64,000 nt of DNA. Source: Lytechinus pictus (lineage: Eukaryota). Under the pieces are notes generated by a model that saw only the letters and a program-made list of their open reading frames with translations, was not told the DNA's origin and made no database searches. The stretch's first letter is position 1; the number at the start of each line of letters is the position of its first letter. Location: NCBI RefSeq assembly GCF_037042905.1, contig NC_087252.1, positions 4,404,001-4,468,000 on the forward strand, in the 5' to 3' direction. Below, piece after piece: positions 1-64,000 of this stretch. Made by a program: the position numbers and the translations under genes.

Positions 1-1025
1 TATCACGGTACACTGTATGGAAAACGTCGTCTGCTTTTGAATAGGACAGTACTTATGGGACCAACAACCCATTCATTTGCCCCAGTATCGTCTGTCAAAT
101 GTCAAATCATGTCCCACTGTTATACCCAAATATTTAAGGCAGAATTTTGGCACTGCCATATGTATTCCCCTTCATTTCATACAAAAAGTTGTTGCCAGTA
201 TTGTACACCATTTTATACATCCATACTAAAGATTGAATAATGCCTACTATAAGATTTCTTCACCATTTCGGTAGGTCCATGTTTATATATGCCTACATGT
301 ATTATGTATATGCAACAGGGCCCGGCTCTTATACCATCATTCCTTAGTCACTGAAGTTTAATTTCTATTTAGCTTTGTTTTGTAATGTAGGCCTACATTG
401 CTAGCAATGTGTGTGTTTTTTTATTGTATGTCACACAATACCCAATTATTCTCAACCATCGTCATGACCGCAAGAAACGCAGAAACGAAACACAGAATAA
501 CACGATATAGTTCAAAGTGGTTGACTTTGCGCAGTTGATGAATATTTGATGAATAATGTCGTTTAGATGACACTGATCATAACAGGAAAATTTATTTAAA
601 TGATCGTGAAAATTAATATATCTGCTCAAAATGATAACTATGCATAATAGCTATGATATCATTGGATTAAAATCACCATCACACCCTCAAACATCACACT
701 CTCAAAACAGCTTCGCATGAAGGCGTCCCGCCAAAAGTATCGGGTACAACGTGTACCAATCCGTTGGTATCGAAATTTCGTTTGATTTTTTTTTAATCTT
801 CAAATTATTCAACACATCTCAATGAGTTTAGAGTTATTTTATGTGCATGAATAATACTTACACTACAATGTTATTGTGTAACTTGCTTTACACGGTAACA
901 ACATGGATATACTATATCTCCATGCATGGTTTTACCATAATAATGTTAGAATATGTCAGTAGTAGAAATGATACGAATTGGGTATTATTATTGAAAAATG
1001 AATTGTTTTTATTTGCTCTTGCCAG

Positions 1026-1121
1026 ATCCGAAACGACCGCAGCCAACCATTCCAGCTGCTACTATTATATTGGTTTCGGTGATAACTTTGTACCTACTGA
1101 GTCCTCTTCGTTACACCTCAC
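1026..1121 (+). CDS. NLR-like gene, exon encoding a hydrophobic segment (signal anchor or signal-peptide-like): xPKRPQPTIPAATIILVSVITLYLLSPLRYTS
   Basis: Pyrimidine tract plus cag acceptor (1023-1025) and gtaatg donor at 1122. The 96 nt exon is phase 1-1 and open. Its last C joins CG of the next exon to give Pro, producing a typical EGF start (SPCASGPC). Confidence 0.7.
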
Positions 1122-1319
1122 GTAATGTATAAACACAATATGTAGTAGATATCTAAGCTTGGATTATGCATTTCATTTGTACTGTTTTACAAGTGTACTT
1201 TTCAATGATATGTTCTATGATAAATTTTACCACAAAATACGATGATTGTTTATAAGGCAGTTTCCACCTGGTTCGGTTCTTGAGGGAAAAAATTATGATA
1301 ATGACAATAATAGTAGTCA

Positions 1320-1595
1320 GTTCTTGTATAGCGCATAGCACATTATGAATAACGTCTCTATGCGCTTCCAAAGGACCTGGATATTATTACCCTGGCTGTA
1401 GCTCAAGCAGCTTTTACGCGCTCGGCATTTCAAGGAATAAATTCCTGCTAGGTACCCATTCACCTCACCTGGGTTGAGTGCAGCACAATGTGGATTAATG
1501 TCTTGCTAAAGGAAACTACGCCATGGCTGGGATTTGGACCAACGACCCTCTGTTTCAAAGTCCGGAGACTAATTCACTGGGCCACAATGCTCCAC
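1320..1595 (-). mobile_element. tRNA-derived SINE (MetaSINE-like central domain)
   Basis: Minus strand has a tRNA-like head (gtggcccagtg) then ccacattgtgctgcactcaacccaggtgaggtgaatgggtacc; related to 14865-15150. Confidence 0.75.
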
Positions 1596-2062
1596 AAATC
1601 TTTTTATATATGCATCGTTAATTGTCCTTTTTTCATTTGCTCTTATAGGTTTGAGCACTTTGTTTTTTTATCGATGACAGACTTCCATGTTCGTTGATTT
1701 CAGTTGTTGATCAATTCATACTCACCCTTACACATTTTTAAGCGTGCTACAAGCTTGTACTAGCTGGCGACTAACGTATGGCTTACTTAAGCTATTGAAA
1801 GCTAGCAAGCTGCGCATGGTCGCGAAAGGTCGCTTGATTATTTCTCTGTACGCACGTTGCAAACTTAATAAGCTATCCACTTTCTAATACAGAGGTTAAC
1901 AATGTGATTTCAGAACAAGCAGATGACACATTCTCAGAAACCTGTTTATATTGGCTGGGGATGTCTGCCCCTTGAAGAAAACCTCAAAAGGTAGTTAATG
2001 AAAACTTGTATTGATCATTTTGTTACTGTCACGCAACAGAAAAGAATATATACATATAAATT

Positions 2063-2105
<43 letters not shown>

Positions 2106-2150
2106 GTCTGCTTCGGCATATGGAATAAAGTAATCACAATTAAGGTTTAG

Positions 2151-2650
2151 TAAATGCCGTGAAAATAAAATCGTAGATTTTAAAAGGAGCATAGCTCTCA
2201 AAAATGAAAGGTAAAGTCACACTCTTCGTCAGTGCCCATGATGTGACAAATTCAAAATCCGTTTCTGAAACAGTCGTGAAAAACACGTCTGTTCATGGGC
2301 ATACGGATTGTGAAACTCACCTTTCAAAGAAATCAATGCGCTGAAGATAGGAATGCTCCTGTTTTGGAGCCGGAGATTCGCCATTGTCATCTTGCAGTCA
2401 TGGTAACGCGTCTTTAGATGCGTCTTTTACAGTGCGCTTCCTCCATCTTCAGCGCATTGATTTCTTTGAAAGGTGGGTTTCACAATCCGTATGCCCATGA
2501 ACAGACGTGTTTTTCACGACTGTTTCAGAAACGGATTTTGAATTCTCTTTTTTGTCACATCATGGGCACTGACGAAGAGTGTGACTTTACCTTTCATTTT
2601 TGAGAGCTATGCTCCTTTTAAAATCTACGATTTTATTTCCACGGCATTTA
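2151..2650. repeat. About 200 bp near-perfect inverted repeat (arms about 2151-2348 and 2446-2650) between (TA)n tracts
   Basis: taaatgccgtgaaaataaaatcgtagatt...ctgaagat matches the reverse complement of atcttcag...aatctacgattttatttccacggcattta; spacer about 97 nt. Confidence 0.95.
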
Positions 2651-2738
2651 TATATATATACATATGAGAAAGGGCGAGAGAGGGGGTATTTTAATTAATT
2701 TCCATTAAAGTTCACATTTCATACTTTCTTTCTTATAG

Positions 2739-2843
2739 CGTGTGCATCAGGACCTTGTCAAAATGGAGCAACTTGTAACGATCTCTTGCGGTCCTTTTCC
2801 TGTGTTTGTAGAAATGGTTACGAAGGAGAAAGGTGTGAAATAG
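2739..2843 (+). CDS. NLR-like gene, EGF-like exon 1 ([35 protein letters not shown])
   Basis: ctttctttcttatag acceptor and gtacga donor; phase 1-1; six Cys in canonical EGF spacing. Confidence 0.92.
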
Positions 2844-3435
2844 GTACGATTTTCATTTTCTGCTAGCAAACATACATTTGGTTTAGAGCTCATCCTCTTA
2901 GGAAAATACTCAACGGGCAAGTAAAATTACCTAACCTTGAAATGAACAATTGACAATTATAAATTATTTGAAAAAGTATTTTATCCCGCATTGATTAATA
3001 GCATTGTTATTTAGGATTAATTATGCTTTAACACACTTGACAAAAATGGGACAACATTTCCAATAAGAGATTAAAGGAATCTATTCTTATGCCAAAGTAA
3101 TTCATTGACCTATAAAACTCATCATTATACCAAATTAGAACTATCTAGAAAAGAACGTAGTTATGAATAAATAAAAAGAGATAATCAACAACTTTAAAAA
3201 AATAAAGATTAAGATATTTCTTCAGATTTTTTTTTGTCAATCCACCGGCTTTGATTTTTTTTGGTCTCCATTGACAACAATTTTATTAAATTCTATATAC
3301 CCGCCTTAACTTGTAAGCCCACTTTTGGTCTTTCAACTTCAACTTTTAATCCGAAGACCAGTAAAACTCTGTTATACTTGTAGTATATCGAGAGGTATTA
3401 AGAACAAGCATAAGCTCATGACGGTAATTTTAGAC

Positions 3436-3586
3436 CTGGGGTCCGTTGCAGAAAGAGTTGCGTTTAAACGCAATCCAAAAATCAATCGCAAGTCCCAAAT
3501 GCGCGCTGTTGATTAGTTGAAAATCAAATTGAGCATTATTTTTTAGAGTTGCGATTGATTGCAACTCTTTCTGCAACGGGCCCCAG
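3436..3586. mobile_element. MITE with about 26 bp TIRs (PIF/Harbinger-like ends)
   Basis: ctggggtccgttgcagaaagagttgc ... gcaactctttctgcaacgggccccag; related longer elements at about 35503-35780 and 59095-59345. Confidence 0.8.
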
Positions 3587-3628
3587 TAACCACTAATGGA
3601 TGATGGATTGTAATTGATATTTCAACAG

Positions 3629-3742
3629 AAGTTGATGAATGTGCGTCTTCTCCTTGTCTTCATGGTGGTACGTGTAAGGACTTGGTTGGGTCCTTCTTCT
3701 GTGCTTGCACTCTGGGATATGGAGGCATTGGATGCGAAAAGG
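3629..3742 (+). CDS. NLR-like gene, EGF-like exon 2, calcium-binding type ([38 protein letters not shown])
   Basis: tttcaacag acceptor and gtacgt donor; 114 nt, phase 1-1; VDEC start and CxDxxxxFxC motif of Notch/fibropellin-type EGF repeats. Confidence 0.93.
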
Positions 3743-6248
3743 GTACGTTATATACCATTATACGACATCATTAACATAAACTATTTTGAATATCGATGAT
3801 TTTATCATCGGGTGAATTATTTCAAAAGTTGTCAGACAGGAATGTTGTTTCTCCTCTATTTTCAATTCCACACTGAATTAATTACTCACACTCCATATTC
3901 GACCATGAGATATGTAGGCGACTTCTTTTTTCCGACCGAGAGGCGGGAGGGGGGTTGTACTATCACCCCAGCTCATCATTGAAAGTGCTCCAATTATTCT
4001 TCCACAGCAATACCAAGAGACCAAAATGATATCCATTACTATCCATTGCTAAAATTAAGATCTTTTGCCTTTGATTCAATTTGCATTGAAAATCTACTTT
4101 GTACTTTGTAGATTCCAATATTACCTTTTTTGCATATCTTATGTTGTTATATATTATTGGTGTAAAAATCATGGGATTTATAAAGGATATTTCACTATCA
4201 CACTTTCACCAACTTAAAGATATATGTGCATTTCATGAAGGTGGTTTTATCAAATAATGTAAATAATTTTTATTGATTTCTTGACGTAATGTGTAACTTC
4301 ATAGGAGGAAGATGTATAAGAGTTTCATTTGCATTTAAGTCAACTAAGGTCTAATGTACTGTACTGAGAAATACCTGCCTAAAGGGGCTTTCACAATTGC
4401 TCGTGCGATCGTTTGCGATCATTTGGTCACAATATAAGATATTCCAAGTCTCAATGTTAGCATCAAATTCTACTACATTTTATTCTGAAATCGGGTCGCA
4501 GACCGATCGTAAGGTGTGCGGTCGCCTTAACAGTACTGGTGGAGGCCCCCGCCTCGAAATCTTGGTAAAATGGCGGGTATCGGTGGTAACATAAGAACAT
4601 CTCAGTCGCTCATGTCACTCGTGAATGTGGTGTGTCTTCACGGTGTGTAGGGTTCGAGTATCACCATGATCACATTGCCGATCAAAAAACATGACGTGGT
4701 GTGACAAGAATACATGGACAGGAAGGACAAACAGAGAGGGAAAAAAATGAAACATTAGGAAGAGAGACGAGAGATGGGGGTCTCTAATTACGACGGGGGA
4801 ACATTGTCACGCGGGTGTGGGGAGAAAGTGGGGGGGGGGTAGTGCGACCCTCAGCCATGTCAGCTAATATGAGAGAAGTGATGTTGTAGTTTGCCCCCAA
4901 AAGGTAAAGTTTGAAAAGCTGAGAGAGACAAAGAGATAGATAGAGGTATGGAGGGAGGGAGCGAAAGAGAGAGGGGGAGGGAGAGATGAGACAGGGATGG
5001 GGTGCCGGAAGAGATGGATAAAAGAGAGAGGGGTGGTGGTACTTTATCTGTCTACGGAGGAATTTATCATTCAGGGTCGTTACAGGTTATGAAAAATTCC
5101 CAATATGAACATTATTGTCATCGTCGTCATCGTCGTTTTCAGTATTTTATGACTTTCTCAATGACAGGGCGTGTTACGGTATCAATCGCCATCTCGTATT
5201 TCATTTTCTCATCTATTATCATTTAATTAATCCTGTGTTTATTACAGATCAAACCCGTCACCATACCAACACAAACATCAGAGAAAATTTGCGAGAGAGC
5301 AGTTAAGTTTGGAACATGTGTGGGACGCGAGCGACAACATGGCGGATGTTGTATCTGCGTGTGCGCGACCGATCAGTGGTGGTGGTGATGTTGGTTGCTA
5401 TAGTTACATGACTCTAAGGGAATGTCAGCTTCACATTGATGTACTATGTCAGGTATGGATTAACCTTCTCTCATGTAGATACGGGATCATTCTCTGAGCT
5501 TAACGCTCGATGGCAGCCATTCTCGAACCAAGGGCTTATCTGGGGGCGTAGCCAGCCATGAGGGGCACCAGGGAACAAATACCCCCCCCCCCCCCGCCTT
5601 GGACCTACATTATCTCCACACATTGACAACAAAATACATATTGTGATAGATGATGTAGTGTGGATAGCGAGACGACTATCCGAAATCATGAATACTCCCT
5701 GCGACGAGAATATACATATATTTCACCCAACGATTTATCCACCCCCCCCCCCTCCAATAGCTTTCAGTTATCACATGATCGTATTTGCGAATGTTGATTT
5801 CTCTAGATTCCCTAATAATAATCCCGAATCCTTCTATTCTTCCGCGTCATAGCATGCAAGTACATGTACTGTAAAACTATTTTCTGAACACACCTGCCCT
5901 CCACCCCTTTCTCTCTTGGTTTTCTCCATTTTCGTTTATTATTCTATTATGAGCTAAGAAACTTGTTAACTGGACTTACTTGACTTTTATTGCGAGGTTA
6001 AACATCCTATCCAGGGCGCTTCATCAGGCCAAATGATCTTCGGCGGAAATTTGCTGTTGTTCTCTCAGAATCCCAACTTATTCTGTAAAATGAATAAAGG
6101 AAAATGAATAGAAATCAGAAGAAGGATTTACCACATGAAATAAAAAAGGGACATTGTTGATATAGGCCTACTTATCTTACTTGCTCTTCGGGTAGCGTCT
6201 AATCTACTTCATTTGAAAAGGGTGGTTATTCAAAGAAATTAAGATTAA

Positions 6249-6733
6249 AGGGGAAGTTCACCCTGAAGAAAAGTATATCATAAAAATAGAAGAAAGAATA
6301 ATGTAAAATATTGGTGAAGGTTTGAGGAAAATCCATTCAAGATTAAGAAAGTTATTACAATTTTAAATTTTGGATTTGTGACATCATAAAAGAGCAGCTG
6401 TCCCATTGATTATGCAATATAAAATGCATAAATTTCATTTTTTTTATGGTTCATGAAGTTTTATTTTGGTTTTGCTTTTAGGAAAGGTTGTAAACTGATT
6501 TGTTTATTGATATACTGAAGGTACAGTAATAACCATTATCAACTTTCTTTTATTGATTTTTTTACCATACGGTATCTAGGAAAGCTGCTCGCATGTGACG
6601 TCACAAATCAAATAATCAAAATTCTAATAACTTTTTTATTCCATGATGGATTTTTCTCAAAACTTCGGCAATATTTTTAATTATATTTTCTGCTATTTTT
6701 ACAATCAACTTTTTGTCAGGGTAAACTTCCCCT
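6249..6733. mobile_element. TTAA-flanked MITE family A (Kolobok/T2-like)
   Basis: TTAA|aggggaagttcaccctga ... tcagggtaaacttcccct|TTAA; homologous copy at 55921-56409 and partial copy near 33005-33400. Confidence 0.85.
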
Positions 6734-7302
6734 TTAAAGGTATTACCAGGGACACGTCCCTGGTAATACATATTACTCGTCATTTTCTCGAGAACTCATC
6801 ATCACCCTATGTCTATTATTATGCCCTTGATTCATGTCTGTCGAATCAGTTTCATTCCCAGCATGCATCATCTTCCTTTCCCCAATCCAAGTCACAGACC
6901 GTGGTATCGGGTAAGGGGTAGCCTGCAGACACAGACCCTGATTGAAACTTTGATCAACAAGTGGGTCTCCACACAAAGACTAGCACATACAGGGCCTTCA
7001 GTACACAAAACATTATTAGGCTGCACATTCAGACCCTTAACTCAAGTGAAGGGTTTGCACAGCAGACGAGGTAAGGGGCACCTCGGCAAAATAATCACCT
7101 TGCCCAAGTCTGTTCAGAGATGTGTCATAAATCGTCTGTTGAAAATGTTTTATTCTTTTTTCTTCTTCAATTTCTATATAATACAATCAAATTGACAATT
7201 GACATCAACAAAATGCATGAACGTGATTATGACGAAGTTGAATGTAAGGACATGATGCATTGTCAAGAAAGATTGTGATTTAAATTCGCTTTAGAACATA
7301 TC

Positions 7303-7530
7303 ACACCGTGTATTCACAGTGTGTTCACATTGTGTCTCACTGTGTGTTCACGGTGTGTTCACATTGTCCCACAATGGGTTCACAGTGTCCCACAGTGTGT
7401 TCACTGTGTGTTCACAGTTTATTCACGGTGTGTTCACAGTGTCCCAAAATGTGTTCACAGTGTCCCACAGTTATTTACAGAGTATTTACAGTGTGTCCAG
7501 AGTGTCCCACAGTGTTTTTACAGTGTGTTA
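7303..7530. repeat. Degenerate minisatellite (CACAGTGTGTT / CACAGTGTCC units)
   Basis: Tandem 10-11 nt units visible directly; they explain the three overlapping ORFs here. Confidence 0.9.
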
Positions 7531-8037
7531 AGTTTACAGTGCGGAACCCAATGTGAAAACATTTTCACATTTGAGCATTTTAACAGTATAAATCACAACT
7601 TCACATTTTCCATTGTGTGACCCCCCCCCCCCCCGATTGTTCTTTAAGAAGTGAAAAGGGAGAGACACACAAAAAAACTTTAGGTAGCCCCGCCCCCAAG
7701 CTCCAAATAAATATACCCCGGCGCCGCCCCTGTATCAACCCATCAATTAAGAAGTATGTTTCGTCGGAAAATGTCTTAAATTCTCCAAAAGTCGGCCCTT
7801 TCGGCCATTCTCTTGTTTCCAATAAAACAACTTTCCTGCGCCACATTTTGTCACGCAACGCACCGTTCATCTTAAAACATTATCTTTTATCTTTTCATCA
7901 AGGATATGAATATGTTGGACCACAGCCTCACTTTCCCTTTACGATCCAGAAACCCTTGATAATACCTCACTCCTTCATGTTTTGCACGCTTCGAAACTCC
8001 CACCGGAATCGCCAAGACCCTCCAACCAACCCCTTAA

Positions 8038-9212
8038 AGCCCCTTTCACAATTGACGTACGACCACTTGCGACCTTTTGGTCGTGCGACAGGCTGCAACA
8101 GGCATCAATCGCCAGTCATCTCATAATATCGCACATAGGCTTTCACAGTTGCAACAGCTGTCGTACAACAAAAACAACCAGTAAAACCCGTTGCACGAGT
8201 AAGTCGATTATGATCCTATTGTGCTCGTGCGATCACATGCGAGTGTTGCACGAGGGATTGCGAGGGGAACGGTCGCACACAACGGTAGTGCAATGTTGTA
8301 AGCCGTTGCGATCGGTCTTGCAACAGTCTTATGGCACATCATATTATCGCACCCAGTCGCAAGACAGGTCTCTGTACATGTAGGTCGCTAGCACATGTGC
8401 AAGTGTTGTACGACCTCCAGTCGAGTAAATGCGACTACTTAGTTGTGCCACCTCTCGCACCAAGTCGTGCAACGTTGAACAACACTCCCACGATGATCGC
8501 CCGACCGATGGTACGACCCCGGATACGAGCTGATGCGAGTGAATCGGTCGTATTTGATCGCGTTCGGATTTTGAACATGTTCAAAGTTCAGATGTGACCA
8601 GTCACGACCACCTCGAGTTCGTGCGACCGTCTACAACGACTGCGAGTGCTCGCAAGTCACCAAGAGATCGATCGTGCAACAGCAGAAAAAAACTGTTGCA
8701 GGCGGTCGTAAACTGGTCGGATGTCAATTGTGAAAGGGGCTGTACGGTCGCATACATGCGAATGCAACGGTAGTGGAATGTTGTAAGCCGTAATTTCGAT
8801 CGGTCTTGCAACAGTCTTATATTATCGCAACCAGTCGCAAGACTGGTCTCTGTAGGTATCTAGCGCATGTGCAAGTGTTGTACGACCTCCAGTCGACTAA
8901 ATGCGACTATACGTAGTTGTGTCACCTCTCGCACCAAGTCGTACAACGTTGAACAACACTCACACGATGATCGTCCGACCGATGGTACGACCTGATGCGA
9001 GTAAACCAATCGTATTTGATCGCGTTTGGATTTTGAACATGTTCAGATTCAGATGCGACCAGTCACGACCACCTCCGACCACCTCAAATTCGTGCGTTCG
9101 TCTACAACCACTGCGAGTGCTCGCCAGACACCAAGAGATCGATCGTGCAACAACAAGAAAAATCTGTTGCAGGCGGTCGTAAACAGGTCGTACGTCAATT
9201 GTGAAAGGGGCT
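8038..9212. mobile_element. Non-autonomous DNA transposon with 27 bp TIRs and TAA flanks (PIF/Harbinger-like), with its 3' half tandemly duplicated
   Basis: TAA|agcccctttcacaattgacgtacgacc ... ggtcgtacgtcaattgtgaaaggggct|TAA; about 8268-8741 is repeated as about 8745-9212, including the right TIR. Confidence 0.88.
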
Positions 9213-9495
9213 TAATGCACACAATCGCAGCGGTTGGAAGTAGTCGCAACAGCAATTGGAAAAGGGGCTTAAACATCCGGGATGAAAACACATTAGTGAA
9301 TATTTCTTCCTCTATTAAATTGCTAGTGTTCGATTTTTTTGGAAACATTAGACGCTCAAACCATTGACATTTTTCAAAATGATCAGACACAAATCATACA
9401 TCTGTTCATTTGGGGTTTGTTAACTTATCGACATTGGTCAGCATAATCAGAAACAAAATCCTATCTTTTCATGTCATGCATTTTGCATAACTTAG

Positions 9496-9609
9496 ATTTA
9501 GACGTGTGTTCATCTGTACCTTGTCATTATGGAGGAACCTGCCAGCCATTGGGGACAATCTACCGGTGTATATGTCCCCCGGGCCGCGGAGGTGTTCGAT
9601 GTGAAACTG
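9496..9609 (+). CDS. NLR-like gene, EGF-like exon 3 ([38 protein letters not shown])
   Basis: cttag acceptor and gtgcgt donor; 114 nt, phase 1-1; six-Cys EGF pattern. Confidence 0.92.
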
Positions 9610-10264
9610 GTGCGTGACTTTACATTTAGGGGGCGCCCTATAGGGGACTAGAGTTTATTCCCCCTACTCCCCTAACCCCATGATTTTATTTTTCAAGTAG
9701 TGGAAGCAGTAGGAAGGGAAGAAATAAAAAGAAGTGAGAACTAAAAACGAAGAAAGATGTACCAATGAATGGTATGTCTTTGGGTAAACTTCAATATATT
9801 TGGCAGTTTGATGAAAGAGCTTTTGAGAGATAGGCGCCAAAACTGTGGAAAACCTTCCCCATGTTGGGTGTTGCATAAAGCTGTTCTAACGTTAAGAGCG
9901 AGTTATAAGAACGACTGGTAATCTCTTCTTGTGGCAAATGTATATATCAAAATATTCATTGACTATAATTATGATTAAGCGCGTAAGAAAGGTTCACCAG
10001 TAGTTTTTAAATTCGCGTTTAATGAATATAACAAGATTAATAAAAGACAGACTTCGATAGATTCAATTATGTGTTTAAGAAGTACATGTATTAGCTTTCA
10101 ATCAAAACTTCAAATTTCACACTCATGGAAATTTTATTATGCGTTCCAAAGAACCAAATAGTATCGTGGTCATTATCTTTAGTAATACGATCAATCATTG
10201 CCTCTCCGAAACGTTATTATGTTAAAGGTATTTACGTTTAATCAATCTTTTTGCTTTCGTCCAG

Positions 10265-11802
10265 AATATATAACAGATACCCTCTCTCTGCCCGAATGTC
10301 AACAACTGCTACGAGACCACTACGAGCAGTATTATTTCAAGATCCACATCAAGCCTTGGGATCCACAGGACTATGTGGGTCTGGAGAACATTTTTACTAC
10401 TATCACTGTACATGAGCAGGACAAAAGTTACCTTTCAAGACCGGCTAAACGCAAAGGCACATTAAAAGAACTATTAAGCACGATACAAAGTAGAAGGGTG
10501 TTACCGGGGGTGTTACTCGTTGGTGACGCCGGACGAGGCAAGTCTACTGCAGTTGCAAAGATCGCGCACGACTGGGCGAATGAAGTGACGGCTAACTTCT
10601 TTCAAAATCATACTTTATTATTCGTCCTGAAAATGCGACGCATGAACGAGACGACGACATTTGCAGAAGAGATCGTTCGATTACTGGGAAAGAAATACAT
10701 CGGCGCTGAGACTCAAATACAAAAGTATATTGATACCAATGAAAGACGTGTGGGAATTATTTTCGACGGGTATGACGAATTCACTGGCAGTGTTGAGGAA
10801 GGGGGTCACGAATCTGACATCGTGGATATTTTACGCCATTATAGTTGTAAGCAGTGCAAAGTTCTAGTAACCACGCGTCCGTTCAGAGAGGTTGACTTTT
10901 ACTTTGGAGACCCGAGTTCTGTCTATTCTAAGGTGGTACTTGAGGGATATTCAAACGACCAGGCTATGAAGTTCATTGATAGGTTTTTCGAATCTAACCA
11001 GTTAACGAAAAGGGTCCTGAAGGAATACCTTGAGAACGAACCTATCATTTCAGAACTTATAACGACCCCCCTTTTTTGCACCATGGTAATATGTTGTATG
11101 TGGAGAGAGGATAGACTGAAAGGAACCTACACAAAGTCGAGTTTCTTCGATACCACTATGAATTTTCTTCTGAAGCATGCTAAAGCTAAGGCAATCTTAC
11201 CGAAGAGTGTGGACCTTGATGATTTACTGTACCATGTCGGTGGGGTCGCGTTTGATAAACTAAGTGAGGGTGGAGATGAAAGTTCGTTGCTTTTCACTCA
11301 TGACGATTTCATGAATGTAATTTCACACAAAGAAACGAGCCTAAAGCTTGGTTTACTTACAACAGCCATGGCTTTAGATGAAGACTTCATACTCTTCATC
11401 GAATTTTTCCACAAGTTAGCCCTGGAATATTCAGCTGGGAAATATTTTGCTTTTGCTGCCTTCAACGGGAAAATGGGGGCGTGGCGTGGAAAAACAATCC
11501 TAGAACTGGGCATTTTCCAGGTTTTGGAGTTCGCAGCCGGGGCGTCCGAATCTGCTTGTGAGAAAATCTTAGGTTATATTGCCGAAGAATGCTCTTTAAG
11601 ACGGAGCTCTGTTTGTGGTAGTCAATCATACCAAGAGATGATTCTAAGCCTGATTAGTGAAGCCGAGAATATGTGTGCCGAAAATATGATCGAAGCTACC
11701 TCGCCATCTTTATTTAGACTGAACGGGACACTAGATCTTGGGTGTCCAAAGGCATCGGCCGTTGTCGGCTTCGGTAAACTTCCTCAACATGTGAAAAACA
11801 AG
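10265..11802 (+). CDS. NLR-like gene, large NACHT (STAND NTPase) exon including HD1/winged-helix/HD2 region
   Basis: Lies within ORF 10198-11808. Phase-1 acceptor tttcgtccag at 10264 matches the EGF3 donor. Motifs: Walker A GDAGRGKS (10522-10545), Walker B IIFDGYDE, sensor-1 VLVTTRP, HD1 TPLF, WH motif FFHKLALEY. Phase-0 gt donor at 11803. Confidence 0.93.
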
Positions 11803-12813
11803 GTCTGACGTAGTTTACGTCACATTTATTACCATAATTGTTTGAAAGTCGTATCATTGGGATGCACATATAGCAGACGGGTATATTTTCCATACAAGCG
11901 CTTGTTCGAACATGTAGGCCTTATGGAAAGTACTACCCTTTTGCCAAATGTATTACAAACTAAAGGCATATCTTAAAATACCTTCTACGGAGAATGGATA
12001 GATTCTACCTTTAACAGTTTAAAGGGGGTATATTACTTATAATAATTTAATTAAAGTGTCCCCATTAATTCCATATATTCCTTCAAAAAGAATGGAAGGC
12101 AATAAGTGTACATAGTCTGGACTTAAAAGAGAGAACCAAGATCAGTTCCTTTCTGTTGTTAGTTTCTTTGATTTTCTTCTCTTGTTCGTTCACTGTATGT
12201 TATGTTAATTCTTGGTTGATCATTGTAATTCTTTGTATCGATGTGTTATCCTATTTTCATTTCTGTAAAATGGCAGGACGCCTTGGTCGAGCAGTTGGCA
12301 CTTAAAGGGCTAACCTGTTAATATAAAACGACAAAAGAATGAATATAAAATAGGACACGCACATAAGTAAACGCGAAACGAGGGACGTCAAAGACGACAC
12401 CATTTAGCTGTGTAAAATTAGTTATCACTAATAAGGTACCCTGATATTTCCCATTTCCCTTTTTGAGACATTATAGGCCATTTTAGGCAGAGTAAGTTTA
12501 ATTTTTTCGTAAATTATATTTTACCATACCAATTGGATCCATTTCCAGAGCCACCCCTCAAAAATTCAGAAACGCAGGATCCACTCCTGATAGCCCCTTG
12601 AGTATGAGTCCATGCAAAAAAAGGTAGAAATTGAAAAAAGGGTGTCTTTAATCACCTTTGAGCGATCCGGAAACAAGTACCTGATATTTCGGTAAAACAG
12701 AACGTTTTTTACCAAACAGGCCGGCGCTAAGGGGGGATTTATTTGAATTTAGATATATACATATATATATGTATATTTAAGTATAGCATATTTATTATGT
12801 CATTTAAATGCAG

Positions 12814-13023
12814 ATTATAGAAGTCAGCGTAGATGTTTCTGACTGGACGACACGTATTTTTAAGAAATTATGGGGAAATTTTGCTAATTGCTCCAGACTC
12901 AGTCATCTGAAAATGTCATTCCACACCCCTCCAACAATTCCAAACGATGAGGAAAAACTTTACACTGTCAAAAGATTTACCATAAGCCTACCAATTCAAC
13001 CATCGGGGATGAAACCTATGAAG
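12814..13023 (+). CDS. NLR-like gene, post-NACHT exon with LRR-like segment (IIEVSVD...NCSRLSHLKMSF...KPMK)
   Basis: tgcag acceptor and aag|gtaaaa donor; 210 nt, phase 0-0, open; LxxLxM pattern. Confidence 0.8.
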
Positions 13024-13193
13024 GTAAAATCGTAGATTAGTATTACTATGTAATCATTTTACGTTCAATTCAATTTTAAATTCAATCTATTTCCACTTTA
13101 AAATGTATACGGGCACCCTACATGAGATACGACGCCGGAAGGATAACCCCTAAGAGCTTTCATTTAAGCTACGCCTACCATTATTCTCTAACA

Positions 13194-13209
13194 ATATATA
13201 TATATATAC

Positions 13210-13292
<83 letters not shown>

Positions 13293-13460
13293 CTTTATTT
13301 ACTTTGTTATTATTACGATTCTATTTGTATGGTTTTGTTCTATTTTGTTTGTTACAATATTATAGGCCTGATGAAGGCCCTACTGGCCGAAAGCTAGCAT
13401 TAAATGAGATACCTTGACAGCTACATGTACGTCTAGCGTCTATGCCTGGGTTGTTTTACG

Positions 13461-13517
<57 letters not shown>
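13194..13517. repeat. (TA)n microsatellite interrupted by an insertion of about 170 bp
   Basis: TA runs at 13194-13290 and 13464-13517 flank sequence containing a hammerhead motif. Confidence 0.9.
13364..13399 (+). ncRNA. Minimal type I hammerhead ribozyme motif
   Basis: GC-CUGAUGA-A-GGCC(cuacu)GGCC-GAAA-GC-UA-GC: intact core, 4 bp stem II, palindromic AGCU stem III, short stem I. Confidence 0.75.
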
Positions 13518-13519
<2 letters not shown>

Positions 13520-13621
13520 CACATGTTTAATTTTTCACACTTTATACATAGATATATGTGTGCGTTTGTGTGGGTGGTGAATACACATGAGTTATAACTT
13601 ATCTCTCCCTCCCATTTTCAG

Positions 13622-13780
13622 AGTCATTCTTTCAAGCGAAGGATAAAGACCCCAAGTTCCCGGCGTTCTAGTTCCCCTCAGCCTCAGGACCTGGATCCGT
13701 CGCTGCTTGAAGACCTATTCGATATGATCGAGGAATCTCCACCAGCGAAGGCAAAAAACAAAGAAGAGGAAGAAGAAAGG
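13622..13780 (+). CDS. NLR-like gene, low-complexity linker exon (SHSFKRRIKTPSSRRSSSPQPQDLDPSLLEDLFDMIEESPPAKAKNKEEEEER)
   Basis: Strong pyrimidine tract plus ttttcag acceptor and agg|gtattt donor; 159 nt, phase 0-0, open. Confidence 0.75.
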
Positions 13781-13936
13781 GTATTTCCCCTTAGGTTTCC
13801 CAATATTTGTGCAATATTTACGTGTAAATGTTGCTTTCTTTCAAAATGATGTTTATTTTGTGTGGCCAATAATTTCATAGCAGTGTGTATATAGGTAACA
13901 AAACCAGCCGGTCAGATTATGGTGTGTTCTGATTCG

Positions 13937-14190
13937 GTGTGTTGGCTCAGTTGGTAGAGCGTCCGTCTCACAACCGGAAGGTCGAGAGTTCGAACCCCGG
14001 CCCCGTCAGACCAAAACTCCCACGGAAAAAGATGGGAGTTGCTGCTATTTTTCACTGTTTGACGTTCAACGATTAAAGGGATGGAGCCTGGTCGATCTGG
14101 CGCTGCACAGCGGCGGACGGGCACACGATCAATCGGGCAAAGCAAATTTTCGGAGTATTTCATTTCATGTCTATTTCGAACAAGAAAATA
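13937..14190 (+). mobile_element. tRNA-derived SINE
   Basis: A box tggctcagttggtagagc and B box gttcgaaccc followed by a non-tRNA body; no complete acceptor stem. Confidence 0.8.
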
Positions 14191-14864
14191 TGGATTTTCA
14201 TTTTTTATGCCCGAACATGGTATAAATGAGTCGTGGAGAAAGATCAAATATGGGGAAAAGGGAAGGGCTGAAGTTTGAATGAAATTGGACTTTCATCTTT
14301 TTTCTCGTCCACCCGAGATGTAGACGACTAACTTGACTAGAAAACAAATCCGTCACAAATATTAAAACATACTTGTATACAGGTACATGCAGGATTTTCT
14401 TGTTACACATATCATTGGTAAGTGTTACTGCAATAGTAACTACACTGGGATCATAAAAACATGCACTTGGGATACATTGGTGCATTAGGTTGCGAATAAG
14501 TAAGGTCAAAGGCCATTTCCGGTCAAACGTTGAGGTGTACTTGCAGATAATCTTTTCATGCTTTTCAAATTCCAGGTTATAATTATGTTAAATCACAACT
14601 ACATAGGAAGTTGGAAAAGGAGTAGCATTTCATGGATTCAAATTGACAGATATTTACACATCAATAATAATACACCAATCAAAATCATTAGATGTGTAAT
14701 AACTTTACCCTTTTAATGAGAACGTGGATACAAATTTCAGTATAAGCATGCTTAGTATACAGGCGAAAGAAAAGTTAGATTCAACCCTGACCTGCTAGTC
14801 ATTGAGTCAAGATTCTTTCTAAACTACTTGTTTTTCTTGTTAATAGTTGTTACTTTTTTTTCTT

Positions 14865-15150
14865 GGGGCGCCGTGGTCTAGTGGTTACGACTCTTGTCTT
14901 TCAATCAGTGGGCCATGGGTGCGAATCAAAGCCATGGCGTGTTTTCCTTCAGCAAGAAATTTACCCACATTGTGCTGCACTCGACCCAGGTGAGAATGGG
15001 TACCCGGCAGGAAATTCCTCGAATGCTCAAGCGCCCAATCGAGGTAGCCGTGCTAAAGCCGGGGTAATAATAACATTATCATGTTAAGCAGGGCCAGCTG
15101 GGAGAACAGTTTTCAGAACTAAAGTTGTTACCCTGGGTAAAATATGACGT
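14865..15150 (+). mobile_element. tRNA-derived SINE (MetaSINE-like)
   Basis: gtggtctagtggtta A box, degenerate B box, core cactcgacccaggtgagaatgggtacccggcag. Further degenerate copies near 31915-32400 and 40440-40570. Confidence 0.75.
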
Positions 15151-15200
15151 TGTTATCATTAACTTCTGTACAATAATAATGTTGTTCTAATTCACTTAAG

Positions 15201-15464
15201 GCGGCCTTCAATTGTCGCACGCCAGACGTACCCACACTGGAGGACATATCGCAAGTAGTTGACAGAATGTCGACATACATCTCACGTTTCGCATCGCACG
15301 TTCATAGAGGGAGTTCCCAGCGCAACAACTTTAGGAGCTTGCCTTCTGGCCCGGTTGCTGGCAAACCTGTAAAGAGGTTTAGTACGAAAGTGGCATCGTC
15401 TGATATTGTTCTACAACTTTTATCCAAGTTGCCTAACCTCGAGGAACTCGTCATACTTCCAGAG
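15201..15464 (+). CDS. NLR-like gene, exon ending in an LRR-like motif (AAFNCRTPDV...LLSKLPNLEELVILPE)
   Basis: ttcacttaag acceptor and gag|gtagaa donor; 264 nt, phase 0-0; in frame with ORF 15267-15491; LPNLEEL motif. Confidence 0.8.
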
Positions 15465-15766
15465 GTAGAAATAAGTTTTCCTTTTGCTTAATTTCAACCG
15501 TTTGGTTACTCTTTTTCTTGCAATCGTTTGTGTTTCTTGAGTATGAGGATGATTGGTGGTGTTGGTGTGTGTGTGTGTATGTGTATGTGAGTGAACAGAT
15601 AGAGGTGAATGTGTATGCATGTGTGGTGCGTGTGCATGTTGGTGTTTCTGTTTGAGTGCGTGTCAGTCTCCATGTCTGTGAAGGGGTTGAGTTTAAAGGA
15701 TAGGATCATCAGTAGCTGCTTTTGAAAGAAAATCTGCTGTCTTGTATACACTAAAAAAAAGTTTAA

Positions 15767-16343
15767 AGGATAAGTCCACCCCAACAAAAAGTTGATTTGA
15801 AAAAAGGAAAAAAAGCCAACAAACAAAACACTGATTTTTTTTATCAAAATCGGATGTAAAATAAGAAAGTTATGACATTTTAAAGTTTTGCTTAATATCA
15901 CAAAATAGTTATGTGCACATCCTGGTCGATATGAAAATGAGGAGACTGATGACGTCATCCATTCACTATTTCTTTTGTATTTATATGAAATATTCTGATT
16001 TCTGATAAGGGGAACAACGATTAATTCCTACCTGGAATAAGCATTGTTTAATAATATGATGGTTCAGTCAAGTTCGTCCTAAATGTCAAATCTGTAAAAA
16101 ATGAAAAATGTTATTATTCAAACAATAAAAAAACAAAATCAATAGTGAGTGAGGGACATCATCGACTGTCTCATTTGCATGTCACTGATCTGTGCATATA
16201 ACTGTTTTGTGAAAAATATTAAAGCGAAACTTAAAAATGTCATAAATTTCTTTACATCTGATTTTGATGAAATATTCAGCATTATGCTTGTTTGATTTTC
16301 TCTATTTATTCAAATCAACATTTTTATGAGGTGAACTTGACCT
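15767..16343. mobile_element. TTAA-flanked MITE family B
   Basis: TTAA|aggataagtccacccc ... gtgaacttgacct|TTAG; subterminal inverted repeats; homologue at 41733-42297. Confidence 0.8.
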
Positions 16344-16674
16344 TTAGGTTTTTACTGAATTAGCCTATGTTTTTTTAAATCTGCACTAAAGCAAATAAAT
16401 TACCGAGTTTTACTTACTATATATTGTATTTCATTATGTAATATTTTATTGAATTTACAGAAAAAGAAAGGCAATTAAGAATGGTGATTCAGAAGAAGAG
16501 AGGCAATTAAGAATGGTGATTCAGAAGGAAAAATTAATCAAAATTAAAAGCAAAAATTATAAAATGTACATTATTTACAGGTTTTCTGATAACAAGTGAA
16601 GATTCTGTTGTGTAAATCGTGTTTTTAGGGTGAATTGTTCAGATACAGAAATTAGACAAAAATGTAGGGCATAG

Positions 16675-19656
16675 CCCCCTTCTGATCCCGAGCCCTTCTA
16701 CAAGAAAAGCACATGGATTCCACCCAAGAATAGAGTTCCTTCCCTTGAAACTTACATCCAATCTGTCTCATCCTAAGTTCGCTCCACAGATACCCTCGAC
16801 ACCAGAGCACATGACAACCTTCCTCGAGAAGAACGCCAGGCTCTCTCATCACTCAAAAACAGGTCCGACATCATCATCAAGCCTGCAGACAAAGGATCAG
16901 CCGTCGTTGTTATGGACCGCCAGCAGTACATCGATGAAGCCATGAAACATCTCAATAATCGATCTCACTATGCACTCCTCGATTCTGACCCTACTTGTAA
17001 TTTCTCCCTACAGATCCAATTAACACTGAATGACATGAAAGAACACCAGCATCTCTCCGAGAAGGCCCACAAATTTCTCTCCCCTACTAACACTAAACCT
17101 GCCCGCTTCTATCTCCTCCCGAAGATCCACAAACCTGGCAACCCCGGTCGACCCATCCTCTCAGGAAATGGTTCCTCAACAGAGAACATCTCCCTTTTTG
17201 TTAATTACCACATTAAGCCCCTTGTCTCACGTGCACCCTCTTACATCCACGACACTCCAGACTTTCTCAGGAAACTAAATGACATCAAGGACCAGATACC
17301 CGAGACTGCGATCATCGACACTTTCGATGTTTCTTCACTGTACACCAGCATTCCCCACGACGAAGGTATCCAAGCATCATGTGAAGCCTTGGCCGCCAGT
17401 GGCCATTCCAGTCCCCCATATCCGATATCAAATCTCTGATGTCTCATGTACTAACAAAAAACAACTTCACATTCATGGGCAAGCACTACCTACAGATATT
17501 CGGTACAGCAATGGGCACCCGGATGGCTCCTTCATTCGCCTGTCTCTTCATGACCAAGCTGGAACAGCAGATGTTAGATTCAGCCCCCTGTCGCCCATGG
17601 GTTTGGTGGCGTTACATAGACGACATTTTCTTCATCTGGACCAGGGATGAAGATAGCCTCCATACATTCATTGACCACATCAATTCCTTCCACAGGACCA
17701 TCAAATTCTCTTCTGATTTCTCCCAACAGGAAACCCACTTCCTTGATGTCACAGTCCAGAAAAAGTCTAACGGTATCACCACTACCCTATACTCTAAACC
17801 CACAGATACCCACCAGTACCTCCACTCATCCAGCTGCCACCCCCGTCACTGCAAAACCGGCATCGCTTACAGCAAGCCCTCAGACTTCGCCGTATCTGCT
17901 CCGAGGACCCTGATTTTTCCTTCCATGCCAGGAATTTGCAGAAACATCTCTGTGCCAGGGGCCACGGGGCCAGGGCAGTCCAACTGGCAATTAACAAAGT
18001 TCGTTCTCTCCCCAGATCTGAAGTTCTCAAACCAAAAAGTGACAAGGAGACTACCGACAGAATACCGCTTGTGACCACCTTCCATCCCAATCTACCCCCC
18101 CCCCCCTCCGCAAAATCCTGTGTGATAACCACCACATTTTACACACTTCTGATCGTCTCCAACAGGCCGTTCCCGATACTCCCCTTCTAGCATACCGACG
18201 CCCACCGAATCTCAGGGACCTCATTGTTCGTGCTGAAGTGCCCTCCCTCACTAACCATTCTTCTCCCATACAGCATGGCACCTTCAAATGCACCAGCAAC
18301 AGGTGCATCATATGTGAAATACACTTTCACGAGGGCGACACTTTCACCAGCAACTCTACCAGCCTGTCTCACCAAATCAAGGGCAACATAACATGCACTA
18401 CCACTAATGTTGTATATCTCATCACTTGCAGAGTTTGTAGGGTACAATACATAGGGGAAACCAAGACCACACTCAAGAGACGATTCTACGGGGACAGATC
18501 CACCGTCAACACAGCAAAGCTGGACACTCCGGTTGGCCGCCATTTTAACCTCCCCAACCACTCCATCACTGACATGATGCTACAGGGCATCGAATCTTCA
18601 GGTACCCGTCCTGACTCAGTCCGTACTAGCAGAGAGAAGCTCTGGATGAGACGACTTCGCACCACCCAACCTCATGGCCTGAACATCCAAGAGGGGAACG
18701 ACTGATTTTTCTTTCCTATCCACTTTCAATTTATATATACATATTATTTTTCCCCTCAGCTATTTTGAATAGTTACATTATAGTTTCTTCCTCTACTTTC
18801 CTCCCATATCTCATACAAGCTCAGCTCTAATTTTTTCCTTCCTTATTCAGGCGATATAACAATTATTGTATATATTTTTTTTTTCTCCACTCACCTCTTT
18901 TAGATTTACCACATTTGCTTATTTACATGTATACTATGGTTTCTTCATAATACACCCCCTCTCTTCTATATTTGCTTTTACCTTTTAGGGCAATTTGCTT
19001 CCTCTTTTTCACATATACAGGTGTTTTTTTTTTCCTACTGTATAGTCCTATGTTTTCTTCCCGTCACACCTAGCGGATTACAATATCAGTTACACCATAT
19101 GTGTATTCAAATTTTTTCATATACATTTCTTTTTTGGATATATTTATATACATATCACTTATAGATACATATTTACACTTACCTTCTTCTCTTAGTTTGT
19201 TTAATGCTTTATCATATATACTTATATGTCTTTTGCACATTATCAGTTGTTCCCCATTCTTTTCCTTTTTTTCCCCCACTCTTATGCACCAGTTCATTAT
19301 GCCTTTCTTTGTAACCTGTTTGACCCACCTCTCACTAATTCTCTAGTTATTCACCCCTCTATCACTGTTTTGTTCCAGATCCTGTTTGATGTTGCCTGCC
19401 TCATTATCTTAATCCCTCTTGGCCTTACTTACACTAACTTCCCTTTGTGTCTGCCTACTCCTTTTCTTTCATCCCCTTCACTAACCTGATTGGTCTTCTC
19501 TACTCACTAATGCCCCTTTTGTCTCCTTGTTTCTAGTGTTGCTGTAGCTTGTTTGTGGTCTATATTATGGTTGTTCCACTTTATATGTTTGTCATTTTGC
19601 CTCCGACGAAGATTCTGCTAGGATCGAAAGCTTAGGCCCCTTTTTGACTTTCTACT
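16675..19656 (+). mobile_element. Penelope-like retroelement (Neptune-type), 5'-truncated, frameshifted RT plus GIY-YIG endonuclease, in an NLR intron
   Basis: ORFs 16912-17439 and 17439-18074 carry PLE RT motifs (FYLLPKIHKPGNPGRPI, FDVSSLYTSIP, GTAMGTRMAPSFA, WWRYIDDIF). ORF 18238-18705 has a Cys linker (CTSNRCIIC) and GIY-YIG motif (NVVYLITC...QYIGET, PHGLN). The 3' tail ends in a hammerhead-type motif. The 5' boundary is approximate. Confidence 0.93.
19599..19637 (+). ncRNA. Minimal type I hammerhead-like motif (U4C core variant) at the Penelope 3' end
   Basis: GCCU-CCGACGA-A-GAUUCU(gcu)AGGAUC-GAAA-GC-UU-AGGC: stem I GCCU/AGGC, 6 bp stem II, AAGCUU palindrome. Confidence 0.65.
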
Positions 19657-20020
19657 GCATAATAAAAATCTCTTTTTTGGTGAATTACAAGTCTGTCTCT
19701 TTCATTGATGGCATATTCAATTTGGCTTCTGTACTCTAACTGGAATTCTGAAATGCAAGCCTGGTCAAAATTTTAAATGAAGATTCATCATGGTTTTATG
19801 AACAGAACTATTGTATTTTACCATGAAATGTTAAAATTATGTTCATGCCACTGAAAAGGTGCAGTGATTTATTTAGATTTCTTATGTTTTTTTCTTTAAT
19901 TATTCATTTATTTGTTTTTCTTTCGGTTTCCCCCTCCCCTTTTCTTTTTCATTCTCCTCCTCTCATTCTCACCTTATATCTTCCCTTTTCTGCTCTCCTC
20001 CCCCAATGTTGCAAGCCCAG

Positions 20021-20525
20021 GACTGGTCATTTGAGGATACGAAGACAGAAAAATCGGCCAAAATCTTCATGAGGTTTTGGAATCGGCTTTCCTTACACCC
20101 CAAGCTATCAATCCTGGAATTGAACTTGACGGGATGCAAGCGCTTACAAATATAAGGACATTCCGTACGATCGTTGATGACAACCCTCAGGCCTTCGCAG
20201 ACATATTTCCATACTTACCAGAACTCGAAGAACTGAGTGTCACCGTTAAGAGATCACTAGACAATGTGTTATCAGCACTTGCGTTTGGTGTGCCACTGAA
20301 TAGACGACACCTAAAACGTATTAACATTACTTACAATGCTGCAAACCACCATTTGAAGGGAACCATTTCACTTAACACCATTCGACAACTCACAAGCGGA
20401 CTCCGGGCCAGCTGGGCCATCCAGGAACTGCGTATTCGGACTGTAGAAGGCTTCTTATTTGCAGAATCTCATTTAGTGAAACTGGTGAAGTCGGCGAAGT
20501 CCATTCGATCCTTGGAACATTTAGG
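20021..20525 (+). CDS. NLR-like gene, LRR-like exon (YLPELEELSV, HLKRINI, AIQELRI, SIRSLEHLG) with an apparent frame discontinuity near its 5' end
   Basis: Long pyrimidine tract (about 19920-20003) then cccag acceptor. ORF 20077-20529 carries four LxxLxL-like motifs and ends at a gg|gtaagc phase-2 donor. The phase-0 frame from 20021 stops at 20153, so the 5' boundary is uncertain. Confidence 0.7.
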
Positions 20526-20674
20526 GTAAGCGTGGAAATTGTCACATCTATTTATCATGGATATTCAGAATATGCAATGTATATACATCCTATCATTTAA
20601 ATAAAAACACATCCATATGTTAACAGATAAATACCTAACATTTTAATTAAGTAGTAGTAGAGTAGAAAGTGGTA

Positions 20675-20728
<54 letters not shown>

Positions 20729-20989
20729 TTGTCCACGTTCTGTCTTAAGTGCTGATCACTCTTGTATTATAGGACTGCATGATGAACCAAATTCCATTTT
20801 CCTCGGCAATATCAACCAATAATGCTGAAAACCATCTTGCCCTTTTGTTGTTTTGAAAAATGGGGGCGCATCATTTTTATCTATATGGTTCACGATACGG
20901 TTTTAACAATAAAAATAATAATCACAAAAGTATGCATCTTATACTTGAATTTAGTTGTTATTTTGTCTCCATTTTTCGTATTTCCTCAG

Positions 20990-21125
20990 GATTCCCTGCG
21001 CTGTCAATGCTAATGGTGACCTTGATCGATATTTAGCTCCGATTTGCAAAACCCATCTCTTGTCGAAAATGACCGAGGGTAAAAAGAAGAAATTTTTCAT
21101 CAGGCTGACTCTATATCCCAAGACG
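20990..21125 (+). CDS. NLR-like gene, late exon (GIPCAVNANGDLDRYLAPICKTHLLSKMTEGKKKKFFIRLTLYPKT)
   Basis: tttcctcag phase-2 acceptor matches the previous donor; consensus acg|gtgagt donor; open frame. Confidence 0.8.
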
Positions 21126-22096
21126 GTGAGTAATCTAATCTGGTAACGTGAACTAAATTAGTCTTACTTTCCTGTATTCATGGTATTGGGGACTCTTCTT
21201 CTTCTTTTCATTCCTTTTCTCCTCCTCCTCCTCCATCTTCTTCTTCTTCTATACTGTTGACGTATTCTCGGCTATATATATTCTTGGGAAATATACTACA
21301 ATAGACCATGAAAGCCCAATTAATGCTAAAACGTGAAAGTGGTGGTGATGGTGGTATTGGTAGTGGTAGTAAGGATGATGATGATGACGATGAAGGTTGT
21401 GGTAATAATGACGATGATGATGATGCTCCTGCTGCTTCTGCTGATGCTGGCGATGATGATGATGATGATTATGACCATTACGATGATGATAACCATTGCG
21501 ATGATGATGATTATGATATGCGACAATGTCAAAGTGATTTTAGTATTGATATTGGCTTACATTATCATTAGAGATGATGTCACAAGAAAACCAATGGGGT
21601 AATTGTCTTCAGTCTTCTTCATTATTTCGGAATATTTAAACATTGCAAAATACATAACCCTTTTTTAGGAGTAATATGACCATATTTAGACAACTCTTAG
21701 ACCGGGTAACCGTAATTCAAAGAAGAAAATACTAGATTTTTAGCATGATTTCGAGGAAAGCGGATAAAGATATTTCACTTTTTGATACTGTTCCTTGTCA
21801 TTAAAAGGCATACTAGAATACATATTGCGATTATATGGCCTGCATCGCTAATCAGTATTAACATTAGGGTGTAGTAATTTTTCGATTTTCATTTTACCAA
21901 AACAGACAGAAGATTTATTTTTTGTCTGTAAAACGTATTTTTTTTCCCCCCTTAAATCCAGATATCCAGCTCTCCAGAGAAAACGTGTTTCTTGAGGCGT
22001 CACTAATCTGAAAAGACGTTTCTTTGAATCCATACATCTTAAACGACGAGGATGCAACCCTCATTTGCCTCTCTCCATCTAGGTGGTCTGCCTTGC

Positions 22097-22313
22097 ACTG
22101 CAAAAACTCCGGTGGTGATTTAACACCAGCCTGGAATCTATGTCCACACCAGAGAAGTATTGAAACAACACCAGATTTGTATCAGACCGATGCTGTTTTG
22201 ATACTAATTATACACTCATATCTGGTGTTAGACCAAAACGAAACTGGTGTTGTTCAACCCTTGTCTGGTGTGGACATAATATAGATTCCAGGCTGGTGTT
22301 AATTTTTTGCAGT
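22097..22313. mobile_element. MITE with CACTG...CAGTG termini
   Basis: cactgcaaaaa...ttaacaccagcctggaatctatgtccacaccaga and its inverted counterpart tgtggacat...tagattccaggctggtgttaattttttgcagtg. Confidence 0.75.
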
Positions 22314-22639
22314 GTGTAAATGGACGTCAGTGTGCTTAGATAGGCCTATGTGACCCTGTGAAACAGTGCCTGGTCAGAATACTCCCCAGGGAGTGGAAAT
22401 GTCGCACTTTACGTGTGGAACTGGGAAAGCGATACCAAAGACCATGATAATCATAAGTGCATAACGGCGGCCTTACGGCGAGCCGAAAACAGCCGTTTTA
22501 TTCATTTTTTTTAAACCACCTATATTTAGCTGGTGCAAAATGTGTTAAAATGGCTGTTTTAGACTTGCCGTACGGCCGCCGTAGAGCAAATGTGACCGAG
22601 GTATTACTAATCAGGGGCCGTAGAAATCTTTCAAACGTT

Positions 22640-22708
22640 GTAGTAGTAGTAGTAATAATAGCAGACTAGCAGTAGTTGTAGTAGTATTAGTAGTAGAAGT
22701 AGTAGTAT

Positions 22709-22762
<54 letters not shown>

Positions 22763-22797
22763 AAGTAGTAGTAGTAGTAGTAATAATAGTAGTAGTT

Positions 22798-22850
<53 letters not shown>

Positions 22851-22918
22851 CGTAGTAGTCGCAGTTGTTGTAGTCGTCATAGTCGTTGTAGTCGTCGTAG
22901 TCGTCGTCGTAGTAGTAT

Positions 22919-22957
<39 letters not shown>

Positions 22958-23137
22958 TAGTGGTAGTACTGGTAGTAGTGGTAGTCGTAGTGGTAGTAGT
23001 GGTAGTTGTGGTAGTAGTGGTAGTAGTAGTAGTAGTAGTAGATGTAGTAGTGGTGGTAGTAGTGATGGTAGTAGTAGTATTAGTGGTGGTGGTAGTATAA
23101 AGTTGTTGTCATTGTAGTAGTAGTAGTAGTAGTAGTA

Positions 23138-23217
<80 letters not shown>
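22640..23217. repeat. (TAG)n microsatellite array; shorter one at 20651-20728
   Basis: Directly visible. Confidence 0.97.
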
Positions 23218-23380
23218 CACACACCAACGAAACAGTCTCTAATCGGATTGTATCATCACATCGGGTTGTCGGGTCGGGCAATAAAATAACGCTATTATTA
23301 TTATTATTATTTAGGCATTTTTTAATTATGAAATATATCCGCATGTATGAATATGTCAAAATGCTATGCTTTTTTTACAG

Positions 23381-23431
23381 TTCCCTCTATCAAAATATTT
23401 TTTTCTTTATTTACATTTTTTTATTAGTTGA
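23381..23431 (+). CDS. Possible terminal coding exon of the NLR-like gene (FPLSKYFFLYLHFFIS*)
   Basis: ttttttacag acceptor in phase 0, followed by a stop, AT-rich sequence and AATAAA motifs near 23486 and 23618, upstream of the POLR2H start. The peptide itself gives no independent support. Confidence 0.35.
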   Translation, partial: FPLSKYFFLYLHFFIS

Positions 23432-24395
23432 ATTATAGTTGTAACGTTTTGTATTGTACTTATGAGACGAAAACTAAATGAATTTAATAAAATAATACTA
23501 TCACAAAACAAAAAGTTATCGCTCTATTTCTTTTTGGAGTTGGTTTCGTTGAAGTTGGTGTGAAATTCAATTTGTATGATTTCCATTCATATCTTTGTAA
23601 TGTCCTCGTGATTTCTAAATAAAAACACACAAACAAACTCACTTTTGCTGTTATTCATTTAATCTAAGTCGATGACTAATAAAAATAATGTGAAAAATGA
23701 ATGCATTCATTAAAAGTAAAAATAAGATATAACAATGGAAATAATGGAAAACGAAGACAAATATACAAGAATCATGTAAAATGTGAAATACAACGACAAA
23801 ATGCTGTTAAAAGAGAAATGTTTGCAAATAGAGTTCAATCCACTCTCCCGTGGTTTAGATTCAATGAAGATCTCATGGATGGACAGAAGCAAGTTGTAGG
23901 CAGCGGCGTATTGAGCCATACATTTTGAGGGGGCCACTATTAAAGCGTATCGGGCAAAAAATTGTGGAAATTTGAAGGAGCCTATACTTTGAACTCTAAA
24001 TCATCATTTCCACATTGAAGATCGCCTTTTGGACTTCAAAAACTGTCACAATTTTTTTTTCTTAAATATATTTTGCTTCTCTCTATCCTAACTTTTCATT
24101 ACTTGACGGCGGCCCTCCTCCCCCACCGGCTTCAGTCCAAAGACGTAAACAAGAACTTTTCTATCAACATAGGTTATTCTACGGTATAGTATGATTATTT
24201 CTTCGAACATTGCAGAACAACAAAGAAAGAAAAGTAATTACATAAAAAGCTGAAAGAATAAGAAGTTATAAACGTCCCACGGGCAGAAATGTTGAAGTAT
24301 CGGCGTTTGTTTGTAAATGCTTTCACAGAGATACGATCTTACGTATACGCTTTCTTTCATACCCCCCTCTTACGACGAGCACAAGACAGTGCTAA

Positions 24396-24512
<117 letters not shown>

Positions 24513-25607
24513 TAAGTAGCAGTACGAATTTATATCAATTTGATAATTAAACATCTATCCTAAAAGAGATTATCATTGATTTTATTACGTGAAGCATGCA
24601 GTGTCATGGGCGCAGCCATCTTGGATTCTCTATCTGATAGTTGCTGGTGCTAAAACTTAACCCGTTATTTTTCACTTTTGTAGAGACATAATAGAATTAT
24701 ATCATTAGATATTTGAGGATCATTTTATAAAAATTTAATTTCATACATTATTAATTGTATTGATGACGGGAAAAGATGATGAATTGACTAAATTTGCATT
24801 CCTTTGCAGTTGCAACCATACACGTTTTAACATGGGTGGGACTTAAGTGAATGATACTGCATTTTGAATAGTTAAATAAATGACTTGATGACACACAATG
24901 TTATTGATAGATGACTAAACTTTGGATAGTAGTTGGTGCTAATTCAAGGCCTTGATATGTTAACTTGTTTAATGTCATGGTTTATCATGTTTCTAAGAAG
25001 ATTTTAAGATTTGTTTGTTCCATGGGCATGGGCATGGCCATGGCATGGGCATAGCTTTAGATTAGAAAAGCACCCCCCCCCCCCCAAAAAAAAAAAAAAA
25101 AAGGAAATTTTTTTTTTGTAGATCTACATTACAAGATTTACAGATATAAACAATATTATGTTACAAGATATACAAACACAAAGTGGACATTGATTTCATA
25201 TACCCCCAAATATATGAAATGGAATTGGGTCTCTGCACACAAAGGTTAAAAATAACTTGAGCTTGTCATTAGTATCTCACAAAATATCTGTCTTATCTTG
25301 TCTTTCTGTTAATGCCCACAATCATTAGATTACAGAAATATACCAGGCTTTGAGTAAGTACAGCGGGAATTATTCATCTGAGGTTGGACTGCCACTGGCA
25401 ATACTATTTTTCCCTAAAATAATGATTTTGTCAGTACAACCAAAAATGAGATTTCCTCTATACTTTCGAAATAAAGGCCTGGGACCGATTGCACGAAAGG
25501 GTCTTTCCAAGGACCGTCTTTCGTGTCGCCCATTTATTATGATGCGCCATGTGAAACACATTTTGAATAAATTACCTGCAAACATATTTTATTCATCTGT
25601 TAAAGTA

Positions 25608-27086
25608 GAAAGTCAAAAAGGGGGCTAAGCTTTCGATCCTAGCAGAATCTTCGTCGGAGGCAAAATGACAAACATATAAAGTGGAACAACCATAATATAG
25701 ACCATAAACAAGCTACAGCAACACTAGAAACAAGGAGACAAAAGGGGCATTAGTGAGTAGAGAAGACCAATCAGGTTAGAGAAGGGGATGAAAGAAAAGG
25801 AGTAGGCAGACACAAAGGGAAGTTAGTGTAAGTAAGGCCAGTAAAAGACCTCAAGCCAAGAGGGATTAAAATAATGAGGCAGTCAACATCAAACAGGATC
25901 TGGAACAAAACAGTGATAATGGGATGAAAAACAAGAGAATTAGTGAGAGGTGGGTCAAACAGGTTACAAAGAAAGGCTTAATAAACTGGTGCATAAGAGT
26001 GGGGGAAAAAAAGAAAAAGAATGGGGAACAACTGATAATGTGCAAAAGACATATAAGTATATATGATAAAGCATTAAACAAACTAAGAGAAGAAGGTAAG
26101 TGTTAATATGTATCTATAAGTGATATGTATATAAATATATCCAAAAAAGAAATGTATAGGAAAAAATATATAAATACACATATGGTGTAACTGATTTTGT
26201 AATCCGCTAGGTGTGACGGGAAAAAAACATAAGACTATATAGTAGGAAAAAAAAAAAAAAAACCCTGTATATGTGAAAAAGAGGAAGCAAATTGCCTAAA
26301 AAGGTCAAAGCAAATATAGAAGAGAGGGGGTGTATTATGAAGAAACCATAGTATACATGTAAATAAGCAAATGTGGTAAATCTAAAAGAGGTGAGTGGAG
26401 AAAAAAACAAATATATATATATATATATATATAATAATTATTATATCGCCTGAATAAGGAAGGAAAAATTGGAGCTGAGCTTGTATGAGATATGGGAGGA
26501 AAGTAGAGTAAGAAACTATAATGTAACTATTCAAAAGAGCTGAGGGGAAAAATTATATGTATATATAAATTGAAAGTGGATAGGGAAGAAAAATCAGTCG
26601 TTCCCCTCTTGGATGTTCAGGCCATGAGGTTGGGTGGTGCGAAGTCGTCTCATCCAGAGCTTCTCCCTGCTAGTACGGACTGAGTCAGGACGGGTACCTA
26701 AAGATTTGATGCCCTGTAGCATCATGTCAGTGATGGAGTGGTTGGGGAGGTTAAAATGGCGGCCAACTGGAGTGTCCAGCTTTGCTGTGTTGACGGTGGA
26801 TCTGTGCCCGTAGAATCGTTTCTTGAGTGTGGTCTTGGTTTCCCCTATGTATTGTACCCTACAAACTCTGCAAGTGATGAGATATATATACAACATTAGT
26901 GGTAGTGCATGTGATGTTGCCCTTGATTTGGTGAGACAGGCTGGTAGAGTTGCTGGTGAAAGTATCGCCCTCGTGAAGGTGTATTTCACATATGATGCAC
27001 CTGTTGCTGGTGCATTTGAAGGTTCCATGCTGTATGGGAGAAGAATGGTTAGTGAGGGAGGGCACTTCAGCACTAACAATGAGGTC
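25608..27086 (-). mobile_element. Second, more truncated copy of the same Penelope-like family (GIY-YIG plus 3' tail)
   Basis: Reverse complement nearly identical to about 18215-19655; GIY-YIG frameshifted at a TA run near 26880; flanked by direct repeat ATCTGTTAAAGTA (25595-25607 and 27090-27102). Confidence 0.93.
25623..25661 (-). ncRNA. Second copy of the U4C hammerhead-like motif
   Basis: Reverse complement reads gcct ccgacga agattctgctaggatc gaaa gctt agcc; stem I is weakened relative to the 19599 copy. Confidence 0.55.
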
Positions 27087-28398
27087 TTTATCTGTTAAAG
27101 TAAATAAAATCTTTGTTTATAAAATGATGTGATATATCAGGAAATTGTATACAAATCGATTAAAATGCTAGCTAACAAATTTCATTTGTTTATCATACAT
27201 TTCAGAAAAATCCCGCATACAGCGCATTATAAAAGATGGTCCTTGGAAAGACCCTTTTGTGCAATCGGCCCCAGGTATATTTGTTTTATATATATCCTAC
27301 TTCAGTAAGTTAGATCAATAGATCTTGATAATCTAGTTCTTGTACTCGTAGTTCATCCTTTTTTAATCTGAACCAAGATAACTCGCTGCACTGACTGACC
27401 TACTTTTCCTGAAGCCACGCGCTAGTCCCTATTCCATCATTGACGTCACCGAATAGCAATTTTTCTTCAGTGGGCGTTTCATTTTCAACATCATCACAAA
27501 ATAGTGAGAATATGTTTGGTCACATGATACTATTTAAACCAATCAGCATACGTGATTTAATTTACGTAGGGTATAATGATTATTATGAAATATGAATTAA
27601 ATGAGAATTGAGAACCATGCTGTATTATGAGCCCATGGCCAAGGCTGATGATATGATTATGTGATCAGATGATGATTTTTCATTAAAAGAAGACAATATA
27701 CATTAAAGAGAGGTCTGGCCATATTTTTGTTCGATTGAAAAAGTTGAAAAAGTTCCATATGTATCCCCTGCCAAAAAATATATAATTGACATTTCCAATA
27801 TACTCCCAGTTTCACTCTTGAATCCGTTTTTTTCTGGAACTTACCTTGCGACTCAAACTCACCTTGATAGAATTGCATTCAAGATCTCTTACCACTATGC
27901 TAGCGAGAGAATGCTGACAAGGGAAGTGTTTTTGAGTGATTATGATGTTGTTTTAGTTTATACAGCTCATATCACTCAGCAGTGAATATTTGCATCATTC
28001 CATTCTATTCCTTATTTCTATTTGGCAGTCAATCATGAGTGACTTTTTGCAACACACTGTATGTTAGGTATTTTAGGTAACACAAAATTTGCTTCATTTC
28101 TGATGTACTTTTTTTTCTCTCTTTTTTTTTTTGGAATTCACTTTTTTCTGATAATGATAATATACTAGTTGGATCATTATTAAATAATAAGAGAGTTCAA
28201 CAAAACAAAAAGAATATTAACACCAGCTTACGAAACAGAGCACTAATGAATGAAATACATGTCATCAGCAAAACTATAGGGAAGTACTTCCCAATGTTTT
28301 CCAAAACGATAAATGTTGTTGAAGAAAATAAAAAAGAATAAAAACCAACTTAATAACAAAAAGGGATAACATTTATTCCACAATCTTGAAGTACTTAA

Positions 28399-28980
28399 AG
28401 GAGAATGAAACTCTTGGAGCAAGTTTGCTTTTGTGAAAGCAGAAAAATCAAAGAATAAGATCAACAAAACTTTGAGTAAAATAGGACTAGCAATAAAAGA
28501 GTTATGAGCATTTGAATGTCGAGATCACTAATGCTATGGAGATCCTCCCATTGGCAATGCGACCAAGATCTGTGATGTCACACACGTACAACTCTCCCAT
28601 TTGGACACTGAAAATATACCCCAAAACATCTCTTTTTGCTCATTCTAATAATATGACAAACGATTCATCAATGATATAATGTTGTGAAACCTCTGTACTT
28701 GTCATCTCATAAAGAGAACACCTCACCTTGTGATAGACTCTATAAAAATGAGAATATAAGTGAAATAAGTACTAAAGTAATGAGGGAGTTGTACGTGTGT
28801 GACATCTAGATCTTGGTCGCATTGCCAATGGGAGGATCTACATGGCATTAGTGATCTCAATATTCAAATGCTCATAACTTTCTTATTATTCATTCAATCT
28901 TCCTCAAACTTTCAACAATATGTTTCTTTGATTTTTCTCTTTGATATGGATTCAGCTGGTTTCAAGGGTTTCATTCTCCT
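28399..28980. mobile_element. TTAA-flanked MITE family C (young)
   Basis: TTAA|aggagaatgaaac ... gtttcattctcct|TTAA; long internal inverted repeat; near-identical copy at 63092-63674. Confidence 0.92.
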
Positions 28981-29070
28981 TTAAGTGCTTAAAATTGTCA
29001 ATGTAATAAACATCACTGAACTAGTGATTAGTCTAGAGGACTCCATGATGATATATTTTTTTTTTCATCA

Positions 29071-29280
29071 GGAGGCGCGATAGCTCAGTCGGTAGAGCGG
29101 GGGACTCGTATTCCGGTGACCCGGGTTCGATTCCCACTTAGTGCGCTAGTGCCCTTTGGTAAGGCATTAATCCTCAGTACCAGGTCCTTCGGAGGGGACA
29201 TTAAGCCGTCGGTCCTCTGGTTGCTTGCTTACAAGCATTCATGCTTTCTTAGCAATCAGGTAAAAAAATCACCACCACCA
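29071..29280 (+). mobile_element. tRNA-derived SINE, second family
   Basis: tagctcagtcggtagagc A box and gggttcgattccc B box; body gtgccctttggtaaggcattaatcct...ttaagccgtcggtcctctgg; closely related copy at 33852-34042. Confidence 0.85.
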
Positions 29281-32200
29281 AAAATTTTTTATGATCATGG
29301 ATGTGATGTAATGACAATATCAAAATCATAAAAAATATCATCATGGAGTCCTCTAGACTAGTTAGTGATACACACAACGTACAACGAATTATCTACACAA
29401 GGTATCCTGAGAAGTATATTCGCATAATAATCTCTGTATGGCATATCTTCTGTCCAGGGGCGGATCCAGGATTTTCCAAAGGGGGGGGGGGCACATTTTC
29501 CCAAGGAAAAAAATTGACAAGGAAAAAACCAAAAAGGTTTTCAACAAAAAATAAGGACATTTCGTCCACAAAAAAAATTGATAAGCAAAAAAAGAAAAAA
29601 AGGGTCTTCACTTTTAAAGGGAGGGGGGCACACTTCGGTTTTAATGGCATTTTTACATTCAAAATTTTAATTATGCCTCTCAAAAGGGGTCTGCATTGCC
29701 CCCGCCCTTCCTATCCTGGTATCAATAATCATGTTGGTGGTGTTAATAATATATAGTATCACCCCTATAATGCCAGTGATGGTCATATAATAATGATGAT
29801 GATGAATGAGGGATTATTTATGCAATTAATAAATGGCCGAAGATGTAGCTGTATCGTTGAGTCAGCAAAATACTGGATTGGCACATCACGCTAACTTGAA
29901 GTATAATCATCAGCACACGTAAGTTTGTAAGCCTCTCGGCTCCCAGTTAACTTCAACCGAGTTTGATGAAAGATGCAGAACCTGCACGAATGGGGAAGAG
30001 ATTGTGGTTCACCATGTATGCTTCGAGTCCTGAAAAAAAGGACAGTGGACTGATAGTGATAAAAATTGAAAAATCTTCCATTTAAAACTTCATGGAAGCT
30101 TTTTCATTTTTTATAAGAGTTTCTCTTTAGGCTTTATTACATGTACAGTGTATCTTAAAGAATAATTTGATGAAGCACTATGAATGATCACTGAAAATTC
30201 TCCACTATAAAACTGAAATATTTCTTAAACTTTTCATAACAAGTTGCTTATTCATGGTGGCGTGTGCCGCTGTTTTACTTTTACATACTGTAGGCTCTAG
30301 TACATGTGTCCCAAGGATAGGTACACTACAGTGTTCATCAAACAGTATGAATGCTCCAACAATACAAATCCTGTTAAACTTGGCTTTCATAAAATATAAT
30401 GAATTATATAAAAGAGGAAAATAAAGCCTTTGTTTTGTACTTAGTTGGAATGTGACATGCAATACTTCAATGATCATGACAGATAAGGTGATGGATTCTT
30501 TCATTTGATATGAATTCTTTAAGTATTTAAGTCGGTAATTACGCATTTCACAAACAATTTTAAACGGATGTATATCTCACTGCTGTTGCCTCATTGACCT
30601 TTGTACAGGGGTGCAAGTAGATAATTTGTTTCTCATTTCATTTTCCCTTAAAGGCATATGCTAACGTTGTAAACATGTAATTTAAAAAATATCAAAGGAG
30701 AGTTGAAATATGTACATGAATGCCTTTCTGTCAACCTAAAAACTCTATAACAACAAAAAAAATCGAATTGAAATCATTTCGATATACGTTATAATTGATG
30801 GTTTTGTGTAATTTCTATCGTGCTGATAATAACAGAACACATAAGTGTATGGATGAAATTAAGATGGTATTTCCGGTCACTTTATATTTCACTTTTTTGA
30901 AGCACTTAATAATGATTTTCGGAAGCAATTTTTTCTGGGCTTCATTTTTGTAACATATCACAGAGACAGGTGACAAGTGGGACCTTGCAGCTCAGATTTT
31001 TTTAAAGTCAAATCAATGTTAACCAATCACTTTAAAAATGAATAAAATGAATGAAAAGGATCAGAATTTAATATGAAATGAAAGCATACCATCTTCCCTC
31101 TCACAAAAAAGAAGAAATAAGTCATTATCACTGAAGCATTGTTAGTTACATACACATTTAAATTCAATGATCACAGAAAGGTATGAAAATCTGTATTAAT
31201 TATTGCACTTTATCGTTCGTGCATGACTGATTGCAATTTGCAACAAGGTGAAAGACAAATCCTATACTTTTTTTTTCATATGATACAATTAGATCTAAAA
31301 GCCAGGTTCTGAGTTTTTTTACTTCCAAAAAAGTTCTAGCATAGTTCATCCACTCAATTTACAGTGCCGTTACATGTAATGTACAGTTCCTGGATACTCT
31401 GTACTAGTATATCTATTATAACTCAGGAAGATGCACTCTGTATGACATATACTATAGGTAAAAGGTGTCATATTATTTTTAACCGATAGTTTAATATACT
31501 ATGACATATTTAGTTGCAGTTTCAGTCTCGTTATCATGTACATATTTGATTGGTGAATTGGTAATGAACATCAGTATCATGTGTACTTTTCTGATTGGTT
31601 GTCATCCCTTGTAATGCTGAAGTGCAGCTTAACAAGACCTTTCAATATCATACAAGGAAATGGGGGGAGGGGTTGTACATTAAAGTCCATTAGTCTACGT
31701 GTATTTCATAGTGACATTGAAACTAAACTCAAATTGGTTTTGTTTGACTTGCATGAAGAGATCCGTGCACAGGAAATCATTGGTTGGATATTCCACTTTA
31801 AGTTTTTTATGATGGCTTGTATTTAAAAAAAAAAATCAAATGATATTGTATAATACAATGTACCTTGGCTTTAGCACAGTTACCCTGATCAGTTGGTCAA
31901 GTATTCAATGATTGCCTTCCTACTGGGTACCCATGGGTGGAGAGTGGCAAATGTAGATAAGTGCCTTACAAAAGGACGCAAGCGCTGCATTGGGATTTGA
32001 ACCACGGACCCTGGGATTCAAAGTGTGGAGACTTATTCACAAAACCAGAACATCTCTATATAATGGAAGCTTTGTCGTGTAGTAGTTTTGACTCTCGTCT
32101 TGTAATTAGAGGGTCCTGTGTTCGAATCTCACCGTGGCCTAACGTCCTTTGCCACGGCACCAATCCACCCTTTGCCACTCTCCACCTAAGTGTTAAATGA

Positions 32201-33851
32201 GTACCCGGCAGGTTGCAAAAGCCCATGTAGTGTGCCTAGCAATCGAGTTTTGAAATCTTGCTGGAATGCTCCCCAAGGAGTGGAGAAAGTGAAAACCTTT
32301 ACATATACATGTACAATACATGTACATGTATGTGCAGGCATGCGAGGATTCAATGACAGGTGTAATAATTTAAAGCGCTTTATAGAGATGTCATTCCGAT
32401 TAATCAATGAAGCGGATGTAGGTAATGTCTTCGGAAGTTAGGATAGCACATTTTCTTCAACCAAAACCATTGATCAAGAGAGTTTTCCAATCTGGTTCCT
32501 ATTGCATGTACACCATTTTGCATCATATGCCTTGTCAGGCTAGCTCTAATATTATAATATGCTCTGTCTATAGCTATTTTTCTGTGCATACCCTTCACTC
32601 TAGCAAAGTGGTCTAAACATGCAGCCTAAGGTCCCGGTCAATGACTTGTGTACAGATGGCCACTCTGTCTACAAGTTTTATTTGCGCTAGTCTTGTGTGA
32701 AGACCCACTTGTTGATCAAAGTCTCGATCAGGGTCTGTGCAGTGTGCCGAACAGACTAGCCGACTCTGGATAGATTTCTAGGGTAAGCAATCCAACCATC
32801 ATAGCATCATCCCTCCTGACCTCCCTGATTCATAATGACTCATCCTACCAGATAACATGAATATTCATGAGTTGCTATATTAAGGTATGCTGTATTCAGC
32901 AGAATTTTGGACTATTCTATTTAGTAATAGGGGCTGTAACTCGTGATTAATGGAAGGCACACATTAAAATATACACCTTCTTTCTGAGAGTGAGAGAATC
33001 TTATTAGGGATGTTCACCCTAACAAAAAGTTTATTGTAAAAAAAAAACCAGAGAAAATAATTAAAACTATTGTTAATAATGATAATAATAATATGCAACA
33101 TTTATATAGCGCCTAATACAAATGTTTCTAAGCGGTGCATACTATTACCCCGGCTTTAGCACGGCTACCCTGATCGGGTTTGAGGATAATCCATCAAAAA
33201 TTTAAAAACTTATTAGAATTCAATTTTTGTTCATTTGTGGTGTGATATGCGAGCATCTTCCCATGTACCTTGAATCATAAAAATCAATGAAATATAATTT
33301 TCTCAGTATATCAACAGACAAATAATAATTTCACAACTGCTCCTGAAATTTTTAATCATGAACCATTTAAAAAATTGCATATTTTTTAATTTAAATTTTT
33401 AATTTTTTTTGTTTATATTACAAAGCATTTTCTTTTCCTCCCTTCGTTTTGTTTGTCGTGTTTGTCTTCTTCATCTCCTTCTTTGCCTTCTTCTTCATCA
33501 TTGACTTCTTTTACTCCTCTTCCTCTTCTTTTTCTTCATCCTCTCCCTTCTTTTTCACCAGTTTCTGTACATAATTTGGAGAGTTTTTAAACTTTTTTAG
33601 AGTATACAAGACAGCAGATTTTCTTTCAAAAGTAGCTACTAACGATCCTATGTTTAGCGTGAGTATTCTGAGGAGTAGCATTTGCAAAATTGAATCTGAA
33701 ATAAGATGTTATGTCTACAATTTTGACTTCCATCATTGTAAATTTATAAATGATCTCATTCAGTTATTCGTGTATTTTTCAGTTCCTTGTATAATTTCAA
33801 GCTTTCCAACAATTGTAGTTTGTAGGGGACTAGGGTTTAAAATAGAGGTAG

Positions 33852-34042
33852 GGAGGCGCGATAGCTCAGTCGGTAGAGCAGGGATTTCTGATTCCGGTGA
33901 CTCCGGTTCGATTCCCACTTGGTTCGCTAGTGCCCTTTGATTAATCCTCATTACCAGGTCCCTCGGAGAGGACCTTAAGCCGTCGGTCCTCTGGTTGCTT
34001 ACTTACAAAAGCATTCATGCCTTCTTAGCAGTCAGGTAAAAA
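33852..34042 (+). mobile_element. tRNA-derived SINE, same family as 29071-29280
   Basis: Aligns along its length with 29071-29270 apart from a small internal deletion. Confidence 0.85.
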
Positions 34043-37000
34043 ATCAATACCAAAATACTTTATAAACTCCTGTAAAGTTGGGGGCACGAATAGAGTTACA
34101 ATTTTCCCTAATCCAACTGCTGTCGTCAAGTATAGTAAAAAAGATACGTGCGAAAAGAAAAATAATAACAGACGAAAACAGAAACTACAAAAAAAATTTA
34201 ATGAAAACCTGGACAAAGTATAAATTGATTTTAAACCTGACAAGCATCCCGGAAGTGAATCTGTACATGCTTTTATGCTCTGCTGCCCTCGCACGGTGAA
34301 AGTGACAAGGGCGTGGCACTGCCTACCACTTCCTGGTAGACTCTGTGATAAGGAAGCGTGAGCTCTATCAGTGGATAGCATTCTACATATAATAGGCATA
34401 AAGCCAAGCGGTGCAGTATAGACTGGTATATAGTATTTAATATCTACCAGGCTCTCAGGATCACACAGTTCACCACCCCGAATCCCAACATAGAATTTAA
34501 GTCCATTACAAGGAATAAATCTTTATTTGCCATTCTTCATCCATTAGTTTTCTTTTTACTCTTAAAGTTAAGGTATTAAAGAAGAGTGTATAGTGCTTAT
34601 ATGAGAAAAACTGAGGAATGTCTATAATTTGATCTAGTGAGCGTACAGATGGAATGTAGAATGTGTATCAGACAAAAAATCATTTTATTTCCTTGGGCTA
34701 CCTTTTACAACCTACTTAAATCTCCAACATAGGATAAGCTTCAGTGAACGGGGATTTTCTGGGCTCTTTTTTTTTTATTTTCCAGGGCCCTTTCAAGCAT
34801 GTTTGGGTGTCATTGCCTACGCCCCATGGAATTTCATTGCCTCTGCCCCCATGGAATTTTTTCTCTGATGGGTATCAATTGGATTTGACTTTTTTATTCA
34901 ATATTGAATCTATTGTTATTGCACATGGCATTTTGATATCAGACACTCTGATGGGTTATTCATACTGTACATAGATACATGTAGGCCTACCCATGAAATA
35001 ATCTGGGTTTTTTTCGGCTTCATGTCACAGCTTATTGCCTCAATCTGCAACATTAAAGCTTTATATAAAACATTGCAATGAATGCAGATTTTCCCGTACT
35101 ATTATTTGAGTTTCCATGGCTCGTTGGAGCATATCAGGGGCAAAGTCACCAAAAGCCCCCGTTAAATTTTTTCCCTGGCCGCCTTCCAGATAAAATCCTG
35201 ATCCTTGGCCAGTCTTGACCTGAATGAATGTCTGGCTGGTATTTAATGTACAAGACTTGCATGCTAATAGTGTTTTCTATACCAGGTCATTTTATAGGAA
35301 ATTCATAGTGAAGCTTACGTGTCGTAGACCATAAATTTTTAATTCTCTAGTGATGCCTGAATTTCAGGTTTATGAAACCTTTAAAGTATTTTACACCAGC
35401 TTCAAGTTTGCCATTGAGGTTTTATTATGAATTTGGTTTGTGATTCAAACATTATTTGGTTTTTCTAAATTCAAATTCCAATTCCATGGTATGCATTTAA
35501 CATCTAGACCCCATCTTACAAAGAGTTATGATTGATCTAATCAATCGTAACTCTATGGAAATCAATCAGTGTCATAATTTTTTTCTGCAGGAAATTTGCA
35601 AAATGTCCTTTGTAAACAAAGGAGAATACACCAAATTGTCAAGAAATCAATGAATTAATGGATATACATTCATATCTAGAAATTTTTCTGAACAAACATG
35701 TATTTATATGTTGACTTTGCTGGCTTTCCATAGTTGCGATTGATTGGATCAATCGCAACTCTTTGTAAGACGGGCCCCTGAGGTTGTGTGTTAAATGATG
35801 TGCCCATTGGCGTTATCAAGCAGAACTTGTGTACATGTAGTGCCTGAGAAGAACTTTTGAGTGTCACTTTGTTTTCAAAATCATGAATTTCTCGTGTACA
35901 ACACTCATGTAATCATTCCAAGAAATTATGCCAGAAGTAAAACATCTGGACAGATCTAAAAAGTCACTGATTTCTCCAAGAAATTATACCCCAAATGAAT
36001 TGCTCTTTAAGTACAACTTTTGTAGTTTTGAAACAACCCTTTTTCAAAATCCTGAATTCCATACATTCCAAATTTGCTATGATCATTCCAAGAAATTTAA
36101 GACATAGCTAAAACAAAAAGTCACTTTTTCTCCTAGAAATTATGCCAAAAGTAAAACTTCTTCAAAATCCTGAATTTCATACATTCAAAAGTCACTATGA
36201 TCATTCCAAGAAATTATGGCATATATCTTTTTAAAAAGTCACTATGTCTCCAAGAAATTATGCCAAAAGTAAAACTTCTGGACAGTTCTCTTAGTATTAA
36301 GCTATATCAGTATCAGATGAAATTATGTTTGTAGAAAAAGGCTTATCCTCTAAAGTCAGGAAGTTTAAATGGGATCTCTTCGTGTAGATAATGGACACGA
36401 GGAAGGCAAGCAGGAAACATTGTGTATGTAGATACCAGCTCCATGCCTTTAACACGTTATGAACAGGCTAACCAACCTCCCACGTGCTCTCGGCCATCTT
36501 TTGAATCAGATAAGACATTTATACTAAAGTTTGAAGGTGGCTTTTAGTTCCTGTATTAAAAAATTGAAATACCACAATATTGTTGAAATACTTTTTGAGC
36601 TATTTATCACTGAACTGAGTAGGAAAGTTCTGGAAAAGTCTGGAATGAAAATAGCAAATAGTTGGTTGTGGAAAATATAGGCCTATTCTGTTTGATTCAG
36701 ATAATGTTCATATTCATAATTGGTCAATATTTTTCTGCACTCTAAATTTCAAGGATAGAAAATAAACCTACTGTAGGAAGGCTGTGAATAGTAACGAGAC
36801 AAATATTGGACTTATTTTAATCTTAAATCTCAAAATATTTATGTCATTAAGATATGACAAATAAATTGAATAGTCAAAAACCATATTCTCTGTGATTAGA
36901 CTGGTGTTGAGTTTATGAATTCACATTTTCTTTCAAATATTCAAAATTTATTTTTTGCTATGATGATATTTCATAAAAAATGTATCTCATTCAGTTTCCA

Positions 37001-37959
37001 AATTCAAGCATTCAAGTTCTGGTATGTAGTATTTTCAGCCTGAAATTTGCCTATTACTGAGTTTTTCTCATGCTTTACTAACTGTTTCATTCAACAACAT
37101 TTATATGAGTTGAATTCCAATTACACGACTCTTTGCAGTCTGAAGGCAAGCTAACATATTTTTTTTTAATAGCGCTTTTAAACTTCAGGTCAATATGGCG
37201 GGAAAGTAGATATCCTTATTGTATGAGAACACGTTGCACTCAAAACAAGGAAACAGAATGGCACGAAGGATGAGAGCGCGTAAGATGAAACCAAAATCTA
37301 CCCATTATCAACCACTTCAGTTATGATTGTATACCAGCATCTTCTCATTAAATATCAAACTACTCTCACTTTCTTCTTCAAATCTATGCCAAGTTTTTTT
37401 TCTCTCTCTTGTTTTTTTTCTTTTGTTTGTTTTACATTCACGTTATGAGAGGAGAAAGTGAAATATACATTTACAGCCTCCCCTCTACCCCCCTTCTCTC
37501 TTTTACTCCCCCCCCCCCCTCTCTCTCTGTCTATCTTTGGCTCTCTGCCTCACTTTACATCCATAAAAATGCATATTAATATTTCTTCCTCAATCTTTGA
37601 TGTAAAGTTAATGTGTGACACGTATACCAGGAAGTATGACGAATAGTCCCATGTATGTATTTCTTTGTCTCTTTCCAACACGTTATATTATCTTTCTTCT
37701 CTCTCTGTCTTCATAGTAAAAAGAAAGATGAAACTCAAATTGTACTTATATAGCTAACATGAAAATGTTGTGGTTGATATACAGGGTGTTCCTTAAGAAA
37801 GTAACCAAAGTTTGGAATCTGAGGTCTGCTACACTTGTACAGAGCTGCCAATTATTAGGATTTCTAGGGGAAAGTGACTCTACATGTAAAAAATGATTTT
37901 AACCCAGAAATAGGATTTTCTAAACTTGTATGATGATGGGGAGGGGGCTCAAGGTTTAC

Positions 37960-38690
37960 TTTTAAAGATAGATGACAAAAATAAAGAATAGAACATAACA
38001 TTTTAATAAACGGAACATGTTTCGAGGTGTCACACCTCATCATCAGCCTGAAAATTATAAACAGAGTCATTGGTATTTATACAGTTAGGATGTCAAGTAA
38101 AATTTCAAGAATATAGTTACATAAGATTACAAGGAATGAATTCAATTGTTACATGGAGTGAGGAAAAAAAAATTACAGTGTCTATGGATTTATCAGATAG
38201 GGGTGGGTTAATTAAATGGATAACATTATTTGGTAATTGTACACCTGTTGGTTTAGTTGAGGTTGTTTCCATTTGATGAAAAGCCCTTCTTTTATTTTTA
38301 GTTGAAAATCTGTTTGAGCAGTATCAAGAATTTTGAAACAGTGGGTATTGCATTCTGACAAGCATTGGGGTGATGATTGCAGGTGTTTCCAGATATGGGA
38401 GTTTTTGTCCTTCCCCAGGTGCTCCTGTACTCGTGTCTTATAATGACGCTTGGTTTGACCAATATAGCGAGCTTTACGAGCTTTTAAAGATAGATTTTAG
38501 GCTTGAAAGTATTATGGATGGGATTTTTTTCCACAACTAAGGTTCGCAGAGCTCTCTGGTCTTAAGTTAAATCATATGAATGAGTCTTCCATAAAGGTGA
38601 GTGTGCACATCAAGGAAATACCAAATATGATCACATCATCATCCTATTACAGTTTACATTCATAAAGAATTTCAGGTATTCTCCAACCTA
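37960..38690 (-). mobile_element. Old Penelope-like remnant of a different family (Poseidon-like GIY-YIG) with a 3' hammerhead motif
   Basis: Minus strand reads, across frameshifts, ARYIGQTKRHYKTRVQEHLGKDK...HIWKHLQ...FKILDTAQTDFQLK..EGLFIKWKQPQLNQQ (about 38470-38240). Not shown in the ORF track. Boundaries approximate. Confidence 0.82.
38012..38048 (-). ncRNA. Minimal type I hammerhead ribozyme motif
   Basis: Minus strand GG-CUGAUGA-U-GAGGUG(uga)CACCUC-GAAA-CAUG-UU-CC: intact core, 6 bp stem II, AACAUGUU palindrome; lies 3' of the GIY-YIG remnant. Confidence 0.75.
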
Positions 38691-38724
38691 CATGTATCTT
38701 GAACTTTTCAGGAATTGTGGTGAA

Positions 38725-39134
38725 ATTCTCGCTACCCCAAATAGGAACAAACATCTCATAATGCGCGAGACGAGTCATGCTCGCGCGAGGTTCGCGATAC
38801 TGAGTCCACCACGCTGAAATCGATGCCAATCAGCGTAATATGTACAGATTATAATACTTTTTATCTAATTTGGTCAGTTTTGATTCCATTTGAATTATAA
38901 ATAAAAAATATATTTCACGTGAAAATGTGAAAGAGAAGGTTGTGATCACGAACTTTCCAAGCGAAAGCCACGTTGTGTTGTTGTGCATGACGGCACTGTT
39001 GATCTGAATGGCAAAACAGTGCATTGGACTTCCGATCAGGAAATTGTAATACCGAAAAGCTATCCCATAATGCAATGCGCGTTACAGGGATTTTCCCGGA
39101 TCTCGGCGAAATCGCTATTTGGGGTAGCGAGAAT
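38725..39134. mobile_element. Non-autonomous TIR element with perfect 20 bp TIRs and TGAA direct repeats
   Basis: TGAA|attctcgctaccccaaatag ... ctatttggggtagcgagaat|TGAA; CpG-rich interior. Confidence 0.82.
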
Positions 39135-39239
39135 TGAAAGTCTAAAGATTTGAATTCAAACAGTTGAGATCTATTGAAAAAAAAATGTTAGGAATAGGTC
39201 AATTGGTTACTGATCTGGATTGTGACGAGTCCTTGGCCG

Positions 39240-39904
39240 CTATTATGCAACCTCAAGATAGATTCATGATTTGAATCATGATTCAAAACACAAACATGAA
39301 ACACCATACCAGTGCAGAATCAGGGTTTAGATGACCTTCATTCTAACGCTGTTTCTCCTCGGAGTTGGGCCAATCCAGTGCACAGTTTGACCAAGGATGT
39401 ATAGGTCAACTTTTCTGCGCTTGTTCTAACTTTACGTCGGCTGTAGCTCAATCGCATAGTCTTTTGTACGTTTGCTCACCTCTCGAAAAATCAATCTGTT
39501 GCTTCCAAAATTCGGTCTATTATACCGGTACCTCATTTTGTTCTTGTTTACTTTTGTTCGATCTTCTTGGTTTATTGGAAATGGTTTCGGAAGTGAATTT
39601 CAGTATACTGTGTATACATGCACGCTAAGCATAGCGCGCGCCTTGAGCTTGGCAAGAGTCAAACCGAAAGTAGCCCGACACAATGACGTCATAGCATCGT
39701 GATTCAAATCACGATTACGTTTATTTGACCATTTTCGTATGTGATTCTACAGAAACGTCTTTCCAAACGCCCCTTTTTCCGTGTTTCATGTTTGTGATTT
39801 GAAAGATGTCTATTTTCCTTTTTGACTAAATGCAACTGGGATTCTGCAGAATCATGATTTTAATCATGATTCTAGGGTAAAAAAGTGTCGCATAAACGCA
39901 CCCC
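39240..39904 (-). mobile_element. TIR element with AATCATGATT-rich subterminal repeats, inverted relative to 43551-44352
   Basis: Reverse complement aligns end to end with 43551-44352 (for example gtcaaaccgaaagtagcccgacacaa versus ttgtgtcgggctactttcggtttgac). Confidence 0.8.
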
Positions 39905-41732
39905 TTGTTATTTTTAAATACTGGTTAGTATTATTTTAACACTATTTAGTTTATACAGTGTACATGTATATCCCCTGCTATGAACCAGATTTCTGTCATT
40001 TAAATCATCCCCCATGAGCACTTATTACATGTACACTTATCATGCTTTTGGCGCCATTTTTCTGAAGAGGATTCGCGGAAGAATCATTTTTGGAACGATG
40101 GAAAAAAAGCAATGTAAACAGACCCTTTTTATACCATTGCTAGAAACCAGCTGAGAAAACAAGGTACTAGATACTGACAACGATCTGGTATGCTATGATA
40201 CCAAGCGGCCTTTTCCGTCAAAATTTCCTGTTTCTTCTCCAGCTCAAAAGTCGGTTAAAGCTGCAAAGTGCTGAGAATCTTCCTGAAAATTAATCTTAAG
40301 AATTGAGATTTCATAACAAAAAAATTTAATACTGCAGCAACTTTGTTTTAAAATTTTGGCACATTCATTCATGCATACAAGTGTACACATTCACCACTCC
40401 CTGTTAAACATTTTGACTAAAGCAGGACAATCTTTGTAGTACTGACACTGGGTTAAGTAAAGCACATTATAGATACATTTCGTGTTGAAGGAAAACACAC
40501 CATGAATGGGATTTGAACCCAGGACACTCTGTTTGGAAGACGGAGAGTCCAAACCAGTAGACCACGATGCATTAATGTTTATTGAAGATTTTAATGCATT
40601 TGTCATGTACATATACTTGTAAAAGAAAGCAAGTTTATGTACTATCAAAGTTTATCAGAATTATAGCTTTAAATTCACTTTTGTAATCCATTCCCTGTAT
40701 GACACGTTTATGAAAGATTGTGATGTTTTCTATCTTTGTGCTGCAAAGTACGATAAGAGCGGCCAGCTTCCTCTACGAGGGGCGTTGGTGTTCCTGTGGT
40801 ATATACATTGTGTTCCCCATTCCTTGATCCATCATTCCGGTATACTTGAGCAAGGACCTTAATAACAATCGAGATAGGACCCCCCCCCCCCCCCCCCCCC
40901 CCCCCGTCCTTGTATGGGTTCATTAAAAAAGTAGGGTTTTCGCAATAGTCCAACAATGTACTGCTCTCTAGATTCTAGTCAGGCTAACCAATGATGATAC
41001 AATACCAATACCACAAGTACCATCATATGATCCACATATTTTCTGTATTCAAAATGTGCTGCTAGAATGCGTTTGGGTGGGGTGGTCATAAACGTGTCAT
41101 AAAGGGAATGGATTAAAAAAGTGAATTTAAAGCTATGATCCCGATAAACTTTGAAAGTACATACACTTGTTTTCTTTCAGACCATGAAAAATTTTGTGAT
41201 TTTTCATGGTCTAAACATCAAATTCTGTTTTCTTCAATGATACACAATACAGAGAGAATGTGTGATGGTATTGCTTTAAGTAGGCTATTTTAATGTCAAT
41301 TTTTAGGGAAGGGTCATGTTTGTATAGGGCACATTTCTGTAACACGTTGACACGAATTGAAATTAAATAAAAATTTGCAAAACCATGAATTATAATTTCA
41401 AATCAGTTGGATGTTTAGCCTCTCATTTTGCATTTTGATGGGGGGGAAAGGGAAGAAATAATAAAGATAAATTTATATTAAATACATTCAGCTTACCACC
41501 TTTCCAAAAAATATGCTGGAAAATAGCGAATTTTGATGACAAACAGATCAGGATCAGCCAGGTTCTTCTTCGATCGCCATCAGCGCAGCTACAGCTGAGC
41601 GTATGAACGTGCCAGCCAATCTGCTGGCGCGTTCGTACGCTTAGCTGTAGCTGACAGAGGATGACAAAGAAAATCAGAAAATGTTGAAAAACTCCTCCAA
41701 AACAGCGGATTTATCTGTCTAGTGTACATTAA

Positions 41733-42297
41733 AGGACCAAGTCCACCCCAACTTAAAGTTGGTATGAATAAAAAGAAAAAACATCCAACAAGAATAACAC
41801 TGAAAACTTCATCAAAATCGAATGTAAAATAAGAAAGTTATGACATCTTAAAGTTTTGCTTAATTTCACAAAACAGTTATATGCACATCCTGGTCAGTAT
41901 GCAAAAGAGGGAACTGATGACTTCACTCACTCACTATTTCTTTGTGTTTTATTACATGAAATACAAAATTTGCGAATTTTCTCCTCATTGTCATTTCTCC
42001 CTGAACATGTTGAATTACCATTGTTTAACATTTTATGGTTCAGTCAGGTTGGTTCTTATTGTCAAATCTGTAAAAATGGAAATATTGTACAAACAATAAA
42101 AAACAAAAGAAATAGTGAGGGACGTCATCAATTCTCTCGTTTGCATGTGGCTAAATTGTGCATGTAACTATTTTGTGAAAAATAAGTGAAACTTTAAAAT
42201 GTCATAACTTTCTTATTTTACATCCGATTTTTCAGCATTTTGCTTGTCTGATTTTTCTCTATTGATTCAAATCAACATTCTTCTGAGGTGGACTTGA
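41733..42297. mobile_element. TTAA-flanked MITE family B, second copy
   Basis: TTAA|aggaccaagtccacccca ... tgaggtggacttg; shares tgtaaaataagaaagttatgacat and other blocks with 15767-16343. Confidence 0.8.
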
Positions 42298-43550
42298 GTT
42301 ATACAATTAGCCCATGAATATTATATTGCAATGCCCTGTGCTAAATAGCTGAAGGAAAATCATGCCCAGGGGGCGCTTTATAGAGGGGCCTCTCCCCTCC
42401 TACCTCAATTTTTGTTTTCAAACTTTTGGTAGAAGGAAAAGAAGAAGATTAAACGAAAAAGAAAATAAACACTTGGTAGGTCTGTTTAAAGCTAAATGAC
42501 AGTAATTGCAGTAAAATACTGATTTCGTTAGAAAGTCTGTAAAACCAAGGTCAAGTATTACTATATCATCGTGGATCTAGATCTGGTACAGATACATAAA
42601 CTGAACTTTGTGAAATCATAATATCTAAGCTAAAAAACGATCACACTGAAGATCGCCAACACAGATAGGCACACGTGGACAGTGTATTATTATTGCTGGA
42701 ATAAAGACCTGACGGAAGTGACAGAATCCGCGCTTATTTTGCTTATTTCTCAGCAATTACACAATTTCTTCCAGAATCCTTTGGCACATATTTTTTATTC
42801 ATACAAACAGACATTTTGGTGATCATTATCTTAAATTCTGTAAAAAGTCATTTTGAGATCGTCCCCACAACTGGAATTTATACAGTACCGTACCCTGCCT
42901 AATATCACCTCTAGCGCATCATCCCCCCCCCCCCCGGATCTATTATCATGTGAAATGAACTTGGAAGCAGTGACCTTGAAAATTGCACATGAAGCATACT
43001 TAGGCTGAGCATTGTAAACTTGAACTACCAACTTCCTCATAAAGAATACTTTAAATCTCTACATGTATGTAGGCCTACAGTACATAATCCTCTTGATATA
43101 AATTAAGGTGGTAGTGATGGTGGTGGAAGGGTAGTGGGGCGGGGGTCCTTACTAGTCTGCAGGCACAGACCGTAGTTTTCGTAATTCGCATAGTGCATAA
43201 TGCATAGTCAGTATTAGTGAGACACTGAGACTAGATTCACTCTGCACTGTGACTGGCTCTCTACACAGATCTATTCTTTGGAGTCTAGTCTTCACTCTAG
43301 ACCTGTTATTGGTTGAAGTGTCAACTACGTGTCTGTCCTTGCAGACTAGATCCTTACTACCAGTACCATAATACTGCAGGGAAAGGTTCCAGGATGTAGT
43401 CTTTGACCCTGCTCTAACCCAGGCCATGATACCATTACTACTACCAGCAGATGTTTCTAAAGATAGGCAGCTAGATCCTTCCTTTCACAGCTCTCGGCCT
43501 CTTCTTATCAAACCTTTGCTCGAGAAAAGTGGCCTGAGTGTATGCAGCCT

Positions 43551-44352
43551 AGGGTGCGTTTATCCGCCACTTTTTTACCCTAGAATCATGATTTGAATCA
43601 TGATTCAAATCATGATTCTGCAGAATCACGATTGCGTTTAGTCGAAATTGAATATAATCATGATTAGAATCACAAACATGAAACACGAAAAAAGGGGCGT
43701 TCGGAAAGACGTTTCTGCAGAATCACGTACGAAAATGTTCGAATAAACGATATCGTGATTACAATCATGATTATATGACCTCACTGTTGTGTCGGGCTAC
43801 TTTCGGTTTGACTCTTGCCAAGCTGAAGGCGCTCTACGTACTATGAATTCATTTCTTGTCATGTTCAAGTTCTGTGTTGGTCATCGCATCGTCCACTACT
43901 TTTCATTTTTTGGTCATGTCTTCAACTTCAAGTTCTAGTAAATGAATTAACTGGACAGACAATGATCTCAGTTGTTGTTGAGTATACAGTATCAATATCA
44001 AATTGGATCTACGCTGAAATTCACTTCCGAACACCATTTTGGATAAACTAACAAGATGAATAGAAGCATATGGACCCTTTATGATAGAAGTAAACAAAAT
44101 GAGGTATAGACTGAATTCTGATGGAAGCAAAAGAATTTTCGAGAGCCGAAACACGTGCGAAAAACTTCCTCTGTCAAACTGCGCACTAATGATGCGCACT
44201 GGATTGGCCCGAATCTGAGGAGAAACAGCATTGGAATGAAGATCGTCTAAACGCTGATTCTGTGATATTGTGATTCATGTTTGTGTTTTGAATCATGATT
44301 CAAATCATGATTCAAATCATGATTCTGGCTTGAGGTCGCATAAACGCAGCCC
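43551..44352 (+). mobile_element. TIR element with AATCATGATT-rich subterminal repeats
   Basis: gggtgcgtttat ... ataaacgcagccc termini with multiple aatcatgatt palindromes at both ends. Confidence 0.8.
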
Positions 44353-45423
44353 TAGACTCCATGACTGGGAATTGTGCATTCAAGTTCTAGTGCTCATTTG
44401 TTGTTCAAAGTTTCCATCAGGGTCTGTACCTGCAGACTACATGTACTGCAGTATGCCCCCCCCCCCTCCCCATCTCTCTCTCTCTCTCTCTCTGAGTACA
44501 AGAAATTGCAATGTACACATATAACATGTGTATAATATATATTTTTATTGGGGAAAAATATATATGTCAAACAAATGAAATACAACAGTCCTCCCAATGT
44601 GAATGGGGATTTTTCTAGCCAGGCTCTTTTTTTTTTCTTTCTTTCCATGCTCTATTGAGCATTTTGGGGCAAAATCACCCCCCCCCATGTAATTTTTTCC
44701 CTGATGTATGCATCAATGTTTGTGAATCTGAAGTAAAAACTATAAGTAAAATTATCAAAATATTGCAATGAAGCTCAAACAGTGATTATTCAAATTTTGA
44801 TTCAAAATTTGGTGAAAAATCACAGTTACAACATGTTGAAAGTGTTGCATATTTCCTTATAAAATAAATAAGATACATGCAGCTGTTGATGATCCTGCAA
44901 GTGGTTGAGCATATCATGAACATGCCTTTTCTGTTTATTCATTAAGAGGTCCAAAAGAAAATCCTATTCCATATTCATTCTTTGGTGAAGTCACAAATTA
45001 TAAGTTTTTATCTAAAGTATTTCATGAGGGGTCGATCAAACCAGACACATTTTTTATATTGAAAAAAATATTTTTATCTCCATAACTTCATACAAGAAAA
45101 ATAATTTATACAATATACATTCAAGAAATAAGTAAGAGAAAAGAAACATTATTCTATACACATGAACTTATCTTTTAATTCAATTTACATAAATGTTGAA
45201 AAAAATTGAACATTGACATAAAAATCAGACACTTGTGTGAGTTTGGGATGTCATTTAATCTACTTGTTTGCATACAGTTGTTAAGGGGTATGTCACCACT
45301 ATAATATAAAGGAAACAATTAATTACATGTAGGTCAATTCACTAGCATTAGCAATATAAAGTATTTTGAGGGTTAAGTTAGAGTTACTGGTAATTGCCCC
45401 TACACCGTTGCACTATTGAATAG

Positions 45424-45870
45424 AGGCTGTTCTCATGCTTTCTAAAACTAGTTAACTGGAAACCAATTCAGGAAACCAGTTTGGAAGATTGCTTTGCTAG
45501 CGTTCCCACTTGATCACACAAAAAGTGGTTTTCAAAATCACTTCATGTAAAGCGATCTTGTTGCTATGGAAACGCTCTCAGTTCCGCGCAAAATTTGAAA
45601 CCGTAGGGTAGGCATTCTACACCTGTCGTTTGGAGTAGCGCGCTCAAAATGTGCGGAGATCGCTTCCTGGAGAACGGTTGTGTCCTCACTTACGCTAAAA
45701 CCAGTTTAACGAGGCAAAGCGATCTTGAAAACTACATCGCGAGGTGGTTTTCCGAACTGGTTCGGGAGATCGCTTCTAAGGCTGCTTCGACCGTTCTCAC
45801 TACGCATTAAACTAATTTCCACTAAACTAGTTTCCAGTAAACTAGTTTTAGGAACGTAGTGAGAACGGTG
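45424..45870. mobile_element. MITE-like TIR element
   Basis: ctgttctca...ctaaaactagtt(a)actggaaacc versus tttccagtaaactagttttagg...tgagaacgg. Confidence 0.65.
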
Positions 45871-47542
45871 TCATAGATTGATGTACAGAATGCCTCTCAT
45901 GTGGGTCCATGTAGTATGCCACTACTGGATTGATATCGTATAATTTTTGGTAAATCTGAATTATTTTGAAATTTATGAATTCATTGTCTTTTTCAGAAAA
46001 CTTGAAATACGCTGTTTACTACTGAATTTACAGGGATCATTCCGTTCCAGTAGGCAATGGGTTAAAACATATTTTATGTAAAAGTTACAATATTCACCAA
46101 ATCTTATATTATCAGGTAAAAGTTCTACAAATTAATAAATGCACTCTCTTATAGGAATAAATACTTGTTTGTCTATAAAAGGAGAAACTTGTTTTAATTT
46201 TTCGCATTTCATGGGAATGAAAGTTATTTTATATTTTAGACAATTGTGGGAGATGATTGAAAAGTTGGGGACCACGGAAAATTGAGCTTTATATCAATAC
46301 TTTGTTTGTTCGTAAGCTTTTAGTTTTGCATAGCCATACATGCTGTTAAAAATGCTAGAAATACTACACTTTTCTAAACTTAAAAATTAATGCATTACTG
46401 ATATAACATGATATACATGTAATTGGATTCTATTGCAATAAAACTATCAAAATACAATCGCAAGCAGTCCAAAGACTGAAATATTTGACTGTTTACAAAT
46501 AGAATCATGGCAAAATTTTGAAGAAAACATAAGTAAATATACAATACACAAATTTATACAAATGAAGAAAAAAAAAGTATTATAAATACATGAACTGAAG
46601 GAACTGGAAATAAGACCCAAAGAGGAAAAGGAAAGAGGGGATTAGGGGGCATCCAGGACCCCAAAAAGGTCCATTGACAAGAGCCTCAAATCAAAAGGAA
46701 CCCAAAATCACACACAAATATCCTACATGTAAAATGTCAGAGGGTCTCAAGCCTACATAAATAACTACATAATTACTACAAGCAGAGGTGCCAATATAAA
46801 GGGAAAGAAAGAAATATTAGATGAAAGAGGGGAGGAAGCGGATGAGAATAGGCAAGTAAGAAATGAGTCAAAAGACAAATGAATTACAGACTTTCAATGA
46901 AAAATGAATTTTAATGAAATAAACATAACTTTAGATTTAGTTTTAGAATCATCAGTTGACTAATTTCTTTCAGCTCAATGGTTTGGCCATGCCCACATCC
47001 CCATTAATTTGTACATTGTACTTTACTTCTCATTGACAAAAAACTATCCATTTTATTTGTCTATCTCTCCCCCCCCCCCCTCATCTCCTATCCTTTCTTT
47101 ATTCCCTTTTTCTTTCTCCTCTTGTCTTATCCCTTTCTAACTCTTTATCTGTCTCATATTCTCTTTTTTTTCACTTTCTATTGGTATCAGTTTTGATACC
47201 ATTCAATGAAACTTGCATAGACAAAGGTCATTAAAAGCATTAATTAATCATATTACAACTGAAGTTTTGTAACAAGGAAGAAAGCCTTGCCAGGCTAGAA
47301 TGTTCAATAGGTCACGCTTCCCTTGTAGATTAAAGCCGTAATCTATTTTGATTATATCAATTTATTTTTGAATCAACAGAAAAGTATTTAAAGAGCAAAA
47401 TATGTACAAGATTTAAGCACCGCTGTTAGGATACAACCTTTATTAATTTAGGTATTTTTTACCTATCGATATCAGATTGTTTCTTTCATTTAAAAAGTGT
47501 TTTATGATATGCTCTTTATATCTGACAATTATTTGGTTGAAA

Positions 47543-48021
47543 ATATGTGACCTGCCACCCTAAAACCAACAAAATGTCGACCCAAATGAATATTGAGATT
47601 TTTATTGGGCTTGAAAATTCATTTTCTAAGCTTTAAAATTATATATGATATGTTAAAATTGACCAACAATAACCATTACAAGTACTTGATTGAATGCAGA
47701 GGAAATTCAGCAAGAGCTTAAAGAAATAAGGAGAAAACAACGTTTGAAGTTTGGGGTTCACTCAAGCATAAGATGTGCATACTGTGTAATTTCAGTGAAA
47801 ATTCAAAGCAGTCCGAAAAAGTAGTGTCCAAGAATCTCTTGTATCTTTTCTTTTATTTAACTTGACGACTTCAAATTTTTACAGTATGAAGAAAAAGAAT
47901 TGTTCTTTCAGATGAGCTATTTTCAAATTATTGTTTTTTTTTTACTAAATTACTATTTTGACTATTTACAGAGAACCTTACCTGGCGACTTATTGGTGGT
48001 TTTGAGGTGGTAGGTCACATA
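47543..48021. mobile_element. MITE-like TIR element
   Basis: atatgtgacctgccaccctaaaacca ... tggttttgaggtggtaggtcacatat. Confidence 0.75.
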
Positions 48022-49043
48022 TATGTAATTATATCTGCAAGACATGAATACCAGTAAAAGTAAACACCAAACAAAACTCTGAAAATTTCATCAAATCTCA
48101 TATAACAAAATTATAGAATTTTAACGTTTAGCCATTATTTTAATGAAAACAGTTCATGTATATGCATGCTGTCCTTTGGGCTAATGATATTCCCACTTAT
48201 TGTATATCGAATCCTAATCAGTTCATATTTTCATACATGTGCGGATGATATGTCTCCCTTGTTACAAAATAAATTGTAGCAATGACAATTGCCAATTCAC
48301 TTTTTTTCTTGGTGGATATAAATTTAAAATCAATTTCTTACAAAAACGAATAAGTGAGGATATGGCATCATTATCTCCCTCATTGTACATTCAAGAAGAC
48401 CAAAATAATGCAAAACTTCAAAATGTCATAGCTTTTTTTATTTCTTGTCCGACTTTGATGAAATTTGTTTTTATCTGTACAAATTATCTTATGTTCAGCC
48501 TAGATTACCCCTTTTTTAAGTTGGAAAATATGTAGATTTTATAGAAACTGATACAAGCTATAAGACTGGCAGCCAAGTTTATACATGAAGTGGGCCTTTA
48601 AAATTCATGTTTCATTGCATGTTAATCTATGGGTTTAAGGAAGTGAGACTGAAATATAATGTACTACTAAAAAAAGAAAAGAAAACACTAGAAACATCTG
48701 CATACTTGAACATCACACGTACATTGTGCATGTTCACAAATGTCCTATATATTATAAGAAGGGGAAAAAATTGATATAAATCTGCAAAACATGTTTTTAT
48801 ATTTTTTAGTTGAAATGGTACACTTTTAGTTATAAAGAATGCAGATTAGTTAATGACATACCTGTTTAAGAGCAGATTTATTAATTACTTTTCCAGTAGA
48901 TCTGCGTGTAATTTCCTTATGATAATACCATTTGTACAGCATGTATTATGTCTATTCATTTTAAATTTTCTGAGGCTTTTACCATAATTGATATTTTTCA
49001 TATTAATGTACATTAAGAATGTTATTGGTTGTTTTCCTTACAG

Positions 49044-49127
49044 TTTCTCGTCTTCACTGCGAGAGTGAGAGTTTTAAGATGGATCTGATACTAGATGTCA
49101 ACACCCAACACTATCCTGTCGACTTTG
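49044..49127 (+). CDS. POLR2H: RPABC3 (RPB8) coding exon 2 ([28 protein letters not shown])
   Basis: ttttccttacag phase-1 acceptor and g|gtaaat donor; the peptide continues the RPB8 sequence exactly from exon 1. Confidence 0.96.
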
Positions 49128-50689
49128 GTAAATACAAAATGATAATAATAGAAATGATGATCTAAATGATGATGATGATGATGATAATAATAATGGTACT
49201 ACTAATGATAATAGTAGTGGTAATTATATTAATAATAATAATAATGATAATAATAATGATAATAATAATAACAATAATAATGATATTATTAATAATACTA
49301 TATATCCCTAGAATTTCTAAATATGTGCACAATCCAAACATGTTTGGCAACAGTTCTTGTGTAAGTTATTTTTTTAAAACGTATTAATTGATTTAGGAAT
49401 CTAAAGAAATTTTATTTTTGCAAACAACATGTATTATAATACAAATCCTATGAGAATGACTTAATTCATTAGTCAATGTGTGAAAGCCTGTGTAAAGCTT
49501 TGGAAAATGGATACTAATTCCTGTGGATTCCTAGAGTATGATCAATCTAACATCTCAATTTTACGCAAGTGTATTGGCTGAAGAATTTTTCTTCAATCCA
49601 TTGATTCTTTTTGAATTTTGAATATTTTTGGTAGATCATACAAACCTTCATTGCCGGCCCCAGTTCTTACATCCTCACCCATCTATCCTCTTCTGTGTTT
49701 ACCTCATTACATTGTGGCGGGCTTGGTAACACAAATCTTAATACAGATGCAGGTCTAGGATATTTTTAAAGGAGGTGTGGTCTTGTAAAAAAGAATTGAC
49801 AAAAATTGACAAAACTTAAAAATCAGAAAAAAGGTTATCACACTAATGAAAGTCAATTATTCTCTGGAAAAAATGACAAGCCAAGAAAATGAATGATATT
49901 TTTAAAAAAGCAAGAAAGAAGAAAAAAGACTTAAGTCACTCACAAATGAAGGGCATTTGTTCTCCAGAAAAAAAGACAATAAAAAAAAGGTCATCACTAA
50001 ATAATGAAGGGCATTTGATCTCCAGAAAAAAAGACAATAAAAAAAAAGGGTCATCACTAAAAAATGAAGGGCATTTGATCTCCAGAATCAACGTCCAGCA
50101 CAATTTTTTTTTTTTTAAGTGTCATCATTCCCAAAATAAAGGCATTTAGCTTTTTTATGCGGGGGGGGGGGATGAAATGGTACAGGGTGCGCCCACATCT
50201 TCCACGACACCTGGATCCGCGCCTGAATTAGTTGCTGATTTATTGCTAATTTTTATTCAATCATCATTATTATGTACAATCAGTCATAAATATCAATATA
50301 CATCCTTGCAATCACTTGCATGACTGAGTTTGATTATGTTGTAGTATTAACTGTATTGATCATCAATTACAAGTCACCTGAAGATCAATCATTATTAAAA
50401 ACTAGTTGTCAAAACAATTTGTGAAATCCGACCAAGGAGGATGCGTACCTGTACAGTATTTCAGAACAACAGTATATCAGATGTTGGATGCTTTAGTTGT
50501 TGCATCTCCAGTCTAATATCTGATGATCAACAATGGAAGACGAGTAGGAGAGAAATCTGCTTACCTACGTTATGACTAAGAGTGATTCATGCAACTAGAA
50601 ATAGACCATAGAATGAGAAAGTTGAAGGGGGTATATAAAAGAATATGGCATCGTGAGATGATAGAATAGGAGGTATAGTGGTGACATAA

Positions 50690-51400
50690 TGTTGATGGTG
50701 ATCATGATGAATTGCTGAAGACGATGATGGTGGTTAGGGTGATGATGATGGTAATGATGGGGATGATGGTGGTGATGATGATGGTTGTGGTAGTGATGAT
50801 GATATTGATGATGGTTGCGGTGCTAGTGATGATAGTAGTAGTGGTGTGTTATTGTGATTATGATGAGGAATATGGTGACCAATGATGTTGATTACTGTGA
50901 TGATGTTGAATGATGGAGTTGATAATGTTGATGATGATGATGATGATGATAAAAAAGATCATTGTGAAGATCATGATGATGATGAAGAAGAAGATCATGA
51001 TGGTGATGATGATGATAAAGATCATGATGAAGATGATGATGATGATGATGATATTGATATTGATGGTTGTGGTGGTGATGATGATTATGATTATGATGAT
51101 ACTGAAGATGATGATGATGATAGCGATGAGGATGATGGTGGTGGTGGTTGTGATGATGATGTTGATGGGGACGCGATGGTGGTGGTGATGATTGTGGTGA
51201 TGGTGGTGTGTTATTGTGATTATGATGATGAATATGGTGACCGATGATATTGATTATGGGGAATGGGGATGATGATGATGTTGAATGATGGAGTTGATGA
51301 TGATGATAAAGATCATTATGAAGATCATGATGATGATGATGTTGATGATGATGATGATAGTGATGATGATGATGATGATGATGATGATGGTGATGATAGT
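50690..51400. repeat. Degenerate (GAT)n array with internal higher-order duplication; a similar array lies at 21340-21520
   Basis: Directly visible; the block gtgttattgtgattatgatga...aatatggtgacc occurs twice (about 50845 and 51207). Confidence 0.93.
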
Positions 51401-53886
51401 GAAGTTTATATATTCATTCAGGGGATCACACACAGAAACAATGTTGGGGGAGGGGCTGCGTAGCAGTCCTCCTAAATAGCAAGAAGATCTAGCATGCAAA
51501 ATATTGTTTTGCCCATCTTGAAATTTTTTACTGTAATGCTGCTGTCTGATCAGTTCCATGACATTTCCTCTGGCAACAATTGCTCCGATGGAAAACCTGC
51601 AAGCACCTTAAACCTAACCTCCAAAACTAAATAAAACCTACTCCTTATTTTGACATTATTCTGAAGCAAAAACTCTATAATAAAATCCTAACTATAACCC
51701 TATGCCCTCTTGAGATTAAGGCCAGAGCAATTGTTGCAGGAGCAGATGTCCACATGTTGATCATGATGTGATTAGTTCTCTTTTATAAGTCAAAAAAATT
51801 CATAGAGATACTTCAACAAGTGTCAACATGTTTCTTTATTACTCTCTTCCATTCATAGTTCATTCCAGTAGTTCATTCATAAACATTAGAAAAGGGTATT
51901 GATCTCTCTGTATTTGCTAAAGAGGCAAATTTGTATAGGCCTTTATTTACAGAATGTGGATTGAACTAGTCTTGTCACACAGACACAATTTTGTTTGTCT
52001 TGACTTGATCAAGGAGTTATCAGCACTTGGCATGTTAATTGTATGGGATACAGTGAATAAGTCAAGATTTCAGTTTACAAACATTTTCTAGAAATTTATG
52101 ATGAACATCTTTTAGAAAGCCCCCCCCCCCCCCCCCCCAGACTCTCCCCTTCTTGGTTGCTCCGCTCCCTCGCTAAGTCTACTGCTTTTGCAGTCTTCCA
52201 TGCTGGCAAGTACATGTATGTATGCTGTTGGCCAATCAAATCTCAAAAATTGACTTCATTCCCTTCGGTTTTGCCCTCATTGAACTACCCCACTGGTTCT
52301 TACCCATAGCCATAGCCACAGGCCATAGCCAAGTGACTGAAAATAGACTAATCATCTGGGCCAAGTAAATATTCATATCTAAATGGTATGTGCCTTAAAA
52401 CCCAAGATAACACAACAACAACAGTGGTCTATGGCTTGACACATGAATGTCTGAGATTCAATGCCTGGCCATTTAACACTTTAATAATGCCCTTGAGGAA
52501 GGCTTTTTTGCTGATCCTTGTTATTGATTTATAGCATATATACACATAGGTCAGCCCCAAGGTAAATAAATCATATCTGGGTGCATTTGCATCAAAGTTA
52601 CTGTTATAGTAATTCTACCATCCAATGGTATCTTTCATAGAATCCTTGAATTTGATTGGTTGTTAAGCATCGTCAATTTGGATGGCAAAGTAACTTTTAT
52701 ACAACGGTACATTGATTAATATTTTTATTTGATACACTTATCTGAAAAACCCTAAAAAAGGGCAAGGTGAAGGTCTGATATTAGACTAGACCAAGGTGAA
52801 CTTGTCTAGGGGTGTAAAGTCTCACCTCTCTTCCAAAAACTTGTCCAGACTTGTCACCAACCACATGGCTCCTCCATCAAGACTGCACCATTTTTATTTA
52901 GGGGTGAAGCAAGGGATTGTGAATGGAGGGAATATTTCTTCTCACTAAAACAATGGATTTCTCTATACTTTTGGGGTACTAATTGAGTCATTAGGGATTA
53001 AGCTATGTTCTTACTGTCTAACTCTAGTATTCTGTTTTTATCTGCACTTTTTAAGCCAGTAATATTATATATTTTTTATTCCAATTCTATATTTTTGGTA
53101 AGGTTCTCACCCCAATCCCCTGTTTTAAGGTTGATACTATTAATGATAAGCAATCTTCCAGAGGGCAATGAAAAAAATATACAGCACGTTTCATCAACGT
53201 TGCTTTTCTCCTGTAAACCATGTATTATTGAGCTTTAAGTTTAGGATTAGCTGTCAAAATGCCAGAGTTAACTCACATTTTGAACACTTGGAAAATGTAA
53301 GTATCACAAAATTATGGTTATTTCTTGTTATTTTCAGTCAGTGTTTTAAAATGAAGTTTCAATTGTAGAAGAAGGTATACATTGCCTAAATAAATGCTGT
53401 TCATGTCAGTCAAATGTGTGCTATCAACGGTGTTCACTGCATGGAGTGGGGTAATGACTGAGGTGTGGGTTACATGAATCCTACATTCTTGAAAACTGTT
53501 ATAAGCTACTGAAATCCTTGCATCTGATTGGCTCAGCAGTTTGTCATTGAAAATCTCTAGTAATTAGATGCTTCATGAAACAGTCTCCCAATGAAAGGTA
53601 AGCTGGATTGGCTGCATTTGCTATTGCGTGATAGGAAATCATCTATACTTTTATAACTTATTTTACTATGTAATTTGAACATTACACTAATATAAAACAA
53701 CAGTGCTTAATAACACCAATTCATTGGTGCTGGCCTAATATTTAACACTGGTGTAAAGTGCTTGGTATTGTTTTCTGTAAACACTGGTGACTTAGTCTTC
53801 TCTGTGGAAACTGGTGGTGTGGTGTTAACTCCTCTGTTTTTATGTAGTGTAATTATGGGTGTTGTACCTGACTTGGCAGGTGCTAT

Positions 53887-54051
53887 ACCTTGGTCACATT
53901 TGCTCTACGGCGGCCGTTTGGCGAGTCGAAAACAGCCGTTTTATTTATTTTAATTCAAACCACCTATATGTATATGGTTGGTACCAAAAAAAATTTAAAC
54001 GGCTGTTTTCGACTCGCCGTACGGCCGCCGTAGAGCAAATGTGACCAAGGT
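53887..54051. mobile_element. Short MITE with perfect 30 bp TIRs
   Basis: accttggtcacatttgctctacggcggccgt ... acggccgccgtagagcaaatgtgaccaaggt; partial copy at about 22463-22603. Confidence 0.85.
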
Positions 54052-55920
54052 ATAAATACACCTTTGGAGGGGAAGTAGACCAGGAAGGGATGCCAGAAGA
54101 GATTGTTGAATTTATTTCCTTTATTTCATCAGTTTTTTATCTTAAATCCAGGTGGACTGCTTGTGAGATTGCTCAGTGTGCAGTTACTAATTATAAAGGT
54201 GGTTTTAAACATACCTGTTTTATATAATCCCATTGCATACACAACAATTACAACAGGTTTTGAATTTGTTTGTGATCTGTTTTAATTTGAAAGACGATGC
54301 AGTGACATTAACTTTAGACATCAACGGAAAGTTTGATTATCTTAAACATATAGCCGATGATTTCCACTGACCATTTATTATTTAAGCTACCAAATTATTT
54401 GTATCTAAATAAAAACTCAAAACAATATAGTCAGTGTAAAATCACTGACCATTTCTTTCATGAAATACCCCCCCCCCCCCCTCCTGGAATGTCAGTAATT
54501 AAAAGCTCTGTCACATCGTTCCAAGCAACCATTGCGGGAGACAGCTGGCAGCCGTCTGTTTCGAGGAGTTTTTTAATTTTTTTTTTTTTTTCTCCTCGTA
54601 CACAGACGGCTCGCTATCGTGCAGCCACCATTAGGGGGTTAACAATGCAAAATCCCCCGATGGGGCTCATCGATTTTTGTCTTTATTTCATAAAAATATA
54701 TAAAAAGAACTGTACCAAAAAAATATTATTCCGTTTTGGCCTGAAATGCACCAAAACATGGAAAAATTAAAAGGGGAAAAAACAGTGACTTACTTCAGCT
54801 GTCGCGCAACTTCACTTCCCTGTTTTATCCGAACTTAATACATAAACATATGGCCATTGAGTCCCCTGTACAGGTCGAGCTAGAACTTTGGTCTCTGTAT
54901 TTTGGTGAGTGGAGCCAACGGAGTTTAGCGGAACAACCAACATAACAGAGACCGAAGCTTTTGGTCTACCATTGCGGGTGAATTGCGGGCAATCGCCCGC
55001 AGCAAAGTTTTAAGCATGTTCAAAAGTTTTCTGCGTCCAAATTAAACTTGCGTGCAGCCGTGTGATTCTGCGGGCACTGCGTATGAGATACATGTACAGC
55101 GAGATACTGTCAATGTGGGCGATCTGCGGGTAGCAAATATAGCCACCCGGGCCCTCAAGGTTTGCACGGAAGGATGTGACAGGGCCTTAAATGGCATCAT
55201 TTATATAATTACAGGGTATGTCTTCTATTGGACAAAAAATTCACATTCATTATCGCTTTTTTATCTTCTTCTGAATTCCAGACCAAATAATTTGAAATAA
55301 GCAAAGTAAGAAAGGAATTGATGCCGTAACATTTTAGAACAATAGGCTTATAAATGAATGCAGTAGGCCTATTTAATACTTCATTTTGTAAATTTCTCTA
55401 AGAATATGCCTGAATTAGTACTTAGCTTGTATGTCTGATTTCCTTGAAAAAGAAAATTGTAACTTTCATTTTGTGACTTCCTGTGGGGAATTCTGACGAG
55501 GTTACTTTCATCTCTAGCTTCATTTCCTGTTCAGCCCTAGAATCAATTTAAATAATCATTACGTGTGAGTTTTGTTATGAATTCAACTAATATTTGTTCA
55601 GGAAAATCTTTTGAAAAATATAAAATCTATGGCCTGTATTTCCGAGGAGTGATTTCACGTGTACCAAGGACAATGCAGATTTCTTGGATATCTCGTTTGA
55701 ATTTACATGTAGTACCCTTTGCTATAAAAAACATGATATTTTTACTTTTCTAGTTTGTATTTAAAATGCAATGTAATAAGCCTAATTATGTACACAAAAT
55801 GTGCATAGTACATGGTTTTGTACCATGGGACAACTGAAACCTTGTGAGAATGCAGGCCTACGACATACGTATGTGTATATTTTTTTTCAAAGCAATGGGG
55901 TATTATACAAAATACTTTAA

Positions 55921-56409
55921 AAGAGAAATTCACTCTGAAGAAAATTTTATTGTAAAAGTAGAAAAAATAATTTAAAATATTGGTGAAGGTTTGAGGAAAA
56001 TCCATTAAAGATTAAGAAAGTTATTAGAGTTTTAAGTTTTAGATTTGTAACGTCATAAACCAGCAGCTGCCTCATACGTTATGTAATATAGAATACATAA
56101 ATTTCATTTTTTTTTTAAATGGCTCGTGATGACTTTTTTTTGTTTTCTTTTTAAATGATTTGTCTATTGATATACTGAAGGTACAGTAATAACCATTTAA
56201 ATTTTTCTGAGAAAATGACATTTCGTTCATTTTGTTGCCATGCGATATGTAGAATAGCTGTTCGCATACATGACGTCACAAATCAAAAAAATAAAATTCT
56301 AATTTTTTTATTCTTTGATTGATTTTTCTCAAACCTTTGGCAATATTTTTTATTATTTTTTCTGAGCACTATGTTTACAAGCAACTTTTTGTCAGGGTGA
56401 ACATCCCTT
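55921..56409. mobile_element. TTAA-flanked MITE family A, second copy
   Basis: Aligns with 6249-6733 (aaaatattggtgaaggtttgaggaaaatccatt..., tgacgtcacaaatcaaa...); TTAA on both sides. Confidence 0.85.
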
Positions 56410-57894
56410 TTAATTATAATTTACATGGGAAACATACTCACTGGTAGATGTTTTAAATGATTTTCCATGGTAAAGTAATGTTTGAGACTTTGAGGGGCAA
56501 GTCGGACAAATTGTCCTTTTCAATAGAGGTCTTGTATGAATTTTCCCCTGGTCTACAGATTTCAAAATTTTGCAAACTTTTATCAAGATCCTGTTTTCTG
56601 CAAAGTTTGTATATCATCCCCAAATTATTACCAGGAAATTTTTATTGTTAAAAACTATCGGCTCGCTGCTTCCTTTTCCTCTCCCCCCCAAAAATGGAGC
56701 TAAAAAATAAAGATAAGTGACTTTCTTTGAAGGAAGTAAGCCTGGATGTCAACCCATGTCTGATAAGACTTGTTATCCTGCTAATACTCTGGTTTTTATT
56801 ATTGGTCCCACTGATATAGAGAAAGGATCAGATTTATAATTCCAGGAAGAGTTCCCCCCCCCCCCCATCCCCTCCTTACCCTTTTGAACTGAGAGCTAAA
56901 TTAAAAGTTATATTAAGTTATTCATTATATCTATCTGTGGAAAATGGAAATATAAAGCTACCCTCTTTAAGAAATTAAAGGGTGGAAAGGGGTAAAATCA
57001 CCCGTTAAATGGGCTGAGTGATGTCCAGCATTTTTAGTAATTGGTTGAAAATGCTCTCACTCCTCATGCCCTTTCCACCCTTTTCACCTTTTGTGTATGT
57101 AGAGTGTAATTAGGTCCATGGAAGGGGTGGATCCAGTGGGGGCATTTTCCCAATTAAAAGCAAAAAAAAGGTGGAAAAAAAAGTTTTCACATAAAATTGA
57201 AGGTCATTTTGTCCGTGGAAAATTTGATAAGCAAAAAAAAAGGGGGGGGTCCTCACTTTCAAAATGGAGGGGGCACACTTGGAGAAAATACAGTATATTT
57301 ACATTACTAATTTTCATTATGGCTCTCAAAATGGGGAGGGGCACGGGCTGTCTGTGCACCCCTCCCTGGATCTGCCACTGGTTCATGGTATAATCAGGGG
57401 TGTGAGAGTTCAGATTTTTATCTGATTTCAGATTTTTCGTTTTGATTTTCAGCTTAATTTCAGCTTATTTTTGGCCTTCCTCTGTACAAAATGTATGGGA
57501 GCTCTTTCTATTTCACACTTTTTCAACACTCTTCAGCTTTTTTAAGATCTTTTTATTTGTGACCACTCCTCTGTATAATGGAGAGGCATAAGTATTTTTT
57601 CATAATTGAGCAAGCACAAAGTCTGTGAAGGATGTTTGTTTCAGAGACTATACAATGAATATTCATGAATCATAAAAATATAAATAAATTTGTGACACCT
57701 TATCCTAATGACGCAGTGGTATCATGCTTGCACATTATTGGCAAGGTTTCATGTTCAAATTCCAGTGCAGGCACAAACTTACAATGAAATTCCCTTCTGT
57801 TTGATGAGAAGCAAGGTAAATTCAGAGAAAATACAATTCCCTCTTGTATACTTTTCCAAGTTTTCTAACAGAGTTCTTAGCTCACTGGACTGTA

Positions 57895-58285
57895 GGCGGT
57901 GCTGCACCATCCCGAGTTAGCTCAATCTCGAGATTTTAGCCCGATCGGCCCTCTTCGCGATTAATCTCAAGAAACCCCGTCTCCACCATTGCAAGAAGAG
58001 CGATTCCTGCTCGAGCGAGGCATCGATGCATTATGGTCTGACGCCGTGAATGAATAATCCCGAGTGCGTCTGCACCTACAAATTAGCGCGATAATTCGTA
58101 AAATAGCGCGCTATTTTGCAAATAATCCCAAGTTGACTTGGGATTGCAATCTCGAGATTAATCCTATGAATTAGCGCGATAATTGCGTCTCCATTGCAAA
58201 TAATCTCGAGATTGTTCAGATTGGGATAATTTGCCGGATCAGAAATAGCGCGCTAATTTGAAAACTCGGGATGGTGCAGATGGCC
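57895..58285. mobile_element. MITE-like TIR element, CpG-rich
   Basis: ctgcaccatcccgagtt ... aactcgggatggtgcag with internal aatctcgagatt and tagcgcg repeats. Confidence 0.75.
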
Positions 58286-59504
58286 CTTGTGAGTCTACTG
58301 GACTCAAGTCTACCAGCTGTGTCCAACTTTTCATTGGAATTGAATAAAAATCCTATACCATAATAATATATTGTAATTCTAAAGTGCTTTACATACTGTG
58401 TCTATGATATCACTTTCCAAAATATTAAATAATTAATTGGCAATTTCATGAAAATAACCCCCCCCCAAAAAAAAAAAAATAATAATAATGAAAAATAAAA
58501 ACACACCTAAGTGACCTAACAGTATAAAGTGGCATTATTTTCACAAAATTGCAATATATAATCAGCCTACAAAAGTAGGAAATACAAAATGGTACAAATG
58601 TATGTAATTATTATGTTCGTTCAACGGCGGGATTATTTGAATTATAAAAAAAAAAGATGAATAAAATGAAAGACATGACTGGTAATATTGATTGTCAAAT
58701 ACAAGGAAATAAACCTTGATATGAGGTTAGGCCTAGGGCTTTCTTATAAGAATTTCACTCATGATAATTGTGATATAAATACATGTAATTTTGATTATAG
58801 TCCATTTGTTGATTATCTTCATCAATTAATATTATAGTAAAAAATTTATTGACAATTAATTTTGAAATATGATAAACAAATTAACTTTCATAATACATGT
58901 ACAGGTAGTATGTCATTGATTAGCCAGCTGAAGCTGAATAAAATGTGCTTAAAATATGTAAAATTATAGTTGAATATCATGATGTTTTATGTTAAATTAA
59001 TTAGTTTTACATATATTTTTTCATTATTTTACCGTTTTGAGGAGATTTGTGGAATTTTTTAGGGGATTTTTTTTTCTTTTTTTAAGGCTCGATCTGGCCC
59101 CTTTTTATATTGATCCAATCAACCACAACTATGGAAAGCCAGCACCATTAGCATCTAAAATGATTTTTTTTTTCTAGATGTGATGTATGTATTCATACAT
59201 TCATTGATGTCTATTCAGTGTGCTCCTCTGTTCTTACAAGGACTATTGTGCAAATTTCCTGAAGAAGAAAAAATGATGACATTGATGTATTTCCATACAG
59301 TTCAGGTTGATCAGATCAATCATAACTCTTTGCTGGCGAGGCCTTAGTGTACAATTATCTTGGATCATACTCATGATTAGTGTCTTATCATTAATGTCTG
59401 CTGGTCTTATGGAGATCTTTATTGGAGGAGGAAGTTGAAGGTGTTTCCTTAGAATGATACAAATCTCTTCCTCCACCAACACCAAGAAACTTATGGAGTT
59501 TTGC

Positions 59505-60144
59505 TCATGCATATTCATGAAGGGCTATCAACTCTGCATCTGATTGGCCCACTGAAGTTCCAGGCCACACTTCCTCATGACTAGCCACGTTGCTACAGAC
59601 TCCCCATTGGCCCATTGTTGCACACTGCACAGGGCATCCAAGTGTATTGCATATTCAGTAGTCCATACTGCTCTGTGTGCCTCGCATACACCAGTGTGTG
59701 TGGCTCCCGCACTCATGAATATCGATCAGGGAGGTTTCCCCTCATTGGGTATGCAGCTTGCTGGCTCATGAATATTAATGAAGTGAAGTTGCTTTCTGTT
59801 GGGTGATTGGGTGACTCACGAATCACTTGGTGAGTCACAGAGGGTGTATGATGCATTGGCCTATATATAGCACCTAGCCTGCCTGGACAAGCATTATCAA
59901 TTCTCTGCTGTATGTAGCCAATGCTACACGTTGGAAGCTCTCTCACTCCAATTTTGATCTCATTTCGGAGTTGGTTTTTGTGGAATCCAGAGGTGTTGGG
60001 TCAAAACTCTTCCTTTTATCATCTTGGAAAAATGGCCACCTTCATTTTCCAGTGCAGTGGATACCTGTCGCACTTTGGATCTCATATTTTGATAGAATTT
60101 CCACCAACATGATGTAATATATTCACTATGTTACAGAGGTAAGT
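59505..60144 (+). promoter_or_regulatory. Putative Pol II promoter and first exon inside POLR2H intron 2
   Basis: Several ATTGG (reverse CCAAT) boxes; TGACTCA (59812) and TGAGTCA (59831) AP-1-type sites; TATATATAG at 59862; Inr-like sequence about 30-37 nt downstream; consensus donor gag|gtaagt at 60139. Confidence 0.4.
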
Positions 60145-63091
60145 TGGATTGCGCAATCACTTGTTTTTTATCTGCAATACTTGTTTGTTCAAAACCTCTG
60201 TTCTATTCTACCTGTCGAGGTCAGCCCATTTTATTTGGTCCTTGTCCTAATTTACAGGTATTTGTTACCCAACATTGACCATACTTTGTCGGAAATATGT
60301 TTATTTTTTATAGTTTTCAACTTATTTATATGCACCAGTACATCAGGACTGTCCAAATTCCTTTTGTAAATCTAGATCTACTTACAATATTTTTTCTTAG
60401 GTTGTAGAATTTAAAATTCCAATGATTTTTTCTTATTCATTGTCATGATTTTATTTCAATATTTGATAATCTAGTAAGTTTGCATTTTAATAAGATATGG
60501 GTTTATTTGTAACAGACTCCGCATGCGGTCAGTTGTTTTGCAGAATATCTTGTGATAAAAAAATAAGAAATAGACTTGATAGTACCCAACTCTCTATTCT
60601 GAACTCCTGGTAAATTACAGCTTTAAAAATAAAATATCAAAGGCTTTGTTTCTTCAGCTCAGATGGAATTCCTATCCCTACTTCATGCACTTCTAACTTC
60701 TATCATGATAACTTTTATTTGTGCATTGGACTTCAATGTTATTCAATAGGCCTGATTACTTGTAGAATAATTTCAAATTTTCATAAAGTTTGTAGTTGAA
60801 TTAGATTATGGCATACATTTAATTGAAATAGATCTGGGGGCACTGGTGCAATTTTGCATTGTCTGAAAATGCAAATGATTTATTTTTTGGGAAAACAGCT
60901 TTGAACTAATTATTTTGTAGATTAGTGTTCCTTTTAAACCTTCAAACCAAGCAGATTTCTATAGTTCTCATATGTAAAATAGGGCTTAGGCTGCATTCCA
61001 ATTCTCTTGTTTTAAAGAATAATTTCTGTATTAAAACTTTAACAATGGAATAGGCCTAAATTATTAAAATCACTTCAGCAATGTACTTTGATGCTAAATT
61101 GATAATAAATATTTGTTTTGTTTTGTTTGTTTTTGTTGTTTTTTGTTTTGTTTTTGCTTATTATCATGGACCTACTAGGCAATTATATTTTGGGCATGTA
61201 CTTCAAAAGTTCCTACATTAGTTCATCTTCAAAAACTTAAACAAAGGCAAAAGAAAAACAAATTGTTTAATACAATGCATATTTGGAGTAGAAAGCTCTG
61301 TACACTATTTAAAAAAGATACTCGGCAAAATGCCCTAGTATATGGCAAATTTGCATACATACATGTAATTTCTAATTAGGCCCTATACATGTACATTACC
61401 AAATGGTTAACCCATCAGCCAACGATATCTACATAATACTATTAGGGCTGGGGGCATGAGCATGTTTTACAGGACAGTTAAAATGCTATCTAATATTATG
61501 AGGGGGTCGCCTCGGGGCAAAATTATGTTTTTCCTAATTCATACATCTTTCTTTGTTTGATATGTCTGCCTTCATGAAATGATATCTGATAGCTTACCAC
61601 ATGGTTCTGTTCACATCTGAGATCCTTGATCTCAAATATAGGGGTACACTTCACATCGTGTTTTCACGAGAAAGAGCAAGATCTTCTACCAGCATAAAAA
61701 ATAAGTGTATCAAATGACTTCATGGGTACATAAAGATAGGGGTAGATTGATTGAAGCAACAAATTTATGTAGTAGCTCACTCTGCCTACTCTTTTTATCT
61801 TTTGTGCATTTTGATATATAAGGGTAGTAGTCCTATATGACTGACATACTGTTTATTCTGTACAAATTCAGCTTGCTATGTATTTATATAAAACTGCCAT
61901 TGAAGTTTTGCCGTATGTGAATATTTGATCTGGCCAAGATAAATTCTTGTTTTTAAATCCATATGAGATTTGAATAGGCATCAGGTATTGGGGACAAGTT
62001 ACTTTATCATGTTACAATAGAGGTCTGTGTTTGTATCTTTATGATATTTACTTGGCCTCTTGTTCTTGAAATAACCAACAATTATTTTATGTTCAAGTGA
62101 ATGTGAAGCAGTCATAGATTTTTTTATGATTGATTGCATTGACTACAATGTACAATTAATGGTGAAAACCAAGCGCACGATTAACCATCAACCTTACGAA
62201 CCACTGGTCTTGATATAAAGCGAACAGGCCACATCCTACACCCCACCCCATCCTTATATTTTACATTATTGGGGGTGGGGATATGATTGGGATTTCTTCT
62301 TTAACGCCAGCGCCCCATATCATTGAAGCTTTTTCAGCAAATGATGATCATTTTTATGTTTGATCATCGATAATTATCAGTGCAATCAGTCTTTGTATTC
62401 AATCCTGTGATCATTGCTAGGCTCTTATATGGTAAATGCTCAAGATATGTGATGATGATGGATGATATACACACCAAAAAGATGTTAGGAGCAGATCCTG
62501 TTCAAATTACCAGTCAATATTTTTAGAAATATCAGCCAAGCTGTACCAATCAAACTTTATAAGAGAAAAGGATTGATTAAATTCTGTATATTAAACAGAA
62601 AATGCTGCATTTTGCCTTGTGACATATACAAATATATAATACGGTCTTCTGAGAATATTCCCCTTTTTAATCATACAATCAAAAGAATCATCATAACCTA
62701 TTCATACTGAGATATTTAAGGAATTTCTCTTTTGTCCTTTGCTTTTATTGTGTATTGTTACCATGGTGATCTGTGTAGGTGTATGTGCGAACCAGTAACA
62801 GTTTGTCGGTGGAATGTGAACAATTTTGACTTCTTTGTTCTCCCCCAAAAAAGTGAAAAGTTATTAAAGTACAAACCACCACAGGGCAACTATTCATTAT
62901 TTCATTTTGAAGGTAACATTGTGATGTTATTTCTTTTGTGATCCTTCATGACATTGTTGGCTTTTAATTTTGTCTGCAAAGTTCATTCATGCATATATTA
63001 TTTATATATATTTTTTGTCCTTATTTATGTTTTGGTATTAAGCAAACAGAAAAAAATGTGGTTGGGTGTTATTTTTTCATTTGCTCTTTAA

Positions 63092-63674
63092 AGGAGAATG
63101 AAACTCTTGGAGCAAGTTAGCTTTTGTGAAAGCAGAAAAATCAAAGAATAAGATCAACAAAAGTTTGAGTAAAATAGGACTAGCAATAGAAGAGTTATGA
63201 GCATTTGAATGTCGAGATCACTAATGCTATGGAGATCCTCCCATTGGCAATGCGACCAAGATCTATGATGTCACAGATGAACAACTCTCCCCTTTTGGAC
63301 ACTGAAAATATACCCCAAAACATCTCTTTTTGCTCATTCTAATCATATGACAAACGATTCATCAATGATATAATGTTGTGAAACCTCTGTACTTGTCCTC
63401 TCATAAAGAGAACACCTCACCTAGTGATAAACTCTATAAAAATGAGAATATAAGTGAAATAAGTACTAAAGTAATAAGGGAGTTGTCCGTGTGTGACATC
63501 ACAGATCTTGGTCGCATTGCCAATGGGGGATCTATATGGCATTAGTGATCTCAATATTCAAATGCTCATAACTTTCTTATTATTCATTCAATCTTCCTCA
63601 AACTTTCAACAATATGTTTCTTTTATTTTTCTCTTTGATATGGATTCAGCTGGTTTCAAGGGTTTCATTCTCCT
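63092..63674. mobile_element. TTAA-flanked MITE family C, second copy
   Basis: Almost base-for-base match to 28399-28980, same orientation, TTAA on both sides. Confidence 0.92.
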
Positions 63675-64000
63675 TTAAAGTTGATCCTTCACTTTGATTA
63701 AATGCTTTTTCCCTTCCTAAAAAAATAAATTTTAACACACACCTCATGTATAGCCCCCATCACACTTATTCGGAATCAGCAGGAATCAAGCAGAAGCTGG
63801 AAAGAAAAAAATATTAAAAAAATCTAGACATTTTTGGGAGGAACTTATGAATTCACCAAACTGGAGTTGAAATTCAGTAAATTGACCATGTGTATCATCA
63901 TACACTAGTCAAAATGAACCGCAATGGAGTCAGATTGATAATTCGTGCTACGTTCTTGGACATTCTAGGGACATTCTAAATATCCTGACTGCATTCTGAG

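What the first reader, a model, noticed from the sequence alone, without database searches (positions are those of the whole stretch)
1026..21125. NLR with a membrane-anchor-like segment and three EGF repeats spliced directly onto the NACHT domain
Seen: phase-1 exons at 1026, 2739, 3629 and 9496 splice in frame to the phase-1 NACHT exon at 10265, giving hydrophobic segment-EGF-cbEGF-EGF-NACHT-(linker)-LRR-like. Established: animal NLRs are usually cytosolic with death-fold (DD/CARD/PYD/DED) or BIR N-termini, whereas EGF repeats are disulfide-bonded extracellular modules. Membrane-linked NLR-like proteins have been reported in some invertebrates, but an EGF array directly fused to NACHT is not an architecture I recognise. 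Inference: phase-1 exon shuffling created a new immune-receptor architecture.
Basis: partly seen in the sequence, partly recalled or inferred. Interest (0 to 1): 0.85.

Follow-up and report, generated by a model that had tools for sequence, protein, structure and literature searches.

The report
Membrane-spanning sea-urchin NLR with EGF stalk
A transcribed sea-urchin immune-receptor gene has a membrane anchor and three EGF repeats inserted between its death domain and its NACHT-LRR sensor, which by simple topology would put this normally cytosolic sensor outside the cytosol; close relatives share the layout, but its orientation and function are untested.

Summary
The protein is Death-TM-EGF x3-NACHT-LRR, stop-free for 865 codons. 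Spliced RNA contigs show the TM-to-EGF1 joint. One 2.6-kb contig covers NACHT plus 716 nt on its 5' side, at the same depth as that joint and as EGF1. The 9609/10265 joint itself was not printed. A paralogue in this genome and RefSeq models of L. variegatus and S. purpuratus share the layout, and all fall in one NACHT clade. Only 1 of 26 paralogues checked has upstream EGF exons. No second membrane segment separates EGF from NACHT, so a type II protein with cytosolic death domain and luminal or extracellular EGF-NACHT-LRR is the best reading (about 0.5; untested). EGF was listed as a sea-urchin NACHT partner in a 2008 supplement; I found no description of this architecture. This copy has a frame switch in its last large LRR exon.

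The parts
1..1025 (+). 3' part of the intron that follows a death-domain exon lying UPSTREAM of the window. That exon is G000:C8:4402708-4402967 (L011:8608-8867; 260 nt, phase 2 to 1), ending about 1.03 kb before window base 1.
   Evidence: Upstream exon: Atlas best clusters Death PF00531, score 0.90; 35% identical to the N-terminal domain of P0037, E 2e-14; no Pfam hit at E<=0.01; in frame with exon 1026. The join to exon 1026 was not directly seen in RNA.
1026..1121 (+). Signal-anchor / transmembrane exon (phase 1-1): basic, Pro-rich lead-in, then 15-17 hydrophobic residues
   Evidence: joint to 2739 in an X3 contig of depth 21.6 (table 5c)
2739..2843 (+). EGF repeat 1 (6 Cys)
   Evidence: Pfam EGF E 8.6e-10; covered by single contigs in X1, X2 and X3 (table 3, position 2770)
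3629..3742 (+).
   Evidence: Pfam EGF E 2.2e-9; EGF_CA 26.5 bits against a cut-off of 27; bin 3684-4095 depth 0.66/0.38/0 in X1/X2/X3
9496..9609 (+). EGF repeat 3 (6 Cys), last exon before NACHT
   Evidence: Pfam EGF E 1.5e-7; bin depth 1.1/0.93/6.66 in X1/X2/X3; no hydrophobic phase-1 exon among 11 candidates in the next intron
10265..11802 (+). NACHT exon (nucleotide-binding, helical and winged-helix parts) with intact Walker A, Walker B, sensor-1 and winged-helix His
   Evidence: Pfam NACHT E 2.2e-18; motifs; RNA contigs in X1-X3
12814..13023 (+). LRR-like exon 1
   Evidence: spliced to the NACHT exon in contigs of X1, X2 and X3 (table 8); clade C-terminal profile iE 1.9e-8
13622..13780 (+). 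Charged Ser/Pro/Glu-rich linker exon
   Evidence: in frame; present in model P0023
15201..15464 (+). Degenerate LRR-like exon 2
   Evidence: profile iE 0.005; splice sites; its start is in P0023
20021..20525 (+). LRR-like exon 3 with a frame switch near 20105-20135 and a stop at 20153 in the incoming frame
   Evidence: both frames match relatives; translations; outside the stretch on which reads were laid
20990..21125 (+). Probable further C-terminal exon; the end of the gene beyond it was not found
   Evidence: splice sites and phase fit the second frame of the previous exon; only a weak match to P0003, E 0.26

Best explanation
One gene of an echinoid NLR clade encodes a single-pass, type II membrane protein: cytosolic death domain, signal anchor, a stalk of disulfide-bonded EGF repeats, then NACHT and LRRs in the ER/vesicle lumen or outside the cell. 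Shown: exon structure, domain order, transcription and splicing of TM-EGF1 and NACHT-LRR1, conservation in relatives, intact nucleotide-binding motifs. Inferred: (1) the hydrophobic segment crosses the membrane with the N-terminus inside; (2) the LRRs bind a ligand in the lumen or outside; (3) NACHT exchanges nucleotide and oligomerises as in NLRC4; (4) the ring gathers the anchors, clusters the cytosolic death domains and recruits a death-domain adaptor, so the protein works like a death receptor with an NLR ectodomain. Origin (inferred): symmetric phase-1 TM and EGF exons entered the phase-1 intron between the Death and NACHT exons.
For: One gene: X3 contig of 2600 nt, depth 21.6, covers 10264-11800 and 12812-13004 and has 716 nt more on its 5' side; the TM-EGF1 joint and the only contig at position 2770 also have depth 21.6. 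P0001, P0002, P0019 and P0020 join EGF directly to NACHT; the C12 paralogue does so stop-free. The window, C12, P0001, P0002 and P0037 fall in one 9-row NACHT clade, SH-aLRT 98. Membrane segment: a 13-18-residue hydrophobic stretch sits at this place in 7 related sequences; of the NACHT proteins outside the clade, only P0118 had one before NACHT. It stays hydrophobic in C12 and L. variegatus although its letters differ widely where NACHT is 97% identical. Topology: no second segment between EGF and NACHT; no N-terminal signal peptide seen in 6 models; net charge C-side minus N-side is 0 or less in 6 of 7 (rule recalled). Oxidising side: 13 of 13 EGF repeats keep six Cys; 7 of the 7 short repeats keep the O-fucose pattern and 6 of 7 the O-glucose pattern (patterns recalled); window EGF2 is at most 69% identical to the other 149 genome hits listed. 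NACHT exon of the clade: 37 N-glycan sequons against 24 expected, versus 94 against 107 in 45 other NACHTs; Cys 1.7% versus 2.3%. Fold of P0001: confident N-terminal helical domain, NACHT and LRR; best match NLRC4, E 1e-22.
Against: No experiment on topology. The hydrophobic core is short (13-18 residues) and marginal on a rough insertion scale at 19 residues. P0037 reads Death-EGF x6-NACHT with no hydrophobic segment; P0024 reads Death-NACHT; P0025 and P0033 have the segment but no EGF. These may be poor models or real isoforms. The sequon and Cys signals are post hoc and come from one clade: with 4 core lineages p is 0.13, the window itself has 3 against 2 expected, and the whole post-EGF part of P0002 has 4 against 5.8. 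One of 7 charge biases points the other way (P0120). NACHT needs ATP, which is scarce outside cells (established knowledge). This copy has a frame switch in LRR exon 3, and the public model of this locus starts inside NACHT and ends early. The EGF part of the AlphaFold model is low-confidence.
Confidence: 0.5

Rival explanations
1. Membrane-tethered but wholly cytosolic NLR: the short hydrophobic segment dips into the membrane or forms a hairpin, death domain and NACHT both face the cytosol, and the EGF repeats are reduced or metal-bound spacers.
For: Short core of 13-18 residues; nucleotide-binding motifs intact, which suits cytosolic ATP; P0037 has EGFs and no anchor; sequon signal weak.
Against: All six Cys kept in 13 of 13 repeats, with calcium-binding and O-glycosylation patterns; no Pro inside the hydrophobic cores to make a hairpin; lower Cys and more sequons in clade NACHTs.
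Confidence: 0.2
2. The hydrophobic segment acts as an internal cleavable signal: EGF-NACHT-LRR is released into the lumen or coelomic fluid as a soluble opsonin or decoy, and the death domain stays behind.
For: In P0001, P0025, P0120, P0033 and P0002 the segment ends in small residues that fit the recalled signal-peptidase rule; its length is signal-like.
Against: In the window and in C12 the flank has Pro or bulky residues and does not fit that rule; no signal-peptide predictor was run; a retained death domain makes more sense in an uncut chain.
Confidence: 0.12
3. The working product is an ordinary cytosolic Death-NACHT-LRR isoform that skips the symmetric TM and EGF exons; the long form is a minor or regulatory product, and this window copy may be decaying.
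For: All inserted exons are frame-neutral; models lacking TM, EGF or both exist; EGF2 absent from X3; frame switch in LRR exon 3 and a truncated public model.
Against: The one long NACHT contig of X3 starts with a single base shared with the intron, which fits the end of EGF3 or EGF2 but not of EGF1 or the Death exon. Both L. variegatus isoforms keep TM and EGF. The C12 paralogue keeps them stop-free.
Confidence: 0.14
4. The TM-EGF exons belong to a separate small gene or are chance neighbours of the NACHT exon.
For: The 9609/10265 joint was not among the printed rows; EGF exons are very common in this genome (3033 first-look candidates).
Against: Same order in the C12 paralogue and in two other species; EGF exons upstream of only 1 of 26 paralogues checked, the one in this clade; depth-matched contig evidence; the exons lie between the Death and NACHT exons.
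Confidence: 0.04

Closest known systems
Echinoid Death-NACHT-LRR NLRs (as summarised in PMC3879445 and PMC2858798; passages seen)
   Same: Death-fold N-terminus, single large NACHT exon, C-terminal LRR-like repeats; 24 of 26 paralogues checked have an upstream death-fold exon, one of them weak.
   Different: A hydrophobic anchor and up to six EGF repeats lie between death domain and NACHT. PMC3879445 states that Strongylocentrotus NLR N-termini are limited to death-fold domains.
RefSeq models L. variegatus LOC121425107 (XP_041477019/20) and S. purpuratus LOC105438493 (XP_011664686)
   Same: Death-(Death)-TM-EGF-NACHT-LRR; 42-43% identical over the NACHT exon. LOC121425107 matches the C12 paralogue at 97%.
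   Different: One EGF in these models, of other sequence (two in the related model P0019), and a different death-domain subtype. They are labelled uncharacterised; no paper with these identifiers was found.
Sea-cucumber AjNLR-new (PMC13133943; passages and section 4 seen) and AjNLRC4 (PMC8699970; passages seen)
   Same: Echinoderm membrane NLR-like proteins with an extracellular-type module (Ig); AjNLR-new is reported to have an extracellular NACHT.
   Different: Ig instead of EGF and two predicted TM segments; AjNLRC4 is described as lacking CARD and LRR and has its Ig outside and NACHT inside, with a TM between them. The topology evidence for AjNLR-new in section 4 is prediction, co-localisation and binding of recombinant fragments, not protease protection or glycan mapping.
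Anthozoan NLRs with 3-5 N-terminal TM segments (PMC5094078, PMC3879445; passages seen)
   Same: Membrane-linked animal NLRs.
   Different: There a multi-pass domain is the N-terminal region itself; no EGF and no single anchor between death domain and NACHT are described in the passages seen.
NLRC4 (PDB 4kxf)
   Same: Best structural match of the S. purpuratus relative, E 1.1e-22, 14% identity.
   Different: Cytosolic, with CARD joined directly to NACHT (recalled).
Death receptors of the Fas/TNFR type (recalled)
   Same: Proposed logic only: ectodomain clustering gathers cytosolic death domains.
   Different: Type I proteins with cysteine-rich TNFR ectodomains; no NTPase.

Membership tests
NLR (NACHT-LRR) family | NACHT domain | tested here: met
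   Pfam PF05729 67 bits against a cut-off of 26.7
NLR (NACHT-LRR) family | Intact Walker A, Walker B, sensor-1 and winged-helix His | tested here: met
   motifs present in the window and clade
NLR (NACHT-LRR) family | C-terminal leucine-rich repeats | tested here: inconclusive
   No Pfam hit on the two window LRR ORFs scanned; exons match the clade's C-terminal profile; the relative P0001 folds with strand-helix repeats and matches NLRC4, NLRP3 and NOD2; this copy has a frame switch
NLR (NACHT-LRR) family | N-terminal death-fold effector domain | tested here: met
   upstream exon; its join to the TM exon is inferred from phase and from relatives
NLR (NACHT-LRR) family | Cytosolic location of NACHT-LRR | not testable with these tools
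   sequence topology argues against it
NLR (NACHT-LRR) family | Ligand-induced, nucleotide-dependent oligomerisation | not testable with these tools
   needs biochemistry; no complex prediction was run
Sea-cucumber Ig-TM-NACHT receptors (AjNLRC4, AjNLR-new) | Ig domains and two predicted TM segments | tested here: not met
   no Ig family in the Pfam scans of the exons and relatives; one hydrophobic segment before NACHT
Anthozoan multi-TM NLRs | 3-5 clustered N-terminal TM segments | tested here: not met
   one hydrophobic segment, preceded by a death domain
Death receptors (Fas/TNFR type) | Type I topology with TNFR cysteine-rich ectodomain and C-terminal death domain | tested here: not met
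   death domain is N-terminal and no TNFR family was hit; the resemblance is only in proposed logic

The most novel reading that the evidence does not exclude
Echinoids evolved an inside-out NLR: a type II receptor whose active NACHT-LRR switch works in the secretory lumen or on the cell surface, on an EGF stalk of variable length, and signals across the membrane by clustering cytosolic death domains, possibly with luminal or damage-released ATP as the co-signal. The different anchors and EGF types in the clade's branches suggest repeated recruitment of such exons.
Probability: 0.4. Interest if true: 0.88.

Novelty: new variant of a known kind. Interest (0 to 1): 0.68.

Why it matters
Animal NLRs are defined as cytosolic sensors. 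A conserved Death-TM-EGF-NACHT-LRR protein forces a choice: either a STAND ATPase works outside the cytosol, or fully conserved EGF repeats sit inside it. Either would surprise a specialist. It gives a cleaner single-pass test of the claim, so far made for one sea-cucumber protein, that a NACHT domain can face outward. It also shows how inserting symmetric exons into one intron could carry an inflammasome-type switch across a membrane.

Tried and rejected
No RNA holder was listed as such by the run search; X1-X3 were taken as RNA because their contigs are spliced and the intron bins 1624-2035 and 11924-12747 are empty. A hidden second TM exon: 0 of 11 candidates hydrophobic in the EGF3-NACHT intron; 3 overlapping candidates at 4112 in the EGF2-EGF3 intron, in a bin swamped by repeat reads and so not testable; 1 weak candidate of 8 in the C12 intron. 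P0109 looked as if it matched across EGF and NACHT but has no EGF. Single-sequence AlphaFold of P0001 failed (pLDDT 38); the alignment-based model was used, and it gives no coordinates, so Cys pairing could not be measured. A search for longer relatives of the P0037 death domain found none among 67 candidates (weak evidence). No start-codon exon upstream of the Death exon was found, and no exon after 21125. The tree is the quick IQ-TREE run, the careful search did not finish, and it is midpoint-rooted. No second copy of LRR exon 3 was found in the assembly to check the frame switch. Hibino 2006, Rast 2006 and Messier-Solek 2010 could not be read. Supplementary Fig. 1 of PMC2858798 and supplementary table 6 of PMC8662601 may show such architectures in a form the text search could not see.
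Full report
Observation. The exons at 2739, 3629 and 9496 are Pfam EGF repeats above the curated cut-off, and the exon at 10265-11802 is a NACHT domain. The genome is a Lytechinus-like sea urchin: the NACHT exon is 96% identical to a partial L. pictus model, P0023.

The gene starts upstream of the window. A 260-nt exon at L011:8608-8867, 1.0-1.3 kb before base 1, encodes a death domain. Pfam missed it, but the Atlas places it with Death clusters at 0.90 and it is 35% identical to the N-terminal domain of P0037, E 2e-14. It ends in phase 1. The chain Death-TM-EGF1-3-NACHT-LRR1-linker has no stop in 865 codons. So the death fold was kept, and TM and EGF exons were added behind it.

RNA. I laid 4 of the 24 listed runs on window 800-13150. 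Contigs of X1, X2 and X3 join NACHT to exon 12814, and two intron stretches have zero depth, so they are spliced RNA. In X3 one contig of 2600 nt, depth 21.6, covers the whole NACHT exon and has 716 nt more on its 5' side. The TM-to-EGF1 joint and the single contig at position 2770 also have depth 21.6. The depth of the TM bin (4.77) fits about 85 nt of that contig, and the EGF3 bin has 6.66 against about 6.0 expected. The contig's NACHT piece starts at 10264, one base into the intron, which fits the end of EGF3 or EGF2 but not of EGF1 or the Death exon. Limits: that these pieces are one contig is inferred from equal depth; the 9609/10265 joint is not among the printed rows (169 hidden); EGF2 is covered in X1 and X2 but not X3; and X9, the only raw-read run laid (about a quarter read), had no reads on NACHT.

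Relatives. S. purpuratus XP_011664686 and L. variegatus XP_041477019/20 read Death-(Death)-TM-EGF-NACHT-LRR. The paralogue at G000:C12:30900176 matches the latter at 97% and has the same exon order, without stops from linker to NACHT. An unnamed model, P0037, has the window's death-domain subtype, six EGF repeats and NACHT but no hydrophobic segment; P0024 has Death-NACHT only; P0025 and P0033 have Death-TM-NACHT. In a quick tree of 56 NACHT regions these form one 9-row group with SH-aLRT 98; 7 rows carry TM or EGF. Of 107 NACHT proteins held, 5 carry EGF: three rows of this group and two cluster mates of them. I fetched 10-40 kb upstream of 26 paralogous NACHT exons, chosen from the 93 matches. 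EGF exons were found only at C12; death-fold exons at 24, one weak. The layout is therefore real, clade-restricted and shared by two genera.

Topology. There is one hydrophobic segment before NACHT, 13-18 residues long. In C12 it is split over two exons and differs widely in letters from L. variegatus while staying hydrophobic. No membrane segment or hydrophobic exon lies between EGF3 and NACHT; the hydrophobic stretch inside NACHT is the conserved helical-domain motif, also flagged in NACHTs outside the clade. No N-terminal signal peptide is seen in six models, and flanking charge is neutral or favours N-inside in 6 of 7 (rule recalled). EGF and NACHT are thus on the same side. All 13 EGF repeats examined keep six Cys (several are near-identical copies), and the short ones keep the recalled O-fucose pattern (7 of 7) and O-glucose pattern (6 of 7). 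Window EGF2 is at most 69% identical to the other listed genome hits, so it is probably not a fresh insertion. Clade NACHT exons have about twice the sequon density of 45 others (4.3 against 2.0 per 500 residues) and fewer Cys (1.7% against 2.3%). This is post hoc and from one clade: p is 0.13 with four core lineages, and the full post-EGF part of P0002 shows no excess. Walker A, Walker B, sensor-1 and the winged-helix His are intact. The alignment-based model of P0001 (mean pLDDT 76; EGF part under 50) matches NLRC4 best.

Mechanism. Most likely (0.5) a type II receptor: ligand binding by luminal or extracellular LRRs drives NACHT oligomerisation, which gathers the anchors and clusters cytosolic death domains. 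From recall, activated NLRC4 gathers its N-terminal CARDs on one face of the ring, so a stalk and anchor at that linker would carry the same logic across a membrane; also from recall, Torsin is an AAA+ ATPase of the ER lumen. Steps beyond domain order and splicing are inferred. Rivals: cytosolic tethered form (0.2), a skipped-exon cytosolic isoform or decaying copy (0.14), cleavage and secretion (0.12), separate genes (0.04).

State of this copy. Exon 20021-20525 begins in one frame that matches relatives and stops at 20153, while the rest of the match lies in another frame. The public model of the locus is also truncated. The C12 paralogue and its orthologue are the better test objects.

Literature. 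Zhang et al. 2008 (PMC2575513; passages, and supplementary file 4 read whole) list EGF and EGF_2 among 15 NACHT partner domains of sea-urchin gene models, beside RVT_1 and Sulfatase; the main text has no occurrence of EGF. Yuen et al. (PMC3879445; passages) say Strongylocentrotus NLR N-termini are limited to death folds. AjNLR-new (PMC13133943; passages and section 4) is reported to have an extracellular NACHT; AjNLRC4 (PMC8699970; passages) an intracellular one. Anthozoan multi-TM NLRs are in PMC5094078 (passages). Term look-ups in PMC2858798, PMC8662601, PMC11797021, PMC11508797, PMC13043383 and PMC8195603 (passages; supplement text searches for the first two) showed no EGF-NACHT protein. 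Nine library searches (listings only for papers not named above) gave no paper describing this architecture or the RefSeq identifiers. Three primary sea-urchin papers were not held, so a mention there is not excluded. Three look-ups of this scan's notes found no earlier report of it.

Verdict. Observation confirmed and extended; interpretation partly supported. A new variant of the NLR kind: annotated in databases, its domain pairing tabulated once, its architecture and topology problem not described in what I could search. Interest 0.68; 0.88 if the inside-out receptor is shown.

Noticed in passing
window 16634-18702 (+): Reverse transcriptase plus GIY-YIG ORFs in several frames, probably a Penelope-type retroelement (label recalled), inside the intron between LRR exons 2 and 3; a related GIY-YIG end lies at 26597-27094 on the minus strand.
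   Followed up: partly
L014:1040-8377 (+), about 31-39 kb upstream of the window: Uninterrupted 2446-codon ORF with URGCP and URGCP_GTPase domains, like the very large interferon-inducible GTPases (label recalled); an immune-type neighbour.
   Followed up: partly
L013:8260-8493 and L012:2535-2759 (-): Cytochrome P450 exon(s) on the opposite strand between that GTPase ORF and the NLR; Pfam p450 hit for the first only.
   Followed up: partly
L011:3638-7081 (-): Long LINE-type ORF (endonuclease plus reverse transcriptase) next to a long simple repeat, just upstream of the Death exon.
   Followed up: partly
window 1096-1121: The X3 contig carries a variant end of the TM exon (4 of 26 bases differ) that removes the one basic residue on the C-terminal flank (table 5c).
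   Followed up: partly
window 10265-11802: RNA contigs differ from the assembly by up to about 6%, with gaps, across the NACHT exon (record 21: 90 other letters, 21 gap positions), so the locus is highly polymorphic.
   Followed up: no
P0037 (unnamed MetaClust model): Five of its six EGF repeats are near-identical calcium-binding repeats of another type than the window's, hinting at recent tandem exon expansion and more than one EGF recruitment in this clade.
   Followed up: partly
G000 C6, C4 and C26: Large tandem clusters of NACHT exons.
   Followed up: no
window 8200-9230: Two diverged copies of a repeat of a few hundred bases in the EGF2-EGF3 intron, also present in many transcript contigs.
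   Followed up: no
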